The notes beneath the pieces were generated by a model, which saw only the letters and a list, made by a program, of their open reading frames with translations, did no database searches and had not been told where the DNA came from. The position numbers were made by a program, and so were the translations under genes. This document shows, one piece after another, positions 1 through 64,000 of a stretch of DNA of 64,000 nucleotides (positions within the stretch are counted from its first letter, which is position 1; the number at the start of each line of letters is the position of its first letter). The stretch is taken from NCBI RefSeq assembly GCF_055900595.2, contig NZ_CM148325.1, one strand, 5' to 3'.

Positions 1-158
1 TAACCATTGGCTGCCAGGTAAAGACTGTTACGACCATTGCCACAGCCCAGATCCAGCGTTTTACCGGGTTTAACCACTTTCACCGCTTCCAGTACTTCAG
101 AGTGTGTGCGGGTTAATTCATACTTATCAGTAAAATAGTTTTCGTCACGAATGATCAT
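1..158 (-). CDS. tehB: Tellurite methyltransferase TehB, N-terminal part only (gene runs off the window start)
   Basis: Minus-strand translation from ATG at 156-158 reads [45 protein letters not shown]...; start overlaps the tehA stop (operon coupling). Not in ORF track because truncated. Confidence 0.85.
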
Positions 159-1147
159 TCTTTGTCCTCAGCTTTCATTAAAACGGCGCGCTCGGTTCTG
201 ATTAACAATTTCCCCTGCATCAGAAGCGCGAAAGTTCGGATGAGCAGTATTGCAATTATAAAATTGGTAAAGATAAACAGCGGCACCGCCAGGGTATGGA
301 AAAATCCATTATCGCTGCCACTCCCCAGATGCAAACCGGTGGTTGCCAGTGCAGATACGCCGAACGAGAAACTCCAGAATGAAGCATTAAATGGCTGGGA
401 GAGATACCATGGCATCAGACGTAGCATAAACAGCAGTTGCAGCAGCCCATAACCGAAAAGCATTTTCGCCAGCGTGTCACCCTCGCCGCCGTTGACGCTC
501 AGCCAGGCACTACAGGCCACCAGCGCAGGAGCGAGCTGAATGCCGAGTGATGTCCGCAGCGCCGTGGGTAATTCTCCCGAACTGCGCAGACGCTGCAAGA
601 TCACCGGTTCCAGGCTTAACCATGAGAAAACGCCTGCGCCTAAAAACACCAGACCGGCGTCGGTGTAGCCCAATGCACCACAGGCCATTGCGCTGATAAA
701 GTTGTTGGCAACTGTCGGCAGATACAGTCCAGGCGTGGTAGCTTCTTCAGGATGAGATCCGCGCCATAATCCCGCAGTTTGCCAGGCGGCATAAGCCAAC
801 TGAACCACGACACCAAAACTGAACAGGCATACCGCCAGTGGGCGAAACCACGGAACAAAACCAATCGCTACCAGCATCGTCGTTGCAGGAAACAAACTCA
901 CAAAACTGCTCATCACTGGATGGCGCACTTCCGCCAGCACGCTATGCGGAAAACGTATGAGTCGGGTAATAAATGCGCTAGTCAATAATCCCCAGATGAT
1001 CATCGCCAGAATCACTAGCCCATCCCCTAACCAGTGGCTGACCTGCCAAACCTGGCTGGCATAGCGCCAGGCAAATCCCATCCCTATCGTCCCCAACACA
1101 ATACCAAAGTAGCCTGCCGGCAAATTGAGCACTTTATCGCTCTGCAT
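155..1147 (-). CDS. tehA: Tellurite resistance / C4-dicarboxylate transporter family membrane protein TehA
   Basis: ORF 155..1159 (334 aa), multi-helix membrane protein matching TehA; likely start at internal Met ([15 protein letters not shown]) at 1147, alternative start 1159. Confidence 0.9.
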
Positions 1148-1270
1148 CTTCTTACTCATTTTGTTTAATTTATAAAGTATATTTTAAATGCATTTTATGG
1201 AATTTTCTCGAGCATAGCCAGAGCCGCAGAATTTGCTACGGTTATAGTAAGTCACCTGTGGGAAAACGCT

Positions 1271-2251
1271 ATGCGCAAATATCGTCTAAGTGAAGAACAG
1301 CGAGCCTTTAGTTATCAGGATGATGGCACTAAAAAAAGTGTGTTATTACGGCAAATTATCGCCATGAGCGATTTTAACGATGTGATAGCAGGAACCGCTG
1401 GCGGCTGGATCGATCGCGAAACGGTGTTAGCACAGGAAGGAAATTGCTGGATTTACGATCAGAATGCTATTGCGTTCGGCGGAACGGTGATTTCCGGTAA
1501 TACGCGTATCACCGGCACCAGCGTCCTTTGGGGAGAGGTTTACGCAACGGATAACGTCTGGATCGATAATAGTGAAGTCAGTCAGGGTGCATATATAAGT
1601 GACAGTGTCACCATTCGTGACTCATTAGTTTGCGGTCAATGTAGAATATTTGGTCACGCCTTAATTGATCAACATTCTATGATCGTCGCCGCGCAAGGCT
1701 TAACCTCCGACCATCAACTCCTGCTACAAATTTATGATCGCGCAAGGGTTAGCGCCTCGCGTATTGTCCACCAGGCACAAATTTATGGCGATGCCGTCGT
1801 CCGGTATGCTTTTATTGAACATCGCGCCGAAGTTTTTGATTTTGCCAGTATTGAAGGTAATGAAGAGAACAACGTCTGGCTATGCGATTGCGCTAAAGTC
1901 TACGGTCACGCGCAGGTGAAAGCTGGCATAGAAGAAGATGCCATTCCGACAATTCATTACAGTTCGCAGGTAGCGGAATATGCCATTGTGGAAGGTAATT
2001 GTGTGTTAAAACATCATGTCTTGATTGGCGGAAAGGCAGTGGTAAGTGGCGGACCGATTCTGCTCGACGAGCACGTTATAATACAAGGTGAGAGCTATAT
2101 AACAGGTGCGGTGATAATTGAAAACCATGTGGAGTTAACCGACCACGCCCTCGTTGAAGCCTTTGATGGCGACACGATTCATCTCCGTGGTCCAAAAGTC
2201 ATAAACGGCGAAGAGCGCATTACGCGAACGCCGCTGGCAGGGTTATTGTGA
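1271..2251 (+). CDS. ydcK: Hexapeptide-repeat protein YdcK
   Basis: 326 aa ORF with left-handed beta-helix style repeats; position divergent from tehA as in E. coli. Confidence 0.85.
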
Positions 2252-2782
2252 ATCGATAATACGCGCGTATAAGTTCACATCATCATAGGCATCATTCAGA
2301 AACTCAGCCTGTTTCAGGCAACCTTCAAGGATAAAACCATTGCGCAAAGCGACCTGGTTGCTTTGCGCATTATCCACCCGACATTTGATCACGAAGCGTC
2401 TAAGTTCACCAGACTGAGCGTAATGATGAATCAATGCCTGCAGCGCCTGAGAAATGATCCCCTGCCCCTGATGAGATTCGTCCAGCCAGTAGCCGATTTC
2501 AGCGGTTTTATTCAGTGGTTCAATACGATTAAACGAGATAACGCCGATAAGTTCATCTTCTTTGAAAATCATGAACATTTTGGCATAGCCGCGTTGATGC
2601 AACATTACATTGCCCTGCACCGTTTTTCGCGTGTCCTCTTCACTTTGAACAAACTGCGGCCAGTTAAGCGACTGTTGTAACCATGTTTTATTTTTACAGA
2701 TTAACTGATGAAGAGGTGTGACGTGACTTTCTGCAACAGCATGTAATTCTAGTGATTCGCTTACTTTTATCGTTTCTGCCAT
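2243..2782 (-). CDS. rimL: Ribosomal protein L7/L12 serine N-acetyltransferase RimL
   Basis: ORF 2243..2797; GNAT-fold sequence, probable start at MAETIKV (2782). Overlaps ydcK 3' end by 9 nt. Confidence 0.85.
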
Positions 2783-2844
2783 CTTATCTCCAGTCAATCC
2801 ATACCACTGTTAAAAAAGCCGCCTGGCTGGCGGCTTAGGAAAGT

Positions 2845-3069
2845 TTACACCTCTTTGACGCTCTCCTGCTGCAGGATTTTGAGCATCTCATCTTTTAACT
2901 GTAGCTTTTGTTTTTTCATGCGGACCACTTCCGCATTGTACCCTCGACCGTCGGAACCTTCCTTTCTGGCAATTTCATGATCAAGTTTATTGTGTTTATC
3001 GAACAAGGACATAAAGCGAGGATTTTCGTTTTTCAGACGGGATATTAAATCTCGGTATTCTGGAAACAT
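2845..3069 (-). CDS. ydcH: Small DUF465 family protein YdcH
   Basis: ORF 2845..3075, 74-76 aa, MFPEYRDLISRLKNENPRFMSLFDKHNKLDHEIARKEG... Confidence 0.8.
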   Translation of the reverse strand: MFPEYRDLISRLKNENPRFMSLFDKHNKLDHEIARKEGSDGRGYNAEVVRMKKQKLQLKDEMLKILQQESVKEV

Positions 3070-3208
3070 ACGCACTCCCTGTTAGTGGCTGACAAGGTGT
3101 ATCTGAAATACACACTATCAGATTACTCATTTAACTTAGGGAAAAATGCGAGCGGGATCGTGTTTAACCAGACGGCACCTCCCGAAGAAGGTGCCGAAGA
3201 AAAAACGA

Positions 3209-4864
3209 TTAACTCATCACGCGGTCGTCAACATACTGACGTTTATCCGGCGCTGGCGGGAAATACTGATACAGCCATGTTTCACTGATAGCGTCGCCCT
3301 GACAACGCAGATACATCCGCATATCGACCGGATCAGTGGAGTCCGAAGTCGGATACCAGTCAAACTGAATACGATAACCATCAATGGGTTCAATATAGAG
3401 AATTTCGATTTGCTTCGCTTCCCCACTGGAAAGCGTAATCACCGGCTCAATGCCTTTTGGTGCGGCAGCTTTCAGATCACCACCAACGAAATCGACGGCA
3501 AAACGACGCGCCCATTTTTCGGGATAGTGTTCACCAGGCGCCCAACCTTCCGGGAAACCGCCCATGCCGGTACGCGTTGCCATAACGCGCGCTAATGGGC
3601 AATGAACAGGCGGTTGCGCACTCCAGTACAGACGATACTGGAATGCAAACTCATCACCCGCTTTTACAGCTTTTTCTGGCTGCCAGAAGCAGACAATGTT
3701 ATCCAGCGTTTCGCCCGTTGTTGGGATTTCCATCAGGCCGATGGTGCCCTTACCCCACTTGTTACGCGGTTCCACCCACAGACTTGGGCGTTTGTTATAC
3801 CAGCCCATAATGTCCTGATAATGAGAGAAATCGCGATCCAGTTGCAATAAACCAAACCCTTTCGGGTTGTTGTCGGTGTAAGCATTGAACTGCAATTTTT
3901 GCGGATTATTCAGCGGACGGCAAATCCACTCGCCGTTGCCCCGCCACATGGACAGACGATCAGAGTCATGGATTTGCGGATGAATGGTGTCGCACATCCG
4001 ACGTTCATTAGTGCCGCAGCTGAACATGCTGGTCATCGGCGCAATGCCCAGCTGTTTAATGTCTTTGCGCGCATACAGGTGATTTTCCACATCCATAATC
4101 ACCTGACTTTTCTCACAATGGATAGTGAACTTATAGGCACCAGTAATGCTGGCGCTATCGAGCAACGCATAAACGGTAAAGGTGGTTGCCCCTGGTTTTA
4201 CCGTATCAAACCAGAAGGCGGTAAAGTCGGGGAACTCTTCTTTGCTGTCGGTGTAAGTGTCGATCGCCAGGCCGCGGGCCGACAAACCGTATTGATATGT
4301 GTCATCAACGGCGCGGAAATAACTCGCGCCGAGGAATGATACGACATCACGGCGCGCCAGTTCGGGGGCTTTAAACACGCGAAAACCGGCAAAACCGAGA
4401 TCGCTTTGCCCTTCTAATTGTTTGGTATCCACACCCGCATCGTTGTATTTGAACAACTCCGGGCGAAAGTGAATTTCACGCGCCAGATGTGTTGCTGGAT
4501 CTACAGAAAACATACGAACGCGGCGACGGAATCCCATTCCCATATGGAAGAACTGAGCGTCCAGTTGACGGTTCTCAACGTTATGCCAGAGCGATTTTTC
4601 GGCGTCGTATTGAATACTGTTATAAGCCTGCGGCGTCATTGTCGCCAGAGTGTCAGGTAACGGACGCGGCGCACCACGCCACGCGGTTTGCGCTAAGTCG
4701 TGCGCCATTGACTGTAGAATGGAGAAGTCAAAACGCTGGGTTTGCCCGTCGGCAATATCAGAATCTGCCGCGAATGCCGCCTGAGAAAAAAGAGAAGCAA
4801 TGCCGCTGGTACCGCACACGGCGGCCATAGCCATTGAACCTTTAATAAATCGTCTACGATCCAT
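3209..4864 (-). CDS. opgD: Glucans biosynthesis protein D (OpgD/MdoD), Tat-exported periplasmic protein
   Basis: 551 aa ORF with twin-arginine signal [32 protein letters not shown] and MdoG/MdoD family body. Confidence 0.92.
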
Positions 4865-5088
4865 ACCTGAAAGTGAGTCCTTCTGGTGTTGTGAATAGTC
4901 CCGCGCTGGTCGTTTTCAGCGGCAAGAAAGTGCTTATTTATGACCGCTCACTCTAGACAATATTTATTAATAATCCAATTGTTGAACTCAGAGAATATGC
5001 ATTAATCGGCAATTTTTTTATGTCGATGGGATGAGCCTGATTCGTTTGTAAAATCAGGCAAATTTTTGCAAAGGCAGATAGTCAAAAT

Positions 5089-6432
5089 TTAAAGCAAACC
5101 ACAGCGGCGTTTACTGCGTTCTTCCGCTTCCTGATAAAGCTGGAACTCATCAAAAACTGGGCATCCCAACGCATGTTCGAAAGCTTCGCGGCTGGCATTA
5201 CCGTGACTGCGTGCCTGCGTTTCATTACCCAGATTTGACTGGAAGATCCCCGCCGCGCTAACAGGCAAAAAATCTTCATAAGTAATGGGTTGTGCCACTA
5301 CCCAACCACGTTCAATTAAGGGTTGTGGATCGTCTCCGGGATGAATCGCCTGACGATGCGCCTCACCTGAAGGCGTCAAACGATATCGGAACCATGCCAA
5401 CCCTTGCTGACGCATTAAAAACTCACTGTCAGGAAAAGTGCGGAAGGTTTCCTGTAAATGCATTTGATGAGTGAGATTATCCTGCCCGGTTCCAGCGTTC
5501 CGCAGAAGATCATCATACATTTGTCGTCCTTTCGGCGTTAATGCCACGCCACGCTGCTCTATTTCACCAAAGCGCGCGGTATGCGTGCCCTGTTTCTGCC
5601 CCGCAAACAACACCTTCTCTTCCAGTGCTTTAAAGCTGGTCTGGCGTAGTAAAATCGGTACCTCGCGGCGCGGCGGCCCTTCGATCAGAATTTTGGGTTC
5701 AATTCCGCATTCAGGCATCATCGACTGCACACGGTCAATATCCAGCGTACGTGGCGTCAGGTGGTTGATATGGCACCCAGGAAAACAGACCACATCAGCA
5801 ATCAGCCGATGTTCGTTGTGCAACGCACGATAGGTTTCTTCATCAACCGTTGCTGACTGGTGCCAGCGAAACGTTTCCAGGGCTTCCTGCACAAACTCCT
5901 GTGCCTGTGTTTCGTTAAAACCGCCCCGCTGCTCATACTCCTCTAACAGTTGTCGACAACGTGGGGTGAAGATATCGCGCTGACGCAGAATCTCCGCCGC
6001 TTTCTGGCGCAAAAATTCGTTCTCGATAAGCTCAAGACGGAGTAATGAGGTAAAAACGCGGAAGGGATTACGCGCCAGAGAAGCATCATCAATGGGCCGA
6101 AATGCTGTGGAATGTACCGGCACGCCCGCCTGCGAGAGATCGTAATAGCTCACCGGGTACATCCCCATAATGGCAAACATCCGCCGAAGAGTAGCAAGCT
6201 CTTGTGCAGTCCCAACGCGAATTGCCCCATGACGTTCAACATTCAGTCGCGCCAGCTCGTCTGCATTTACCATTTTTTCGTGCAGTTGAGGATTGTTTTC
6301 CAGCACAGCCAGATTCACATCAGCTACCAGTTCCAGCAGCGTGCCGTACTGCGGAACTTCTTGCTGGTACATGGCTGACATTGCCTGCGAAAACTGTTCC
6401 CGAATCTCATCCGCCGTGATGCTGTTCGCCAT
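5089..6432 (-). CDS. ydcJ: DUF1338 family putative metalloenzyme YdcJ
   Basis: 447 aa ORF, conserved position between opgD and ydcI. Confidence 0.85.
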   Translation of the reverse strand: MANSITADEIREQFSQAMSAMYQQEVPQYGTLLELVADVNLAVLENNPQLHEKMVNADELARLNVERHGAIRVGTAQELATLRRMFAIMGMYPVSYYDLSQAGVPVHSTAFRPIDDASLARNPFRVFTSLLRLELIENEFLRQKAAEILRQRDIFTPRCRQLLEEYEQRGGFNETQAQEFVQEALETFRWHQSATVDEETYRALHNEHRLIADVVCFPGCHINHLTPRTLDIDRVQSMMPECGIEPKILIEGPPRREVPILLRQTSFKALEEKVLFAGQKQGTHTARFGEIEQRGVALTPKGRQMYDDLLRNAGTGQDNLTHQMHLQETFRTFPDSEFLMRQQGLAWFRYRLTPSGEAHRQAIHPGDDPQPLIERGWVVAQPITYEDFLPVSAAGIFQSNLGNETQARSHGNASREAFEHALGCPVFDEFQLYQEAEERSKRRCGLL

Positions 6433-6648
6433 AATGTCTGCCTCCAGTGGTCAGTAATCTGGAGTGTAGGTAACCGCATTCACTCTGGCGGGAAGAATTT
6501 GCAAACTGTGATCTCGCCGCGAAAACATCAATATTATCCATTTCGCTGTAACACAATTGCTTTATTTGTTAATAATATTTTGCAACTAAGTTATCATAAT
6601 CAAACAACTTCACTTGTCAGCGACACTGCTTCGTTTTTAACATCGCTT

Positions 6649-7572
6649 ATGGAAAAAAATAGTCTGTTTAGTCAGCGCATCCGTTTGCGCCACCTTCATA
6701 CATTCGTAGCTGTCGCACAACAAGGAACTTTGGGGCGCGCGGCTGAAACCCTTAATTTGAGTCAACCTGCGCTCTCTAAAACATTGAATGAACTGGAGCA
6801 GCTGACGGGCGCTCGCTTGTTTGAGCGTGGTCGTCAGGGGGCGCAACTTACCTTACCCGGCGAACAATTTTTAACACATGCAGTCAGAGTTCTTGACGCT
6901 ATTAACACTGCCGGACAGTCGCTTCATCGTAAAGAAGGTCTTAACAATGATGTCGTCAGGGTAGGTGCATTACCTACCGCGGCGCTGGGAATATTACCTT
7001 CGGTTATAGGTCAGTTTCATCAGCAACAAAAAGAGACGACCTTGCAAGTTGCGACAATGAGTAACCCTATGATTCTGGCGGGTTTGAAGACTGGCGAAAT
7101 CGATATCGGCATTGGTCGGATGTCAGATCCTGAACTGATGACCGGGCTTAATTATGAACTGCTGTTTCTTGAATCGCTGAAGCTGGTCGTCCGCCCTAAT
7201 CACCCGCTACTTCAGGAGAACGTAACGCTAAGCCGGGTGCTGGAATGGCCGGTTGTTGTATCACCAGAAGGCACTGCGCCACGCCAGCATTCAGATGCAT
7301 TAGTGCAGAGCCAGGGCTGTAAAATTCCTTCGGGCTGTATCGAAACACTGTCTGCTTCGCTATCTCGTCAACTTACGGTTGAATACGACTACGTGTGGTT
7401 TGTCCCTTCTGGCGCTGTAAAAGACGACCTGCGTCATGCCACGCTGGTGGCCCTGCCTGTTCCGGGTCATGGTGCAGGCGAACCGATTGGAATACTGACC
7501 CGCGTAGATGCGACGTTCTCTTCTGGTTGCCAGTTGATGATTAACGCTATTCGAAAATCAATGCCGTTCTGA
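6649..7572 (+). CDS. ydcI: LysR-family transcriptional regulator YdcI
   Basis: ORF track 6499..7572 has an implausible N-terminal extension; canonical start MEKNSLFSQRIRLRHLHTFVAVAQQGTLGRAAETLNLSQPALSKTL (HTH) at 6649. Confidence 0.88.
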   Translation: MEKNSLFSQRIRLRHLHTFVAVAQQGTLGRAAETLNLSQPALSKTLNELEQLTGARLFERGRQGAQLTLPGEQFLTHAVRVLDAINTAGQSLHRKEGLNNDVVRVGALPTAALGILPSVIGQFHQQQKETTLQVATMSNPMILAGLKTGEIDIGIGRMSDPELMTGLNYELLFLESLKLVVRPNHPLLQENVTLSRVLEWPVVVSPEGTAPRQHSDALVQSQGCKIPSGCIETLSASLSRQLTVEYDYVWFVPSGAVKDDLRHATLVALPVPGHGAGEPIGILTRVDATFSSGCQLMINAIRKSMPF

Positions 7573-7576
7573 AAGG

Positions 7577-7603
7577 TGAAGGGATCTGTCGATCCCTCCT
7601 TTA
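7577..7603. terminator. Hairpin between convergent ydcI and trg (gggatc-tgtc-gatccc, T-rich flank)
   Basis: Inverted repeat with T-rich 3' flank on plus strand, lying between two convergent stop codons. Confidence 0.45.
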
Positions 7604-7609
7604 ACATTT

Positions 7610-9250
7610 TCACACCGTAGCGAAACTAACTGGTTCACCAGCTCCGCGAGGTTCTGCCGACACAGAATGTTTGTTCAGACGGAATACGTCCACCGCCTCA
7701 GTTAATCGTGCAGCCTGTTCTTCAAGGGACACCGCCGCCGCTGAGGCCTCTTCTACCAGAGAAGCATTCTGTTGCGTCACCTTATCCATTTCGGAAATCG
7801 CCTGGCTCACCTGCGTTATGCCTCTGCTTTGCTCATCCGAGGCGGCGGCAATCTCCTGCATGATATGTGTGACACTCGCGACGGCATCAACAATAGTGCT
7901 CATGGTTTTCCCTGCCGTTGCTACCTCATCCGATCCCAGGTCAATTAATCTGACTGATTCACTGATCAAGCCTTCAATCTCTTTTGCCGCCTGAGCGCTG
8001 CGGCTTGCGAGTGTCCGTACTTCGCTGGCGACAACGGCAAATCCACGTCCTTGCTCACCCGCTCGCGCGGCTTCAACGGCAGCATTCAGTGCCAGAATAT
8101 TCGTCTGGAAAGCAATACTGTTGATGACGGAAGTGATCTCGGAAATTTTCTTCGAACTCGTGGAGATAGCGCCCATCGTTTTTACTACACCGGAAACCGT
8201 CTGCCCGCCATCGCTGGCTTTAATAGAAGCCTCTTGCGCCAGTTTGCTGGCATGATGCGCGTTATCCGCATTCTGTTTCACCGTTGCAGTGAGTTGCTCC
8301 ATGCTGGCGGCAGTTTGTTCGATTGCCGCCGCTTGTTCTTCGGTGCGAGATGACAGGTCCGCATTGCCAGCGGAAATTTCGCTGGTGCCACGATAAATCT
8401 CTTCCGCGCCCTGTCGAACGGTCCCTACAGTCATCCCCAGTGAATGCTGCATTTGCTGTAAATGATGACTTAAGCGACCGATTTCATTACGACCCGCCGG
8501 TTCATCATTCATCGTCAGATCGCCACTGGCAATTTTTTCAATCCGTTGTGCGGCATGTTGCAGTGGACGAATGACGATCCGACGTAGCACCATAAATGTT
8601 ATCAGCGTCATGACCACGGCAAGCACAAACGCGCCAATCATAAACATCACACCCAGGCGGGTACGCTGATGGGCCTGTTCCGCCAGTTGGTTGGCTCTGG
8701 TGCTACGTATCTTAACGGCTTTGTTCAAAATATCGGTATAAGCATTATCCAGCGGTCGGATCTGCTCACTTTCATGATTGATAATCGCCTCAAACATGCC
8801 ATTTTTGGCATATTTCAGCATGGGTTGGATACCCGTGATATAAGCCTGGAAACGTTGATTTAATTCAGCCTCGAGAGCTTCATCAGCAGGTGTTTTCACC
8901 GGCCGACTCCGGTAAGCCCGATAACCTTGCTGCGACTGTTTAATCTCCGATTCGGCTTGCGCAATATTTCGCTTCATTGCTTCCATTTCCGCAATACGAC
9001 TCGCGGCCCCGGCCTGAATCATATTGATCCGGGCCGAACGCAAAAAATCTGAGCTGTTCGCTAACCCGGTCCGAACCTCAATCTCTGCAGTCACATCACG
9101 CTGATCGCGATCGGCCTTCCAGAGGAAATAGCCAGCCAGGGCTGAACTCAAGGCAAACAGAAGTAAGATACCGCCAAGAATGCAGGCAAATAACGGAACC
9201 AGCCTGATGTGATGCAAAAAACCTAATCGCTGTGAGGGAGTTGTATTCAT
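7610..9250 (-). CDS. trg: Methyl-accepting chemotaxis protein III (ribose/galactose sensor) Trg
   Basis: 546 aa; two TM segments, HAMP, methyl-accepting signalling domain with conserved motifs ([21 protein letters not shown]). Confidence 0.93.
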
Positions 9251-9524
9251 TACCGTTGTCTCTCGTCCAGGTTTACTCCTGATAGAAAGTCATCGGCACT
9301 TGACGGTAATTACTTATGACCAAAAACCTCTTTGCGTCACATTTTTACAACAATTATGGCAGAGAAGAATAATGCCATTGGAATGAAGAGAGTAACGAAC
9401 GGCTAAACCGAATGACGAAAAATTCTGGAAAACAGCACGCAATTTCGTCAAGTGATTATTTTCGTCCCTAAGGAAACCTCATAGGATGCCTGCGGGTGCC
9501 TGAGACTTTCTGTTTTCAGGCTAA

Positions 9525-9581
9525 CCGGGAATCAGAAAGACGAAGGCCCCGACCGATATTTCTATCAACCGAGGCCAACGA

Positions 9582-9592
<11 letters not shown>
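9525..9592 (-). ncRNA. sokB: SokB antisense RNA of the hokB/mokB type I toxin-antitoxin locus (approximate extent)
   Basis: Minus-strand promoter-like TTGCCG-17 nt-TAACAT reading antisense across the mokB start; ends are approximate and unverified. Confidence 0.3.
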
Positions 9593-9789
<197 letters not shown>

Positions 9790-9860
9790 GGGCAAGCGCG
9801 GGGATTTTCCCCGCGCATCTGACTAGCAGATTCATTTTCTCATGGCACCCCTTTTACACT

Positions 9861-10034
9861 TCAGTTAGTGCATGTTTTTTTCGATGCACTAATAGAACCA
9901 TCATTACAGACAAATTTGCCACCTGCCGTACAGTGTGAGATCCCCCCTTTCGAACCAGAACAGGGTTTGCGCCCGGCATCGGCATAAAAGGAAACAAGCG
10001 CTCCCATAACCAAGATAAGTGCCAATTTTTTCAT
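9861..10034 (-). CDS. ydcA: Small lipoprotein-like protein YdcA
   Basis: 57 aa MKKLALILVMGALVSFYADAGRKPCSGSKGGISHCTAGGKFVCNDGSISASKKTCTN with SD upstream; below ORF-track cutoff. Confidence 0.75.
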   Translation of the reverse strand: MKKLALILVMGALVSFYADAGRKPCSGSKGGISHCTAGGKFVCNDGSISASKKTCTN

Positions 10035-10204
10035 ATAACCTCCATGGTTTATCGAATCTTATGTTCGATTTGAACGTTATACGCTGGTTTATTTTGATAC
10101 CGTTGATGAGATCAAAGATCGGGTGAATTGATTAAAGATAAGCCAGATGGACATATGGACAAGGATTATGGTTTTATTTGTCATACAAATAAATATAATA
10201 GGCG

Positions 10205-10269
10205 CTTCCGATGTAGGCCCGTATTCTTCGCCTGTACCACGGGTCGGTTTTAGTACAGGCGTTTTCTTT
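10205..10269 (+). ncRNA. rydC: RydC small regulatory RNA
   Basis: Approx. 65 nt: CTTCCGATGTAGGCCCGTATTCTTCGCCTGTACCACGGGTCGGTTTTAGTACAGGCG + TTTTCTTT, pseudoknot-capable hairpin plus U-tract, convergent on the cybB stop as in E. coli. Confidence 0.8.
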
Positions 10270-10278
10270 AAAGATCCT

Positions 10279-10809
10279 TCAGGAACGTTTACGCGGCATC
10301 ATGCGTAGAAGTGTGTTGTCCTTCCAGAAATAGTGGTGTGCCAGTGCAGCCGCAGCGTGCAACCCGATGACAAAATATCCCAGATTCGCCAGCGTCTCAT
10401 GCCACCACTTTAAGCTATCAACCCGTTCGAAATTGGCCTCTGCTGCATAAGGCATTGTCATACCAAACGCAAACCACGGGTTGCCCCGGTTATACATCAT
10501 CACCAAACCAATCACTGGCAGCGCAATAAACAGGAGATAGATCACCAAATGTCCCAAATGTGCCAGTCCCGTCATCATCGGTTTTGGTTTAGGTACAATC
10601 GGCGGAGTCGGGTTTTTAAGCCTTAACAAAAGACGAACAACCATCAGCACGAGAATTGAGATGCCACAGGAAACATGAATCATGTTGATGAGCGGCCGAT
10701 CGCTACGTGGGAAGAAACCACGAAACTCCATTGCGCAATACGCTGCGATAACCAACAAAAAGACCAGCCAGTGAATGCTGATTTGTAACCTTGAGTATTT
10801 ATTTTCCAT
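10279..10809 (-). CDS. cybB: Cytochrome b561 CybB
   Basis: ORF 10279..10845; canonical start MENKYSRLQISIHWLVFLLVIAAYCAMEF at 10809; four-TM di-haem cytochrome b561 pattern. Confidence 0.92.
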   Translation of the reverse strand: MENKYSRLQISIHWLVFLLVIAAYCAMEFRGFFPRSDRPLINMIHVSCGISILVLMVVRLLLRLKNPTPPIVPKPKPMMTGLAHLGHLVIYLLFIALPVIGLVMMYNRGNPWFAFGMTMPYAAEANFERVDSLKWWHETLANLGYFVIGLHAAAALAHHYFWKDNTLLRMMPRKRS

Positions 10810-10997
10810 AACATTTCCTGCTTTAAAACAATTTGCCGTTAACATAACGAGCTTTTCTTAAAATTTCATTAAATATTGTTCACCCGTTTTCAGTACGTTA
10901 CGTTCCACGGCAAGAATGTAGATTGCCCATCCCGCCATCCTGGTCTAAGCCTGGAAAGGATCAATTTTCATCCGAACGTTCCTGACAGGAGAAGACC

Positions 10998-11999
10998 ATG
11001 AGTAAAGTTGGTATTAACGGTTTTGGTCGTATCGGTCGACTGGTGTTGCGTCGATTACTTGAAGTCAAAAGTAACATAGACATTGTCGCTATTAATGATC
11101 TCACTTCCCCAAAAATTCTCGCCTACCTGCTGAAACATGATTCAAACTACGGACCGTTCCCCTGGAGCGTTGATTTTACGGAAGATTCACTTATCGTTGA
11201 TGGAAAAAGTATCGCGGTTTACGCCGAAAAAGAGGCTAAAAATATTCCATGGAAAGCGAAAGGCGCAGAAATCATTGTCGAATGTACTGGCTTTTATACC
11301 TCCGCCGAGAAATCGCAGGCGCACCTTGATGCTGGTGCGAAGAAGGTGTTGATTTCCGCCCCTGCCGGTGAAATGAAAACCATCGTTTATAACGTCAATG
11401 ACGACACACTGGATAGCAACGACACCATTGTTTCCGTGGCGTCATGCACCACTAACTGTCTTGCACCGATGGCCAAAGCCTTGCACGACAGTTTCGGAAT
11501 AGAAGTCGGCACGATGACGACCATTCATGCCTATACTGGCACCCAGTCACTGGTGGATGGCCCGCGAGGTAAAGATCTACGCGCTTCACGTGCAGCGGCA
11601 GAAAATATCATTCCCCACACTACAGGCGCGGCAAAAGCCATTGGTCTGGTGATCCCAGAACTGAGCGGCAAACTGAAAGGTCATGCGCAACGCGTACCCG
11701 TGAAAACAGGTTCGGTGACTGAACTGGTGTCTATTCTTGGAAAAAAAGTGACTGCCGAAGAGGTGAACAACGCGCTTAAAAACGCGACAAACAATAACGA
11801 GTCATTTGGTTATACCGATGAAGAAATAGTCTCTTCTGATATCATTGGCAGCCATTTCGGGTCGGTGTTTGATGCCACGCAAACCGAAATTACCACCGTG
11901 GGCGATTTACAGCTGGTGAAAACGGTCGCCTGGTATGATAACGAATATGGCTTCGTCACGCAGCTTATTCGCACCCTCGAAAAATTCGCTAAACTCTGA
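10998..11999 (+). CDS. gapC: Glyceraldehyde-3-phosphate dehydrogenase C, intact reading frame
   Basis: 333 aa uninterrupted ORF with GAPDH hallmarks (NGFGRIGR Rossmann motif, catalytic [10 protein letters not shown]). Confidence 0.9.
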
Positions 12000-12006
12000 C
12001 GAGCAA

Positions 12007-12036
12007 AGGCGGAGGGAAAAGCCTCCGCCTCTTTCA
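12007..12036. terminator. Bidirectional intrinsic terminator between convergent gapC and aldA
   Basis: GGCGGAGG-gaaaag-CCTCCGCC hairpin followed by TCTTTC on plus strand. Confidence 0.6.
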
Positions 12037-12040
12037 CTCA

Positions 12041-13480
12041 TTACGACTGTAAATAAACCACCTGGGTCTGCAGGTATTCATGCAAGCCATGTTTGCCATC
12101 TGCGCCGCCAATACCGGATTTACGCCATCCGGCGTGGAATCCTTGCATAGCTTCGAAGTTTTCACGGTTGATGTAAGTTTCACCAAACTTCAGCCCTTTA
12201 ATAGCTTTCATCGCGACGTTCAGATTTTGGGTATAGAGTGATGAGGTCAGGCCGTAATCACTGTCATTAGCCATTGCGATAGCCTCTTCCAGCGTGTCAA
12301 ATGCGACCACTGGCAGCACCGGGCCAAAGGTTTCCTCGTGCATGATCGACATTTCCTGACGAACATCCAGTAGCAATGTCGGCGGATAATAATATCCTTT
12401 CCCCTCTACTGCCTTGCCCCCCAACGCCACTCTCGCCCCCTCTTCGACTGCGCGCGCCACTTTTTGCTCGACCCTTTCCAGCGCCGCGGCGTTAATCAAC
12501 GGCCCCATCGCAATGTCGTTGCGTTCAGCGGGGTTACCAAATTGAACCGCCTGCATCGCTTCACCCAGCCGATTGACGAAATGATCATAAATGCCTTTCT
12601 GTACATAAACACGTTCTGCACAGTTACACACTTGCCCACTATTAATGACGCGTGAATCAACGATGGCTTTGACTGCCAGTTCAAGATCGGCATCGTCCAT
12701 TACGATAGCTGGTGCTTTACCACCCAATTCCAGACACACTTTTGTGATATTTTTTGCTGCAGTCGCCATGATCTTTTCACCTGCAGAGACGCTGCCTGTC
12801 ATACTGACCATTGCGACCTTTGGGTTACCCGCCAGTTCTTGCCCAACAGTTTCACCACGCCCCAGCACAAGGTTAAACACACCGCGTGGAAGGCCTATTT
12901 CATCGACAATTTTGGCAAAAGCAATCGCATTGTTTGGCGTAAATTCACTGGGTTTAATGACGATGGTATTACCGGTCAAAAGAGCGGGAGCCATTTTGCG
13001 GGCAATGAGGAAGAACGGGAAGTTCCACGGCAGAATGCCGGTAGTCACGCCAAGCGCACGTTTAAAGAGAAGAATATTTTCTCCTGGACGATCGCTTTGA
13101 ATAATCTCGCCTTCATAACGCCGTGCCCACTCCGCCATGTAATCGATATAGTCCGCAGTAAAAGCCACTTCGACTTCAGCCAGCTGCTGGATCTTGCCCC
13201 CTTCTTCAACAATCAGCGCACTGATTTCACCGGCGCGTTCGCGGATCCCGGCGGAGATTTTGCACAACCAACTGGCGCGTTCAATGGCAGGCAATGCTTC
13301 CCATTCTGGCTGCGCGCGCTCTGCGGCGTCGATTGCTTTGCGAGCATCTTCAGCCTGACCATCGGGAATGCGGGAAATCACCGCCTCTGTTGCGGGGTTA
13401 ACCACATAAATCCATGCGTCTCCACGCCAGGTAACAAACTGTCCATCGATATACATAGGATGTTGAACGGGTACTGACAT
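12041..13480 (-). CDS. aldA: Lactaldehyde dehydrogenase AldA
   Basis: 479 aa aldehyde dehydrogenase family with catalytic Cys/Glu motifs (GQVCNCAERVYVQ, ELGGKAP). Confidence 0.93.
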   Translation of the reverse strand: MSVPVQHPMYIDGQFVTWRGDAWIYVVNPATEAVISRIPDGQAEDARKAIDAAERAQPEWEALPAIERASWLCKISAGIRERAGEISALIVEEGGKIQQLAEVEVAFTADYIDYMAEWARRYEGEIIQSDRPGENILLFKRALGVTTGILPWNFPFFLIARKMAPALLTGNTIVIKPSEFTPNNAIAFAKIVDEIGLPRGVFNLVLGRGETVGQELAGNPKVAMVSMTGSVSAGEKIMATAAKNITKVCLELGGKAPAIVMDDADLELAVKAIVDSRVINSGQVCNCAERVYVQKGIYDHFVNRLGEAMQAVQFGNPAERNDIAMGPLINAAALERVEQKVARAVEEGARVALGGKAVEGKGYYYPPTLLLDVRQEMSIMHEETFGPVLPVVAFDTLEEAIAMANDSDYGLTSSLYTQNLNVAMKAIKGLKFGETYINRENFEAMQGFHAGWRKSGIGGADGKHGLHEYLQTQVVYLQS

Positions 13481-13673
13481 GGGAGACTCCTGTGATTAAT
13501 GTGTGTATTTGGTAAATTATTTGTTAATTAATATCAATCATCATAGAGACAGCATCTTGAAAGGACAAATCTGTGAAGAGCTTCATAAAAAGAAGGGTAA
13601 AAGGAATAAAAGGCAGAAAAAAAAGTAAGGAGTCATGCCCGTTTGCAAACAGTTGTTCTCAAACGGGCAATTT

Positions 13674-14474
13674 TCAACGTAGCGAACGACTTTCCATCGC
13701 CTCGATGAGCACCGCATCGTGTTTCAGCGTTTGCCATGCCTGGATGACTTCTGCCGGAAAATCAACGTGAACGATAAAATCTCGCCCGCGTGGACCGTAG
13801 CCATCGCTATCATCGCGTAAACGTGGCAGCTCGCCAGTGAGTAGTGAGAGATAACGCTCAACCGCCCATAATCCTTCTAACTGGTTAATAAAGATTACAC
13901 TGTCTTCGTTATTTCCCAACTGAGGAACGAATCCGGGATAACTTAACCAACGAGGTGCGTCTGGATTGTCACCGGTAATACGACGGAACGTCGCCATTGT
14001 GCGCCGCTGCATGGTGGGGTCCTGAACAACGATAGCCGTATGAACTCTTTCTACGGCCTGATTCAATAGCGCGATGCTAAAGCGTGCGTTTTCACCGCAG
14101 TTTGTTGACTGGTCTTCAATCCAGATTTTTTCATGCGGAATGTGCCAGAACTGATGAGCGATATCCGCCAGGATGGTAGCTTCTGCTCTGCCAGTGGTGC
14201 GGATAGTGTTGTAGTGCGGATGCTGTGCGATGGCGCTATACAAAAAAGTTGTCGAGTGACCGATACCACCACTAATCAGTAGAGGAATTTGCTGATCGCG
14301 GGCAATCTTACATGCCGCATCGATAGTCGGCATAACCGCATTGCCTGCAAGGATCACGCAATCGGCCTGATACGGCACCTCACCGGAGAAATCATCCTGC
14401 GCCAGCCACTGACCGATAACATTTATGGCATCTATGGTTGCCGGCGAAAGCGTCGGAAACGGGGTAATGTTCAT
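13674..14474 (-). CDS. ydcF: DUF218 (YdcF) family protein, SAM-binding
   Basis: 266 aa ORF matching YdcF family, conserved neighbour of aldA. Confidence 0.88.
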
Positions 14475-14863
14475 GGTTCCTCCTTATCGTTCCCTTAAGA
14501 ATACTGCGTGAGATAATAATGAGAAGCGGAGCACTCTGAAAGGAAGATGATGCTTTTTCTATCGCGCCATCGCGAACCAGACACTGGTTTTAGTCATACT
14601 GTATTTGCGGAGAAACTGTTGATAAAACATCAATAACATAATGTTGTATCATTTTTAAATGATAGATAATCTGGTGTGATATTTATATAATATTCATTCT
14701 TATATTTCTCAATCAAGGGGAACATTTGCAACACGCTCATTAGTGGTAATTCCTTAAATTTTAATTGAATAATATCTGCTCTCAGCTATAAACTACTATC
14801 TGTCTATGGTGCCGAATTACCATTTTTATTCATCAACACAATGCTATATGTCGAGAAACATAC

Positions 14864-15358
14864 ATGGAAAAAATATTTCAACTTTTAGAAACCGCCTGGC
14901 CTGCCGTAAAAGCAACAGGACTTACAGGTTGCGTAACCGCTCCAGAAACTGAAGATAACCTTCTTTTATTTGAGGATAAATACGCGACACATATTCCAAA
15001 AGACTATCGGCAGTTATTATCTCATTTTGGCGCATGTCATTTTGCCGATCCTCAAATTTATACTTTGAATGATCTGGACAGATATTACCCTCTATTTTTT
15101 CAACAATGGGAAGAGTATAAAAAAGAATATCCATCATTGAACAACATTGATCCTTTTCCTGTTGGCAGTTTTGGCGACGGGAGTGTCGCTTTTCTTGACC
15201 GCAACAGCCTAAAAATTTATATTCTAATTCATGATTTTGGTATATTTACCGATGATGTTGGTGATTTCCCTTGTGAGTTATGCTTTGAAAATTTTGGTGA
15301 GTTAGTGGAAATGCAAGTTGAAATGATTCTTTATTTACAGCAATATCATGTATCATGA
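14864..15358 (+). CDS. SUKH / SMI1-KNR4 family protein (candidate orphan immunity protein of a polymorphic-toxin system)
   Basis: 164 aa; motifs IPKDYRQLLSHFGA and PFPVGSFGDGSVAFLDRNSLKIYILIHDFG resemble the SMI1/KNR4 fold; lies in an AT-rich insert between ydcF and hrpA. Confidence 0.55.
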   Translation: MEKIFQLLETAWPAVKATGLTGCVTAPETEDNLLLFEDKYATHIPKDYRQLLSHFGACHFADPQIYTLNDLDRYYPLFFQQWEEYKKEYPSLNNIDPFPVGSFGDGSVAFLDRNSLKIYILIHDFGIFTDDVGDFPCELCFENFGELVEMQVEMILYLQQYHVS

Positions 15359-15395
15359 ATAATAAAATTATCACTCATGTTCTTACTGAAAAAAA

Positions 15396-15656
15396 GTGAA
15401 TTCTATAGCAGAGAAATATTGTAAAATGTATAATCTTAATAGCTCGTTAGCATACCAAATCACGGCTATTAAATTTCTTCCTGATGGTATGAAATCATTC
15501 GGCCTTGATGTTCCATTATGGATGGTCGTCAGAGATGTTAACGGTTGGGATGATATGGAAATTACGATTTTTATTTGTGACAAAAATAGTGAAGTTCTTT
15601 GTTGCAGTAATATTTGGTATCCAGTATATCGTCCTCATCAAGCAGATTTGTTATAA
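15396..15656 (+). CDS. Hypothetical small protein (86 codons, GTG start) in AT-rich insert
   Basis: ORF-track frame MNSIAEKYCKMYNLNSSLAYQITAIKFLPDGMKSF...; no recognisable family; codon usage atypical; could be a second immunity-type gene or non-coding. Confidence 0.3.
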   Translation: MNSIAEKYCKMYNLNSSLAYQITAIKFLPDGMKSFGLDVPLWMVVRDVNGWDDMEITIFICDKNSEVLCCSNIWYPVYRPHQADLL

Positions 15657-15701
15657 GCACGTAAGGAGTACCGCCCTTGCTATTTTTCAGAATTCATAAA
15701 G

Positions 15702-15734
15702 AAAAAACCCGGCGCTAAATGCTTACCGGGTTTT
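15702..15734. terminator. Bidirectional intrinsic terminator downstream of hrpA (and of the insert ORFs)
   Basis: AAAAAACCCGG-cgctaaatgcttac-CCGGGTTTT, A-tract / hairpin / T-tract. Confidence 0.65.
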
Positions 15735-15758
15735 AGATTTATCAGGCAAATAGCAGCG

Positions 15759-18700
15759 TTAACCGCTAATCTGCTCCATCGCCTGCAAAATACGCTTATC
15801 TGAAATCGGATAAGGCGTACCAAGTTGTTGAGCGAAGTAACTAACGCGCAGTTCTTCTATCATCCAACGGATCTCTTTCACATCCTCATCCTCACGACGT
15901 GCGGGCGGCAGTTTGTTGATCCATTGCTGCCACGCCTGCTGGACGTTTTCAACTTTCAGCATCTGAGCACGGTCACGGTGCGGGTCAACCGCCAGTTTTT
16001 CCAGACGCTTTTCAATCGCCTGCAAATAACGCAGCGTGTCGCCCAGCCGTTTGAAGCCATTACCAGTGACAAAACCGCGATACACCAGCCCACCCATCTG
16101 CGCTTTAATGTCAGAAAGCCCCAGCGCCATGGTCATATCCACCCGTCCTTTCAGGCGTTTGTTGATATTGAACACTGCCGTAAGGATTTGCTCGACCTGC
16201 TTCGCAATATCCACCACCGTGTCGTTCAGTTCAGCGCGGACTTTTTCATGAAGCGCAGCAAAGCCTTCTTCCGTCCAGACCGGGCCGCCCGCCTCATCAA
16301 TCAATTTATCAACACCGCAGGAGATGCAGTCGTCAATGAGATCCAGCACTTTACCGTACGGGTTAAAGTAGAGACCCAGCTTCGCTTTGTTCGGCAGTTT
16401 CTCATGCAGATATTTAATTGGCGACGGAATGTTCAGCAACAGCAAGCGACGCAAACCACGCCACATAGCCTGCTGTTGTTCCTGCGGGTTATCAAAAAGC
16501 TTAATCGCTACGCTGTCACGCTCATCCACCAGCGCAGGCCAGGCCTTCACTTTGTAGTTGCCACGTTTCTGCTCGTAGTGATCCGGTAAATTACCGAAGC
16601 TCCAGATATGTAACCCGCTTTGCTCAATACCATCATCGGCAACGGCGGAAAGCGTTTCCTGCACTTTGCCTTTCAGGGCGTCTTTCAGATCCTGTAATGA
16701 GCGCCCTTCTTTTAGCTTCTTATTTTTGTCGTCCACCACGCGGAAGGTGATTTTCAGGTGATCGGGCACCTGCTCCCAGTGCCAGTCTTCGCGGTCAACG
16801 GTAACGCCGGTCATCCGCCGTAGCTCGCGCTCAAGGCTGTCGAGCAACGGCAGTTCCAGCGGCGTGACGCGACCTAAAAACGCTTCGGCGTAGTTTGGCG
16901 CGGGCACAAAATTACGCCGTACCGGTTTCGGCAACGATTTGATTAGAGCAATCACCAGTTCACGGCGCAGGCCGGGGATCTGCCATTCAAACCCGCTTTC
17001 CTCAACCTGGTTAAGTAACGGCAGCGGAATATGCACGGTCACACCGTCAGCATCCGCCCCCGGCTCAAACTGATAGCTTAAACGCAGCTTGAGATTACCC
17101 TGATGCCAAAAGTTCGGGTAATCCAGCTTGCTGATTTTTTCCGCCCCTTCTTTGATCAACATGCTCTTTTCAAAGTTGAGCAAATCAGGCGTTTCGCGGC
17201 TGACTTTTTTCCACCAACTATCAAAGTGACGTGCAGAGATCACATCATGGCTGATGCGCTGGTCGTAAAACTCAAACAACGTTTCGTCATCCACCAGAAT
17301 ATCGCGGCGACGTGATTTGTGTTCCAGTTCTTCCACTTCTGCCCGTAGTTTCAGGTTTTCACGGAAGAATGCGTGACGCGTCTGCCAGTCACCTTCCACC
17401 AGCGCGTGGCGAATAAAAAGTTCACGACACAGCGCAGGATCAATCTGGCTGTAGTTGACCTTACGCGCAGCAACAATCGGCAACCCGTAAACGGTGACTT
17501 TTTCAGTTGCCATCACCGCGCCCTGCGCCCGTTCCCAGTGCGGTTCGCTGTAGGAGCGTTTAATCAAATGCTGGGCAACTGGCTCTACCCATTCCGGATC
17601 GATACGTGCCGCAATGCGCCCCCACAGGCGGCTGGTTTCTACCAGTTCCGCCACCATTGCCCATTTCGGCGGCTTCTTGAATAAACCAGAACCGGGGAAG
17701 ATGGAGAAACGCGCGTTACGTGCGCCGGTATATTCCTGTTTATCGGCATCTTTCATGCCGATATGCGAAAGCAAACCTGTCAGTAAGGCGATGTGAATTT
17801 CGCGATACTCCGCCGGTTCGCTGTTAACCGGAATGCCAAGTTCTTTCACCACCTGGCGCAACTGGGTGTAGATATCCTGCCATTCGCGCACGCGCAGATA
17901 GTTAAGGTAATCGGTACGGCACAGGCGACGGAAGGCGTTTGAAGAGAGCGCCTTTTGCTGCTCGCCGAGATAATTCCACAGATTTACAAACGCCAGGAAG
18001 TCGGATTCTTTATCGTGAAAGCGACGATGTTTTTCGTCCGATGCCTGCTGCTTGTCCATTGGCCGCTCACGCGGGTCCTGAATAGAGAGCGCGGAAGTGA
18101 TAATCATCGCCTCACGCACGCAGCCATGTTTCTGCGCTTCCAGCACCATTCGCGCCAGACGAGGATCGACTGGCAGTTGCGAGAGCTGGCGACCGAGCGG
18201 CGTCAGTTTATAGGCGCTGGCCTGTTCATCAGTGGTGATCGCGCCCAGCTCTTCGAGCAGACGCACGCCATCCTGGATATTGCGTTTATCCGGCGCTTCT
18301 ACAAACGGGAACGCAGCGATATCGCCCAGCCCCAGCGCGGTCATCTGCAAAATAACCGAGGCCAGGTTGGTACGCAGAATCTCCGGATCGGTAAATTCCG
18401 GGCGCGAGAGGAAATCGTCTTCGGAATAAAGACGAATGCAGATCCCTTCTGACACACGACCACAGCGGCCTTTACGCTGATTAGCTGAAGCCTGCGAAAT
18501 GGGCTCAATCGGCAGACGCTGCACTTTGGTGCGATAGCTGTAGCGGCTGATACGCGCCGTACCTGGGTCGATAACGTATTTAATCCCCGGCACAGTCAGC
18601 GAGGTTTCCGCGACGTTAGTCGCCAGCACAATGCGCCGTCCGCTGTGCGACTGGAAGACGCGGTTCTGCTCGCTGTTCGAAAGCCGTGCATAAAGCGGAA

Positions 18701-19661
18701 GAATTTCCGTATGGCGTAAGTTCAGCTTGTTCAGCGCATCGGCGGTATCGCGAATTTCTCGCTCGCCGCTCATAAAAATCAGAATGTCGCCAGGGCTTTC
18801 CTGGCTCAGTTCGTCTACGGCATCGAAAATCGCCTGCAACTGGTCGCGCTCGGTGTCATCAGCTTCTTCAACAATCGGGCGATAGCGCACCTCCACCGGA
18901 TAGGTACGACCGGAGACTTCGATAATCGGCGCATTATTAAAGTGGCGCGAAAAGCGTTCCGGGTCGATAGTCGCGGAAGTGATAATGATTTTTAGGTCAG
19001 GACGCCGCGGCAGCAACTCTTTCAAATAACCGAGGAGAAAATCGATATTCAGGCTGCGTTCGTGCGCTTCGTCAATAATGATGGTGTCGTACTGCATCAG
19101 CAGGCGGTCTTGCTGGATCTCCGCCAGCAGGATACCGTCGGTCATCAGCTTGACCATCGTGTTATCACTTACGTGATCGCTGAAACGCACTTTATACCCG
19201 ATGCAACCGCCCGGCTCCGTTTTCAGCTCTTCCGCAATACGGTTCGCCACCGTTCGTGCCGCCAGACGACGCGGCTGGGTGTGGCCGATCAGCCCTTTAA
19301 TCCCGCGGCCCAGTTCCATACAGATTTTCGGTAACTGAGTCGTTTTACCGGAACCCGTTTCCCCGGCGACGATCACCACCTGGTGATCACGGATTGCTTC
19401 GAGAATGTCCTGCTTTTTCTGACTAACCGGCAAATTGTCCGGATAAGTGATTTCCGGTCGTGCTGCTTCACGCAGCAGGACTTTCCCTGCCGCCTGGTCA
19501 ATCTCTTTCGCCATCTCCTGGAAAATGGCCTGTTGTGCATCAGGATTTTTAACCTTCTTCACGCCGTGCAGACGGCGGGAAAAACGCAGTCTGTCACGCA
19601 GCATCAGCGAATCCAACCGTTGCTGCAAGGCCGTAAAGGTCAATTTTTGTTGTTCTGTCAT
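15759..19661 (-). CDS. hrpA: ATP-dependent RNA helicase HrpA (DEAH-box)
   Basis: 1300 aa; Walker A GETGSGKTTQ, DEAH box, HA2/OB domains. Confidence 0.95.
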   Translation of the reverse strand: MTEQQKLTFTALQQRLDSLMLRDRLRFSRRLHGVKKVKNPDAQQAIFQEMAKEIDQAAGKVLLREAARPEITYPDNLPVSQKKQDILEAIRDHQVVIVAGETGSGKTTQLPKICMELGRGIKGLIGHTQPRRLAARTVANRIAEELKTEPGGCIGYKVRFSDHVSDNTMVKLMTDGILLAEIQQDRLLMQYDTIIIDEAHERSLNIDFLLGYLKELLPRRPDLKIIITSATIDPERFSRHFNNAPIIEVSGRTYPVEVRYRPIVEEADDTERDQLQAIFDAVDELSQESPGDILIFMSGEREIRDTADALNKLNLRHTEILPLYARLSNSEQNRVFQSHSGRRIVLATNVAETSLTVPGIKYVIDPGTARISRYSYRTKVQRLPIEPISQASANQRKGRCGRVSEGICIRLYSEDDFLSRPEFTDPEILRTNLASVILQMTALGLGDIAAFPFVEAPDKRNIQDGVRLLEELGAITTDEQASAYKLTPLGRQLSQLPVDPRLARMVLEAQKHGCVREAMIITSALSIQDPRERPMDKQQASDEKHRRFHDKESDFLAFVNLWNYLGEQQKALSSNAFRRLCRTDYLNYLRVREWQDIYTQLRQVVKELGIPVNSEPAEYREIHIALLTGLLSHIGMKDADKQEYTGARNARFSIFPGSGLFKKPPKWAMVAELVETSRLWGRIAARIDPEWVEPVAQHLIKRSYSEPHWERAQGAVMATEKVTVYGLPIVAARKVNYSQIDPALCRELFIRHALVEGDWQTRHAFFRENLKLRAEVEELEHKSRRRDILVDDETLFEFYDQRISHDVISARHFDSWWKKVSRETPDLLNFEKSMLIKEGAEKISKLDYPNFWHQGNLKLRLSYQFEPGADADGVTVHIPLPLLNQVEESGFEWQIPGLRRELVIALIKSLPKPVRRNFVPAPNYAEAFLGRVTPLELPLLDSLERELRRMTGVTVDREDWHWEQVPDHLKITFRVVDDKNKKLKEGRSLQDLKDALKGKVQETLSAVADDGIEQSGLHIWSFGNLPDHYEQKRGNYKVKAWPALVDERDSVAIKLFDNPQEQQQAMWRGLRRLLLLNIPSPIKYLHEKLPNKAKLGLYFNPYGKVLDLIDDCISCGVDKLIDEAGGPVWTEEGFAALHEKVRAELNDTVVDIAKQVEQILTAVFNINKRLKGRVDMTMALGLSDIKAQMGGLVYRGFVTGNGFKRLGDTLRYLQAIEKRLEKLAVDPHRDRAQMLKVENVQQAWQQWINKLPPARREDEDVKEIRWMIEELRVSYFAQQLGTPYPISDKRILQAMEQISG

Positions 19662-19852
19662 AACGTTAGTGGGCAGCAGGCTGCCTGATTAATTTTCTTT
19701 TAAATGATAGATATAGAGTACCACATCGCGGCTTTCTATGCGTTGTTCAATAAATTCGAACATAGGCTTCGATTTATTGCGCTATCTCTGTGGCAGGATT
19801 GTGAATAAAGTGTCAACAAGCAACGGGGCATCGCCCATTCAAACATCTATAA

Positions 19853-20467
<615 letters not shown>

Positions 20468-20520
20468 CCGGACACTATTTTGATGTGGACTGTAGATATT
20501 CAGTCCACATCTCAATCCAC

Positions 20521-23584
<3,064 letters not shown>

Positions 23585-23599
23585 TTTCTCTATTTTCCT

Positions 23600-24496
23600 T
23601 CAGTAACAGCAGTAGCGAATAAAATAAAAAAATACCGGAGCGGTGAAAATTAATGAGTCAATCCTGTCAAGGAGTCCGCCATGTCCTGGTAATAGTTTTC
23701 CACTATCTTTAACACCAATATCTTGTTTGATGGCTGACATCACTACATCGCCGCAAAAACCACTAATACCAATTAACAAACCCGCTAATAATGCCTGTAA
23801 TGTATCTAGCGGTGTCAGCAACGGTCCAATAATCAGTGACGCAATCATGGTGGTGATTACGCCGCCCATCAGACCTTCCAATGTTTTTCCCGGGCTGACT
23901 TTGGGGACCACTTTTCTTCTGCCGCAGGATTTTCCCCATAAATACTGTGCAATATCGTTTGACTCGGTTAATGCCAAAAGAAATAACACCAGTAACGCCC
24001 CGCCCTGGATATTTGTGGTTGGCAACATTAATAACCAGGCGGCATGACTCAAGGCGAAAACGGTCATTATCCAGCCCCAAAAAATGGCGCTCACGGTATG
24101 CAGAAAACCGGAGGGGTCACCCACTAAAACTCGCCAAGTGGCTAATATCAGAAACCCAGCCAAAGGTATAAATAACAGAAACAGCTCAAAGCAATTAAAA
24201 CCGATAAGAAAATAGTTAAGAGGAATACCCCAATATAACCAACGCGGAAAATGTACAGATATAAGCGTACAATATTCTTTCAATGCCAGAAAACTTATCA
24301 GCGCAAAAAACGTCAACGTCATCCAGCGTGGACCTGAAATGACCAGTGAAAAACAAATGACGATGCCCCACCAGGTACGAATACGTAATGTAACTTCATC
24401 TCCTTTTCTCTCCGGTAACCGCCATACCAGAAAACGGTTTATCAGCGTTGCTAAAATTAACAACACGAAAAGTATTGCCAGAGATTTTTCCAGCAT
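23600..24496 (-). CDS. ynbB: YnbB, CDP-diglyceride synthetase (CdsA)-like membrane protein
   Basis: 298 aa polytopic membrane protein with CTP-transferase-like C-terminus. Confidence 0.85.
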   Translation of the reverse strand: MLEKSLAILFVLLILATLINRFLVWRLPERKGDEVTLRIRTWWGIVICFSLVISGPRWMTLTFFALISFLALKEYCTLISVHFPRWLYWGIPLNYFLIGFNCFELFLLFIPLAGFLILATWRVLVGDPSGFLHTVSAIFWGWIMTVFALSHAAWLLMLPTTNIQGGALLVLFLLALTESNDIAQYLWGKSCGRRKVVPKVSPGKTLEGLMGGVITTMIASLIIGPLLTPLDTLQALLAGLLIGISGFCGDVVMSAIKQDIGVKDSGKLLPGHGGLLDRIDSLIFTAPVFFYFIRYCCY

Positions 24497-25101
24497 TACT
24501 TTTCAGCGCTCATAAGGAGCACGCTTCGACAACGATTAATCGCAGTCCAGAGAAGCAGAATTGAAGCAATGCTCCATAAAAGATTATTCCATTGCATCCA
24601 CTGTGGATAAATGGCAACGGCCAGCCCCCACAAACCAAATATTAACGCACGATCGCTTTTGCCAAATGGACCGGCATAACTGCGAATACCGTTAATCGTC
24701 TGCGCGAGTAAACCGCAAAACTCAGTCAATATGGTGCAAAATAACATGAGTATTACGAGTGATGCGTTACTTTCCGGTAAAAATAAAAACGGTAAATAAA
24801 GCGCAATATCGGAAATAACATCGCCAGTTTCATTCAAAATCGCCCCAAGACGTGTTTGCTGATTACACTCACGCGCCATCATGCCATCCAGCGCATTGAG
24901 TGCCATACGGACAAAAAGCACGATGGGCAATAGCAAAAAGAGGATGGGTCGTGCCACCAACATCAACAGCAATCCGGTAAGAAGAGAAAGCGCCAGTGCA
25001 GCAAGAGTGATGTGATTCGCTGTAACATGGTGCTTATAAAGCCAAAACATCGTCGGCCTTAACAGCGACTGAAAGAGCGGTTTTATCTGGTAGAGCGTCA
25101 T
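24496..25101 (-). CDS. ynbA: YnbA, CDP-alcohol phosphatidyltransferase family
   Basis: ORF 24496..25107; D-G-x2-A-R...G-x3-D-x3-D-like motif (ALDGMMARE...GDVISD); start probably MTLYQIK at 25101. Confidence 0.85.
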   Translation of the reverse strand: MTLYQIKPLFQSLLRPTMFWLYKHHVTANHITLAALALSLLTGLLLMLVARPILFLLLPIVLFVRMALNALDGMMARECNQQTRLGAILNETGDVISDIALYLPFLFLPESNASLVILMLFCTILTEFCGLLAQTINGIRSYAGPFGKSDRALIFGLWGLAVAIYPQWMQWNNLLWSIASILLLWTAINRCRSVLLMSAEK

Positions 25102-25271
25102 TATCAATCCTTGATAATTCGGTTTGCGCTATGGTGCATCAATTCCCCTGACGGAGATATCGCAACACGCCGCTTCATTAAAAATTCAGAATATATCAAG
25201 GTATTGGGGACTCACCGTCAGGAATGATTATCCCCAATAGATCAAGTGGTTAAAAATTATTACGCTGTTAT

Positions 25272-27578
25272 TCAATACAACTCATCAAGTTTTCTCATCG
25301 CTTGTTCCCGTATTGCGCGCGTCTTACCGTTAAGCGCCAGCTGCCGAACTAAATCCAGTTCAGGGTTAACAAGCTCTAACGCCAGCAAAGGATCACGTTT
25401 CAGCCTCGCCTTCAATACATCAACTGGAAAGCGGGGATTATTCATCGCCACAATCCACCACTCGGGATCAATTTCTGCCGCCAGTGCCGCAGGGGGGGTG
25501 TGGCGGTTGCTAAGTGCGCCGAACTTGAAAAATGTGAGATTGCTTTTCGCCAGTGTACTCCACCATATACGATCCGGTTGTTTTGCCAGTACATCCAGTT
25601 GTGCTAACGCATCGGGGTCGAGTGCATAATAAACACGTAACGCTTCGTTAACCTGCGCACGGGAACTGTTTTCCTGCCTCAGAAAAAACTTCGCCCAAAT
25701 ATCATTGCATGGCGTGTTTTGCTGTAATTCCTTGAGAACAACAGCGGGTAAATTATCCCAACTAATTAATGCACTCTCTAAAAAGTCCCAGTCGTCCGAA
25801 CGTATCAGAGAGGTGGCATTTAATAGCATCTGGTCATCAACTTCACCGTAGCTGATAAGCTCAGACAAAATCATATCAGCGCTGGTTTCATATGCATCTG
25901 AATCTGCTTTGGGATTATTTTTCCGATGCGATAAAGCACGTTGCCAAATTTTTTGTTTCATCGACGTGCTCAGATACTGATTTTTCGCCAGATTACTCCA
26001 CCCCTCAGGATCGTTGAAACGTGTCAATAACCGTTGTAGAGCAGCGTCAGAGTGAATTTCCTGCATATCCCGACAGCAAAAGTAGGCAGGGGATTTTTTC
26101 TCCATCCTTTTAACAAAATTAAACTGTAAGTTATCTGGCAATGCTAAAAATAACACACGTATTAGATCATCGTCATTCTCGAATTTTTGGTATAAATATA
26201 CTGCAACTTTGTCACTCTCTTGTGGCGTCATCCGCAACAATTGACCATGGTGTTTCATCTCTGCCAGCTTTGACGCTAAGCTTGTGACAACATCGTTTGA
26301 TGAATCGTTCGCCAACTGCATTGCCTGATTGTAGGTGAGTTGTCCTCCAGCACCGACCTGACGAATAGAGGGATCATCACTGCGGATATAGCCATCAATA
26401 ATGGATTCGGGCAATAACCACGCATCTTTATAAAGCTCCTGAATGATCATATCCCAATCTCTTTTCGCCAGAGTCATGACGATATCCAGAGGGAGATTTT
26501 CACGTAGCGCAAGATTCAACGGACCGACACCATCAGGTAGATGACTCATTCGCGTCATTATTTCGACAGAGAGCGGTTCACGGTCGAGCAACCCCAGAAC
26601 AACAGGCTGGTAACCCAATTGCTGATCGGTCAACTCCAGAATCTCATTGTCAGGCATATATCTCGCCATACTTTCAATCGTTTGTCCATCATTGCTATTA
26701 ATAAGTTGTTTGCGTAGGTTAGCTGAAATTCCTTTAATCCTTGGGAGAGTTCGCATTATGGCAAGATCAAATGTCGCAATATCTCGTCCTTCAAATGCAG
26801 CAACGTTGCCTTCATCCAGCATTTGCAATTCCTGCACTAACTCAGGAGAAGGCTTAGGGCGAAACAGCGCTTCTTTTTTCATCAGACTACAGATATTCCC
26901 TGCCATGGGAATATTGCTTCGCTTAAAAATTTCTTTCAGAGCATCTTCATCATTTATTAGACCCCAATAATATGCATCAGGATTTATTATCATCAGCGCT
27001 TTTTTGACATTTTCAGTGTCATTTTTGTCACTCGCACGGACCATGAATTCACTATTTGTCGAAGACGCAACAACAGGTGCAATTATGTCATTGATAAATA
27101 TCCCTCGCGCATTAATACTCCCCTTAATCGTAGACGGATTATCGTAATATGAGTCGATAAATACCAGTCCACTTGCATTTATCGAACCGGTAATTAACAG
27201 TGGTGAATCCGTAACTATATTCGTTGCCGTCACGTTACCGAGAATAACCCATGGATTAGAAAGAGATAAAGTGGAAATATTACCTTTGACTGTCAAATTG
27301 CCAAGAACAATCAATTTTTGATTACTCTCTATATTACCGTCTACCACTAAATCGCCACGATGCACTTTCCAGTCCGATGCAGATAAACCGAAGGGGACAA
27401 GGTTCACGCTACTGTTGATAGCTTGTTCAACTTGTTGTTTATCTTCAGCGGTAGCCGCAGAAAAAAATGGTTCAATATCAACTGCATTTGCAACACATCG
27501 AAGGTCCGCCTGTACTGGAAGACTCAGCATAAACAGGGGAAGTAAACCTATCCAGCTGCAAATCCTGGGCTTAAACAT
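25272..27578 (-). CDS. ydbD: YdbD, large secreted/periplasmic protein of unknown function
   Basis: ORF 25272..27584 (770 aa) with N-terminal signal peptide; conserved upstream partner of ynbABCD. Confidence 0.85.
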   Translation of the reverse strand: MFKPRICSWIGLLPLFMLSLPVQADLRCVANAVDIEPFFSAATAEDKQQVEQAINSSVNLVPFGLSASDWKVHRGDLVVDGNIESNQKLIVLGNLTVKGNISTLSLSNPWVILGNVTATNIVTDSPLLITGSINASGLVFIDSYYDNPSTIKGSINARGIFINDIIAPVVASSTNSEFMVRASDKNDTENVKKALMIINPDAYYWGLINDEDALKEIFKRSNIPMAGNICSLMKKEALFRPKPSPELVQELQMLDEGNVAAFEGRDIATFDLAIMRTLPRIKGISANLRKQLINSNDGQTIESMARYMPDNEILELTDQQLGYQPVVLGLLDREPLSVEIMTRMSHLPDGVGPLNLALRENLPLDIVMTLAKRDWDMIIQELYKDAWLLPESIIDGYIRSDDPSIRQVGAGGQLTYNQAMQLANDSSNDVVTSLASKLAEMKHHGQLLRMTPQESDKVAVYLYQKFENDDDLIRVLFLALPDNLQFNFVKRMEKKSPAYFCCRDMQEIHSDAALQRLLTRFNDPEGWSNLAKNQYLSTSMKQKIWQRALSHRKNNPKADSDAYETSADMILSELISYGEVDDQMLLNATSLIRSDDWDFLESALISWDNLPAVVLKELQQNTPCNDIWAKFFLRQENSSRAQVNEALRVYYALDPDALAQLDVLAKQPDRIWWSTLAKSNLTFFKFGALSNRHTPPAALAAEIDPEWWIVAMNNPRFPVDVLKARLKRDPLLALELVNPELDLVRQLALNGKTRAIREQAMRKLDELY

Positions 27579-27641
27579 ATGCACTCCATGCCATTAAAAA
27601 AGAAACAAAAGGGAAATGCATCTTTCCCTTTTGTATATTCG

Positions 27642-28502
27642 TTATTCTCGCGAAATACCGTCCAACGTAGACAACACGTCCGCAGAAAGATGCAATTTTT
27701 CTGAGGCCATATTCTCCCGTAAATGAGCAACAGAAGACGTTCCTGGGATCAGCAAAATATTCGGTGAACGTTGTAACAGCCACGCCAGCGCCACCTGCAT
27801 TGGTGTTGCACCCAGGCTCGCAGCAACATCGGAAAGCGTGGAGGATTGCAGCGGCGTAAAGCCCCCGAGCGGAAAGAACGGCACGTAGGCAATGCCGTCA
27901 CGAGCCAAAGCATCAATCATTGCGTCATCAGCACGATGAGCAATGTTGTATTCGTTCTGCACACAGACAATTTCGGTAATCTTACGCGCCTCTGCAACCT
28001 GCGTCGGTGTGACGTTGCTCAGGCCAATATGTTTTACCAGGCCTTGTTGTCGCATCTCTGCCAGCACGGTCAGGCTGGCTTCAATCGATCCTTCCGCTGG
28101 GCCATGACCATCCCCCATCATAACGCGCAGGTTAACCACATCCAGTACGTCCAGTCCGAGATTACGTAGATTATCGTGTACCGCTTTTTGCAACTCTGCC
28201 GGAGAAAATGCGGGCAACCAGGAGGCGTCCTCTCCACGCCGCGCCCCAATTTTAGTAACAATGGTCAGGTCGTCAGAGTAAGGATAAAGCGCTTCGCGGA
28301 TAATCTGATTGGTGACGTGCGGACCATAAAAGTCACTGGTATCAATGTGATTGACGCCCAATGCTAGCGCCTCGCGCAGAACGGTTATAGCGACGTGGCG
28401 ATCTCTGGGCGGGCCGAAAACCCCAGGACCTGCCAGTTGCATCGCGCCATAACCAAGACGGTTAACGGATTTTGTACCGAGAGTAAATGTGTTGCTGCTC
28501 AT
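27642..28502 (-). CDS. pdxI: Aldo-keto reductase, pyridoxine 4-dehydrogenase PdxI (YdbC)
   Basis: 286 aa AKR family protein. Confidence 0.9.
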   Translation of the reverse strand: MSSNTFTLGTKSVNRLGYGAMQLAGPGVFGPPRDRHVAITVLREALALGVNHIDTSDFYGPHVTNQIIREALYPYSDDLTIVTKIGARRGEDASWLPAFSPAELQKAVHDNLRNLGLDVLDVVNLRVMMGDGHGPAEGSIEASLTVLAEMRQQGLVKHIGLSNVTPTQVAEARKITEIVCVQNEYNIAHRADDAMIDALARDGIAYVPFFPLGGFTPLQSSTLSDVAASLGATPMQVALAWLLQRSPNILLIPGTSSVAHLRENMASEKLHLSADVLSTLDGISRE

Positions 28503-28632
28503 CGCACCCTGCCCTGTAATAAAACGAATTCAGAAAAATCAGTATAGAAATGAAAAGAGATAAATAATGCGAAGGCGTAAACAAGATTACTGGATGAGTT
28601 GCTCTATTGTCCTGAAAAACACCAAAACAAAA

Positions 28633-28655
28633 CGCGTCAAGCGCCGCATCCGGCA
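28633..28655. repeat. REP (repetitive extragenic palindrome) element
   Basis: GCGTCAAGCGCCGCATCCGGCAA, typical E. coli REP consensus. Confidence 0.6.
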
Positions 28656-28690
28656 ATAAAAAACCGCAACCTGTATCAGCGTTGCGGTTT
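28655..28690 (-). terminator. Intrinsic terminator of ydbA
   Basis: On minus strand AACCGCAAC-loop-GTTGCGGTT followed by TTTTTTATT, 20 nt after the ydbA stop. Confidence 0.7.
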
Positions 28691-28709
28691 ATGCATCACA
28701 TACTAAAAA

Positions 28710-31700
28710 TTAGAACGTTTTCTTGAAGTTCAGCATCACGCCTTTATCGCTGATACCATCCTCTTTCCAGTGGTAAGCATCCAGATTCAGCGAACTTTCT
28801 TTGCTGCTGTACTTCACGCCGACGCTTGCCAGACTGTTGATGCCGCCGCCCTTTTGCCCATCATCGACATTAAAGTGCTGGCTGCCTGCGCCTGCCAGGC
28901 TTGCCGTGCGCTGGCTCTTGCTGTAGCTGAGGTTCGGCCCACCTTCCAGCGCGGCGTTCGCACTCCAGCCGTCTTTGCCTGCGTAGTCCAGCTTCAGCCC
29001 AACGATGCTGTCCACCGCCGTTTCGCTGCCGCTGTTCATGCTCAGGTTAAAGTCTCCGGCATTGCGCTCCTGATAGTCGCCTTCCAGCATGTGACGCAGT
29101 TTCAGACCCGCATATGGCGTGATTTTCAGCCCTTCGCGCGGTTCAAAGGTTTTCGCCCCTTCGCTACGGAACTCCAGGTACTGTTGTTTCACATTCGTGT
29201 CTGCCGTCTTACTGATGTCGCCGTAAGCCACCGAACGGCTGCTGTCCAGTTGGTGAATATCGTAACGCAGCGCGTTATTCCAGCTCATACCGTTGTCAAA
29301 GGACATCTGATGCTTCAGGCCAAAGAACTGGCTGTAGCCGCCTGTAACACCATTATCACCCGCTTTCTGCGCACCGTCGCCGTCCAGACGGGCGATACCG
29401 TACTCCAGGCTCATGGTCTGGTTTTCGCTCAGGTCGAGGGTTTTACGCAGCGCCAGCATGTCGTACTCGGTATTGTTACCCAGCTCAGCACGCGGATCGC
29501 CTTTCGCCACCACGTTAAATGCCAGAGCGTTGCCCATCTTCGGTGCGGCGTCTGCCAGCATACTAAAGCGATTGCTTAACACACGCGCTTCGCGGAATAC
29601 CGTGGTCGCCTGGCTACCGCTAATTTGCTTAAGTGCGCTGTTCAGCTCTGCAGTGGTGCCGACGTTCAGACTGGTATACAGCTCATTGTTGGTGTAACCC
29701 GCATCCAGCGCTTTTGCCACGTCATTCACTGAGGCATCCGTCGCCACATCGGTGTAGGCTTTTTTGCTCATGGTCACGTCAACGTTGCCGCTGGCGTCGG
29801 TACTGCCTGTCGCCTGCCAGACAACAGATGTCGAAGTGATCGCTTGCGCATCGGTCAGGTTGCTGCCTTGCACCACATCATCAAAGCTGGCGGTTTTGTC
29901 CGCCGTTCCCGCCGCAAAAGCAGTGTTGATCTCCACGCCTTTCATACTGGCGTTATTGACCATCAGCTTACCAGCGCTACCATCGGCGTTCGTCCCCACC
30001 ACGTAACCATTGAGGTTGTTCATGCCATCGTTGCGGCTAACGGAAGAAGAATGACTGTCGTCGTATGGCGTAATGGTGGGTTCTTCCGGCGCGGTAAAGT
30101 CGACATAGTGTACTTCCGTACCGTCTCCCCCTTCACCACTGCCCTCCATCACCGTGCCAGATTGTTTAATTAATCCGGAACCATTCACGCTGTCGTCAAT
30201 ATAAACAGTGCCGTTGTTAACAATATGACCATTGCTCCCGAGCTTGCTGAAGGCATATGAATTGCTGGCATATATATTGATGGTGCCGTTATTCTCAATC
30301 ACCGCATCAGCCGTGGCATCGGACTCCAGTTGCATCCCTATCATGCCTGTCCTGCTGGTTCCTTGCGTGCCAACGTTTATGGTGCCGTTGTTGATCATTT
30401 TGGCTTTACCGTGCGCCGACATCGCCACATTACTATTTTTGTCGATATTAATAATGCCGTCGTTTATTGCCTTGCTGGCCGTGTTTGATGTCAGGATCTG
30501 CCCGTTGATGACGCCAGACTGGCCATTATAGAACGTATGCCCATCACCACCGGTGCTAATTCTCATGTCACCTTCAACTGTCCCCCAGTTATTAAAATGT
30601 CCTGTCCACAGCGCATTCGTCGCCACCGTTGCCACACCGCCTTCCAGATTGTTGAAGGTGCCACCTTTATCAACCGATGCGTTATGTACGGTACCAGCAT
30701 TATTGAAGGTAGAGGCTGCAGCAAAAGTTATTTTCTCTACTTTTCCACCGGCCTGATTATTCATTACGGCAGACCCGGAAGAACATTTCCAGGCATTCAC
30801 CGTTCCGGTGTTATAAAAACGGCTGGCCCACTGGTCAACCGTGTTGATGCTGCCTGAGTTGTGAATAATCGATCCTGCAACAGTCGTTCCGACTTGCCCG
30901 GTCACCATACCTTCGTTAGTGAACACTCCGCCATCCACAGAAACAGTTTTTGTCGTGCCGTGGTTGGTGTATTCCCCACCCGTTGCGATATCAACCTCAT
31001 TAATACTGCCCGTGGTTTCATTGACCAGATGACCAAAGTCAGCCACGGTGACAGGTCCCCCGGTGACCGTACCCGTGTTTGTTACCAGGGTTTCGGCGGT
31101 TGCCGTGATATCAGTAGTACCGCCATATGAAGACAGGTTAAGCGTTTCCCCGTCAGCCGTAATAATGTCACCATTTCTCCAGCTTAATGAAACAAACCCA
31201 TCAGTCGAGTTATAGGCGTTATTGTCCTGGCAAATACCAAAAGTACAGATGGTCCCGTAATTAACAATAGTCCCGCTGCCATCGTTATAGAACGCCTGCC
31301 CGTTTTCAGCATTAATATTGATGATGCCCGTCTGATCATTAATCGCAGTGGCACCATTGTAAACAGCCATGCCGACCAATTTATTTGGCCCCAGCGTATC
31401 ATCATCATTTTCATTTACTTCCAGATTTATAGTTCCCTGGTTAATAATAATGTTACCTGGCTTCATCGCAGCCATACCGGCACCGGAATTATAGAGTGTT
31501 ATTTCACCACCCTGCTGATTAATGGCGGTAGAATTAACGCTGGCACCAGAACTGTCTGTACCCACAGCCATCCCGACAGCATAATCTTTGGCGCTGTCAT
31601 GAGCGATATTGGACGCCAGACTGGAAGTATCGTTTTCATCAACCCATAATGCGTCAATGAAAATCTTACCCATATTGTCAATGGTTGAATTATTGGAGGC

Positions 31701-34202
31701 CAGCATGCCAACACTCCCCCGGCCGTACATTTGGATCTCACCGGCAGTATTATTTAAAGCGGTGCCATTGTTGCCTGCCGTCATCCCCGTCAGACTAATG
31801 ACTTGATTATTAAAAATTAAAGGGTCACTCAAACCTTGAGCGTTCAGACTATTGAAAATACGTCCCTGCGCGAGTACCTTACTGGTGATGGCACTGTTAT
31901 TAACAACTCGACCACCATAGACGCTCAAATACGCAGAACTAGCAGAGTCTGATGTATTCCCCTCTACGCCGTAGATAGAAATCGTTACGTTGTTATTATT
32001 TACAGCTAGCGACTCTTCACCAGTAGCCCTGGCAAAGCCAATATTACCCAGTTCTACATCACCATTATTTATCATCTGCGAACCGGAATTCACCAGTACA
32101 ACCTGTGATGTGTCACTATTATAATGATCAAATGTATTTATATCTTTTAGGATAAAAGTGGCGTTGCGGCCAAGTTCTAAATGGGCTCGGTTATTCAGTT
32201 GAATGATATCGCCTAATCCAAGCGGAAAAACACCACTGATTGTTGAATCCCCATTTAGATACAGAGTAGAGTGCCCATCGATTTTGATAACAGGCGTATC
32301 GCCATAACCATTACGTTTTAAAGCAGGTGTGGAGCCATCCTGTAGAGTATTTTCTTCGCCAGCTAAATGGATACCACCATTAATTTCGACGGTATTACCG
32401 TCACCCGACACAACCAGACCATTAATATTTTCCTGGCTGCCATCCATTTCATTATAGCTACGAGAAGTGACTTCACTGTCAGCAACAATGGTAAGATTGC
32501 CATTTAATACGATATTATTGTCGTGTCCCTGCACCTGAATGCCAACAGAAGGGGTAAAAAAGTCATTTATTGAATGCTCTCCGGCCTGATTTTTATCCAC
32601 CAGAATATTACCGGTAATTTCAACTTCATTGCCATCACCGGCTACATTTACCCCTGTCGCAACACTGCCAGTCACATTAAGCTCATTTGTCGCCAGCGTC
32701 ATGGCGTTATTATTTCCAGACACATCCAGACCGGTTGAATAATCCCCTACATCCACACGGCCAGCCAGAGAAATCAGACCATCATCTCCAACGACGCGAA
32801 TCCCGGTACTGAAATTATTAGCAATGATGTCCCCCACATTGATAAGAGTAGAATGATTACCCTCAATCAGAATCCCTGTCGCATTGGCCTCTGAACTACC
32901 ATTACTGACGGAAATATCCCCCCTGTTAATGAACGTCGACGCATCACCACTGAGAGAAACACCCAGCGAATTTTCATCCACGACCGTTATATTGCCTTTA
33001 TTGCTGACGATCGCGCCATTACCCTCAACATCAATACCCCGTGCAGCATTGCTAACGTATAAATCCCCTTCCTGTATAACCGTCGCATTATTACCAACGA
33101 TTTTGCTGCCCGTTGAATTTTGCCCATCAACCGTCATATGTCCTTTATTATCGGTCCTGACATCATTACCGCTAATAACGGCCCCTATTCCGCCGTTATT
33201 GACAGTGGAGTCGCCAGTGTTATTTAAGATTGTACGATCGCCATTGACGATAACCGCCGTGCCAGCATCGACCACCGTCTGACCGTTATTATTGATGGTT
33301 ATATTATCGCCGGTCAGGATACCGACCACCGAATCTTCACCGACAGCCTCTGTTTTACCCTCGTTTGTCAGCGCAATGTTGTTACCATTAATCATCATCA
33401 CCGTGCCGCCATTCAGGGCCGTGTTACCGCCCTGGTCAGTGATAATCGCATCATTAACGGTAATTATTCTGCCCGTTGTTCCATCAGACACGACACTGGC
33501 TAACTGTGTGACGTGGAGTTTACCTTCGTCATCGTAGCGCCATTCCATATCACCTGTGGTACTCACACCACTAAAGATGGCGGTATGAGTCTCTTCATGG
33601 TTTTCCCACTCTGTCACAATGGTTTTTCGGCCATCTTTTGCCGACAGCGTGTAGCTACCATCGACATTCTGTATATAGGTGAACGTTGCCCCGCGAATCT
33701 TCAGGGTTTGCGCGTCCTTGTCCCATGTCACATTGTTATCAAAGACAACGGGTTCTGTTCTCGGTAGGTCAACATCATCACCGCTATTGTCGGGTGGAAT
33801 AACATTACCGCCGTTATCTGGCTTTACAGGTATACCTGAATCTTCATCACTGGGAACGGGTAGCGGTAGAGGGCCATTATCATCTGGCGGTATGGGCTGG
33901 GGAAAAGAAGAGTGAGCAGAATGATCATTGTCATGAGACAATTCAATCACTGCGAGTGTTGCCAGTACCGCCGTGGCACCTAATGCCAGTAACGAGCTGA
34001 AACCATTATTTGTAACAACAGCACATTTTTCTGGCACTGTTTTCAACTTCGTTGACGGTCGGGCGTGCCCTTCTGACTGACATGTCATTTGAGAGCTTCT
34101 GCGCATACTGTCTGCACTCTCGCCTTCTGTTATTTCCGCCCCCCAGCTTTGGCCACTTAACGCTATAGCGATACACGCTGATAATAACGTTTTCTTTTGC
34201 AT
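28710..34202 (-). CDS. ydbA: YdbA autotransporter (type Va) with long beta-helical repetitive passenger and C-terminal beta-barrel, uninterrupted
   Basis: 1830 aa single ORF; signal peptide; Pro-rich linker; many degenerate ~20-aa Gly/Asn/Thr/Val-rich repeats (NNGTINV...-type); C-terminal barrel ending ...MLNFKKTF. Confidence 0.88.
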   Translation of the reverse strand: MQKKTLLSACIAIALSGQSWGAEITEGESADSMRRSSQMTCQSEGHARPSTKLKTVPEKCAVVTNNGFSSLLALGATAVLATLAVIELSHDNDHSAHSSFPQPIPPDDNGPLPLPVPSDEDSGIPVKPDNGGNVIPPDNSGDDVDLPRTEPVVFDNNVTWDKDAQTLKIRGATFTYIQNVDGSYTLSAKDGRKTIVTEWENHEETHTAIFSGVSTTGDMEWRYDDEGKLHVTQLASVVSDGTTGRIITVNDAIITDQGGNTALNGGTVMMINGNNIALTNEGKTEAVGEDSVVGILTGDNITINNNGQTVVDAGTAVIVNGDRTILNNTGDSTVNNGGIGAVISGNDVRTDNKGHMTVDGQNSTGSKIVGNNATVIQEGDLYVSNAARGIDVEGNGAIVSNKGNITVVDENSLGVSLSGDASTFINRGDISVSNGSSEANATGILIEGNHSTLINVGDIIANNFSTGIRVVGDDGLISLAGRVDVGDYSTGLDVSGNNNAMTLATNELNVTGSVATGVNVAGDGNEVEITGNILVDKNQAGEHSINDFFTPSVGIQVQGHDNNIVLNGNLTIVADSEVTSRSYNEMDGSQENINGLVVSGDGNTVEINGGIHLAGEENTLQDGSTPALKRNGYGDTPVIKIDGHSTLYLNGDSTISGVFPLGLGDIIQLNNRAHLELGRNATFILKDINTFDHYNSDTSQVVLVNSGSQMINNGDVELGNIGFARATGEESLAVNNNNVTISIYGVEGNTSDSASSAYLSVYGGRVVNNSAITSKVLAQGRIFNSLNAQGLSDPLIFNNQVISLTGMTAGNNGTALNNTAGEIQMYGRGSVGMLASNNSTIDNMGKIFIDALWVDENDTSSLASNIAHDSAKDYAVGMAVGTDSSGASVNSTAINQQGGEITLYNSGAGMAAMKPGNIIINQGTINLEVNENDDDTLGPNKLVGMAVYNGATAINDQTGIININAENGQAFYNDGSGTIVNYGTICTFGICQDNNAYNSTDGFVSLSWRNGDIITADGETLNLSSYGGTTDITATAETLVTNTGTVTGGPVTVADFGHLVNETTGSINEVDIATGGEYTNHGTTKTVSVDGGVFTNEGMVTGQVGTTVAGSIIHNSGSINTVDQWASRFYNTGTVNAWKCSSGSAVMNNQAGGKVEKITFAAASTFNNAGTVHNASVDKGGTFNNLEGGVATVATNALWTGHFNNWGTVEGDMRISTGGDGHTFYNGQSGVINGQILTSNTASKAINDGIINIDKNSNVAMSAHGKAKMINNGTINVGTQGTSRTGMIGMQLESDATADAVIENNGTINIYASNSYAFSKLGSNGHIVNNGTVYIDDSVNGSGLIKQSGTVMEGSGEGGDGTEVHYVDFTAPEEPTITPYDDSHSSSVSRNDGMNNLNGYVVGTNADGSAGKLMVNNASMKGVEINTAFAAGTADKTASFDDVVQGSNLTDAQAITSTSVVWQATGSTDASGNVDVTMSKKAYTDVATDASVNDVAKALDAGYTNNELYTSLNVGTTAELNSALKQISGSQATTVFREARVLSNRFSMLADAAPKMGNALAFNVVAKGDPRAELGNNTEYDMLALRKTLDLSENQTMSLEYGIARLDGDGAQKAGDNGVTGGYSQFFGLKHQMSFDNGMSWNNALRYDIHQLDSSRSVAYGDISKTADTNVKQQYLEFRSEGAKTFEPREGLKITPYAGLKLRHMLEGDYQERNAGDFNLSMNSGSETAVDSIVGLKLDYAGKDGWSANAALEGGPNLSYSKSQRTASLAGAGSQHFNVDDGQKGGGINSLASVGVKYSSKESSLNLDAYHWKEDGISDKGVMLNFKKTF

Positions 34203-34848
34203 GAGAAATCCTTTTCAATGAATGACATTTCAAATAATAAAATATGAGTAATAGATAAGAAATAGCCACAGGCTGTGTCATGATTTAATGTCTGCTCTTG
34301 AAATTTTATTTAGCAATCCCAGAACATTCAACTTAATTAGTATTTCGAAACCTCAATGTAGACACATAAAAAACAAATTATTCGATTACTTAGGCTATTT
34401 GTTGCATTATTACACATCCTCTAACAATAATCAGACAAAAAGCAATGTCAGCGTCAAATTGGGTAGCTGATTCATATTACTGACCACTCCGGAAATTCAT
34501 TCATCGTGAAAATATTAACATTTCAACCATGTTCCATTTAATCAACCCACTGAAAATCTGGAGGTTATCTACTGCGGTTTGTTGTTGACTGCCCCTGACA
34601 GGTTTACCAGGCGTTGACAGAAGATGAGGCTTGCAAGATGCTAAAAACAATGTGGTGTTACAAGCAATCCCATAAACCTCGTAACTTCACTGAAATGAGC
34701 GATGCCGTCCATATTTGGGTTGACTATAAAAACCCTTAATATTGAGGTTGATGATGATATTCATGATGGCATTGGAAAAATAGGACACCCATAAAATATC
34801 TATACAGCCTTTAAATTAAATCATTGAAATATCGCTGTTGCATAGTGC

Positions 34849-35172
34849 TTATTTTTGCAACCATTTCCCGTTAATTCCCTGCACATATTCCCCCGGTTTG
34901 GCCCGAGCTACAAGCTTTTGCCCGGCGAGTTTCGCGATATCATCTACCGAGACATTATTTTGCTTTGCCAGTTGTTGGTAACTCACTTTACGTGCGGCAT
35001 TAATCTCGGTTACTAATTTCTCTGTTTCAGCATCCGTTTTCAACGCAACCAAATAACCGTTAAATGTTTCACCTACCCGCCCCTGGGTTCTGGCCTCGTC
35101 CAGTGTTAATGCCACTACATTGCTGCTTACCAGTCCAACAAGAAACGCACAAAGAAGTAATGTTTTCTTCAT
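34849..35172 (-). CDS. ydbL: YdbL (DUF1318) periplasmic protein
   Basis: ORF 34849..35253; canonical start MKKTLLLCAFLVGLVSSNVVA (signal peptide) at 35172. Confidence 0.88.
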   Translation of the reverse strand: MKKTLLLCAFLVGLVSSNVVALTLDEARTQGRVGETFNGYLVALKTDAETEKLVTEINAARKVSYQQLAKQNNVSVDDIAKLAGQKLVARAKPGEYVQGINGKWLQK

Positions 35173-35179
35173 CATCCCC

Positions 35180-35365
35180 TCAGAAAAGATCGCTACGGGT
35201 TTTGAGTAAATCTTCGACATCTTTGTCTGCCTTAATGATGATCTCATGCTCAATTTTAACGTTCATATTGATAGTGATCGGTTCCTTAGGTGCAGCGACT
35301 TCAATGCGAGGCGTACAGCCAACCAGCATAAAAGATGACGTCAACGCAGCCAGTAAAATTTTCAT
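35180..35365 (-). CDS. ynbE: Lipoprotein YnbE
   Basis: 61 aa with lipobox LVGC; overlaps ydbH stop by 4 nt. Confidence 0.88.
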   Translation of the reverse strand: MKILLAALTSSFMLVGCTPRIEVAAPKEPITINMNVKIEHEIIIKADKDVEDLLKTRSDLF

Positions 35366-38001
35366 TGTTTTTCCTCACACCCTTTTCCTTGCGGACAGCC
35401 ATTTTCCGGCAGACGCGCGTTCTGCTCCAACCATGCCTGGAGATTATCGCCAAAGCGTAAACTGCGCCACAGGGTAAAAATATTCTCTTCATGATGGTAA
35501 TTAAGGTTTACCGTACCACTTTTACCGTCGACGCGACTGGTACCTGTAATATTGGCCTGCATGGTTAACACACCGAGATTATCTAAATTAATTTTTGTCG
35601 ATGAACGGCTAATTTCCATATAGCGCAACCAGTTAATCGCAGAACCCGCGGTCATATTGTCTTTCACCACCGCATCTGCGGTGTCTTTATCCAGCCGCAA
35701 GGTCATTGGTCCGCTATTTGCCAGCCAGCCGTCTTTAACTATCCATTTTTCATTGTTCAGCCATAAAGGCAATGCCCCACTAAATGCCCCGGACATGGCG
35801 AATTGTTTCGGATTGACGGCGCTAACCAGTTCGCTGGATGAGAGGTTATTCAGCCGCAACAGCGCCGGGTCATGTTGCGGCATGCGTAATTGTTTCATCA
35901 GCACGTTACCGCCTAACACATCGACGCTAACATCGGTCAACAACAATGGTTCGTCTTCACTCCACGGATAACGCCCTTGCAAGTCAGCCGTAATATTTTT
36001 CGCTGTCACCAGATTAATCACTTCGGCAATTCGCAACGTAACGGGGCCGCGAGTCCCCAGATGCCAGGCTCCATCGGCAAAACGGAAAGGCAGGACAAAA
36101 TCGACACCGTTGACCTGATTATCTGGCATCCAGGCACTACCGCCTTTCAACACACCGTGCCCTCCCGCGCGGAATCCTTGTTCAGGCGCAGCAGAAAATG
36201 CGACCTGGGCATATAGTTCGCCATCGCGTAAGTTCATCTTCCAGTCGGGTGGCACCAGCGGCTGGAATACGGTCAGTGATTGTTTAGGCCACCAGGCGTT
36301 ACCGCGCAGACGAATACCGTCCCAGCGACCATTTACCCGAACCGGGCCAATCTCACCAGCATGTAAATCGCCTTTAAAGAGGAAATACGTCGGATCGCGT
36401 CCATCGACGCTAAATTTTAAGGTTGATGGCGGTAACACACTGCCGCCAGTGAACAGCGTTTGCCCGGCGTCCAGTGACAGCGCGCCGCTAAAGGAGGGAT
36501 GCTGTGCGTCACGTACCCAGACGACGGGCTTGTCGAGAATCAATCGCGGCTTTTCTACCGTCATTGTCCCGTATTGCAATTTGTCAAAGCCGGTGGAGAG
36601 ATCGGTCAGCGTAATCGTGCTGTCACGCCACTCACCTTTTCCTGCGACATCCCAACTGGCGTGCATTGGGGTAAAACTGCCCTTGCCCCAGTAGCGCCAC
36701 TGCCAGCGGCCAGCGTCAGGGAGAAAATCATCCGCCAGTCCATCCATATGCAGCACGAAATCGCCCAGTTCATTTTCATGCGCCTGCAAAATGGCCTGCA
36801 AACGTCCGTCAACACCACGTTGAGTGACTTTTACACCCGCTAAAGGCCAGCGGATTTCATCGATGTCCAGCGAATCGATGACTCTTCCCTTCGAACGTAA
36901 TAACGCGCCTGGCTCAAAGGCCAGCGTTGGGTCAGTCAGACTTCCGCTTAGCTGCGCAGGTAAACGGGCATATAAAATGAGGTCCGCCTGTTTCGCTTCA
37001 CCGGTCAGTTGCATAGGCAGCTGGCTGTTATCCATGCTAAATTTTCCTGGGCCAAAATTAAGCACCGCGTTGCCCTTACCCGCTTGCCCCTGGGTCAGCA
37101 CACTCAGTCGTCCGCTGACCAGAGCATTCTCAAGCCCTGCCTGCCAGTTGTCGACTTTGACACCCAGTCGTCCACTCAAAGGAAAACCTGCATACGGCCA
37201 GCTCCAGCGACCATCGCTTACGGTCAATTGTTGGCGAGTAATTTGCCACGGCAGATCGAGCAACGGATCGCCGTTATCCCGTGCCAGCACAATCAATTGC
37301 CCGCTATTTTCCTGCCAGTCCAGCTCGGCATCCACCAGTGAAGGCTCCTGCGGCAAGTTTAACGTCGCAGTAGCATGACCCCTTACAGGAAGTCCATCCG
37401 GCACTAGCGGCATAGTAAATTCCCCCACCAGTTTAACCGGCGGCTGATTTTCAAACGCAGCGACATCCAGTTCGCTGACTGTAAGTTGTTGCCCTTTCAG
37501 CTGGCCTTGAAATTTAACTTTTTCGCCCTGATAACGCAGTTGCTGGATATCGGAGTTTAATGCGAGAGAGAGTTTTCCCTGCCATTCCTGCCAGGGAGAA
37601 AAAATCAGTTTATCGATATTGATCCAGGTGTTAGGCAACATGGCCTGCCACTGCGCGAGGGTTTTTGGAGCGGCTGGCGATTGCTCCGTCTGCGGCAATT
37701 TCGCCAGACAAGCAGAATCAAGTTCTACCGTGCCGACGTTCAATAACCAGCGGCTGGGATGAGAAAGGCTGGCGTTTGTGATATGTGCAAGCTGACAATC
37801 TCCTACCAGATAACGGAGATCGGGAATGATTAAACCTTTACGCGTAATGCGTGGGCTTTCATCTAAAGCAATACGTGTGCCGAGCGGTAGCCAGATGCCC
37901 GCCAGCGTGGGAACCCACAACCCGAGCGTCATCAGTAGCGTCAACGGCACAAGAATAATCAGTAATAACAGCGCGAGAACGGCTTTATATTTACCCAACA
38001 T
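35362..38001 (-). CDS. ydbH: AsmA-like family protein YdbH (putative envelope lipid transport)
   Basis: 879 aa, N-terminal membrane anchor, long beta-rich body; forms ydbH-ynbE-ydbL operon. Confidence 0.9.
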   Translation of the reverse strand: MLGKYKAVLALLLLIILVPLTLLMTLGLWVPTLAGIWLPLGTRIALDESPRITRKGLIIPDLRYLVGDCQLAHITNASLSHPSRWLLNVGTVELDSACLAKLPQTEQSPAAPKTLAQWQAMLPNTWINIDKLIFSPWQEWQGKLSLALNSDIQQLRYQGEKVKFQGQLKGQQLTVSELDVAAFENQPPVKLVGEFTMPLVPDGLPVRGHATATLNLPQEPSLVDAELDWQENSGQLIVLARDNGDPLLDLPWQITRQQLTVSDGRWSWPYAGFPLSGRLGVKVDNWQAGLENALVSGRLSVLTQGQAGKGNAVLNFGPGKFSMDNSQLPMQLTGEAKQADLILYARLPAQLSGSLTDPTLAFEPGALLRSKGRVIDSLDIDEIRWPLAGVKVTQRGVDGRLQAILQAHENELGDFVLHMDGLADDFLPDAGRWQWRYWGKGSFTPMHASWDVAGKGEWRDSTITLTDLSTGFDKLQYGTMTVEKPRLILDKPVVWVRDAQHPSFSGALSLDAGQTLFTGGSVLPPSTLKFSVDGRDPTYFLFKGDLHAGEIGPVRVNGRWDGIRLRGNAWWPKQSLTVFQPLVPPDWKMNLRDGELYAQVAFSAAPEQGFRAGGHGVLKGGSAWMPDNQVNGVDFVLPFRFADGAWHLGTRGPVTLRIAEVINLVTAKNITADLQGRYPWSEDEPLLLTDVSVDVLGGNVLMKQLRMPQHDPALLRLNNLSSSELVSAVNPKQFAMSGAFSGALPLWLNNEKWIVKDGWLANSGPMTLRLDKDTADAVVKDNMTAGSAINWLRYMEISRSSTKINLDNLGVLTMQANITGTSRVDGKSGTVNLNYHHEENIFTLWRSLRFGDNLQAWLEQNARLPENGCPQGKGCEEKQ

Positions 38002-38208
38002 GGGTAGTTAATATCCTGATTTAGCGAAAAATTAAGCATTCAATACGGGTATTGTGGCATGTTTAACCGTTCAGTTGAAGGTTGCGCCTACACTAAGCAT
38101 AGTTGTTGATGAATTTTTCAATATCGCCATAGCTTTCAATTATATTTGAAATTTTGTAAAATATTTTTAGTAGCTTAAATGTGATTCAACATCACTGGAG
38201 AAAGTCTT

Positions 38209-39198
38209 ATGAAACTCGCCGTTTATAGCACAAAACAGTACGACAAGAAGTACCTGCAACAGGTGAACGAGTCCTTTGGCTTTGAGCTGGAATTTTTTGA
38301 CTTTCTGCTGACGGAAAAAACCGCTAAAACGGCCAATGGCTGCGAAGCGGTATGTATTTTCGTAAACGATGACGGCAGCCGCCCGGTGCTGGAAGAACTG
38401 AAAAAGCACGGCGTTAAATATATCGCCCTGCGCTGTGCCGGTTTCAATAACGTCGACCTTGACGCAGCAAAAGAACTGGGGCTGAAAGTAGTCCGTGTTC
38501 CAGCCTATGATCCAGAAGCCGTTGCTGAACACGCCATCGGTATGATGATGACGCTGAACCGCCGTATCCATCGCGCATATCAGCGTACGCGTGACGCCAA
38601 CTTCTCTCTGGAAGGTCTGACCGGCTTTACCATGTATGGCAAAACGGCAGGCGTTATCGGTACTGGTAAAATCGGTGTGGCGATGCTGCGCATTCTCAAA
38701 GGTTTTGGTATGCGTCTGCTGGCGTTCGATCCGTATCCAAGTGCGGCGGCGCTGGAACTCGGTGTGGAGTATGTCGATCTGCCAACCCTGTTCTCTGAAT
38801 CAGACGTTATCTCTCTGCACTGCCCGCTGACACCGGAAAACTACCATCTGTTGAACGAAGCCGCCTTCGATCAGATGAAAAATGGCGTGATGATCGTCAA
38901 TACCAGTCGCGGTGCATTGATTGATTCTCAGGCGGCAATTGAAGCGCTGAAAAATCAGAAAATTGGTTCGTTGGGTATGGACGTGTATGAAAACGAACGC
39001 GATCTGTTCTTTGAAGATAAATCCAACGACGTAATCCAGGATGACGTATTCCGTCGACTGTCTGCCTGCCACAACGTGCTGTTTACCGGGCACCAGGCAT
39101 TCCTGACAGCAGAAGCTCTGACCAGTATTTCCCAAACTACCCTGCAAAACTTAAGCAATCTGGAAAAAGGCGAAACCTGCCCGAACGAACTGGTTTAA
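38209..39198 (+). CDS. ldhA: Fermentative D-lactate dehydrogenase LdhA
   Basis: 329 aa D-isomer 2-hydroxyacid dehydrogenase, NAD motif GVIGTGKIG. Confidence 0.95.
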   Translation: MKLAVYSTKQYDKKYLQQVNESFGFELEFFDFLLTEKTAKTANGCEAVCIFVNDDGSRPVLEELKKHGVKYIALRCAGFNNVDLDAAKELGLKVVRVPAYDPEAVAEHAIGMMMTLNRRIHRAYQRTRDANFSLEGLTGFTMYGKTAGVIGTGKIGVAMLRILKGFGMRLLAFDPYPSAAALELGVEYVDLPTLFSESDVISLHCPLTPENYHLLNEAAFDQMKNGVMIVNTSRGALIDSQAAIEALKNQKIGSLGMDVYENERDLFFEDKSNDVIQDDVFRRLSACHNVLFTGHQAFLTAEALTSISQTTLQNLSNLEKGETCPNELV

Positions 39199-39205
39199 TC
39201 TTGCC

Positions 39206-39233
39206 GCTCCCCTGTACGCCAGGGGAGCTTATT
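39206..39233 (+). terminator. Intrinsic terminator of ldhA
   Basis: GCTCCCCTG-tacgc-CAGGGGAGC hairpin followed by TTATT. Confidence 0.6.
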
Positions 39234-39308
39234 CAGATAATCCCCAAAGATATTTCATCCTCTATTCTTAAAATATTCCTCAGTCAGAAACCGTAATTGA
39301 GAACCACA

Positions 39309-39731
39309 ATGAAGAAAGTAGCCGCGCTTGTTGCGCTAAGCCTGCTGATGGCGGGATGTGTAAGTAATGACAAAATTGCTGTAACCCCAGAACAGCTACA
39401 GCATCATCGCTTTGTGCTGGAAAGCGTAAACGGTAAGCCCGTGACCAGCGATAAAAACCCGCCAGAAATCAGCTTTGGTGAAAAGATGATGATTTCCGGC
39501 AGCATGTGTAACCGCTTTAGCGGTGAAGGCAAACTGTCTAATGGTGAACTGACAGCCAAAGGGCTGGCAATGACCCGTATGATGTGCGCTAACCCGCAGC
39601 TTAATGAACTCGATAACACCATTAGCGAAATGCTGAAAGAAGGTGCACAAGTGGATCTGACCGCGAACCAGTTAACGCTGGCGACCGCGAAACAGACATT
39701 AACTTATAAGCTGGCGGATTTAATGAATTAA
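39309..39731 (+). CDS. hslJ: Heat-shock lipoprotein HslJ
   Basis: ORF 39297..39731; lipobox LMAGCVS; META domain; start taken as MKKVAALVALSLL at 39309. Confidence 0.9.
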   Translation: MKKVAALVALSLLMAGCVSNDKIAVTPEQLQHHRFVLESVNGKPVTSDKNPPEISFGEKMMISGSMCNRFSGEGKLSNGELTAKGLAMTRMMCANPQLNELDNTISEMLKEGAQVDLTANQLTLATAKQTLTYKLADLMN

Positions 39732-39994
39732 TAGCTGCCACAGCTCCCGGCGGCAAGTGACTGTTCGCTACAGCGTTTGCCGTTGGGTAATGCACACATC
39801 CCAATCGCCGTACCATCCAGTTGACGGGCAACAGAAAGCGAACCGCCGATCATTGCACAATTTGCTTCTCCACTACTGGACATCGACGCTTTTAAACCTG
39901 GCGCTACGTGCGCCGCAGTCGCCTGCTGAACAGGTTCACTACTACACGCCGACAATAATAAAGCGGCACACCCTACCCAAAACGCTGCTCGCAT
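39728..39994 (-). CDS. ydbJ: Small lipoprotein YdbJ (DUF333)
   Basis: 88 aa, signal/lipobox LLSACSS. Confidence 0.85.
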   Translation of the reverse strand: MRAAFWVGCAALLLSACSSEPVQQATAAHVAPGLKASMSSSGEANCAMIGGSLSVARQLDGTAIGMCALPNGKRCSEQSLAAGSCGSY

Positions 39995-40267
39995 CTTTTC
40001 TTCCTCTGATCTTCAAGCCAAACGACACCGCCATAAATAATAGGCAGCACAGAGGGCGGCGTCGAGAGCTGTCCTGCGCGTTGCCCCGCATTTTTACTTT
40101 TTTATGGCTATTTTTTTGCCCTCTGTTTGATCAAAACATTCATTACGCTGATGTGGGGGACACAAAAGCGAAAATGCAGAAGAAAGCCATTTGCTAAAAT
40201 TGAAAGATAACTACTGGGCGCGCAGCAATTTCGTGCGCCCCTCATTTGCGCAATGTAAGGGTGTCAT

Positions 40268-43200
40268 ATGATTACTATTGACGGTAATGGCGCGGTTGCT
40301 TCGGTGGCGTTTCGCACCAGTGAAGTTATCGCCATCTACCCTATTACCCCCAGTTCCACGATGGCAGAACAGGCTGATGCATGGGCCGGAAACGGCTTGA
40401 AAAACGTTTGGGGAGACACACCACGCGTGGTTGAAATGCAGTCGGAAGCGGGTGCTATCGCTACCGTGCATGGTGCTTTGCAAACTGGCGCCCTCTCAAC
40501 ATCGTTTACGTCATCGCAGGGTTTGCTGCTGATGATCCCAACGCTGTACAAACTGGCAGGCGAACTGACGCCGTTTGTCCTGCATGTTGCGGCTCGTACC
40601 GTTGCCACACATGCACTCTCTATTTTTGGCGATCATTCCGACGTCATGGCAGTGCGCCAGACGGGTTGCGCGATGTTGTGTGCAGCAAACGTCCAGGAGG
40701 CGCAAGACTTTGCTCTCATTTCGCACATTGCGACGCTGAAAAGTCGCGTGCCATTTATTCATTTCTTTGATGGTTTCCGCACCTCCCACGAGATCAATAA
40801 AATTGTCCCGCTGGCCGATGACACTATTCTTGAACTGATGCCGCAGGCAGAAATTGATGCTCATCGCGCCCGTGCACTCAACCCGGAACATCCGGTGATC
40901 CGCGGTACGTCCGCCAATCCTGACACTTATTTCCAGTCTCGCGAAGCCACCAACCCATGGTACAACGCAGTCTATGACCATGTTGAACAGGCGATGAATG
41001 ATTTCGCTGCCGCGACAGGTCGCCAGTATCAGCCGTTTGAGTATTACGGGCATCCACAAGCGGAACGGGTGATTATCCTGATGGGCTCTGCCATTGGCAC
41101 CTGTGAAGAAGTGGTTGATGAATTGCTAACCCGTGGCGAAAAAGTCGGCGTGCTGAAAGTTCGCCTGTACCGTCCCTTCTCCGCCAAACACTTACTGCAA
41201 GCGTTGCCGGACTCTGTTCGGACAGTGGCGGTGCTGGATCGCACCAAAGAGCCAGGTGCGCAAGCGGAACCCCTGTACCTGGATGTGATGACCGCACTGG
41301 CAGAAGCCTTTAATAATGGCGAGCGTGAAACCCTGCCCCGTGTCATTGGTGGGCGCTATGGTCTTTCATCCAAAGAATTTGGCCCGGACTGTGTACTGGC
41401 GGTATTTGCCGAGCTCAACGCAGCTAAACCGAAAGCGCGCTTTACGGTTGGTATTTACGATGATGTGACCAATCTGTCACTGCCGTTGCCGGAAAACACC
41501 CTGCCAAATTCGGCGAAACTGGAAGCCTTGTTTTATGGCCTTGGTAGTGATGGCAGCGTTTCCGCGACCAAAAACAATATCAAGATTATCGGTAATTCCA
41601 CGCCGTGGTACGCACAGGGCTATTTTGTTTACGACTCCAAAAAGGCGGGCGGCCTGACGGTTTCTCACCTTCGCGTGAGCGAGCAGCCGATTCGTTCCGC
41701 TTATCTCATTTCCCAGGCTGATTTTGTTGGCTGCCACCAGTTGCAGTTTATCGATAAATATCAGATGGCTGAACGTTTGAAACCTGGCGGCATTTTCCTG
41801 CTCAACACGCCGTACAGCGCAGATGAAGTATGGTCGCGCTTGCCGCAGGAAGTTCAGGCCGTGTTAAACCAGAAAAAAGCGCGCTTCTATGTGATTAACG
41901 CGGCGAAAATCGCCCGTGAATGTGGCCTGGCGGCCCGAATTAATACCGTCATGCAGATGGCTTTTTTCCATCTGACGCAAATTCTGCCTGGCGACAGCGC
42001 CCTGGCCGAATTGCAGGGCGCGATTGCCAAAAGCTACAGCAGCAAAGGCCAGGATCTGGTGGAACGCAACTGGCAGGCTCTGGCACTGGCGCGTGAATCC
42101 GTAGAAGAAGTTCCGCTGCAGCCGGTTAATCCGCACAGCGCCAATCGACCGCCTGTGGTTTCCGATGCTGCTCCTGATTTCGTGAAAACCGTAACCGCGG
42201 CGATGCTCGCCGGGCTTGGTGATGCCCTCCCCGTTTCGGCGCTGCCGCCAGACGGCACCTGGCCGATGGGCACCACGCGCTGGGAAAAACGCAATATTGC
42301 CGAAGAGATCCCCATCTGGAAAGAGGAACTCTGTACCCAATGTAACCACTGCGTTGCCGCTTGCCCACACTCAGCTATTCGCGCCAAAGTGGTGCCGCCT
42401 GAAGCAATGGAAAATGCCCCTGCCAGCCTGCATTCGCTGGATGTAAAATCGCGTGATATGCGCGGGCAGAAATATGTCTTGCAGGTAGCTCCGGAAGATT
42501 GCACCGGCTGTAACCTGTGCGTCGAAGTTTGCCCGGCGAAAGACCGTCAGGATCCAGAGATTAAAGCCATCAATATGATGTCGCGCCTGGAACATGTCGA
42601 GGAAGAGAAAATCAATTACGACTTCTTCCTGAATTTACCAGAAATCGATCGCAGCAAACTGGAACGTATTGATATTCGTACATCGCAACTGATTACACCG
42701 CTGTTTGAATATTCAGGTGCTTGCTCTGGTTGTGGCGAGACGCCGTATATTAAATTGCTGACTCAGCTCTATGGCGATCGGATGTTGATCGCTAACGCTA
42801 CGGGTTGTTCTTCAATTTATGGTGGTAACCTGCCCTCCACACCATATACCACTGATGCCAACGGTCGTGGACCGGCATGGGCGAACTCGCTGTTTGAAGA
42901 TAACGCCGAATTTGGCCTTGGTTTCCGCCTGACGGTCGATCAACACCGTGTCCGCGTGCTGCGTCTGCTGGATCAATTTGCCGATAAAATCCCGGCGGAA
43001 TTACTGACTGCGTTGAAATCAGACGCCACGCCAGAGGTTCGTCGTGAACAGGTTGCAGCTTTACGTCAGCAACTCAACGATGTTGCCGAAGCACATGAAC
43101 TGCTACGTGATGCAGATGCACTGGTGGAAAAATCAATCTGGCTGATTGGTGGCGATGGCTGGGCTTACGATATTGGCTTTGGCGGTCTGGATCATGTATT

Positions 43201-43792
43201 GAGTTTGACGGAAAACGTCAACATTCTGGTGCTGGATACGCAATGCTATTCCAACACCGGTGGTCAGGCGTCGAAAGCGACACCGCTGGGTGCAGTAACT
43301 AAATTTGGCGAGCACGGCAAACGTAAAGCGCGTAAAGATCTTGGCGTCAGTATGATGATGTACGGTCATGTTTATGTGGCGCAAATTTCTCTCGGCGCGC
43401 AGCTCAACCAGACAGTGAAAGCGATTCAGGAAGCAGAAGCGTATCCGGGACCATCGCTGATCATCGCTTATAGCCCGTGTGAAGAGCATGGTTACGATCT
43501 GGCACTCAGTCACGACCAGATGCGCCAACTCACTGCCACCGGCTTCTGGCCGCTATATCGCTTCGATCCACGTCGAGCCGATGAAGGCAAACTGCCGCTG
43601 GCGCTGGATTCACGCCCGCCGTCAGAAGCACTGGAAGAAACGTTACTTCACGAGCAGCGTTTCCGTCGTCTGAATTCGCAGCAGCCAGAAGTGGCAGAAC
43701 AGTTATGGAAAGATGCCGCAGCTGATTTGCAAAAACGCTATGACTTCCTGGCACAAATGGCCGGAAAAGCGGAAAAAAGCAACACCGATTAA
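40268..43792 (+). CDS. ydbK: Pyruvate:flavodoxin/ferredoxin oxidoreductase (NifJ-like) YdbK
   Basis: 1174 aa; TPP-binding domain and two 4Fe-4S ferredoxin motifs (CTQCNHCVAACP, CTGCNLCVEVCP). Confidence 0.95.
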   Translation: MITIDGNGAVASVAFRTSEVIAIYPITPSSTMAEQADAWAGNGLKNVWGDTPRVVEMQSEAGAIATVHGALQTGALSTSFTSSQGLLLMIPTLYKLAGELTPFVLHVAARTVATHALSIFGDHSDVMAVRQTGCAMLCAANVQEAQDFALISHIATLKSRVPFIHFFDGFRTSHEINKIVPLADDTILELMPQAEIDAHRARALNPEHPVIRGTSANPDTYFQSREATNPWYNAVYDHVEQAMNDFAAATGRQYQPFEYYGHPQAERVIILMGSAIGTCEEVVDELLTRGEKVGVLKVRLYRPFSAKHLLQALPDSVRTVAVLDRTKEPGAQAEPLYLDVMTALAEAFNNGERETLPRVIGGRYGLSSKEFGPDCVLAVFAELNAAKPKARFTVGIYDDVTNLSLPLPENTLPNSAKLEALFYGLGSDGSVSATKNNIKIIGNSTPWYAQGYFVYDSKKAGGLTVSHLRVSEQPIRSAYLISQADFVGCHQLQFIDKYQMAERLKPGGIFLLNTPYSADEVWSRLPQEVQAVLNQKKARFYVINAAKIARECGLAARINTVMQMAFFHLTQILPGDSALAELQGAIAKSYSSKGQDLVERNWQALALARESVEEVPLQPVNPHSANRPPVVSDAAPDFVKTVTAAMLAGLGDALPVSALPPDGTWPMGTTRWEKRNIAEEIPIWKEELCTQCNHCVAACPHSAIRAKVVPPEAMENAPASLHSLDVKSRDMRGQKYVLQVAPEDCTGCNLCVEVCPAKDRQDPEIKAINMMSRLEHVEEEKINYDFFLNLPEIDRSKLERIDIRTSQLITPLFEYSGACSGCGETPYIKLLTQLYGDRMLIANATGCSSIYGGNLPSTPYTTDANGRGPAWANSLFEDNAEFGLGFRLTVDQHRVRVLRLLDQFADKIPAELLTALKSDATPEVRREQVAALRQQLNDVAEAHELLRDADALVEKSIWLIGGDGWAYDIGFGGLDHVLSLTENVNILVLDTQCYSNTGGQASKATPLGAVTKFGEHGKRKARKDLGVSMMMYGHVYVAQISLGAQLNQTVKAIQEAEAYPGPSLIIAYSPCEEHGYDLALSHDQMRQLTATGFWPLYRFDPRRADEGKLPLALDSRPPSEALEETLLHEQRFRRLNSQQPEVAEQLWKDAAADLQKRYDFLAQMAGKAEKSNTD

Positions 43793-43821
43793 ATGCTCTG
43801 GATAAGGATAATCCAATTCTA

Positions 43822-43930
43822 AAAAAAAGCCCGGACGACTGTTCGGGCTTGTCTTTTTATATGTTGGAAAATCAGTGGCAATGCAATGGCCCAACAGAAA
43901 ATAAAATCTGTGACAATAAAGGCATATAAC
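43822..43930 (-). ncRNA. micC: MicC small RNA (represses ompC)
   Basis: Minus-strand GTTATATGCCTTTATTGTCACAGATTTTATTTTCTGTTGGGCC...AGCCCGAACAGTCGTCCGGGCTTTTTTTT; divergent from ompN. Confidence 0.85.
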
Positions 43931-44157
43931 CCGCGCAGAATAACGTATAGCAAATTAAAAGTATAATTTTTATTTTGTATGTATTATCTTCGATACATTC
44001 ACCAGGCTTATTATCATTTCAGAGGAATTATTTGATTAAGGTTTTACTTAAGGCGTAACAAATGATATTTATCGGCTAACTGAACTTCTCCTTTAGGATG
44101 TTTTCACTCCCCGAAATGGGGATAAAAGGCAAATAAAATAACTAAAGGATTTATTCA

Positions 44158-45291
44158 ATGAAAAGCAAAGTACTGGCACTTTTAATTCCTGCCCTGCTCG
44201 CCGCAGGTGCTGCACATGCAGCCGAAGTTTATAATAAAGACGGCAACAAATTTGATCTGTATGGCAAAGTTGATGGCCTGCATTATTTTTCTGATAATTC
44301 AGCGAAAGATGGCGACCAGAGCTATGCGCGTCTGGGTTTTAAAGGCGAAACCCAAATTAACGATCAACTTACTGGCTACGGTCAATGGGAATACAATATT
44401 CAGGCAAACAACACTGAATCTTCAAAAAACCAGTCATGGACCCGTCTGGCATTTGCCGGACTGAAATTTGCAGATTACGGTTCTTTCGATTACGGACGTA
44501 ATTATGGCGTAATGTACGACATCGAAGGCTGGACCGATATGCTGCCTGAATTTGGCGGTGACTCTTATACCAATGCAGACAACTTTATGACTGGTCGTGC
44601 CAATGGCGTCGCGACTTATCGTAACACTGATTTCTTCGGTCTGGTAAATGGTCTGAACTTCGCGGTGCAGTATCAAGGTAACAACGAAGGAGCCAGTAAT
44701 GGTCAGGAAGGCACCAACAACGGACGTGATGTTCGCCATGAAAACGGTGACGGCTGGGGTCTTTCCACAACATATGATTTAGGCATGGGCTTTAGCGCTG
44801 GTGCGGCATACACCTCTTCTGACCGCACCAATGACCAGGTTAACCATACTGCGGCTGGTGGTGATAAAGCAGACGCGTGGACTGCTGGGCTAAAATACGA
44901 TGCTAACAATATTTACCTGGCAACCATGTATTCAGAAACGCGTAATATGACCCCGTTTGGCGACAGCGATTATGCTGTTGCAAACAAAACCCAGAACTTT
45001 GAAGTCACTGCACAGTACCAGTTTGATTTTGGTCTGCGTCCGGCAGTCTCTTTCCTGATGTCTAAAGGCCGTGACCTGCACGCTGCCGGTGGTGCAGACA
45101 ACCCGGCAGGTGTTGATGATAAAGATCTGGTAAAATACGCCGATGTTGGCGCGACTTACTATTTCAACAAAAATATGTCCACCTACGTTGACTATAAAAT
45201 CAACCTGTTGGATGAAGATGACAGCTTCTACGCTGCCAACGGCATCTCTACCGATGATATTGTCGCTTTAGGTCTGGTTTATCAGTTCTAA
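44158..45291 (+). CDS. ompN: Outer membrane porin OmpN
   Basis: 377 aa general porin (OmpC/F family) with signal peptide and C-terminal ...LVYQF. Confidence 0.93.
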
Positions 45292-45299
45292 ATCCTCCT

Positions 45300-45324
45300 G
45301 CCCGCTGTTATGGCGGGCTTTTTC
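45300..45324 (+). terminator. Intrinsic terminator of ompN
   Basis: GCCCGC-tgttatg-GCGGGC followed by TTTTT. Confidence 0.75.
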
Positions 45325-45350
45325 TGCTTATTCTTCCTCCTTTGATCTAA

Positions 45351-45866
<516 letters not shown>

Positions 45867-45873
45867 CACTAAC

Positions 45874-45898
45874 GCCCGCACATTGCTGCGGGCTTTTT
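45874..45898 (+). terminator. Intrinsic terminator of uspF
   Basis: GCCCGCA-cattgc-TGCGGGC followed by TTTTT. Confidence 0.75.
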
Positions 45899-46041
45899 GA
45901 TTCATTTCGCAAATGTGCTGACATTTTCCCCTCTAATCCGTACCATACACGCCACAGTTTTTATATCAGATTTCTTATGCTGGGCGTTCCGGCATGACGC
46001 ATACTCTTCTGATGCCATATAACGAATTGAGTCGCTTTTAA

Positions 46042-46977
46042 ATGTCGCAAAATCAAGAAATTAGTAAGAAAGAACAATACAACCTGAACAAATTACAAAA
46101 ACGTCTGCGTCGTAACGTGGGCGAAGCCATTGCTGACTTCAATATGATTGAAGAAGGCGATCGCATCATGGTTTGCCTCTCCGGGGGTAAAGACAGCTAT
46201 ACCATGCTGGAGATTCTGCGCAATTTGCAGCAAAGCGCTCCAATCAATTTTTCGCTGGTGGCTGTTAACCTCGATCAAAAGCAACCGGGCTTCCCGGAAC
46301 ACGTTCTGCCCGAGTATCTTGAAAAGCTGGGCATTGAGTACAAGATTGTGGAAGAGAACACTTACGGTATCGTGAAAGAGAAGATTCCGGAGGGCAAAAC
46401 CACTTGCTCACTGTGTTCTCGTCTTCGTCGCGGAATTCTTTACCGTACCGCAACGGAACTGGGAGCGACGAAGATCGCGCTGGGTCACCATCGTGACGAT
46501 ATCCTGCAAACGCTGTTCTTAAATATGTTCTATGGCGGCAAGATGAAAGGTATGCCACCGAAACTGATGAGCGATGATGGCAAACATATTGTGATTCGTC
46601 CGCTGGCCTACTGTCGCGAGAAAGATATTCAACGCTTTGCCGATGCAAAAGCGTTCCCGATTATTCCGTGCAACCTGTGCGGTTCACAGCCTAACCTGCA
46701 ACGTCAGGTGATTGCTGACATGTTGCGTGACTGGGATAAACGTTATCCGGGGCGTATCGAGACGATGTTCAGCGCGATGCAGAATGTGGTGCCGTCGCAT
46801 CTGTGCGATACCAACCTGTTCGATTTCAAAGGCATTACCCACGGTTCTGAAGTGGTTAACGGGGGTGATCTGGCGTTTGATCGCGAAGAGATCCCTCTAC
46901 AACCGGCGGGTTGGCAGCCTGAAGAAGATGAAAATCAGTTGGATGAGTTACGACTGAATGTGGTTGAAGTGAAATAA
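46042..46977 (+). CDS. ttcA: tRNA 2-thiocytidine(32) synthetase TtcA
   Basis: 311 aa, PP-loop SGGKDS and CxxC Fe-S motifs. Confidence 0.93.
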
Positions 46978-47024
46978 CCCGGATAGCGCCCGATGCGCAA
47001 GCTTATCGGGCTACTCTTATGGAG

Positions 47025-47057
47025 GCCGGATAAGACGCGGCCAGCGTCGCATCCGGC
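47025..47057. repeat. REP element downstream of ttcA/dbpA
   Basis: GCCGGATAAGACGCGGCCAGCGTCGCATCCGGC palindromic unit. Confidence 0.65.
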
Positions 47058-47105
47058 AATCCCGAAGAAGATGTTTACTCTTGCACCCTGCGATTCAACA
47101 TTTCA

Positions 47106-48479
47106 TTATTTTAATAACCGCACCCGGCACGTTTTTCCTTTAATCTTCCCGCCCTGTAACTGTTTCCATGCTTTATGAGCAACAGCCTGACGCACCGCAA
47201 CATAGACATGCGCCGGATGCACGGCGATTTTGCCAATATCTGCGCCATCAAGCCCGATATCTCCTGTCAGCGCACCTAATACATCACCCGGGCGCATTTT
47301 GGCTTTTTTCCCGCCATCGATACACAACGTTGCCATTTCTGCTTCCAGCGGCACAATGGAACTATTAACTGGCGGCGTTTGCCAGTTAAGTTTTATCTGC
47401 AACATGTCAGAAATGATATTGGCCCGCTGTGCTTCTTCCGGGGCACAGAAACTGATCGCCAGACCGCTATTTCCTGCACGCGCTGTACGACCGATGCGAT
47501 GTACATGAACTTCAGGATCCCACGCCAGTTCAAAGTTCACTACCAGCTCAAGCGATTTAATATCAAGACCACGCGCAGCAACATCCGTCGCGACCAGCAC
47601 ACGAGCGCTACCGTTAGCAAAACGTACCAGGGTCTGATCGCGGTCACGTTGCTCCAGATCGCCATGTAACGACAATGCACTTTGCCCTATGTCATTCAGC
47701 GCGTCGCAGACAGCCTGACAATCTTTTTTGGTATTGCAAAACACCACGCAAGAGGATGGCTGATGCAAACTTAATAACCGTTGCAACAGCGGAATTTTGC
47801 CTTTGCTGGATGTCTCATAAAATTGTTGTTCAATGGGAGGCAGAGCATCTGTTGAGTCAATTTCAATCGCCAATGGATCGCGTTGAACTCGTCCGCTGAT
47901 TGCGGTGATGGCTTCCGGCCAGGTTGCCGAAAACAGAAGCGTCTGTCGAGATGCTGGCGCAAAACGGATAACATCATCAATGGCATCGCTAAATCCCATA
48001 TCCAGCATGCGATCGGCTTCATCCATCACCAGCATATTCAACGCATCCAGTGATACCGTGCCTTTTTGCAGATGGTCCAGCAAACGACCTGGGGTTGCCA
48101 CGATAATATGCGGCGCATGTTGCAACGAATCACGCTGCATACCGAACGGTTGACCACCGCACAAAGTCAAAATTTTGGTATTTGGCAGAAAACGCGCCAG
48201 CCGACGCAATTCACCTGCCACCTGATCCGCCAGTTCACGCGTAGGACACAGCACTAAAGCCTGGGTCTGAAATAGCGACGCATCAATTTTCTGTAGCAGC
48301 CCGAGGCCAAAAGCCGCCGTTTTGCCGCTGCCGGTTTTCGCCTGCACGCGAACATCTTTTCCGGCAAGGATCGCCGGAAGCGCGGCGGCCTGCACCGGCG
48401 TCATAGTTAAATAACCCAACTCATTAAGGTTCGTGAGTTGGGCGGGAGGCAAAACATTCAGGGTAGAAAAAGCGGTCAC
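47106..48479 (-). CDS. dbpA: ATP-dependent RNA helicase DbpA (DEAD-box, 23S rRNA-specific)
   Basis: 457 aa; Q-motif, Walker A AKTGSGKT, DEAD box, C-terminal RNA-binding domain. Confidence 0.95.
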   Translation of the reverse strand: MTAFSTLNVLPPAQLTNLNELGYLTMTPVQAAALPAILAGKDVRVQAKTGSGKTAAFGLGLLQKIDASLFQTQALVLCPTRELADQVAGELRRLARFLPNTKILTLCGGQPFGMQRDSLQHAPHIIVATPGRLLDHLQKGTVSLDALNMLVMDEADRMLDMGFSDAIDDVIRFAPASRQTLLFSATWPEAITAISGRVQRDPLAIEIDSTDALPPIEQQFYETSSKGKIPLLQRLLSLHQPSSCVVFCNTKKDCQAVCDALNDIGQSALSLHGDLEQRDRDQTLVRFANGSARVLVATDVAARGLDIKSLELVVNFELAWDPEVHVHRIGRTARAGNSGLAISFCAPEEAQRANIISDMLQIKLNWQTPPVNSSIVPLEAEMATLCIDGGKKAKMRPGDVLGALTGDIGLDGADIGKIAVHPAHVYVAVRQAVAHKAWKQLQGGKIKGKTCRVRLLK

Positions 48480-48509
48480 AATCTGTTCTCGTGGTCATCG
48501 ACGCAAAAA

Positions 48510-48683
48510 TTAGCAAGCGCGTATCCTCGCAGATCTACGCTCACGATGCGACAATTTAATCGGTTCTTCATCGGGTGGTGGGTCAGGCATGGGTTGCGGG
48601 CGAGGGATTGGATCGGGCACTGGAACAGGATCGCCAGGAATCGGTTCAGGGACAGGAATTTGCAAATAAATGAGTGTCGTCAT
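48510..48683 (-). CDS. Candidate proline-rich small protein (57 codons) downstream of FnrS
   Basis: MTTLIYLQIPVPEPIPGDPVPVPDPIPRPQPMPDPPPDEEPIKLSHRERRSARIRAC; strong SD GGAGGG 5 nt upstream of ATG; below ORF-track cutoff; identity unverified. Confidence 0.4.
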   Translation of the reverse strand: MTTLIYLQIPVPEPIPGDPVPVPDPIPRPQPMPDPPPDEEPIKLSHRERRSARIRAC

Positions 48684-48736
48684 ATTTCCCTCCGGTCATT
48701 GGGTGGACTCTTAAAGGGTAGACGCTGATATATAAC

Positions 48737-48862
48737 AGGCAAAAAAAAGCCGACTCATCAAAGTCGGCGTCGTACGAATCAATTGTGCTATGCAGTAATT
48801 CAAAAAAGGAAGTAAGACAATATGGAGCGCAACGCCCATCGCTTGACGTTGCATTCACCTGC
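48737..48862 (-). ncRNA. fnrS: FnrS small RNA (FNR-activated anaerobic regulator)
   Basis: Minus-strand GCAGGTGAATGCAACGTCAAGCGATGGGCGTTGCGCTCCATATTGTCTTACTTCC...GCCGACTTTGATGAGTCGGCTTTTTTTT with intrinsic terminator. Confidence 0.88.
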
Positions 48863-48897
48863 GAGAGAGATATTGCCCTGAATGGGTAGAGAGTTTA

Positions 48898-48911
48898 TTG
48901 ACTTCGCTCAA
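48898..48911. promoter_or_regulatory. FNR binding site (class II, centred near -41.5) of the fnrS promoter
   Basis: TTGACTTCGCTCAA, close to TTGAT-N4-ATCAA, about 42 bp upstream of the FnrS 5' end. Confidence 0.75.
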
Positions 48912-48957
48912 ACTTTGCGGCGTTTTTGTATACAGATAGTAGGGAAAATTGCTGTTG

Positions 48958-49962
<1,005 letters not shown>

Positions 49963-50195
49963 TTATTTTGTAGTCTAGCCTTCTGGCCCTGTTACGCAAC
50001 ATCTCATCACCCCATTACCCTGAAATGATTAATAAAATTCTGTCTAAATTGAATACAAAAAGCAAAATGCTTTTCCATATACAAACCGTGTGAAGTGTTA
50101 AATAGCGTCTATCATTATCAGAATTATCTGATCATATGACGTGGCTTTTTTGCGATCGGATAGCAACAAAAATTGATAAAAATAACGGGATCTCA

Positions 50196-51428
50196 ATGAT
50201 TACGCACAACTTCAATACCCTGGACTTACTCACCAGTCCTGTCTGGATCGTTTCGCCCTTTGAGGAACAGTTAATTTATGCCAACAGCGCGGCGCGACTG
50301 TTGATGCAAGACCTCACGTTTAGTCAGCTACGAACCGGTCCCTATTCCGTCTCCTCACAAAAAGAACTACCGAAATACCTCTCCGATCTGCAAAACCAAC
50401 ACGATATTATCGAAATCCTCACCGTTCAACGTAAAGAAGAGGAAACAGCATTAAGCTGTCGGCTTGTTTTGCGAGAGCTGACAGAAGCAGAACCGGTGAT
50501 TATTTTCGAAGGCATCGAAGCGCCGGCAACGCTGGGTTTAAAAGCCAGTCGCTCGGCAAATTATCAGCGCAAAAAACAAGGTTTTTATGCGCGCTTTTTT
50601 CTGACTAACTCTGCACCAATGTTGTTGATTGACCCCTCACGAGATGGCCAAATCGTCGATGCTAACCTCGCCGCGCTCAATTTCTATGGTTATAACCATG
50701 AAACGATGTGCCAGAAACATACCTGGGAAATTAATATGCTCGGGCGTCGCGTCATGCCTATCATGCATGAAATCTCGCATTTACCCGGTGGTCATAAGCC
50801 TTTGAATTTTGTTCATAAACTGGCGGATGGTTCGACTCGTCATGTGCAGACCTATGCTGGGCCGATTGAAATTTATGGCGACAAGCTCATGTTATGTATT
50901 GTGCATGATATTACTGAGCAAAAACGGCTGGAGGAGCAGTTGGAACATGCTGCCCACCATGACGCGATGACCGGATTACTGAATCGGCGCCAGTTTTATC
51001 ACATTACCGAGCCAGGCCAAATGCAGCACCTCGCCATCGCTCAGGATTACAGCTTATTGCTCATCGACACCGATCGTTTTAAACACATTAACGATCTCTA
51101 TGGGCATTCTAAAGGTGATGAGGTGTTATGCGCCCTCGCCCGCACTCTCGAAAGTTGCGCTCGCAAAGGCGATTTGGTGTTTCGTTGGGGAGGCGAAGAG
51201 TTTGTCTTATTGCTACCAAGAACCCCACTGGATACCGCGCTTTCGCTGGCTGAAACTATCCGCGTAAGCGTGACAAAAGTGAGTATTTCGGGCTTACCAC
51301 GCTTTACCGTCAGCATTGGTGTGGCGCATCACGAAGGAAATGAAAGCATCGATGAACTGTTTAAACGCGTTGATGATGCTTTGTATCGGGCGAAAAATGA
51401 TGGACGCAACCGCGTGCTGGCGGCATAA
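50196..51428 (+). CDS. dgcM: Diguanylate cyclase DgcM (PAS-PAS-GGDEF)
   Basis: ORF 50136..51428; start taken at MITHNFNTLDLL (50196); GGEEF active-site motif present (RWGGEEFVLLL). Confidence 0.9.
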   Translation: MITHNFNTLDLLTSPVWIVSPFEEQLIYANSAARLLMQDLTFSQLRTGPYSVSSQKELPKYLSDLQNQHDIIEILTVQRKEEETALSCRLVLRELTEAEPVIIFEGIEAPATLGLKASRSANYQRKKQGFYARFFLTNSAPMLLIDPSRDGQIVDANLAALNFYGYNHETMCQKHTWEINMLGRRVMPIMHEISHLPGGHKPLNFVHKLADGSTRHVQTYAGPIEIYGDKLMLCIVHDITEQKRLEEQLEHAAHHDAMTGLLNRRQFYHITEPGQMQHLAIAQDYSLLLIDTDRFKHINDLYGHSKGDEVLCALARTLESCARKGDLVFRWGGEEFVLLLPRTPLDTALSLAETIRVSVTKVSISGLPRFTVSIGVAHHEGNESIDELFKRVDDALYRAKNDGRNRVLAA

Positions 51429-51448
51429 GCCGCGGATGCGTCTCGAGA

Positions 51449-52012
51449 TCAACGACTGCGCTTAGCGTGGCGCTCCCAGTTTTCTTGCTTTGCCTGCGCC
51501 GTTTTACGTAGTGCGACGTAACACGCCCCGCTGCCGCCATGATGCGGTAGCGCGGTACAATATGCCTGGACATCATCAAATTCGGTCAACCAGCACGCCA
51601 CATAGCTGCGGACAATATTGGCATGCGATTTATCTTCCCGCCCTTTACCATGAATAATCAGCACATTACGCAAACCATCCGCCAGGGCTTGTTGAATGAA
51701 ACTGAACACCATTTTGCGGCACTCTTCCACCGGCTGGCGCAAAAGATTCAGGCTCGCCTGTTGCGGATATTTACCACTGCGCAGCTTATCCAGCACCCCA
51801 TGTTGCAACCCTTCCCGCCGAAACTCCAGCAGCTGGCTTAGCGGGATGATGTCGAGAAATCCGGTGGTGAGGAAATTATCAAGTTGCAGCGTGTCGATAC
51901 GCTGCGGCGCACGTTGGTTACGCGTTGGATGCCAGTGGACATCTATAGCACGTTTCAGCGGCTGGACATCTTCCATGGCGTCAAGAAACAGCGATTTGTC
52001 GTCAAGGTTCAT
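51449..52012 (-). CDS. smrA: Smr-domain endonuclease SmrA (YdaL)
   Basis: 187 aa with C-terminal Smr domain. Confidence 0.88.
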   Translation of the reverse strand: MNLDDKSLFLDAMEDVQPLKRAIDVHWHPTRNQRAPQRIDTLQLDNFLTTGFLDIIPLSQLLEFRREGLQHGVLDKLRSGKYPQQASLNLLRQPVEECRKMVFSFIQQALADGLRNVLIIHGKGREDKSHANIVRSYVACWLTEFDDVQAYCTALPHHGGSGACYVALRKTAQAKQENWERHAKRSR

Positions 52013-52239
52013 GTTACATCCTCCCGCAATTAAGAGCGCGATATGATAACCAGACCGGGTCGGTCCAACAACGTATTACCCAAAATTCCAGTAATAAGTT
52101 CCAAATATTGCCGATATTTTAAGCAAAATGCTTATGCATGATTATTCATTCACGATATTAATAATGTAACTTATATTTTCGTGAAATCTGTCACTGAAGA
52201 AAATTGGCAACTAAAGGTTAAAACCGTTATAACACAGTC

Positions 52240-52334
52240 ACCGGCGCAGAGGAGACCATGCCGGATTTAAGACGCGGATGCACTGCTGTGTGTACTGTAG
52301 AGTCTGGCGGATGTCGACAGACTCTATTTTTTTA
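52240..52334 (+). ncRNA. mcaS: McaS (IsrA) small RNA
   Basis: ACCGGCGCAGAGGAGACCATGCCGGATTTAAGACGCGGATGCACTGCTGTGTGTACTGTAGAGTCTGGCGGATGTCGACAGACTCTATTTTTTTAT with terminator hairpin and U-tract, between smrA and abgR. Confidence 0.85.
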
Positions 52335-52341
52335 TGCAGTT

Positions 52342-53250
52342 TTAACTTTGCAGATAGCCGCATTCTCGCCGAAATTGCGTGATTAATGACGCGGTCAGTG
52401 GTGTCTGGCGACTATCACGCCGCTGAATCAAATAATAGGCCGCTTTCGGTAAAATTTCGCTAACCGGCAACATCACCAGCCCCTGTCCGTGCAAGGGATC
52501 GCAGCCCATTTCTTCAGGTAGTATGCTGAGAAAATCGCTTTTTGCCACCAGACTGATACAGGCTGAAAACGTCTCGCAGACTACGCCGACCTGTGGCGTT
52601 TGCGCCTGATCGTCAAGCAATTCACTCAACTGTTTGTAGTAGCTGCCGTGTGGCGTCGGCATTGTCCAGCTGTAGTCCAGTAACTGTTTGATCGAACGGG
52701 CACCAATGGCGGGATGTCCCGGGCGGCAAAAGATCGCGAATTGCTTTTCCAGTAATTTCTCAAAAGTAAATTCGTGGTCGTAGGGTCCCTGATAATAGGT
52801 ATTGATGGTGAAATCCAGTTCTCCCTGTCGCAATTCATTAATCATCGACACCAGTTGCCCTTCCATAATGCGTACTTTTACCTGCGGATGCTGCTGATGA
52901 AAACGAGATATGACAGCTGGCATCAGACTGCGGGAAATACTGGCCCCCATGCCGATATTAATTTGCCCTGCCAGTTGCCCTTGTCGTTGGCGAATATCCT
53001 CTTGCGCTGCGCGCAGCTCTTCAAGAATAAGACTGGCGTGCTGATAAAAACTTTCACCGGCATCAGTTAACGTCACGCCTTTACTACGGCGAAAAAAGAG
53101 TTGCGCCGCTAACCCTTCTTCCAGCTCCTGAATAGATTTACTCAGTGCCGGTTGCGACATATTCAACATGCGGCTCGCTCCGCGAATGCTGCCCTGACGA
53201 GCCACTTCAACAAAAGCCCGAATTTGATGAATTTTTACCTGAAAAGCCAT
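52342..53250 (-). CDS. abgR: LysR-family regulator AbgR
   Basis: 302 aa, N-terminal HTH, divergent from abgABT. Confidence 0.92.
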   Translation of the reverse strand: MAFQVKIHQIRAFVEVARQGSIRGASRMLNMSQPALSKSIQELEEGLAAQLFFRRSKGVTLTDAGESFYQHASLILEELRAAQEDIRQRQGQLAGQINIGMGASISRSLMPAVISRFHQQHPQVKVRIMEGQLVSMINELRQGELDFTINTYYQGPYDHEFTFEKLLEKQFAIFCRPGHPAIGARSIKQLLDYSWTMPTPHGSYYKQLSELLDDQAQTPQVGVVCETFSACISLVAKSDFLSILPEEMGCDPLHGQGLVMLPVSEILPKAAYYLIQRRDSRQTPLTASLITQFRRECGYLQS

Positions 53251-53425
53251 GACGCCACCGATAACCGTTATTTATCAGACCAAAGAAACTGGCATCTACT
53301 TTAATGCAGATGATTGTGTCAGGGTAATTTATGAACGGTTAAAACTGTGAAAAATCAGTTAGTGATAAGTAAAAACTATCGCTACGTGAACCGGGTCACA
53401 CTTTTTACTGATGACGGGAAAGGTT

Positions 53426-54736
53426 ATGGAGTCTTTGAATCAATTTATTAATTCGCTTGCCCCAAAATTATCGCACTGGCGACGTGATTTTCACCACTAT
53501 GCAGAGTCTGGCTGGGTGGAATTCCGCACTGCTACCCTTGTTGCGGAAGAATTCCACCAGCTCGGTTATTCACTGGCGCTGGGCCGCGAAGTCGTTAATG
53601 AAAGTAGCCGGATGGGATTACCTGATGAATTCACTCTACAACGCGAATTCGAGCGCGCTCGTCAACAGGGGGCGCTAGAACAATGGATTGCGGCTTTTGA
53701 AGGCGGTTTCACTGGCATCGTCGCTACCCTGGATACCGGTCGCCCCGGTCCAGTGATGGCTTTCCGTGTCGATATGGACGCGCTGGATCTCAGTGAAGAA
53801 CGGGATGTCAGCCATCGCCCCTATCGCGACGGTTTTGCGTCATGTAACGCCGGAATGATGCATGCCTGTGGTCATGATGGACATACCGCCATTGGGCTTG
53901 GGCTGGCGCATACCTTTAAACAGTTCGAGTCCGGACTACATGGCATCATCAAACTGATTTTTCAACCTGCAGAAGAAGGTACGCGTGGCGCGCGGGCGAT
54001 GGTCGATGCAGGAGTAGTGGATGATGTTGATTATTTTACTGCTGTGCACATTGGCACTGGTGTACCTGCGGGCACAGTAGTGTGCGGCAGTGATAATTTT
54101 ATGGCAACCACCAAATTTGACGCGCACTTCACCGGGACCGCCGCTCACGCAGGCGCAAAACCAGAAGACGGTCACAATGCCTTACTGGCGGCAGCACAAG
54201 CAACTCTTGCGCTGCATGGAATCGCCCCGCACAGCGAAGGGGCTTCCAGAGTAAACGTGGGCGTTATGCAGGCAGGAAGCGGTCGTAATGTGGTTCCTGC
54301 CTCGGCGTTGCTGAAAGTGGAAACACGCGGGGCCAGCGATGTCATTAATCAATATGTTTTTGACCGTGCACAACAAGCGATTCAGGGCGCAGCAGCCATG
54401 TATGGTGTCGGCGTTGAAACTCGGCTGATGGGTGCAGCTACCGCCAGTTCTCCTTCGCCGCAATGGGTCGCATGGTTACAAAGCCAGGCGGCTCAGGTCG
54501 CGGGGGTCAATCAGGCCATTGAACGTGTTGAGGCGCCTGCGGGTTCCGAAGATGCCACATTAATGATGGCCCGCGTGCAGCGACATCAAGGGCAAGCCTC
54601 CTATATGGTGTTTGGCACACAGCTGGCGGCAGGTCATCACAACGAAAAATTCGATTTTGACGAGCAGGTTCTCGCTATTGCCGTCGAAACGCTGGCGCGC
54701 ACCGCGCTTAATTTTCCCTGGACGCGAGGTATCTGA
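53426..54736 (+). CDS. abgA: p-Aminobenzoyl-glutamate hydrolase subunit A (M20 peptidase)
   Basis: ORF 53411..54736; start taken at MESLNQFINSL (53426). Confidence 0.92.
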   Translation: MESLNQFINSLAPKLSHWRRDFHHYAESGWVEFRTATLVAEEFHQLGYSLALGREVVNESSRMGLPDEFTLQREFERARQQGALEQWIAAFEGGFTGIVATLDTGRPGPVMAFRVDMDALDLSEERDVSHRPYRDGFASCNAGMMHACGHDGHTAIGLGLAHTFKQFESGLHGIIKLIFQPAEEGTRGARAMVDAGVVDDVDYFTAVHIGTGVPAGTVVCGSDNFMATTKFDAHFTGTAAHAGAKPEDGHNALLAAAQATLALHGIAPHSEGASRVNVGVMQAGSGRNVVPASALLKVETRGASDVINQYVFDRAQQAIQGAAAMYGVGVETRLMGAATASSPSPQWVAWLQSQAAQVAGVNQAIERVEAPAGSEDATLMMARVQRHQGQASYMVFGTQLAAGHHNEKFDFDEQVLAIAVETLARTALNFPWTRGI

Positions 54737-56181
54737 TGCAGGAAATCTATCGTTTTATCGACGATGCGATTGAAGCCGATCGCCAACGTTATACCGATAT
54801 TGCTGATCAAATCTGGGATCATCCAGAAACACGTTTTGAAGAGTTCTGGTCAGCGGAACATCTGGCTTCGGCGCTGGAATCTGCAGGCTTCACCGTGACT
54901 CGCAACGTAGGCAATATCCCAAATGCCTTTATTGCTTCGTTTGGTCAAGACAAACCGGTTATCGCCTTGCTGGGGGAATATGACGCCCTGGCAGGTTTAA
55001 GTCAGCAAGCAGGTTGCGCGCAGCCTACATCCACGACGCCCGGTGAAAATGGTCACGGTTGCGGACACAATTTGCTGGGAACCGCCGCTTTTGCCGCAGC
55101 AATAGCCGTCAAGAAATGGCTGGAACAATATGGGCAAGGCGGCACGGTGCGCTTTTATGGTTGTCCTGGCGAAGAAGGCGGCTCGGGAAAAACGTTCATG
55201 GTCCGCGAGGGGTTATTTGATGATGTGGATGCGGCACTCACCTGGCACCCGGAAGCCTTTGCCGGTATGTTCAATACCCGCACGCTGGCAAATATTCAAG
55301 CATCATGGCGCTTTAAAGGGATCGCAGCACATGCTGCAAATTCCCCTCATTTGGGACGCAGCGCCCTTGATGCCGTAACGTTGATGACCACTGGCACCAA
55401 CTTCCTCAACGAACATATTATTGAAAAAGCGCGCGTACACTATGCCATCACAGAGAGCGGCGGGATCTCGCCCAACGTGGTCCAGGCGCAGGCAGAAGTG
55501 CTTTATCTTATCCGCGCCCCCGAAATGACCGACGTGCAGCATATTTATGATCGGGTAGCCAAAATCGCCGAAGGTGCGGCATTGATGACCGAAACCACGG
55601 TTGAATGCCGCTTCGACAAAGCCTGTTCCAGTTATCTCCCGAATCGCACCTTAGAAAAGGTCATGTACCAGGCTCTGTCCCATTTTGGAACCCCTGAATG
55701 GAAATCCGAAGAACTGGCTTTTGCGAAACAAATTCAGGCTACGCTCACCCCCAACGATCGGCAAAACAGTCTGAATAATATTGCCGCAACCGGTGGAGAA
55801 AACGGCAAGGCTTTTGCAATACGTCATCGTGAAACGGTACTGGCGAATGAAGTCGCTCCATATGCCGCCACCGATAACGTGCTTGCGGCATCGACTGATG
55901 TCGGCGACGTCAGTTGGAAACTGCCTGTTGCCCAGTGTTTCAGCCCCTGTTTCGCCGTCGGTACACCGCTACATACGTGGCAACTGGTTAGCCAGGGGCG
56001 AACGTCTATTGCTCATAAAGGAATGCTGCTGGCGGCGAAAACTATGGCAGCAACCACACTCAATCTCTTCAATGTTTCAGGGCTATTGCAAGAATGCCAA
56101 CAAGAGCATCAGCAAGTTACGGACACGCAACCGTATCACTGCCCTATTCCGAAAAACGTGACACCGTCACCTTTAAAATAA
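54736..56181 (+). CDS. abgB: p-Aminobenzoyl-glutamate hydrolase subunit B (M20 peptidase)
   Basis: 481 aa; start overlaps abgA stop (translational coupling). Confidence 0.92.
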   Translation: MQEIYRFIDDAIEADRQRYTDIADQIWDHPETRFEEFWSAEHLASALESAGFTVTRNVGNIPNAFIASFGQDKPVIALLGEYDALAGLSQQAGCAQPTSTTPGENGHGCGHNLLGTAAFAAAIAVKKWLEQYGQGGTVRFYGCPGEEGGSGKTFMVREGLFDDVDAALTWHPEAFAGMFNTRTLANIQASWRFKGIAAHAANSPHLGRSALDAVTLMTTGTNFLNEHIIEKARVHYAITESGGISPNVVQAQAEVLYLIRAPEMTDVQHIYDRVAKIAEGAALMTETTVECRFDKACSSYLPNRTLEKVMYQALSHFGTPEWKSEELAFAKQIQATLTPNDRQNSLNNIAATGGENGKAFAIRHRETVLANEVAPYAATDNVLAASTDVGDVSWKLPVAQCFSPCFAVGTPLHTWQLVSQGRTSIAHKGMLLAAKTMAATTLNLFNVSGLLQECQQEHQQVTDTQPYHCPIPKNVTPSPLK

Positions 56182-56217
56182 CAACAACAACGCAAACACA
56201 ACAATCGAGGAATGCCC

Positions 56218-57744
56218 ATGAGTATGTCATCCATACCGTCATCCTCCCAATCCGGGAAGCTCTATGGCTGGGTCGAAAGAATTGGTAACAAGGTTCCCCA
56301 TCCTTTTTTGCTCTTTATCTATTTGATTATCGTACTCATGGTGACGACGGCAATTTTGTCGGCCTTTGGCGTCAGTGCGAAAAACCCGACCGATGGTACG
56401 CCAGTGGTCGTGAAAAACCTGCTCAGTGTGGAAGGATTACACTGGTTTTTACCCAATGTGATTAAAAACTTTAGCGGTTTTGCCCCACTAGGCGCGATCC
56501 TGGCGCTGGTTTTAGGTGCTGGTCTGGCGGAGCGCGTCGGCTTACTGCCAGCGTTGATGGTTAAAATGGCATCGCATGTGAATGCTCGCTACGCCAGTTA
56601 TATGGTGCTGTTTATTGCTTTTTTCAGCCACATTTCTTCCGATGCGGCGTTAGTGATCATGCCACCGATGGGTGCGCTAATTTTTCTGGCGGTGGGCAGG
56701 CATCCAGTTGCAGGTTTACTGGCCGCCATTGCAGGCGTAGGTTGCGGCTTTACGGCTAATTTACTGATTGTCACAACCGACGTGTTGCTGTCGGGGATCA
56801 GCACGGAAGCTGCGGCTGCATTCAATCCGCAAATGCACGTCAGTGTAATTGATAACTGGTATTTTATGGCCAGCTCCGTAGTCGTACTGACGGTTGTTGG
56901 CGGCCTGATAACCGACAAAATCATTGAGCCACGGTTAGGTCAATGGCAGGGAAACAGCGATGAGAAACTGCAAACCTTGACCGAAAGTCAGCGTTTTGGT
57001 TTACGCATAGCAGGTGTCGTATCGCTACTTTTTATTGCTGCGATTGCGCTGATGGTAATCCCGGTAAACGGTATATTGCGCGATCCGATTAATCACACCG
57101 TGATGCCATCCCCCTTTATTAAAGGTATCGTGCCACTGATCATTCTTTTTTTCTTTGTGGTCTCGCTGGCTTATGGCATCGCTACCCGCACAATTCGACG
57201 TCAGGCGGATTTACCGCATTTAATGATTGAACCGATGAAAGAGATGGCGGGATTTATCGTGATGGTTTTTCCCCTGGCCCAGTTTGTCGCCATGTTTAAC
57301 TGGAGCAACATGGGGAAATTCATCGCTGTGGGGCTGACCGATATACTCGAAAGTTCAGGGCTTAGCGGCATCCCGGCGTTTGTCGGTCTGGCGTTGCTTT
57401 CCTCTTTCTTATGCATGTTTATCGCTAGCGGTTCCGCAATCTGGTCGATTCTGGCCCCCATTTTCGTACCAATGTTTATGCTACTTGGCTTTCACCCGGC
57501 ATTTGCGCAAATCCTCTTTCGTATTGCCGACTCATCCGTATTGCCTTTAGCGCCGGTATCTCCTTTTGTTCCACTGTTTCTTGGATTCCTGCAACGCTAC
57601 AAACCAGACGCGAAACTGGGTACTTACTATTCGTTAGTTTTGCCCTATCCACTTATCTTTTTGGTGGTATGGCTGCTGATGTTGCTGGCGTGGTATCTTG
57701 TTGGTCTGCCGATAGGTCCGGGGATTTACCCTCGTTTGTCTTAA
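56218..57744 (+). CDS. abgT: p-Aminobenzoyl-glutamate transporter AbgT
   Basis: ORF 56212..57744; polytopic AbgT-family membrane protein. Confidence 0.92.
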
Positions 57745-57754
57745 GAGAGAACGG

Positions 57755-58270
57755 ATGCTGAGATTACTTGAAGAAAAAATTGCCACGCCACTGGGTCCAC
57801 TGTGGGTGATTTGCGATGAGCAATTTCGCCTGCGGGCGGTTGAATGGGAAGAGTACAGCGAACGCATGGTGCAACTGCTGGACATCCATTACCGCAAAGA
57901 AGGCTATGAACGCATTTCTGCCACCAACCCAGGTGGTTTAAGCGACAAGCTTCGTGAATATTTTGCCGGTAATCTTAGCATTATTGATACGCTTCCCACT
58001 GCCACGGGGGGGACGCCATTTCAGCGCGAAGTCTGGAAAACATTACGCACAATCCCCTGCGGGCAGGTAATGCATTACGGCCAACTGGCTGAACAATTGG
58101 GCCGCCCCGGCGCGGCGCGTGCCGTAGGTGCGGCAAATGGATCGAATCCCATCAGCATTGTTGTGCCTTGTCATCGGGTCATTGGCAGAAACGGTACCAT
58201 GACCGGATATGCAGGCGGAGTTCAGCGAAAAGAGTGGTTATTGCGCCACGAAGGTTATCTTTTGCTGTAA
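57755..58270 (+). CDS. ogt: O6-alkylguanine-DNA alkyltransferase Ogt
   Basis: 171 aa with active-site PCHRV motif ([10 protein letters not shown]). Confidence 0.93.
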
Positions 58271-58316
58271 ACATTAAACAATTTGTGCCAGCTTGTTCAC
58301 ACTTTTATGTAAAGTT

Positions 58317-58340
58317 ACCCTTAACAACTTAAGGGTTTTC
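58317..58340 (+). terminator. Intrinsic terminator of abgT-ogt
   Basis: CCCTTAA-caac-TTAAGGG followed by TTTT. Confidence 0.7.
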
Positions 58341-58431
58341 AAATAGATAGACATATATTTACATCTAATATCGGAATTCTCTGCTGTTAAGGTTTGCTTA
58401 GACTTACTTGCTCCCTAAAAAGATGTTAAAA

Positions 58432-58445
58432 TTGACAAATATCAA
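58432..58445. promoter_or_regulatory. FNR autoregulatory operator at the fnr promoter
   Basis: Perfect FNR palindrome TTGACAAATATCAA 20 bp upstream of the fnr ATG. Confidence 0.8.
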
Positions 58446-58464
58446 TTACGGCTTGAGCAGACCT

Positions 58465-59217
58465 ATGATCCCGGAAAAGCGAATTATACGGCGCATTCAG
58501 TCTGGCGGTTGTGCTATCCATTGCCAGGATTGCAGCATCAGCCAGCTTTGCATCCCGTTCACACTCAACGAACATGAGCTTGATCAGCTTGATAATATCA
58601 TTGAGCGAAAGAAGCCTATTCAGAAAGGCCAGACGCTGTTTAAGGCTGGTGATGAACTTAAATCGCTTTATGCCATCCGCTCCGGTACGATTAAAAGTTA
58701 TACCATCACTGAGCAAGGCGACGAGCAAATCACTGGTTTCCATTTAGCAGGCGACCTGGTGGGATTTGATGCCATCGGCAGTGGTCATCACCCAAGCTTC
58801 GCGCAGGCGCTGGAAACCTCGATGGTATGTGAAATCCCGTTCGAAACGCTGGACGATTTGTCCGGTAAAATGCCGAATCTGCGTCAGCAGATGATGCGTC
58901 TGATGAGCGGTGAAATCAAAGGCGATCAGGACATGATCCTGCTGTTGTCGAAGAAAAATGCCGAGGAGCGTCTGGCTGCATTCATCTACAACCTGTCCCG
59001 TCGTTTTGCCCAACGCGGCTTCTCCCCTCGTGAATTCCGCCTGACGATGACTCGTGGCGATATCGGTAACTATCTGGGCCTGACGGTAGAAACCATCAGC
59101 CGTCTGCTGGGTCGCTTCCAGAAAAGCGGTATGCTGGCAGTCAAAGGTAAATACATCACCATCGAAAATAACGATGCGCTGGCCCAGCTTGCTGGTCATA
59201 CGCGTAACGTTGCCTGA
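58465..59217 (+). CDS. fnr: Fumarate and nitrate reduction regulator FNR (CRP/FNR family, Fe-S oxygen sensor)
   Basis: ORF 58408..59217; canonical start [29 protein letters not shown] with N-terminal Cys cluster; C-terminal HTH. Confidence 0.96.
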
Positions 59218-59368
59218 TTTTTCCGCATAACTCACTATCCTTCTGTCATATCATTAAATTTTTCTGATTTATTGATCTGACAGAAGGTTCATCACTGTTT
59301 CATTCACCAGATATGGGTTAATCTTTTAATTACAAACTGCGTTGACAGTTGTTGTAAGGAGACCCTGT

Positions 59369-60319
59369 ATGGCTATGTATCAGAACATGCTCGTTGTTAT
59401 CGATCCTAACCAGGACGACCAACCAGCATTGCGGCGAGCTGTTTATTTACATCAACGGATTGGTGGCAAAATTAAAGCCTTTTTGCCGATCTATGACTTC
59501 TCATACGAAATGACCACCCTGCTCTCCCCGGACGAACGTACCGCTATGCGTCAGGGCGTCATCAGCCAGCGAACAGCCTGGATCCACGAGCAGGCAAAAT
59601 ATTATCTCAATGCTGGCGTTCCCATTGAAATTAAAGTGGTCTGGCATAACCGTCCATTCGAAGCCATCATTCAGGAAGTGATCAGCGGCGGACACGATTT
59701 GGTGCTAAAAATGGCGCACCAACATGACCGTCTGGAAGCGGTGATTTTTACGCCAACGGACTGGCATCTGTTACGCAAATGCCCAAGCCCGGTGTGGATG
59801 GTGAAAGACCAGCCGTGGCCGGAAGGGGGTAAGGCGCTGGTGGCGGTGAATCTCGCCAGTGAAGAGCCGTACCATAATGCGCTCAATGAAAAACTGGTTA
59901 AAGAGACGATCGAACTGGCGGAACAAGTTAATCATACCGAAGTTCATCTGGTTGGCGCTTATCCGGTAACGCCAATTAATATCGCGATTGAACTGCCGGA
60001 ATTTGATCCGAGCGTTTATAACGATGCCATTCGTGGGCAACATTTGCTGGCTATGAAAGCCCTGCGGCAGAAATTCGGCATTAATGAAAACATGACACAC
60101 GTTGAAAAAGGTCTACCAGAAGAGGTGATTCCTGATTTGGCGGAGCACTTACAGGCGGGGATTGTGGTTCTGGGAACGGTCGGACGCACCGGTATTTCAG
60201 CAGCATTCCTCGGCAACACGGCGGAACAAGTGATTGATCATCTTCGCTGCGACCTGCTGGTCATTAAACCTGACCAGTATCAGACACCCGTTGAACTGGA
60301 TGACGAAGAAGACGATTAA
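59369..60319 (+). CDS. uspE: Universal stress protein E (tandem Usp domains)
   Basis: ORF 59342..60319; start taken at [17 protein letters not shown] (59369). Confidence 0.92.
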
Positions 60320-60338
60320 CGACTCTTCAATAACTGAC

Positions 60339-60366
60339 AAGGCCCGAGTTATCGGGCCTATTTTTT
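60339..60366 (+). terminator. Intrinsic terminator of uspE (between convergent uspE and ynaJ)
   Basis: GGCCCGA-gtta-TCGGGCC followed by TATTTTTT. Confidence 0.7.
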
Positions 60367-60368
60367 AC

Positions 60369-60626
60369 TTACTGCTCTTCGCCGCCAAGGAAATAAATGC
60401 CCAACGGGATTGCCAGCAACACAGTAAAGACCAGGCTATAAACAAAAATCATTGATGACTGAATCACATACATTGATGTCGTCCACTCAGACAGCGGAAT
60501 ATTGTACTGTTCTATCACGCCGCCGATGGTCGCGCGAGTCACAACCGACGCCGCAATAATGAAAACCGCCAACAAACCAAAGAGAAATTTCTTCCCTTTC
60601 GCTGACTTCAGTTTCGCCATAATCAT
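60369..60626 (-). CDS. ynaJ: Small inner-membrane protein YnaJ (DUF2534)
   Basis: 85 aa, two predicted TM helices. Confidence 0.88.
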   Translation of the reverse strand: MIMAKLKSAKGKKFLFGLLAVFIIAASVVTRATIGGVIEQYNIPLSEWTTSMYVIQSSMIFVYSLVFTVLLAIPLGIYFLGGEEQ

Positions 60627-60869
60627 GATGTAATCCTTGTGCAGACAAATTTTTTGTTACCTCTATGCAACAATACCATGACATTTCACTCTTGTCTGCT
60701 CTGAAAACCTCACCTCTTAGCCGGATTTACAATCAATGCATTGATTTGTTAGCTAATGTTGCTACTTACTTCCCTGACTATTGATGATCTGAATGAATTG
60801 TCGCGGTAAAATATCCCCGCCAGGGGTTTCCGGCATGACGACAATTATCTGGAGGAGCCTGATAAAACA

Positions 60870-61901
60870 ATGATCGCTGAACTGTTTACAAATAATGCGC
60901 TTAATCTGGTCATTATTTTCGGTAGCTGCGCAGCATTGATTCTGATGAGCTTTTGGTTTCGCCGTGGAAATCGTAAAAGAAAAGGGTTTTTATTCCATGC
61001 GGTGCAATTTTTCATCTACACCATAATTATCAGTGCTGTTGGTAGCATCATTAATTATGTTATAGAAAACTATAAACTCAAATTTATCACCCCAGGCGTT
61101 ATCGATTTTATCTGTACGTCCCTGATTGCGGTTATTCTGACGATTAAACTATTTCTGCTGATAAATCAGTTTGAAAAACAGCAGATTAAAAAAGGTCGCG
61201 ATATCACCAGTGCGCGGATTATGTCGCGTATCATCAAAATCACCATTATTGTGGTACTTGTTTTGCTTTATGGCGAACATTTCGGCATGAGCCTTTCTGG
61301 CTTGTTGACCTTTGGTGGTATTGGTGGTCTGGCTGTCGGTATGGCCGGTAAAGATATTTTGAGTAATTTCTTTTCCGGGATTATGCTCTATTTCGACCGT
61401 CCTTTTAGTATTGGCGACTGGATCCGTTCACCGGACAGAAATATCGAAGGTACAGTAGCGGAAATTGGCTGGCGAATTACCAAAATTACGACCTTTGATA
61501 ATCGTCCATTGTACGTACCGAACTCGCTGTTTTCGTCAATCAGCGTAGAAAACCCTGGACGAATGACCAACCGGCGCATTACCACGACCATTGGTTTACG
61601 TTATGAGGATGCGGCAAAAGTGGGCGTTATTGTCGAAGCCGTACGTGAGATGCTGAAAAATCACCCGGCCATCGACCAGCGACAAACCTTACTGGTTTAT
61701 TTCAACCAGTTTGCTGACTCCTCATTGAATATTATGGTTTATTGCTTTACCAAAACCACGGTATGGGCTGAATGGCTTGCCGCCCAGCAGGATGTTTATT
61801 TGAAGATTATCGATATTGTACAGTCACACGGCGCGGATTTCGCGTTCCCAAGCCAGACGCTGTATATGGATAACATTACACCACCAGACCAGGGTCGTTA
61901 A
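60870..61901 (+). CDS. ynaI: MscS-family mechanosensitive channel YnaI
   Basis: 343 aa; TM helices followed by MscS beta-domain. Confidence 0.92.
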
Positions 61902-61912
61902 TTCAGACATCA

Positions 61913-61940
61913 CTGGCGTTACCCACAAGGGTAACGCCAG
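61913..61940. terminator. Perfect 12-bp hairpin between convergent ynaI and mppA
   Basis: CTGGCGTTACCC-acaa-GGGTAACGCCAG; no clear U-tract on either strand, so function (terminator vs processing/stability element) uncertain. Confidence 0.4.
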
Positions 61941-61946
61941 TTCACA

Positions 61947-63560
61947 TCAATGTTTCACAATATACATAGTCCGGCTATACGCCACATCTTCCGGGTTATT
62001 AATGGGATAACCTTTCAGCCACGGTTTGATTAATCGTCCATTGGTATATTGATAAATTGGTGCAATCGGTGCTTGCTCCATGAGGATTTTTTCTGCCGCG
62101 TTGTAATCGGCATTACGCGCTTTAACGGTATTTTCCGTCGATGCCTGGGCCAAAACTTTGTCGTAGGCCGGGTTGTTAAAGCGTGAAATGTTGCCTGAAT
62201 GCGTTGACGTTAATAATGTCAGGAAGGTGGAGGGTTCATTATAATCCCCCACCCACGAGGCGCGGATAACATCAAAATTACCTGTATTACGACTATCGAT
62301 ATAGGTTTTCCATTCCTGATTTTGCAGTTTGACATCTACACCAAGGTTCTTTTTCCACATCGATGCCACAGCAATCGCAATTTTTTGATGGTTTTCTGAA
62401 GTATTATACAAAAGCGTCAGCTTCAGCGGTTTTTGCGGACCATAACCGGCTGCGCTCAACAAAGTTTTTGCCTGCGCATTCAGTTCTTCCTGACTCATTT
62501 GTTCAAACGGCGAAGGCTCCGGCGTGAATCCGGCAGTAACATCTGGCGTAAAATGCCACGCTGGTTTTTCGCCCGTCCCCAACACTTTTTCGGTCATCAG
62601 GCGGCGATCTATCGTCATACTTAATGCCAGGCGAACGCGCTGATCTGCCGTCGGCCCTTTTTGCGTGTTAAACGCATAATAATAGGTCCCGAGCTGCGGC
62701 GGCGTATAAACCTGCCCCGGAATATCCTTCAACAGCTTCTGATACATATTTTTCGGGAAGGATTCGGTGATATCAATATCCCCCGCGAGATAACGCTTAG
62801 TGGCAGCGGATTCCTGATTAATTGGCAGGAAGGTCACTTTTTGCAGTACCGTTTTGGCGTTATCCCAATAATGGGTATTCGGCACCACGACCAGTTTTTC
62901 ATTGACTACGCGCTCTTTAAGAACATAAGCGCCATTGCCGATCAGATTTCCGGGTTTCGTCCACTCTTTACTGCTTTCTACGTTGGCTTTTTGCACCGGG
63001 AAGAAGGCAAAGTTAGCGGTTAAATTCACAAACCACGGCAATGGTTTATCAAGCTGGATTTTCAAAGTATGGGCATCAACTGCGGTGACGCCAAGCTGGT
63101 CAGGCGTGGCTTTACCATCAATAATCGCCTGTGCGTTGTTGATTCCCGCCAGCGCGGCAAACCATGCAAATGGCGAAAGTGTTTTCGGGTCCACCAGACG
63201 CTGCCAGCTGTAGACAAAATCTTGCGCCGTTACCGGTGTGCCATCCGCCCATTTTGCGTTATCGCGCAGGGTAAAAGTCCAGATACGGTTGTCATTACTT
63301 TTCCACTGAGTCGCAACGCCAGGGACAATCTCCCCTTTCTCGTTCTGATTCACCAGTCCTTCAAATAGATCGCGAATGACCTGAATCTCTGGCAGGCCCA
63401 CGGCTTTAGCGGGATCCAGCGACGCAGGCTCATCTTTAATGTGGCGCACCAGCTCCTGCTTCTCTGCCAGTACTGTGCCGCTCGGAACTTCTGCAGCATA
63501 CGAAAGAGAAATGCTGCTGACCAACAGCGCACAACACGTGACTGAAACAGAGTGCTTCAT
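61947..63560 (-). CDS. mppA: Periplasmic murein tripeptide-binding protein MppA
   Basis: 537 aa family-5 solute-binding protein with signal peptide. Confidence 0.93.
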   Translation of the reverse strand: MKHSVSVTCCALLVSSISLSYAAEVPSGTVLAEKQELVRHIKDEPASLDPAKAVGLPEIQVIRDLFEGLVNQNEKGEIVPGVATQWKSNDNRIWTFTLRDNAKWADGTPVTAQDFVYSWQRLVDPKTLSPFAWFAALAGINNAQAIIDGKATPDQLGVTAVDAHTLKIQLDKPLPWFVNLTANFAFFPVQKANVESSKEWTKPGNLIGNGAYVLKERVVNEKLVVVPNTHYWDNAKTVLQKVTFLPINQESAATKRYLAGDIDITESFPKNMYQKLLKDIPGQVYTPPQLGTYYYAFNTQKGPTADQRVRLALSMTIDRRLMTEKVLGTGEKPAWHFTPDVTAGFTPEPSPFEQMSQEELNAQAKTLLSAAGYGPQKPLKLTLLYNTSENHQKIAIAVASMWKKNLGVDVKLQNQEWKTYIDSRNTGNFDVIRASWVGDYNEPSTFLTLLTSTHSGNISRFNNPAYDKVLAQASTENTVKARNADYNAAEKILMEQAPIAPIYQYTNGRLIKPWLKGYPINNPEDVAYSRTMYIVKH

Positions 63561-63742
63561 AAGTTTCCCTCAAACCTGCGTTAATAATCATGCGTAATTA
63601 TTTGTTTCGCCTTAAAGAAATGCAAACAACTTCCGGCAAAAAAGTGATACAAGATCGATAACATAGCGTTGAAGAAAAGGATTTGATAATCCGCAAAATT
63701 TGCACAACACTGCCTGTAATACTTCCTGAACCAGAGACGATT

Positions 63743-64000
63743 ATGACCGTAACCCGCCCACGCGCCGAACGCGGCGCATTTCCGCCCGGAACAGAACATT
63801 ACGGACGTTCATTATTGGGCGCGCCTTTGATCTGGTTTCCGGCCCCAGCCGCCAGTCACGAAAGTGGTTTGATTCTGGCTGGCACCCACGGTGATGAAAA
63901 CTCTTCGGTCGTGACCCTCTCCTGTGCTCTGCGGACATTGACACCTTCTTTGCGCCGCCATCATGTGGTGCTGTGTGTGAATCCTGACGGTTGCCAGTTA
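63743..64000 (+). CDS. mpaA: Murein peptide amidase A (MpaA), N-terminal part (gene runs off window end)
   Basis: MTVTRPRAERGAFPPGTEHYGRSLLGAPLIWFPAPAASHESGLILAGTHGDENSSVVTLSCALRTL... zinc carboxypeptidase-like; truncated by window. Confidence 0.8.
   Translation, partial: MTVTRPRAERGAFPPGTEHYGRSLLGAPLIWFPAPAASHESGLILAGTHGDENSSVVTLSCALRTLTPSLRRHHVVLCVNPDGCQL

What the first reader, a model, noticed from the sequence alone, without database searches (positions are those of the whole stretch)
48737..48911. FnrS with near-consensus FNR site, in the same window as fnr itself with its perfect autoregulatory palindrome
FnrS has TTGACTTCGCTCAA centred about 41 bp upstream of its 5' end, and fnr (58465-59217) has TTGACAAATATCAA just upstream of its start. 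Both regulator and sRNA target are within 10 kb, with four sRNAs (RydC, MicC, FnrS, McaS) in 45 kb. This is established biology, noted as a dense regulatory neighbourhood, not novelty.
Basis: established knowledge. Interest (0 to 1): 0.2.

Follow-up and report, generated by a model that had tools for sequence, protein, structure and literature searches.

The report
FnrS sRNA and its FNR-dependent promoter
This is the well-known E. coli oxygen-sensing regulator gene fnr and, 9.6 kb away, the small RNA FnrS that it switches on without oxygen; everything matches published work, so the finding is correct but ordinary.

Summary
The finding is correct and already known. The window is E. coli chromosome. 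FnrS lies at 48741-48862 on the minus strand (Rfam RF01796, 134.8 bits) and is 100% identical to K-12 fnrS. Its FNR box, TTGAGCGAAGTCAA in the sense orientation, is at 48898-48911. It is centred at -42.5, not -41, which is the Class II activator position and the value published by Myers et al. 2013.

The fnr gene is at 58465-59217 and encodes a protein identical to K-12 FNR. Its box TTGACAAATATCAA (58432-58445) is a 9/10 match to the consensus, not a perfect palindrome. It overlaps the published transcription start (-0.5), which gives autorepression.

Both boxes pass the published PWM threshold. In my leave-out PWM they rank 2nd and 3rd in the window.

Motif score alone is not significant: about 1.5 sites of FnrS strength are expected per shuffled 64 kb. 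The decisive evidence is position and conservation. In 113 of 114 Enterobacterales fnrS loci the best box sits at -41.5 to -43.5, while the flanking sequence is free to vary.

The fnr-fnrS proximity is seen only in Escherichia, Salmonella and Citrobacter and looks incidental. The four sRNAs (plus a Sok RNA) are confirmed. Nothing here is novel.

The parts
48741..48862 (-). FnrS small RNA gene (122 nt): 5' hairpin, conserved C/U-rich single-stranded linker, second hairpin, terminator
   Evidence: Rfam RF01796 at 134.8 bits, full-length. It is 100% identical to annotated K-12 fnrS b4699. Predicted fold. In a 96-sequence alignment, nt 1-56 are almost invariant.
48741..48768 (-). Rho-independent terminator of FnrS: 8-bp GC-rich stem at 48749-48768 followed by U8 at 48741-48748
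   Evidence: Terminator scan. Two stem pairs show compensatory changes across species: A-U/G-C in 41 sequences and C-G/U-A in 28 sequences.
48870..48875 (-). -10 element of the fnrS promoter, CAATAT at -13..-8 (conserved as GCAnnnT, -14..-8)
   Evidence: Column information is 1.75-1.93 bits at -14, -13, -12 and -8 across 114 species. No -35 consensus was found, as expected for an activator-dependent Class II promoter.
48898..48911 (-). FNR binding site of the fnrS promoter, TTGAGCGAAGTCAA, centred at -42.5 (Class II position, overlapping -35)
   Evidence: Sequence. Leave-out PWM score 13.0, rank 3 in the window. The identical K-12 site is listed with PatSer 13.21, ln p -11.69 and a ChIP-seq peak, and at -42.5 in Table 1. 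A box lies at -41.5 to -43.5 in 113/114 species.
48923..48927 (-). Conserved A-tract (AAAAA, -65..-61) upstream of the FNR box; function not established (a candidate alpha-CTD or IHF contact is my inference)
   Evidence: Column information is 0.8-1.56 bits at -64..-61, while neighbouring columns are below 0.5 bits. Myers Table S6 notes IHF ChIP-chip enrichment overlapping the fnrS site.
48958..49941 (-). zntB, the gene directly upstream of fnrS on the same strand; its stop codon lies 95 bp before the FnrS 5' end, with no terminator in between
   Evidence: ORF list, annotation, terminator scan. zntB was detected next to fnrS in 114 of 118 loci, directly upstream on the same strand in nearly all of them.
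48510..48683 (-). ynaL, a 57-aa proline-rich small protein gene starting 58 nt after the FnrS terminator
   Evidence: ORF and annotation. The protein is identical to the YnaL detected by epitope tagging in PMC6001520.
58465..59217 (+). fnr, the O2-sensing [4Fe-4S] transcription factor FNR (250 aa)
   Evidence: 250/250 identity to K-12 FNR. NF008365 at 529.9 bits against a cut-off of 228. Cys16, Cys20, Cys23, Cys29 and Cys122 are visible in the alignment.
58432..58445 (+). FNR box in the fnr promoter, TTGACAAATATCAA (9/10 to consensus), overlapping the transcription start (-0.5): the autorepression operator
   Evidence: Sequence. PWM score 14.65, rank 2 in the window. K-12 site: PatSer 13.66, ln p -12.16, ChIP-seq peak. 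Position -0.5 and 'directly repressed' in Myers Table 1. The box and everything from about -22 to the ATG are invariant in E. coli, Citrobacter and Salmonella, while sequence further upstream diverges.
58424..58432 (+). Inferred extended -10 of the fnr promoter (TGtTAAAAT; hexamer at -12..-7 if +1 = 58439)
   Evidence: Read directly from the sequence, placing +1 from the published -0.5 centre. The consensus scan did not call it because the -35 is weak. This is an inference.
45342..45355 (+). Third FNR box in the window, TTAATTTAGATCAA (on the minus strand), 83.5 bp upstream of the uspF ATG (uspF CDS 45432-45866, +)
   Evidence: Highest PWM score in the window, 16.25. The identical K-12 site has PatSer 14.68, ln p -13.22 and a ChIP-seq peak. 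uspF position.
52240..52335 (+). McaS sRNA
   Evidence: Rfam RF00115, 117 bits.
43813..43933 (-). MicC sRNA
   Evidence: Rfam RF00121, 125.3 bits.
10205..10268 (+). RydC sRNA
   Evidence: Rfam RF00505, 90.5 bits.

Best explanation
This is the canonical FNR-FnrS circuit of E. coli.

- Without oxygen, the FNR dimer carrying its [4Fe-4S] cluster, encoded at 58465-59217, binds the box TTGAGCGAAGTCAA centred at -42.5 of the fnrS promoter. There it replaces a missing -35 element and recruits sigma70 RNA polymerase (Class II activation).
- This produces the 122-nt, terminator-ended sRNA FnrS (48741-48862, minus strand). With Hfq, FnrS uses its conserved single-stranded C/U-rich region to pair with and silence mRNAs of functions not needed anaerobically.
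- The same protein binds TTGACAAATATCAA across the transcription start of its own gene and blocks polymerase, which gives negative autoregulation.

Shown here: the identity of all parts, the box scores, the box positions, and deep conservation of box position.
Taken from published work on identical K-12 sequence: FNR occupancy, anaerobic sigma70 recruitment at fnrS and loss at fnr, and the start sites.
From established knowledge, not tested here: Hfq dependence and the FnrS target list.
For: - RNA identity: Rfam 134.8 bits. 122/122 identity to K-12 fnrS, with only 1 substitution between the box and +1.
- Terminator: present, with compensatory changes across species.
- fnrS box: above the published threshold and under a ChIP-seq peak. 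Position -42.5 (my count; Table 1), inside the -41.5 +/- 4 Class II range that Myers reports for 19 of 23 activated promoters.
- Independent PWM: ranks the uspF, fnr and fnrS boxes 1-3 in the window.
- Phylogenetic footprint: 113/114 fnrS loci, from Escherichia to Yersinia, Serratia, Erwinia, Edwardsiella, Photorhabdus and Arsenophonus, have their best box at -41.5 to -43.5. TTGA/TCAA and the -10 carry 1.4-1.9 bits, while the sequence between them carries about 0-0.5 bits.
- Promoter type: no sigma70 consensus promoter at fnrS, consistent with activator dependence.
- Occupancy: sigma70 rises from 54 to 11,803 anaerobically at fnrS and falls from 2,645 to 1,172 at fnr.
- FNR protein: identical to K-12.
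- fnr box: at -0.5 and classed as directly repressed. Invariant across three genera.
Against: - Motif score alone is weak evidence. Sites scoring 13.0 or more arise 1.5 times per dinucleotide-shuffled 64 kb, and 75% of shuffles have at least one.
- No experiment exists for this particular strain. Occupancy and start sites are inferred from sequence identity with K-12.
- The primary promoter-mapping papers (Durand & Storz 2010, Boysen et al. 2010, Mettert & Kiley 2007) are not in the held library. The positions I cite come second-hand from Myers et al. 2013.
- One species (Enterobacter sp. EA-1, L119) has a 1-bp deletion in the box spacer, so the box is not universal.
Confidence: 0.96

Rival explanations
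1. The TTGA-N6-TCAA sequence upstream of FnrS is a chance match, or merely a -35-like element. FnrS would then be transcribed from a constitutive or otherwise regulated promoter, independent of FNR.
For: A box of this strength is expected about 1.5 times per 64 kb by chance. It matches only 8/10 of the TTGAT-N4-ATCAA consensus.
Against: The box is kept at the same position in 113/114 species while flanking bases vary. The chance of a site scoring 13.0 or more centred within +/-4 bp of -41.5 of a given start is about 9 x 1.5/64,000, or 2e-4. Published data show a ChIP-seq peak and a 200-fold anaerobic gain of sigma70 on the identical K-12 sequence.
Confidence: 0.01
2. The box is used mainly by another CRP/FNR-family protein (for example CRP) rather than FNR.
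For: CRP and FNR recognise related inverted repeats. From memory, the original FnrS paper reported smaller effects of CRP and ArcA on FnrS levels; I could not check this because the paper is not held.
Against: Both half-sites carry the FNR-type TTGA/TCAA core rather than CRP's GTGA/TCAC, and the spacing is N4 between 5-mers as for FNR. The FNR-specific ChIP-seq peak is absent from the delta-fnr control set, which the authors removed.
Confidence: 0.01
3. The closeness of fnr, fnrS and the other sRNAs has a function of its own, such as a co-regulated chromosomal domain or local delivery of FNR to the fnrS promoter.
For: fnr, fnrS and uspF all carry ChIP-validated FNR boxes within 13.1 kb in this strain. 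fnr lies 5-8 kb from fnrS in Salmonella and Citrobacter too.
Against: Of 7 fnrS loci with at least 10.5 kb of upstream flank, only Salmonella has fnr. Serratia, Edwardsiella, Erwinia, Dickeya, Izhakiella and Enterobacter sp. Ag1 do not. In K-12 the 23-kb Rac prophage sits between ttcA and uspF without known consequence. By my own rough estimate of about 100 known sRNAs in 4.6 Mb, 4-5 sRNAs in 42 kb is expected in one or two windows per genome. RydC, MicC and McaS have no high-scoring FNR box nearby.
Confidence: 0.03
4. FnrS is also, or alternatively, produced as the 3' end of zntB read-through transcripts, in the manner of a 3'-UTR-type sRNA that shares the upstream gene's terminator. This would give an FNR-independent route to FnrS.
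For: No terminator lies between the zntB stop (48958) and the FnrS start. zntB is directly upstream on the same strand in nearly all of the 114 loci (of 118) where it was detected, including Y. pestis.
Against: Sigma70 occupancy at fnrS is almost nil aerobically, and the anaerobic signal is huge and centred on fnrS itself. FnrS 5' ends coincide with a conserved -10/+1. No paper in the library links zntB transcription to FnrS. This would be an addition to the main mechanism, not a replacement.
Confidence: 0.12

Closest known systems
E. coli K-12 fnrS (b4699; Rfam RF01796), described by Durand & Storz 2010 and Boysen et al. 2010
   Same: The RNA is 122/122 identical. The FNR box, the -10 and the spacing are the same, and so are the neighbours zntB, ynaL and dbpA.
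   Different: There is one substitution at promoter position -1 (C here, T in K-12) and a few further upstream of -65. The chromosomal context lacks the Rac prophage, so uspF is 3 kb from fnrS rather than about 26 kb.
Class II FNR-activated promoters (e.g. narK, nirB, nrfA at -41.5; ydhY at -42.5)
   Same: A single FNR box overlaps the -35 region, there is no -35 consensus, and sigma70 is recruited only anaerobically.
   Different: The centre is at -42.5, one bp further upstream than the modal -41.5. The box is weaker (8/10, with G at both inner half-site positions) than narK or nirB (10/10). The product is a non-coding RNA.
The negatively autoregulated fnr promoter (Mettert & Kiley 2007, as cited by Myers et al. 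2013)
   Same: The upstream region differs from K-12 at only one position (about 99% identity). The box is centred at -0.5, and anaerobic sigma70 occupancy is lower.
   Different: Nothing of note. From memory, a second upstream site at -103.5 was described. The sequence at that position here (TTAAGGGTTTTCAA, 58329-58342) scores only -1.0 with my PWM, and only its TCAA is conserved in Salmonella and Citrobacter.
Other transcription factor / sRNA pairs that extend a regulon to repression (Fur-RyhB, OxyR-OxyS, sigmaE-MicA/RybB)
   Same: The logic is the same: an activator-only or sensor regulator gains a repressing arm through an Hfq-dependent sRNA (established knowledge; indirect FnrS-mediated repression of 11 operons).
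   Different: The regulator, signal and targets differ, and there is no sequence relationship.

Membership tests
FnrS sRNA (Rfam RF01796) | Covariance-model score at or above the curated gathering score, over the full model length | tested here: met
   134.8 bits against 60, model positions 1-119 of 119, E = 4.4e-24.
FnrS sRNA (Rfam RF01796) | Orthology with the experimentally described K-12 fnrS, including synteny | tested here: met
   122/122 identity. Same zntB-fnrS-ynaL-dbpA order.
FnrS sRNA (Rfam RF01796) | Rho-independent terminator and conserved single-stranded pairing region | tested here: met
   Terminator found, with compensatory pairs. Alignment columns up to about 56 (UCCAUAUUGUCUUACUUCC...) are almost invariant in 96 sequences and are unpaired in the predicted fold.
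FnrS sRNA (Rfam RF01796) | Anaerobic, FNR-dependent expression and Hfq-dependent repression of targets | not testable with these tools
   Published for K-12 only: sigma70 occupancy 54 to 11,803 and an FNR ChIP peak. Hfq and the targets are from established knowledge.
FNR binding site, Class II activating | TTGAT-N4-ATCAA-type inverted repeat scoring above a calibrated PWM threshold | tested here: met
   The identical sequence is listed at PatSer 13.21, ln p -11.69, against a threshold of -10.75. My leave-out PWM gives 13.0, rank 3 in the window and inside the training range of 11.6-20.6.
FNR binding site, Class II activating | Centre near -41.5 (+/-4) relative to the transcription start | tested here: met
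   -42.5 relative to the annotated 5' end, and the same value in Myers Table 1. The start site itself was not remapped here.
FNR binding site, Class II activating | Conservation of box and position in orthologous promoters | tested here: met
   109 loci at -42.5, 3 at -41.5 and 1 at -43.5, out of 114. Information peaks fall on TTGA/TCAA only.
FNR binding site, Class II activating | In vivo or in vitro occupancy by FNR | not testable with these tools
   A ChIP-seq peak is published for the identical K-12 sequence. There are no data for this strain.
FNR protein (NCBIfam NF008365) | Score above the curated cut-off; N-terminal Cys cluster plus Cys122 for the [4Fe-4S] cluster | tested here: met
   529.9 bits against 228. 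100% identical to K-12 FNR, and C16, C20, C23, C29 and C122 can be read.
Negatively autoregulated fnr promoter | FNR box overlapping the transcription start or -10 | tested here: met
   The box at 58432-58445 is in the same place as in K-12, where it is centred at -0.5. It abuts the inferred TAAAAT -10.
   The reverse complement of TTGACAAATATCAA is TTGATATTTGTCAA, so the half-sites are TTGAC and TTGAT. It has one mismatch to the consensus.

The most novel reading that the evidence does not exclude
fnrS behaves as a '3'-UTR-type' sRNA of zntB.

- Across Enterobacterales, fnrS sits about 95 bp after the zntB stop codon on the same strand, with no terminator in between.
- zntB transcripts would therefore end at the FnrS terminator and carry FnrS.
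- This could give an FNR-independent (for example zinc- or growth-linked) source of FnrS by processing, or couple zntB mRNA fate to FnrS.
- Related and also not excluded: the conserved A-tract at -65..-61 could be a functional alpha-CTD or IHF contact that tunes FNR activation.
Probability: 0.12. Interest if true: 0.3.

Novelty: already known. Interest (0 to 1): 0.05.

Why it matters
It matters only as a correct annotation. The window carries the master anaerobic regulator, its repressing sRNA arm and a third FNR-bound promoter (uspF), all identical at the boxes to the well-studied K-12 versions. The cross-species footprint made here (113/114 species with the box at -42.5 +/- 1) is a clean confirmation of a textbook Class II promoter, not a discovery. 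Two small by-products are inexpensive leads rather than findings: the fixed zntB-fnrS linkage with no terminator in between, and a conserved A-tract at about -62.

Tried and rejected
1. Simple consensus counting does not discriminate. TTGAT-N4-ATCAA with up to 2 mismatches gave 58 hits against 42 expected. TTGA-N6-TCAA gave 4 against 1.9, with 12 of 100 shuffles doing as well. I replaced it with a PWM built from 60 published ChIP-positive sites, leaving out the three from this region.
2. PWM score alone is not significant in 64 kb. I therefore used position and conservation instead.
3. I could not read the primary promoter-mapping papers. PMC2941437, PMC2856277 and PMC1855857 are not held. I used Myers et al. 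2013 Table 1, S2 and S6.
4. The sigma70 consensus scanner found no promoter at fnrS, fnr or uspF. This is expected for fnrS. For fnr, I read the extended -10 by eye.
5. I tested whether FnrS might pair with the fnr mRNA and close a feedback loop. The duplex of the FnrS linker with the fnr translation-initiation region is -9.0 kcal/mol, rank 24 of 38 genes in the window, so there is no support. There was no positive control, so this is a weak negative.
6. The reported upstream fnr site at -103.5 (from memory), here TTAAGGGTTTTCAA at 58329-58342, scores -1.0 and is poorly conserved. I did not count it as a part.
7. I looked for conserved fnr-fnrS linkage and rejected it outside Escherichia, Salmonella and Citrobacter. 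The flanks were short for many loci.
8. FnrS folding energy is unremarkable (z = -1.67). The evidence for structure comes from the covariance model and from terminator covariation instead.

Full report
**What the window is.** A 1-kb query around the finding matches 5,393 of 5,426 complete E. coli genomes and is 100% identical to several of them, for example NZ_CP098223. The whole window is 99.96% identical to that record, except that it lacks the record's IS150 and IS200 copies. Relative to K-12 the window is inverted. The gene order here is ompN-uspF-ttcA-dbpA-ynaL-[fnrS]-zntB-ynaN-dgcM-smrA-[mcaS]-abgR-abgABT-ogt-fnr-uspE.

**The observation.**
- Rfam finds FnrS at 48745-48862 (-) with 134.8 bits against a gathering score of 60. 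It also finds MicC (43813-43933, -), McaS (52240-52335, +), RydC (10205-10268, +) and a Sok antisense RNA (9494-9645, +).
- The K-12 annotation of fnrS (1409129-1409250, 122 nt) maps to 48741-48862 (-) with no mismatch.
- In the fnrS sense orientation the upstream box reads TTGAGCGAAGTCAA. It occupies 48898-48911, that is -49 to -36, centred at -42.5. Myers et al. 2013 list -42.5 for fnrS.
- fnr is at 58465-59217 (+). Its product is 250/250 identical to K-12 FNR and scores 529.9 bits on NF008365.
- TTGACAAATATCAA is at 58432-58445, centred 26.5 bp before the ATG. In the aligned upstream region (about 250 bp) it differs from K-12 at a single position.
- That box is not a perfect palindrome. The half-sites are TTGAC and TTGAT, so it has one mismatch to TTGAT-N4-ATCAA.

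**Is it more than chance?** By motif alone, no.
- The consensus with up to two mismatches occurs 58 times against 42 expected.
- The core TTGA-N6-TCAA occurs 4 times against 1.9 expected.
- I built a symmetric PWM from 60 ChIP-seq-positive FNR sites in Myers et al. Table S6, leaving out the three that belong to this region.
- The top three of about 64,000 positions are uspF (45342-45355, score 16.25), fnr (14.65) and fnrS (13.0).
- Even so, dinucleotide shuffles of the window give 1.5 sites scoring 13.0 or more on average.
- The published PWM puts all three above its precision-recall threshold and under ChIP-seq peaks. The values are fnrS 13.21 (ln p -11.69), fnr 13.66 (-12.16) and uspF 14.68 (-13.22), against a threshold of -10.75.

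**What makes the fnrS box convincing.**
- A scan of one genome per species with a conserved FnrS pattern returned 120 loci. Of these, 114 are real fnrS loci with enough flank.
- In 109 of them the best PWM site within 150 bp upstream is centred at exactly -42.5. It is at -41.5 in three Yersinia loci and at -43.5 in one other locus.
- Only Enterobacter sp. EA-1 lacks it, through a 1-bp deletion in the spacer.
- Per-column information is 1.4-1.9 bits on TTGA (-49..-46) and TCAA (-39..-36), and 1.75-1.9 bits on the -10 (GCAnnnT, -14..-8). It is about 0-0.5 bits between them. This is a classical footprint.
- The chance of a site this strong falling within +/-4 bp of -41.5 of a given start is about 2e-4 (derived).
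- No sigma70 -35/-10 consensus pair exists there, as expected for a Class II activator-dependent promoter.
- Published sigma70 ChIP-seq signal at fnrS is 54 aerobically and 11,803 anaerobically.

**The RNA.**
- The predicted fold has a 5' hairpin, an unpaired C/U-rich linker, a second hairpin, and a GC-rich terminator followed by U8.
- In 96 distinct sequences, nt 1-56 are nearly invariant. The terminator stem shows compensatory A-U/G-C changes (41 sequences) and C-G/U-A changes (28 sequences).

**The fnr promoter.**
- Myers et al. place the box at -0.5 and class fnr as directly repressed.
- Sigma70 occupancy falls from 2,645 to 1,172 anaerobically.
- Placing +1 at 58439, the sequence TGtTAAAAT (58424-58432) reads as an extended -10 that abuts the box. 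This is my inference; the scanner did not call it.
- The box and everything from about -22 to the ATG are invariant in E. coli, Citrobacter braakii and Salmonella diarizonae, while the sequence further upstream diverges.

**Mechanism.**
- Anaerobic [4Fe-4S]-FNR activates fnrS from a Class II site.
- FnrS, with Hfq, represses mRNAs of aerobic functions. Eleven indirectly FNR-repressed operons are attributed to it.
- FNR also represses its own promoter by occluding the start site.
- The parts, scores, positions and conservation are shown here. Occupancy and start sites are published for identical K-12 sequence. Hfq dependence and the targets are established knowledge that I did not test.

**The 'dense neighbourhood'.**
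- The counts are right: four sRNAs in 42.1 kb plus Sok, and fnrS 9.6 kb from fnr.
- I find no sign of meaning in this. fnr lies near fnrS only in Escherichia, Citrobacter and Salmonella. Of seven other-genus loci with at least 10.5 kb of upstream flank, only Salmonella has it.
- The compactness here partly reflects the absence of the Rac prophage, which lies between ttcA and uspF in K-12. It also reflects the absence of the fea/tynA/paa block, where this lineage has an autotransporter gene (the K-12 order there is from memory).
- What is conserved is the linkage to zntB, which is directly upstream on the same strand in nearly all loci.
- A test for FnrS pairing with the fnr mRNA gave nothing: -9.0 kcal/mol, rank 24 of 38.

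**Verdict.** The finding is a correct identification of already-known biology, with two small errors (-41 and 'perfect palindrome') and one omission (the uspF box). Interest is low.

Noticed in passing
window 45342-45355 (uspF CDS 45432-45866, +): The best-scoring FNR box in the whole window (TTAATTTAGATCAA, PWM 16.25) lies 83.5 bp upstream of uspF. It is identical to a K-12 site with an FNR ChIP-seq peak (PatSer 14.68). Because Rac is absent here, three FNR-bound promoters sit within 13.1 kb.
   Followed up: partly
window 48862-48960 and loci L003-L122: fnrS is directly downstream of zntB on the same strand in nearly all of the 114 Enterobacterales loci (of 118) where zntB was detected. The window has no terminator-like hairpin between the zntB stop and the FnrS start, so the FnrS terminator probably also ends zntB transcripts. 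In Rahnella and Rouxiella, zntB is instead downstream on the opposite strand.
   Followed up: partly
window 48923-48927 (-65..-61 of fnrS): An A-tract upstream of the FNR box is conserved across 114 species (0.8-1.56 bits) although its neighbours are not. Myers Table S6 reports IHF ChIP-chip enrichment overlapping this site. It could be an alpha-CTD or IHF contact; this is untested.
   Followed up: partly
L119:5100-5190 (Enterobacter sp. EA-1, CP025776.1): This is the only fnrS locus without an FNR box at the usual place. The sequence reads TTGCGCCAGTCAA, a 1-bp deletion in the spacer, although the -10 and the RNA are intact. Its zntB is also unusually divergent (54% identity).
   Followed up: no
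window 48510-48683 (-): ynaL, a 57-aa proline-rich small protein gene with a strong GGAGG ribosome-binding site, starts 58 nt after the FnrS terminator. The protein is identical to the YnaL detected experimentally (PMC6001520). tblastn finds it in only 10 of the 118 loci. Whether it is fed by read-through from the fnrS promoter is unknown.
   Followed up: partly
window 46265-46278 (inside ttcA) and 13524-13537 (upstream of aldA): Two further FNR-like boxes correspond to K-12 sites that pass the published PWM threshold but have no ChIP-seq peak ('silent' sites in Myers Table S6). The aldA one differs by one base from K-12 (TTGATATTAATTAA here, TTGATGTTAATTAA in K-12).
   Followed up: partly
window about 46.7-45.4 kb (ttcA/uspF junction) and about 28.7-34.2 kb: The Rac prophage is absent between ttcA and uspF. 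A 5.5-kb autotransporter gene lies between ydbL and pdxI, where K-12 (from memory) carries feaR/feaB/tynA and the paa operon. This shortens the RydC-MicC distance to 33.6 kb.
   Followed up: partly
window 9567-9569 and 2812-2817, compared with NZ_CP098223.1: The window is 99.96% identical to NZ_CP098223.1 but lacks that record's IS150 (between hokB and trg) and IS200 (between ydcH and rimL). abgR (52342-53250, -) is intact here, whereas it is annotated as a pseudogene with an internal stop in that record.
   Followed up: yes
L102:5354-5382 (Salmonella enterica subsp. diarizonae): There is a 13-bp tandem duplication (GACCTATGATGCA GACCTATGATCCC) at the fnr start codon. It creates a second, out-of-frame ATG just upstream. 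This could be real or an assembly artefact.
   Followed up: no
window 9494-9789: A hokB/Sok type I toxin-antitoxin locus (Rfam sok, 111.5 bits) lies next to RydC.
   Followed up: partly

Follow-up and report, generated by a model that had tools for sequence, protein, structure and literature searches.

The intergenic region between the divergent genes ynaJ and ynaI in the 64-kb stretch of DNA analysed here (the window) is best read as the ancestral, species-typical allele with an empty IS5 site, the IS5 copy at this position in K-12 being a peculiarity of K-12 and its absence here not a loss by this strain; we put the probability of this reading at about 95 %. The region (60627–60869, no strand) is an uninterrupted 243 bp with 40.7 % GC, bounded by the start codons of the two genes as given by the sequence and the ORF list. 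ynaJ (60369–60626, minus strand) is an ORF for a small membrane protein of 85 aa that matches Pfam family DUF2534 (E 4.5e-41) and bears the same name in annotated near-identical genomes, and ynaI (60870–61901, plus strand) encodes a 343 aa low-conductance mechanosensitive channel of the MscS family, with Pfam MS_channel domains and the same annotation in near-identical genomes. The local gene order is ogt–fnr–uspE–ynaJ/ynaI–mppA. No ORF of at least 40 aa lies wholly within the intergenic region, the two ORFs that overlap it also overlapping ynaJ or ynaI, and Rfam at gathering thresholds gave no match in the ynaJ–ynaI region; its matches elsewhere in the window are the known small RNAs FnrS, MicC, McaS, Sok and RydC. 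On the other side of ynaJ, a terminator-like hairpin with an 8-pair stem and a T run after it (60340–60359) lies between ynaJ and the convergent uspE, a gene pair that may be the one used in recent studies of RNA-polymerase collisions in which ynaJ is named.

The element annotated between ynaI and ynaJ in K-12 MG1655 is IS5F (insH4, b1331; 1396044–1397238, 1195 bp), and the junction sequences reveal a 4-bp target duplication with CTAA on either side. The left junction reads ...CTAA|GGAAGGTGCGAACAAG... (at greater length, ...TTAGCTAA|GGAAGGTGCGAACAAG...) and the right junction ...CTTATTCGCACCTTCC|CTAA... (at greater length, ...CTTATTCGCACCTTCC|CTAACTAATC...). The K-12 flanks align to positions 55991–60752 and 60749–63647 of the window with 97.7 % and 96.8 % identity respectively, and overlap by exactly 4 bases. 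These are the unoccupied IS5 target TTAG (CTAA on the K-12 strand; 60749–60752), a YTAR site that forms part of the palindrome TTAGCTAA at 60749–60756 and marks the point where K-12 carries IS5F. The uninterrupted sequence across the site is ...GATTTGTTAGCTAATGTTGC..., so that the two K-12 flanks are collinear with the window and meet at a single scar-free copy of the target, with no duplicated YTAR tetranucleotide around it. The first-pass annotation had stated that K-12 carries an IS5 between ynaI and ynaJ and that none is present here, and both the IS5F annotation and the single TTAG bear this out. In K-12 the intergenic sequence amounts to 121 and 126 bp on either side of IS5F, which together make up the 243 bp of the window and the 4 duplicated bases. 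The ynaI–IS5F–ynaJ loci of MG1655, W3110 and BW25113 thus share with the window their flanking genes, their orientation and, after subtraction of the element and one CTAA, the intergenic length of 243 bp, and their ynaI and ynaJ flanks are 97–98 % identical to it; they differ in having the 1195-bp IS5 and the 4-bp duplication, both of which the window lacks. K-12 BW25113 has 11 IS5 loci according to a published survey that includes ynaI/ynaJ (PMC11677980), and a K-12 mutant deleted for this IS5 copy was constructed in the same work.

Direct searches agree with this comparison. No IS5 element (~1.2 kb, with 16-bp terminal inverted repeats GGAAGGTGCGAA(C/T)AAG) is present at the ynaJ/ynaI site; the best blastn hit of IS5 in the window had an E value of 0.064, and a tblastx search with IS5F for an insH-type DDE transposase gave at best E 0.054 over 20 aa. 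The 20-nt ends of IS5 found their best counterparts in the window with 4–6 mismatches; the best matches in shuffled sequence had 5–7, and those in the corresponding K-12 sequence had 0. One match to the right end at 16 of 20 positions (11960–11979) falls inside the conserved gap gene and was judged to be due to chance. The window would accordingly preserve the native divergent region, never interrupted, with one TTAG that fits the YTAR target of IS5. A single IS5 copy, IS5F, would have transposed into this TTAG/CTAA tetranucleotide in the K-12 lineage and duplicated it, pushing the ynaJ and ynaI halves 1.2 kb apart.

The distribution of the two alleles among complete E. coli genomes bears on whether this lineage once had an IS5 here and regained the empty site by precise excision. 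We compared a 901-bp query (60300–61200) with 5426 complete genomes, scoring the region as contiguous where at least 80 % was covered in one piece; it matched 5422 of them and was contiguous in 5055 (93 %). A second query of 300 bp from K-12, comprising 150 bp of ynaI flank and 150 bp of IS5 and again counted at a coverage of at least 80 %, identified the IS5/ynaI junction in 353 complete genomes, leaving 14 of the 5422 with neither a contiguous region nor the K-12 junction. Among the matches listed for the junction are ER1709, JW-5 and IGC_EcoliInv_1.1, which we take to be K-12 laboratory derivatives, and to the extent that these three listed genomes speak for the 353, the occupied allele is limited to one lineage. 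Most E. coli sequenced so far, UTI89, IAI1 and BL21 among them, share the empty allele, and at this region only sequence divergence separates the window from them: most genomes are 97–98 % identical to it over the 901 bp, and only 8 reach at least 99 %. Those 8 closest relatives are all contiguous over the region, and base-level alignment of two of them shows the site empty in both. IS elements are known to be excised precisely at low frequency, and nothing specific at ynaJ/ynaI speaks for it; set against a single TTAG with neither duplication nor scar, an empty allele in 5055 genomes and an occupied one in 353 whose listed examples are presumed K-12 derivatives, restoration of the site by excision has only a very slight probability. 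The empty ynaJ–ynaI site is the already documented state of most E. coli genomes, and there is nothing novel in it. The junction query also gave a median of one match per genome; because it is half flank and half IS5, more than half of the complete E. coli genomes would appear to have no IS5 at all.

There is no IS anywhere in the 64 kb. The window corresponds to the K-12 MG1655 interval tehB...mpaA (about 1.3903–1.5017 Mb) in reverse orientation, with collinear blocks at 1–14547, 15702–30025, 34851–46091, 46049–60752, 60749–63647 and 63618–63999; the K-12 stretches collinear with these blocks carry no annotated IS, and length differences within them are at most about 12 bp. The two segments that are not collinear, 30026–34850 (the ydbA allele and its upstream region) and 14548–15701 (an islet), contain no transposase domain. 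A panel of 13 reference elements, including IS1, IS2, IS3, IS4, IS5, IS30, IS150, IS186, IS200, IS600, IS911 and ISX, reached best E values of 0.019 by blastn (word size 7) and 0.054 by tblastx against the window, both at chance level; as a positive control, the same panel recovered 4 IS copies from the corresponding K-12 interval (IS5 twice, IS2 once and IS30 once). The 20-nt ends of the panel elements matched the window with 4–6 mismatches, no better than shuffled sequence. As nucleotide screens of this kind detect only elements with at least roughly 80 % identity to one already known, it is collinearity and Pfam that exclude a novel IS; Pfam gave no match in the ten antisense ORFs that are unannotated and 150 aa or longer, and in the PGAP annotation of near-identical genomes transposases are named only in insertions that the window lacks.

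Searches that presuppose no particular element point the same way. When the whole window was compared by megablast with 72,556 plasmid records, only 27, 26 and 66 records matched, and since a common IS would be expected to match far more, these numbers argue against the presence of one; the matches do not represent mobile DNA either, those listed being all chromosome-length records or plasmids with chromosomal genes. A scan for inverted repeats resembling IS ends and bracketing 0.7–3 kb found no such ends among the 25 longest of 36 pairs, which are 16–33 nt long, mostly imperfect (73–100 % complementary) and, in those that were checked, located in or spanning conserved genes. One 20-nt inverted pair (14227–14246 and 14554–14573) touches the edge of the islet mentioned above. 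Collinearity, the IS panel, Pfam and the repeat scan together uphold the earlier claim that the 64 kb contains no transposase-like ORF or IS terminal repeat. A 64-kb stretch free of IS is expected from the IS densities of E. coli, and the IS-free window is an absence and not a signal, with no excess over chance involved.

An assembly in which repeats were collapsed or skipped could also give the appearance of an IS-free sequence, and short-read assemblies do break at multicopy IS elements, which biases long contigs toward stretches without them. Faced with a repeat, an assembler nevertheless terminates the contig and does not join the flanks into a clean empty site, and the window has exact empty sites at 60749–60752, 9567–9569 and ~2811–2817, where the flanks of K-12 or of relatives match base for base. 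Independent complete genomes moreover have the identical empty ynaJ–ynaI region, and we consider an artefact of this kind highly improbable.

Two further structural differences from K-12 involve mobile elements. The Rac prophage of K-12 (1411899–1434958, 23 kb, with a degenerate IS5 in lomR) lies between ttcA and uspF. In the window ttcA (46042–46977, plus strand) is 175 bp from uspF, and no Rac-type prophage, whether recognized by integrase, excisionase, phage genes or a duplicated core, was found between the two. The unoccupied attachment site is a single 43-bp copy inside the 5' end of ttcA (46049–46091), a sequence that is duplicated at the ends of Rac in K-12; the alignments 34851–46091 and 46049–60752 overlap at this core and skip K-12 positions 1411942–1434958. 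The absence of Rac that had been proposed is therefore evident from the single core and the 23 kb of K-12 sequence passed over, and it is unremarkable, since the uspF–ttcA junction is unoccupied in 2488 of 5410 complete genomes (~46 %). In K-12, ydbA is annotated as a pseudogene in three fragments, split by IS2D and IS30C, as the first-pass annotation had stated in naming IS2 and IS30. The window has in its place an intact ydbA-type autotransporter gene (28710–34202, minus strand) of 1830 aa with Pfam BigA_N and BigA_beta domains, a divergent allele with 65–80 % nucleotide identity to K-12 ydbA. On all three points, the empty IS5 site, IS2D and IS30C in ydbA, and Rac, comparison with K-12 coordinates agrees with what had been noted from the sequence.

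The non-collinear segment 30026–34850 consists of the 5' two-thirds of ydbA and a 646-bp upstream region of 35 % GC that adjoins ydbL. It replaces a 26.5-kb K-12 segment containing feaR, feaB, tynA and the paa cluster together with the 5' portion of ydbA that is split by IS elements; the ydbA/ydbL replacement junction is common to only 17 of 5285 genomes, and ydbL itself is about 78–93 % identical to most genomes. The islet at 14548–15701 (1154 bp, 34 % GC) separates ydcF from hrpA, two genes that are 141 bp apart in K-12, and is present in 185 of 5418 genomes. Its only recognisable ORF (14864–15358) encodes a 164-aa SUKH/SMI1-KNR4 protein, a second ORF of 86 aa having no Pfam match, and the NCBI annotation pipeline marks a short gene fragment without an N-terminus upstream of it. 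The SUKH family includes immunity proteins of polymorphic toxin systems. At the end of the window mppA and mpaA are adjacent and divergent (63561–63742), the K-12 blocks overlapping by 30 bp at 63618–63647; the 2.4-kb pgrR–ycjY–ymjD–ymjC segment that separates these genes in K-12 is missing, and the strain thus lacks the gene that K-12 annotates as the repressor PgrR. This adjacency occurs in only 172 of 5418 complete genomes. Finally, a chromosomal-type ogt–uspE–ynaJ segment that is ~81 % identical to window positions 57742–60684 and has aph(3')-I annotated within it occurs on 55 large conjugative plasmids of Enterobacter; this looks like a capture of the chromosomal ogt–uspE–ynaJ neighbourhood on resistance plasmids.

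The closest relatives of the window's strain provide a view of IS activity on a shorter time scale. Eight of 5426 complete genomes reach an identity of at least 99 % with the window (Z0117EC0005, E200086, E400634, E600003, E500002, AST85, 100117 and 100248), and the next-best genomes fall to about 96.3 % over the first 25 kb, the lineage being rare among complete genomes. The two compared in full, Z0117EC0005 and E200086, are ~99.96 % identical to the window over 64 kb, with about 22–24 substitutions each; 17 of these are common to both, from which the window's strain appears to sit just outside the relatives' group. The near-identical relatives share with the window the position of mppA beside mpaA, the SUKH islet, the ydbA allele and the lack of Rac, and in the four whose annotation was examined the ynaJ–ynaI region is uninterrupted. 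All 8, when aligned with a 25-kb query, span more than its length by amounts that fit IS insertions. According to their annotation, E400634 has an IS200 between rimL and ydcH, E200086 and Z0117EC0005 have this IS200 and an IS150 adjoining hokB, and 100117 has IS200, IS150 and an IS1 beside hrpA; the content of E600003, E500002 and AST85 (with the span of E400634) and of 100248 (with the span of 100117) was assigned from span lengths alone. The corresponding empty sites can be placed in the window. That of IS200 is at 2811–2817, where alignment breaks and junctions locate the ~707-bp element (tnpA of the IS200/IS605 type) of the relatives; that of IS150, with ends TGTACTG...CAGTACA in E200086, is at 9567–9569 inside the hokB/sokB leader, as given by a 3-base overlap of alignment blocks. 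The leader (Rfam Sok match at 9494–9645) is intact in the window and disrupted by IS150 in 3 of these 4 relatives. Disruption of chromosomal hok/sok loci by IS elements has been described previously. Two genes also differ in state: abgR (52342–53250) is intact in the window, while the annotation of E200086 and Z0117EC0005, which have T at position 52694 within the gene where the window has G, gives it an internal stop, and ynbB (23600–24496) is intact in the window and a pseudogene in E200086, 100117 and E400634.

Because the conspicuous differences from these relatives are IS insertions and not point mutations, the lineage evidently has active IS elements, and the emptiness of the window is a snapshot of one strain. 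The first-pass annotation had suggested a genome much less burdened by mobile elements than K-12 at this locus. At the locus this is correct, IS5F, IS2D, IS30C and Rac all being absent, but it is not supported beyond it. A strain unusually poor in mobile elements throughout, of which an IS-free and prophage-free 64 kb would be a symptom, might be expected from the contrast between no IS and no Rac here and Rac with four IS copies in the corresponding K-12 interval, from the lack of the IS200, IS150 and IS1 of the closest relatives, and from the intact abgR and ynbB where relatives have pseudogenes. The window is only about 1.3 % of the genome, however, and cannot measure a genome-wide IS load; the four relatives with examined annotation carry one to three IS each and all 8 have extra length fitting IS; and the empty ynaJ/ynaI (93 %) and ttcA (46 %) sites are common in E. 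coli, so that the unusual load is on the side of K-12. We regard a strain-wide paucity of mobile elements as unlikely.

The position of IS5F raises the question of its influence on the flanking genes. A consensus scan of 60300–61000 detected no sigma-70-like promoter at the level of 9 of 12 matches, and a relaxed scan gave only weak promoter-like hexamers, at 8 of 12, in 60627–60869. These are a candidate ynaI promoter, ATGATC-17-TAAAAT with its -10 element ending at 60812, and a candidate ynaJ promoter, CAGACA-17-TATTGT with its -10 element ending at 60670. A terminator-like hairpin on the minus strand (60835–60818) was set aside as weak, having 6 pairs, with two such sites against 0.6 ± 0.8 expected. 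As judged from sequence, the intergenic region would act as two back-to-back promoters with 5' leaders. IS5 lies 121 bp upstream of the ynaI start codon in K-12, about 65–70 bp upstream of the candidate ynaI promoter, and if both candidates are right it would fall at about -68 relative to ynaI and about -87 relative to ynaJ, upstream of the two core promoters. The K-12 annotation describes IS5 as 'transposase and trans-activator'. Since K-12 has 1.2 kb of IS5 upstream and nearly all natural E. coli do not, its ynaI and ynaJ expression is possibly unrepresentative; native ynaI expression has been studied in a K-12 background in a paper that leaves IS5 unmentioned (PMC3508906), and our literature search found no study of whether IS5F affects the expression of either gene. 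That expression and regulation measured in K-12 may fail to represent the species, with the intact region of the window as the proper reference for ynaI, is a speculative suggestion that we think will probably not hold.

In summary, K-12 is the odd one out in this part of the chromosome, with four IS copies and Rac in its 114-kb counterpart of the window. Recombination between the IS5 beside ynaI and another IS5 near ogt has deleted ynaJ–uspE–fnr in some K-12 stocks (PMC2072959); with no IS5 at the site or elsewhere in the 64 kb, the window offers no substrate for this deletion. The finding itself is of little consequence, and serves as a reminder of how atypical the K-12 locus is.

Follow-up and report, generated by a model that had tools for sequence, protein, structure and literature searches.

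Between the convergent genes ynaI and mppA lies one long palindrome with no U-tract on either flank, and the reading that we favor, with a probability of about 0.6, is that its RNA stem-loop sets and protects the 3′ ends of both the ynaI and the mppA mRNAs, with Rho terminating transcription downstream. The palindrome sits in a window of 64,000 nt (assembly GCF_055900595.2, contig NZ_CM148325.1), and positions given below are those of this window unless K-12 is named. The experimental support comes from published data on Escherichia coli K-12, whose hairpin is a weaker allele than that of the window; the window strain, with its own allele, would be expected to behave as K-12 does. The ynaI/mppA hairpin is an ordinary, unnamed instance of a class of 3′ ends that has already been described. 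With it, ynaI and probably also mppA would have a defined 3′ UTR, and the lack of a visible classical terminator between the two genes would be accounted for. It would also be a clean case of two convergent Rho-terminated genes that share one palindrome, while its importance beyond annotation is small and current models are left unchallenged.

The stem-loop in the ynaI/mppA gap

The ynaI coding sequence (60870..61901, + strand, 343 aa) encodes a low-conductance mechanosensitive channel and ends in a TAA codon at 61899-61901, 10 nt ahead of the stem, and mppA (61947..63560, - strand, 537 aa), which encodes a murein tripeptide binding protein, ends in a TGA codon (TCA on the + strand) at 61947-61949, 5 nt from the stem. 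These identities, and the convergent orientation that a reading made from the sequence alone had proposed, agree with the ORF list and with the RefSeq annotation of matching E. coli genomes. The intergenic gap that results is 45 nt long (61902..61946) and forms the common 3′ UTR of both genes. Direct inspection of 61913-61940 returned CTGGCGTTACCC-ACAA-GGGTAACGCCAG, an inverted repeat with a 4-nt loop identical in every letter to that of the sequence-only reading, which had described a perfect stem of 12 bp. The pairing is indeed perfect but the stem is longer, since A61912 and T61941 pair as well and thus extend it to 13 bp: the left arm, ACTGGCGTTACCC, occupies 61912..61924, the right arm, GGGTAACGCCAGT, occupies 61929..61941, and the loop between them (61925..61928) is ACAA in the ynaI-sense RNA and UUGU in the mppA-sense RNA.

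Fold energy had been named as one check on the palindrome, and the RNA of the 45-nt gap folds as this one hairpin on either strand, at -24.7 kcal/mol for the + strand (z-score -8.5) and -25.8 kcal/mol for the - strand (z-score -7.9); none of 200 shuffled sequences folded as well. The description of the repeat as unusually long is also borne out, as perfect inverted repeats of at least 12 bp with loops of 3-8 nt occur at 2 loci in the window, whereas 60 first-order Markov simulations gave 0.05 on average, and a chance origin is therefore unlikely. The other perfect 12-bp hairpin of the window, ACAAAAGGGAAA-tgcatc-TTTCCCTTTTGT at 27595-27644, has an A-run ahead of it and looks like a terminator.

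A canonical intrinsic terminator combines a stable, GC-containing stem-loop with a U-rich tract of about 7-8 nt directly 3′ of the stem, and only the first of these is found here: the tails past the 13-bp stem are U-poor on both strands (TTCACATC on the + strand and GATGTCTG on the - strand), and the tail stretches UUCACAUC and GAUGUCUG contain no U-run on either side. The T-tail scores of the hairpin are 1.06 and 0.63, compared with 2.76 for the neighboring ynaJ/uspE terminator, and a consensus terminator scan that does detect the ynaJ/uspE terminator 1.5 kb away is silent at the ynaI/mppA site. The absence of a flanking U-run that the sequence-only reading had noted on both strands is thus confirmed. 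A canonical bidirectional intrinsic terminator is a stem-loop flanked by an A-run and a T-run. The ynaI/mppA hairpin resembles it in placing a GC-containing stem-loop just past the stop codons, and differs from it in having neither run.

The element does not belong to a known RNA or repeat family by the comparisons that were made. Rfam 15 covariance models gave no match over 61902-61946 at E-values up to 10, and the 28-mer has no second copy in the window even when 3 mismatches are allowed. A repeat or mobile-element origin was rejected because the element is single-copy, both in the window and per genome. REP elements are defined by a consensus present in many copies per genome, and here the median is 1 place per genome across 5416 genomes. 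REP elements in 3′ UTRs have been described as combined terminators and stabilizers (Harris et al. 2026, bioRxiv 10.64898/2026.03.23.713779); they share with the ynaI/mppA hairpin a palindrome without a U-tract in the 3′ UTR, and we count as further likenesses their partly Rho-dependent attenuation with stabilization of the upstream mRNA and the association, where REPs lie between convergent genes, with both of those genes. Unlike a REP, the ynaI/mppA hairpin is single-copy and stands outside the REP repeat family. A CsrA-type GGA motif was also considered and dropped on reading the allele sequences, in which GGA is found only on the mppA-sense RNA of alleles carrying a U.G wobble and is absent from the window allele.

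Transcript ends and Rho-dependent read-through in K-12

In K-12 MG1655 (coordinates of NC_000913.3), mppA occupies 1393227-1394840 on the + strand and ynaI 1394891-1395922 on the - strand, with the hairpin running from 1394880 down to 1394851 and the last G of the stem at 1394852. The TRS re-analysis of RNAtag-seq data (Supplementary Data 2; Barsheshet dataset; LB, exponential phase) places a - strand terminus at 1394842-1394852, with a dominant position at 1394845, a signal of 0.79 and adjusted p values of 7e-16, 3e-6 and 1.5e-4, so that the terminus is significant in all three replicates. Setting the dominant position against the stem, the K-12 ynaI mRNA ends in ...GCCAG-UUCCCAU, 7 nt past the stem. 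The same re-analysis places the ynaJ and uspE termini in their own intergenic gap, which confirms the coordinate system. Mapping of 3′ ends had been proposed as a check on the palindrome, and these published data thus provide a ynaI-sense end at the hairpin; by homology with K-12, the mature ynaI mRNA of the window would end at 61942..61950 (+), likewise about 7 nt past the stem. An mppA-sense 3′ end is absent from the matches listed in TRS and from the tables of Adams et al., TERMITe and SMRT-Cappable-seq. Neither the TERMITe nor the SMRT-Cappable-seq supplement lists ynaI, mppA or positions 13948xx, and the Term-seq 3′ ends curated by Adams et al. include none at 13947xx-13951xx, so the ynaI-sense end is missing there too and is present in one dataset only (TRS/RNAtag-seq). 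Text searches of the literature on a ynaI terminator and on Rho dependence of mppA returned nothing specific to this hairpin.

What happens to polymerases that pass the hairpin can be judged from the Rho regions reported for K-12 (Adams 2021, Supplementary file 2). One of these, at 1394762 on the - strand, is antisense to mppA and lies 89 nt past the hairpin (score 6.2, p 3.5e-6), with downstream/upstream reads of 8/41 in untreated cells and 73/60 with bicyclomycin. The other, at 1395123 on the + strand, is antisense to ynaI and lies 243 nt past the hairpin (score 7.3, p 1.6e-14), with reads of 14/94 untreated and 236/217 with bicyclomycin. When Rho is active, coverage in K-12 therefore drops about 5-7-fold across the region in both directions, and when Rho is inhibited there is no drop and the ratio is at least 1, from which it follows that the K-12 hairpin gives little or no intrinsic termination. 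These values are to be read with the facts that the Rho scores were computed on 800-nt windows, that bicyclomycin also raises antisense transcription, possibly starting downstream of the hairpin, and that the read counts of ynaI and mppA are low in the Adams et al. dataset. Canonical intrinsic terminators are Rho-independent, and the published K-12 scores of 6.2 and 7.3 are at odds with this; the missing U-tract and the Rho dependence together led us to reject an intrinsic terminator at this site, in agreement with the sequence-only reading, which had excluded a classical one for want of a U-run.

In the ynaI-sense direction, the first 80 nt past the hairpin (61942..62021, +) are C-rich and G-poor, with 21 C and 12 G, which places them at the 94th percentile of 80-nt windows and makes them a candidate Rho loading region; the K-12 peak at 1394762 (-) maps to approximately position 62025. 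On the mppA-sense RNA, a C-rich stretch (24 C, 12 G) is found at 61584..61661 (-), about 250 nt past the hairpin and antisense to ynaI, and the K-12 peak at 1395123 (+) maps to approximately position 61669. Both C-rich stretches thus adjoin positions that match Rho-region peaks, with an enrichment of C over G that is clear only on the ynaI-sense side, the mppA-sense RNA becoming C-rich only some 250 nt downstream.

Taken as a sequence of events, the model that we favor would begin with a palindrome encoding one stable RNA stem-loop in the 3′ UTR of both convergent mRNAs. Because there is no U-tract, RNA polymerase would not be released at the hairpin, and transcription from either side would pass it and run on antisense to the opposite gene, producing RNA that would go untranslated. 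Rho would load on this untranslated antisense RNA and terminate transcription within about 100-300 nt, after which 3′-to-5′ exonucleases (PNPase, RNase II) would shorten the tail as far as the hairpin. There the exonucleases would be blocked, so that the mature 3′ end would come to lie a few nucleotides beyond the stem and the mRNA would be stabilized. This is the arrangement reported by Dar and Sorek (2018), in which Rho-dependent transcripts end precisely just past stable stem-loops that lack U-rich tails, termination takes place further downstream, and PNPase and RNase II trim the RNA to the stem. The ynaI/mppA hairpin is like that class in being a stable stem-loop without a U-rich tail, in having a steady-state 3′ end just past the stem (7 nt past it, in K-12 and on the ynaI-sense strand), in showing bicyclomycin-sensitive read-through, that is, more read-through when Rho is inhibited (in K-12, at the resolution of the 800-nt windows), and in being followed, on the ynaI-sense side, by sequence richer in C than in G. 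It is unlike that class in that one palindrome would serve two convergent mRNAs and in that exonuclease trimming is here something that we infer. The sequence-only reading had first proposed an element acting in both directions, either Rho-dependent or protective against RNase, and the evidence favors this: Rho regions on both strands, a ynaI-sense 3′ end in K-12, and conservation across strains and into E. albertii. For the mppA-sense RNA, an end at the hairpin would be predicted.

Conservation and allelic variation

Conservation across strains had also been named as a check, and the 45-mer was found in 5416 of 5426 complete E. coli genomes, at a median of 1 copy per genome, and conservation of the element reaches into E. 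albertii. The perfect allele of the window (left arm CTGGCGTTACCC) is lineage-specific and occurs in only 18 of these genomes, with folding energies of -24.7 and -25.8 kcal/mol for the ynaI- and mppA-sense RNAs of the 45-nt gap (-24.7 and -28.7 over 51 nt). The commonest allele, in 3312 genomes, has the left arm CTGGCGTTATCC and carries a wobble that is U.G in the ynaI-sense RNA and a C/A mismatch in the mppA-sense RNA, with energies of about -22 kcal/mol in both senses. A further 2086 genomes, or about 38%, have a third difference and are mostly K-12-like (left arm CTGGCGTTATGC; -18.7 and -18.0 kcal/mol, ynaI- and mppA-sense). K-12 MG1655 itself is in this third group and has an extra G/G mismatch close to the loop; the weakened apex recurs in 4 of the 5 sequences of the group that were examined, which indicates loose constraint on the stem apex, and one allele of the group alters the bottom base pair of the stem instead. 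Every allele examined holds about -18 to -25 kcal/mol on both strands. The perfect stem is thus one U-to-C change in a rare lineage, and the constant part of the stem is its lower 9-10 bp. Most E. coli also have a 5-nt insertion, TCCCA, past the hairpin, which brings their gap to 50 nt. The natural alleles form a strand-asymmetric series (C-G; U.G, read as C/A from the opposite strand; and the K-12 allele, to which a G/G mismatch is added) that could be used to test how stable a stem must be for 3′-end protection.

Two observations on the surrounding sequence may be recorded here. The stretch 61700-62150 of the window is at least 99% identical in 17-18 of the 5426 complete genomes, and most of the others are about 94% identical over these 451 nt, a low identity by the standard of E. 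coli core genes and suggestive of a divergent or recombinant lineage at ynaI-mppA. In E. coli WWCOL-315 (locus 1845-2977), an IS3-family element is inserted about 40 nt past the hairpin, inside the 3′ end of mppA; the mppA coding sequence is cut short by it, and the hairpin stays joined to ynaI.

Between species, which were surveyed by a genome scan with YnaI, the direct ynaI/mppA junction was found only in E. coli, Escherichia sp. MOD1-EC7003 and E. albertii. The E. albertii hairpin, CTGGCGTTATC-AATAA-GATAACGCCAG, has a perfect 11-bp stem, and the tenth stem pair is C-G in the window, U.G in most E. coli and U-A in E. albertii. When E. coli is compared with E. albertii, 1 of 20 positions is different in the lower stem and 10 of 25 in the flanks of the gap (Fisher p = 0.012), and the adjoining gene ends differ at 35-44% of their third codon positions. 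Across 8 distinct Escherichia alleles, 9 of the 13 pairs are invariant and none shows a two-sided change relative to the commonest pair; covariation in this set is not significant, with 432 of 500 shuffles reaching the observed score, because those 9 pairs never vary. In other Escherichia species, Citrobacter and Salmonella, ynaI and mppA are separated by other genes, and unrelated sequences form strong hairpins there 0-14 nt from the ynaI stop codon and just past the mppA stop codon, some with classical A-runs and T-runs and some U-poor; several Citrobacter ynaI orthologues have the classical A-/T-run terminator type, AAAAGACGCGGAAATCCGCGTCTTTTTT. That the structure is kept while the sequence is replaced favors an RNA 3′-end role over a specific DNA-binding site. 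A different hairpin past ynaI, ACTGGATGGCGA...TCGCCATCCAGT with a T-rich tail, is present in E. whittamii, Escherichia sp. E1V33 and two divergent genomes labeled 'E. coli' (loci L005, L007, L008 and L084; approximately 3530-5600), and at one of these loci, L007, it is followed by a convergent 641-aa ORF in place of mppA. The break falls within the last two codons of ynaI, which marks the ynaI 3′ flank as a variable junction.

Competing explanations and neighboring elements

The strongest competitor, which we nonetheless consider unlikely, is that the hairpin itself terminates transcription, either as a weak non-canonical intrinsic terminator or as an overlapping bidirectional terminator at which the hairpin pauses polymerases arriving from both sides, head-on and trailing collisions release them, and Rho serves as a backup. 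Overlapping bidirectional terminators between convergent genes were reportedly described by Ju and colleagues in 2019. A single hairpin in a short convergent gap, with complementary 3′ ends that are likely to overlap, is the geometry of that class, and the neighboring ynaJ/uspE pair, the model 'bidirectional terminator' of single-molecule collision studies, is an example of it; at ynaI/mppA the shared hairpin is present and a 3′ end is mapped on one strand. Intrinsic termination, too, would be expected to leave an end at this distance, 7 nt beyond the stem, and the window allele, at -24.7 kcal/mol, is stronger than the K-12 allele from which the Rho data come. The overlapping bidirectional class is described as unlike intrinsic terminators in appearance (Wang et al. 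2022, bioRxiv 10.1101/2022.10.23.513370). Against this explanation, the U-tract is missing on both sides, and the class is described as Rho-independent, whereas ynaI/mppA has Rho regions on both strands in K-12, with Rho-dependent read-through of about 6-7-fold in both directions and ratios of at least 1 under bicyclomycin. Reads of ynaI and mppA are low, and under the trailing-polymerase model a low rate of initiation would make collisions rare; the ynaJ/uspE hairpin has a T-run (window 60340-60369) that the ynaI/mppA hairpin does not. A more elaborate proposal, which we regard as speculative and quite improbable, is that the U-less hairpin is a two-way device that pauses the polymerases of both genes, yields about 40 nt of perfectly complementary overlapping mRNA 3′ ends, and ties ynaI expression to that of mppA by collision, by duplex formation or by RNase III cleavage. 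The two genes are reported as co-expressed in an ICA component, and if such a device existed, the perfect, U.G and G/G-mismatch alleles would tune the coupling differently on each strand, because a pair that is U.G in the RNA of one strand becomes a C/A mismatch in that of the other.

The remaining explanations deny the RNA hairpin a role. A remnant of recombination or deletion, that is, a palindrome at the old junction that folds by accident and has no selected function, would fit the variable junction downstream of ynaI across Escherichia and Citrobacter, as well as the tolerance of apical mismatches in about 38% of E. coli genomes and the rarity of the perfect allele, but it would leave unexplained why the lower stem is far more conserved than the flanks and the synonymous sites, why a hairpin is found in every arrangement examined, and why an RNA end maps at the hairpin in K-12; we hold it to be improbable. 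A DNA-level site for a dimeric protein, whether a transcription factor or a nucleoid protein, with the RNA hairpin incidental, was another suggestion of the sequence-only reading, and it gained no support. Such a site could have the form seen here, perfect 13-bp arms in inverted orientation around a 4-bp spacer, and sequence-specific binding would also explain the strict conservation of the lower arms from E. coli to E. albertii. The palindrome nevertheless lies between two stop codons and far from the 5′ ends of both genes; two sigma-70-like hexamers overlap its 3′ edge, but in a consensus scan such matches occur in the region in the number expected by chance. The inner arm and the spacer change while pairing is retained (C-G, U.G, U-A; a 4-nt or a 5-nt loop), Citrobacter and Salmonella have unrelated hairpins at the same position, and an RNA 3′ end maps to the palindrome. 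None of the papers found links a binding site to this spot, and the nearby genomic SELEX peaks fall inside ynaI and mppA. We therefore consider a protein site very improbable, and a 3′-end stem-loop with Rho acting downstream remains the preferred reading.

Several neighboring elements of the window are of related interest. The ynaJ/uspE terminator at 60340-60369 reads AGGCCCGAGTTATCGGGCCT followed by ATTTTTT, its K-12 3′ termini are at 1397657 (+) and 1397626 (-), and Adams et al. still list a Rho region antisense to uspE at 1397980 (+), with a score of 6.6. The divergent ynaJ-ynaI gap (60627-60869) is without the IS5 copy (IS5F, insH4) that is present there in K-12 MG1655. Upstream of uspE, a 21-nt inverted repeat with 90% complementarity (CCTTCTGTCATATCATTAAAT / ATTTATTGATCTGACAGAAGG) occupies 59239-59287, starting 21 nt past the fnr stop codon (TGA, 59216-59218), and its tail, TTCATCAC, is U-poor. 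In K-12 the fnr-strand 3′ terminus given by TRS, 1398692-1398703, is 77 nt past the fnr stop codon, which corresponds to about 8 nt beyond the 59239-59287 hairpin, and this repeat looks like a second U-less 3′-end hairpin of the window.

Follow-up and report, generated by a model that had tools for sequence, protein, structure and literature searches.

The window, as we call the whole stretch of 64,000 nucleotides analysed here, ends in two divergent genes, mppA and mpaA, that are separated by an uninterrupted spacer (Table 1). MppA delivers murein tripeptide, MpaA reportedly cleaves the γ-D-Glu–Dap bond, and YcjG is said to epimerise L-Ala-D-Glu. The mppA gene encodes a protein of 537 aa that is 99.8% identical to K-12 MppA, and the gene carries the annotation mppA also in the near-identical genome NZ_CP098223.1. 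The end of the window cuts mpaA after codon 86, and over these codons the identity to K-12 MpaA is 98.8%, as determined by translation and tblastn. The full-length mpaA of the near-identical locus L001 matches the Pfam family Peptidase_M14. In this locus, which is 99.94% identical, ycjG is convergent with mpaA and overlaps its 3' end; the window itself stops inside mpaA. The start codons of the two genes lie 183 bp apart, exactly as in the original prediction, leaving a spacer of 182 bp.

Table 1. Features at the mppA–mpaA junction (positions in the window)
Feature	Position	Strand	Basis
mppA, periplasmic murein-tripeptide binding protein gene	61947..63560	-	ORF list, translation, tblastn
Divergent control region mppA/mpaA, 182 bp, "empty site"	63561..63742	.	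Sequence; same length in other Escherichia
mpaA 5' part (ATG at 63743), murein tripeptide amidase, M14 zinc carboxypeptidase	63743..64000	+	Translation, K-12 identity
Candidate mppA σ70-like promoter: -35 TTTGCA 63626..63621, 18-nt spacer, -10 AATAAT 63602..63597	63597..63626	-	Consensus scan, conservation
30-bp segment AAATGCAAACAACTTCCGGCAAAAAAGTGA, single copy in the window; cassette insertion point	63618..63647	.	Local blastn, pattern search
Conserved block AAAGTGATA, straddling the end of the 30-bp segment	63641..63649	.	Per-column conservation, 78-spacer alignment
Candidate mpaA element TTGATA-N17-AACACT: -35 63683..63688, -10 63706..63711	63683..63711	+	Motif search, conservation

In tblastn searches with YcjY and YmjC as queries, no homologue was found within the 64-kb window, and with PgrR the search hit just LysR genes other than pgrR, at 26-29% identity and at other places in the window. 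The K-12-type block, with pgrR divergent from ycjY, does not occur in the window, and a spacer of 182 bp is too short to hold pgrR. The distal gene of the K-12 operon, mpaA, is present. No co-oriented ycjY, ymjD or ymjC lies upstream of it, and the spacer can be aligned over its full length with uninterrupted spacers of outgroup genomes.

The mppA–mpaA junction in K-12 and other E. coli genomes

In K-12 MG1655 the gene order is mpaA, ymjC, ymjD and ycjY, followed by pgrR and mppA, with 2628 bp between the start codons of mpaA and mppA. The K-12 gene order on which the original prediction was based, with a ycjY-ymjD-ymjC block and a divergent pgrR between the two genes, was thus right. That PgrR regulates the K-12 operon, which was also part of the prediction, is documented: a secondary source lists ycjY-ymjDC-mpaA, ycjG and ycjXF-tyrR as the regulon of PgrR (YcjZ) (PMC5934670). 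In genomic SELEX, the RpoE and RpoH holoenzymes bind the ycjY/ycjZ spacer (PMC5493296). We will refer to the DNA that K-12 carries in addition to the window spacer as the cassette.

The comparison with K-12 and other E. coli genomes that had been proposed was made by a megablast search of the window junction against 5426 complete genomes, in which the K-12 cassette sequence was searched separately. The junction locus was present in 5418 genomes, uninterrupted in 173 of them and matching in two separate places in the others, and the cassette sequence was found in 5244 of the 5426. The block therefore lies between the two genes in K-12 and in about 97% of the complete genomes, and direct adjacency is not the norm within E. 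coli, in line with the contrast that had been drawn. Cassette-bearing and uninterrupted genomes add up to 5417 of the 5418 genomes with the locus (5244 + 173), indicating that cassette and empty site are essentially mutually exclusive, and that empty-site genomes do not carry the cassette elsewhere. These counts also bear on the question whether the empty junction is an assembly or sequencing artefact. A collapse of the two 30-bp direct repeats that bound the cassette (see below) could in principle remove the intervening DNA in an assembly, but the junction is found in 173 independently assembled complete genomes, genomes that are cassette-free at the site lack the cassette everywhere, and the same layout is common to outgroups, so that the chance of such an artefact is negligible.

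Eight complete E. coli genomes are 100% identical to the window junction over 451 bp. Based on the best 60 of the 173 uninterrupted-junction genomes and four fetched loci, the uninterrupted genomes fall into two groups. The first is that of the window (~15-16 genomes) and includes 2013C-4282 and EC42405. The second includes 2016C-3878 and the ST648 strain IMT16316, and its junctions are 97.3–97.6% identical to that of the window among the matches listed. According to the title of a reference cited in PMC10100065, the ST648 complex belongs to phylogroup F.

Adjacency of mppA and mpaA in Enterobacteriaceae

The outgroup survey consisted of an MpaA scan of GTDB species representatives, which gave 80 loci (E. 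fergusonii is not among them), followed by tblastn with K-12 proteins. In 76 of the 79 loci with both genes, mppA and mpaA are divergent and 138–316 bp apart (median 184 bp), a range that includes the 182 bp of the window. The spacer measures exactly 182 bp in E. albertii, E. whittamii, Escherichia sp. MOD1-EC7003 and two divergent records labelled E. coli, and direct adjacency was also found in Citrobacter, Enterobacter, Leclercia, Kluyvera, Raoultella, Pluralibacter and others. Of the three loci that deviate, the one in Escherichia sp. E1V33 contains a K-12-type cassette, and those in two Salmonella subspecies contain inserted DNA of an unrelated kind. This near-universal adjacency argues that the uninterrupted pair is ancestral and that the K-12 state is derived. 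Thus, the view that ycjY-ymjD-ymjC and pgrR are "missing" from the window, in the sense of having been lost, was not borne out, since it is K-12 that carries an insertion. Compared with the mppA<>mpaA–ycjG murein-peptide catabolic cluster of Enterobacteriaceae, the window shows the same divergence, the same spacer length (~182–190 bp) and the same conserved motifs; there is no structural difference, only lineage-level SNPs.

The insert in the mppA–mpaA spacer of Salmonella enterica subsp. arizonae and diarizonae (L024 and L025) is 3.1–3.4 kb long. In L024 (3848-7000) it encodes cdtA, cdtB and cdtC, visible as two Pfam CDtoxinA proteins flanking an Exo_endo_phos nuclease. The cargo, cytolethal distending toxin genes, is unrelated to the E. 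coli cassette, and the window has no insert; foreign DNA was nevertheless accepted in the same intergenic region, which suggests that this spacer is a recurrent landing site for foreign DNA.

Anatomy of the cassette junctions

The 2628 bp between the start codons in K-12 equal the 182 bp of the window spacer plus 2446 bp, and at either end of the extra DNA lies a sharply delimited direct repeat of 30 bp with the sequence AAATGCAAACAACTTCC[AT/GG]CAAAAAAGTGA. This segment, present as a single copy in the window, is duplicated at both cassette ends in cassette-bearing E. coli, where the copies are identical at 28 of 30 positions. K-12 and E1V33 have their two copies 2446 bp apart, and in O111:H8 and 2011C_4247 the distance is 4006–4008 bp. 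Of the ancestral spacer, 87 bp next to mppA and 125 bp next to mpaA are preserved in K-12, with ~96% identity to the window. The two loci share the flanking genes ynaI, mppA and mpaA as well as both conserved promoter-like elements described in the next section, and they differ in that K-12 has pgrR, ycjY, ymjD and ymjC, and the 30-bp segment twice instead of once. Beyond the mppA-side repeat copy of 2011C_4247, 12 of 18 positions (counted by hand) resemble the ancestral continuation, and the original duplication may therefore have been longer than 30 bp.

This anatomy is what would be expected if the K-12 layout arose when a foreign module of 2.4–4 kb entered the spacer, bringing with it pgrR, the divergent ycjY, and genes for a second α/β-hydrolase and an SDR oxidoreductase. 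A stretch of 30 bp of spacer DNA would have been duplicated in the process, and both native promoter-proximal regions would in this way have remained intact.

Candidate promoters in the spacer

An alignment of 78 spacers, with a median length of 184 bp, was scored for conservation per column, and displayed sharply conserved blocks within a variable background. A σ70 consensus scan of the window spacer found a candidate promoter on the mppA side only. Over the 78 spacers, the mppA-side pair, TTTGCA or TTGCAT followed after 17–18 nt by AATAAT, accounted for 156 scan hits at one aligned position, and the corresponding motif ATTATT-N17/18-TGCAA is present in 72 of the 78, including the window. This σ70-like pair is a credible candidate for the mppA promoter. 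Its -35 is part of the 30-bp segment of which K-12 has two copies, indicating that the insertion preserved the candidate promoter.

On the mpaA side, a looser scan of the 78 spacers gave no uniformly conserved canonical σ70 match, and the motif TTGAT-N17-AACACT was therefore searched directly. In the form TTGAT[A/T/C]-N17-AACACT, with an exact spacing of 17 nt, it occurs in 72 of the 78 spacers, again including the window, it mostly ends 30–32 bp before the mpaA ATG, and its columns have a conservation of 0.9–1.0. It is very probable that mpaA has its own promoter in the spacer, most likely located at TTGATA-N17-AACACT. However, AACACT matches the -10 consensus TATAAT at 3 of 6 positions, and because this is a weak -10, the element could possibly be a regulator-binding site instead. 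A further conserved block, at 63641..63649, reads AAAGTGATA in the window and AAAnTTGATA in other genera. An Rfam scan of 63300..64000 (E ≤ 1) gave no match, thus the conserved blocks are not explained by a known riboswitch or sRNA. Comparison by eye with the consensus sequences for σ54, σ28, σE, CRP, FNR and PurR/LacI-type regulators gave no convincing fit.

In the arrangement that these motifs suggest, mppA and mpaA would be transcribed outward from a compact, shared control region of 182 bp, mppA driven by the conserved σ70-like promoter and mpaA most likely by TTGATA-N17-AACACT, ~30 bp upstream. The mpaA gene would then form a monocistronic unit that receives no input from PgrR or the ycjY promoter. 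In contrast to K-12, there is in the window no co-transcription of mpaA from a ycjY promoter and no PgrR repression at that promoter, as both PgrR control and the ycjY promoter region that binds RpoE and RpoH are additions made by the K-12 cassette.

The original prediction held that mpaA must have a promoter of its own and is free of the PgrR operon, which could change murein-peptide recycling. The own promoter is favoured by the widespread mpaA-side element, but it is not special to the window strain, since K-12 retains both promoter-proximal segments and has the same DNA intact. The freedom from PgrR is correct to the extent that the PgrR and ycjY-promoter inputs are absent, and this absence is the sole difference from regulation in K-12. 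A strain-specific rewiring, in which a recent adjacency gave rise to a new promoter for mpaA and changed how murein peptides are recycled, could appeal to the lack of PgrR and of the σE/σH-associated ycjY promoter inputs relative to K-12. Yet the spacer and both motif pairs are common to dozens of genera and to the promoter-proximal segments of K-12, so that nothing new was created, and such rewiring is very improbable.

Phylogenetic position of the window

The window is 99.94–99.97% identical to strain Z0117EC0005, two IS elements aside. Compared with K-12, the identity is 97.5% over the adjacent 14.7 kb and 96.8% for the ynaI–mppA stretch. A locally imported segment as the cause of the low identity to K-12 was considered and rejected: the similar identity in adjacent regions indicates that the divergence from K-12 is a property of the lineage, not of one segment. 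In neighbour-joining trees of mppA, ynaI, mpaA–ycjG and tpx, the proxy used for the window clusters with 2013C-4282, and in the mppA and ynaI trees the two branch outside the other sampled E. coli. About 15 genomes that match best at the junction are also the best matches at a second 8-kb region of the window. Across junction and 8-kb region, the identity to the window is 99.0–99.1% for 2013C-4282 and 98.8–99.1% for EC42405, and in the 8-kb region it declines gradually, from 98.7% to 98.5% and 98.3%, with no sharp gap. Both strains are listed as complete genomes of cryptic clade I, which forms the monophyletic sister of E. coli sensu stricto (PMC10100065). Based on these two regions and two named strains, the window probably comes from a strain of Escherichia cryptic clade I.

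In the closest relatives of the window, the region between tpx and tyrR, just past the window end, contains additional hypothetical genes that K-12 does not have. These encode two proteins of 406 aa and 242 aa in L001 (9189-11231) and a single one of ~680 aa in L092 (7738-9780); the two L001 proteins gave no Pfam match.

Retention or loss of the cassette

We consider it very probable that the window represents the ancestral, uninterrupted mppA<>mpaA pair, and that its lineage, which groups with clade I, never acquired the pgrR–ycjY cassette. The mppA side of the window spacer carries the outgroup-type bases CTCAAACCTGCGTTAATAAT, as do L003 and L004 and unlike cassette-bearing E. coli. On the other side of the 30-bp segment, the window has the outgroup A at 63660, where the four cassette-bearing strains that were examined have G. 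The window also has the outgroup GG within the 30-bp segment, which fits retention, and would equally fit one crossover position of a repeat-mediated deletion.

This last point leads to the main alternative, that an ancestor of the window possessed the cassette and lost it by a precise deletion between the 30-bp repeats, or by replacement with an empty allele. Direct repeats of 30 bp with 28 identical positions are a substrate for such a deletion, which would leave exactly the 182-bp sequence without a scar, and in other strains the cassette is visibly decaying by deletion. Moreover, the group of 2016C-3878 and IMT16316 nests among cassette-bearing E. coli in trees of the flanks, and the mppA side of its spacer is identical to theirs, making loss or allele replacement plausible in that group. 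Its alleles are nevertheless mixed, as even these ST648-type spacers keep the ancestral A at 63660. For the window lineage, the outgroup-type SNPs to either side of the 30-bp segment and the branching outside the sampled E. coli sensu stricto speak against loss, and all other Escherichia examined except E1V33 are uninterrupted, so that loss requires one event more than retention. Secondary loss in the window lineage therefore appears improbable, and the outgroup-type SNPs in combination with the branching order favour simple retention of the ancestral state. The most parsimonious position for the cassette insertion would be the stem of E. coli sensu stricto.

Parsimony based on presence and absence is, however, weaker than it appears, since the cassette seems to move between lineages. 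In Escherichia sp. E1V33 (L006 4431-6906), the reduced cassette of the K-12 type is present at 97.1% identity, yet the flanking genes show differences of ~10–14% from the window lineage (flanks ~89–90% identical) and cluster with E. whittamii. This combination suggests that the cassette can cross species-level lineages by means of flanking homology.

Forms, decay and origin of the cassette

In O157:H7, O111:H8 and 2011C_4247, the full cassette consists of pgrR facing ycjY, a second α/β-hydrolase gene, which is frameshifted in some strains, and a gene for a 212-aa SDR oxidoreductase. It is bounded by the same junctions and the same 30-bp repeat as the K-12 form, and occupies the insertion point that is empty in the window. 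Another form lacks only the second hydrolase. In the K-12 form this hydrolase is gone, leaving ymjD. A further 683 bp, reaching from within the SDR gene to the repeat boundary, are lost as well, apparently at an AATA/ATAA microhomology, and ymjC is what remains. The ymjC gene is an N-terminal remnant of the SDR/NAD-binding gene, and its match to Pfam NAD_binding_10 covers only positions 1 to 34, with a score slightly under the gathering threshold. These forms would fit a decay of the cassette after its insertion, in which K-12 was left with ymjD and ymjC after loss of the second hydrolase and of the SDR gene's 3' part.

At least three structural forms of the cassette occur in E. coli, full (L087, L089, L093), without the second hydrolase (L088, L094) and K-12-type (L002), all of them common among the 40 matches listed. 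A pangenome study reported that the prevalence of ymjC varies by phylogroup and is associated with lactic-acid resistance (PMC9602453), a pattern that may simply reflect the structural alleles of the cassette. The cassette-bearing E. coli 400625 has an mpaA that contains an internal stop and carries the annotation of a pseudogene (L088 982-1710).

Outside Escherichia, the closest YcjY homologues (81–88% identity) belong to Pluralibacter, Rhizobium, Agrobacterium, Sphingobium and Burkholderia, a distribution that mobile genes typically show. A colinear module occurs in P. gergoviae in another genomic context; it has a PgrR-like protein (79% aa identity), a YcjY-like protein (83% aa identity) and a second hydrolase, with 69.5% DNA identity over 2 kb. 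The mppA and mpaA genes of P. gergoviae itself are adjacent (L058). Judged by these relationships, the cassette is a horizontally acquired module.

Implications for PgrR control of peptidoglycan recycling

The layout of the window is ordinary synteny variation, and we see no sign of new biology in the window as such. What modest interest there is lies in the cassette, namely in the promoter-sparing 30-bp duplication, the reductive decay into ymjD and ymjC, and the spread by recombination. As a caution, K-12 should not be used as the ancestral reference at the mppA–mpaA locus: the "PgrR switch" of peptidoglycan recycling in K-12 is part of a decaying cassette of horizontal origin, and this cassette is absent from clade I, from the group containing ST648, and from nearly all other Enterobacteriaceae examined. 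On a practical level, a simple PCR across the junction could be used as a marker (182 bp versus 2.6–4.2 kb), and cassette-free lineages offer natural controls for what PgrR adds.

A wider reading, which we put forward tentatively and would not rely upon, is that the cassette marks E. coli sensu stricto as opposed to clade I, and that its 30-bp duplication spared both native promoters while a foreign LysR- and σE-responsive promoter was layered onto mpaA. The lineages with an empty junction (clade I and ST648-type) might then reveal, as such controls, that the control exerted by PgrR over peptidoglycan recycling is an accessory layer of recent date and not part of the core circuit, one that would change mpaA expression under envelope stress.

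Other differences in gene content

The window lacks the IS150 copy and the IS200/IS605 tnpA copy (~9567-9569, ~2812-2817) of Z0117EC0005, and is otherwise 99.97% identical to this strain over 47 kb. Unlike K-12, it has no Rac prophage by ttcA (~45400-47000, uspF to ttcA); ttcA, uspF and ompN are contiguous in a near-identical genome. Between ynaI and ynaJ, where K-12 has an IS5, the window has none (~60749-60752). The feaRB-tynA-paa cluster, which in K-12 lies between ydbL and the autotransporter gene, an order that is partly visible in the data, appears to be absent from the window. The K-12 autotransporter gene, ydbA, is a disrupted pseudogene, and the window carries an intact autotransporter gene of 5.5 kb directly after ydbL (~28700-35200, ydbL to pdxI).
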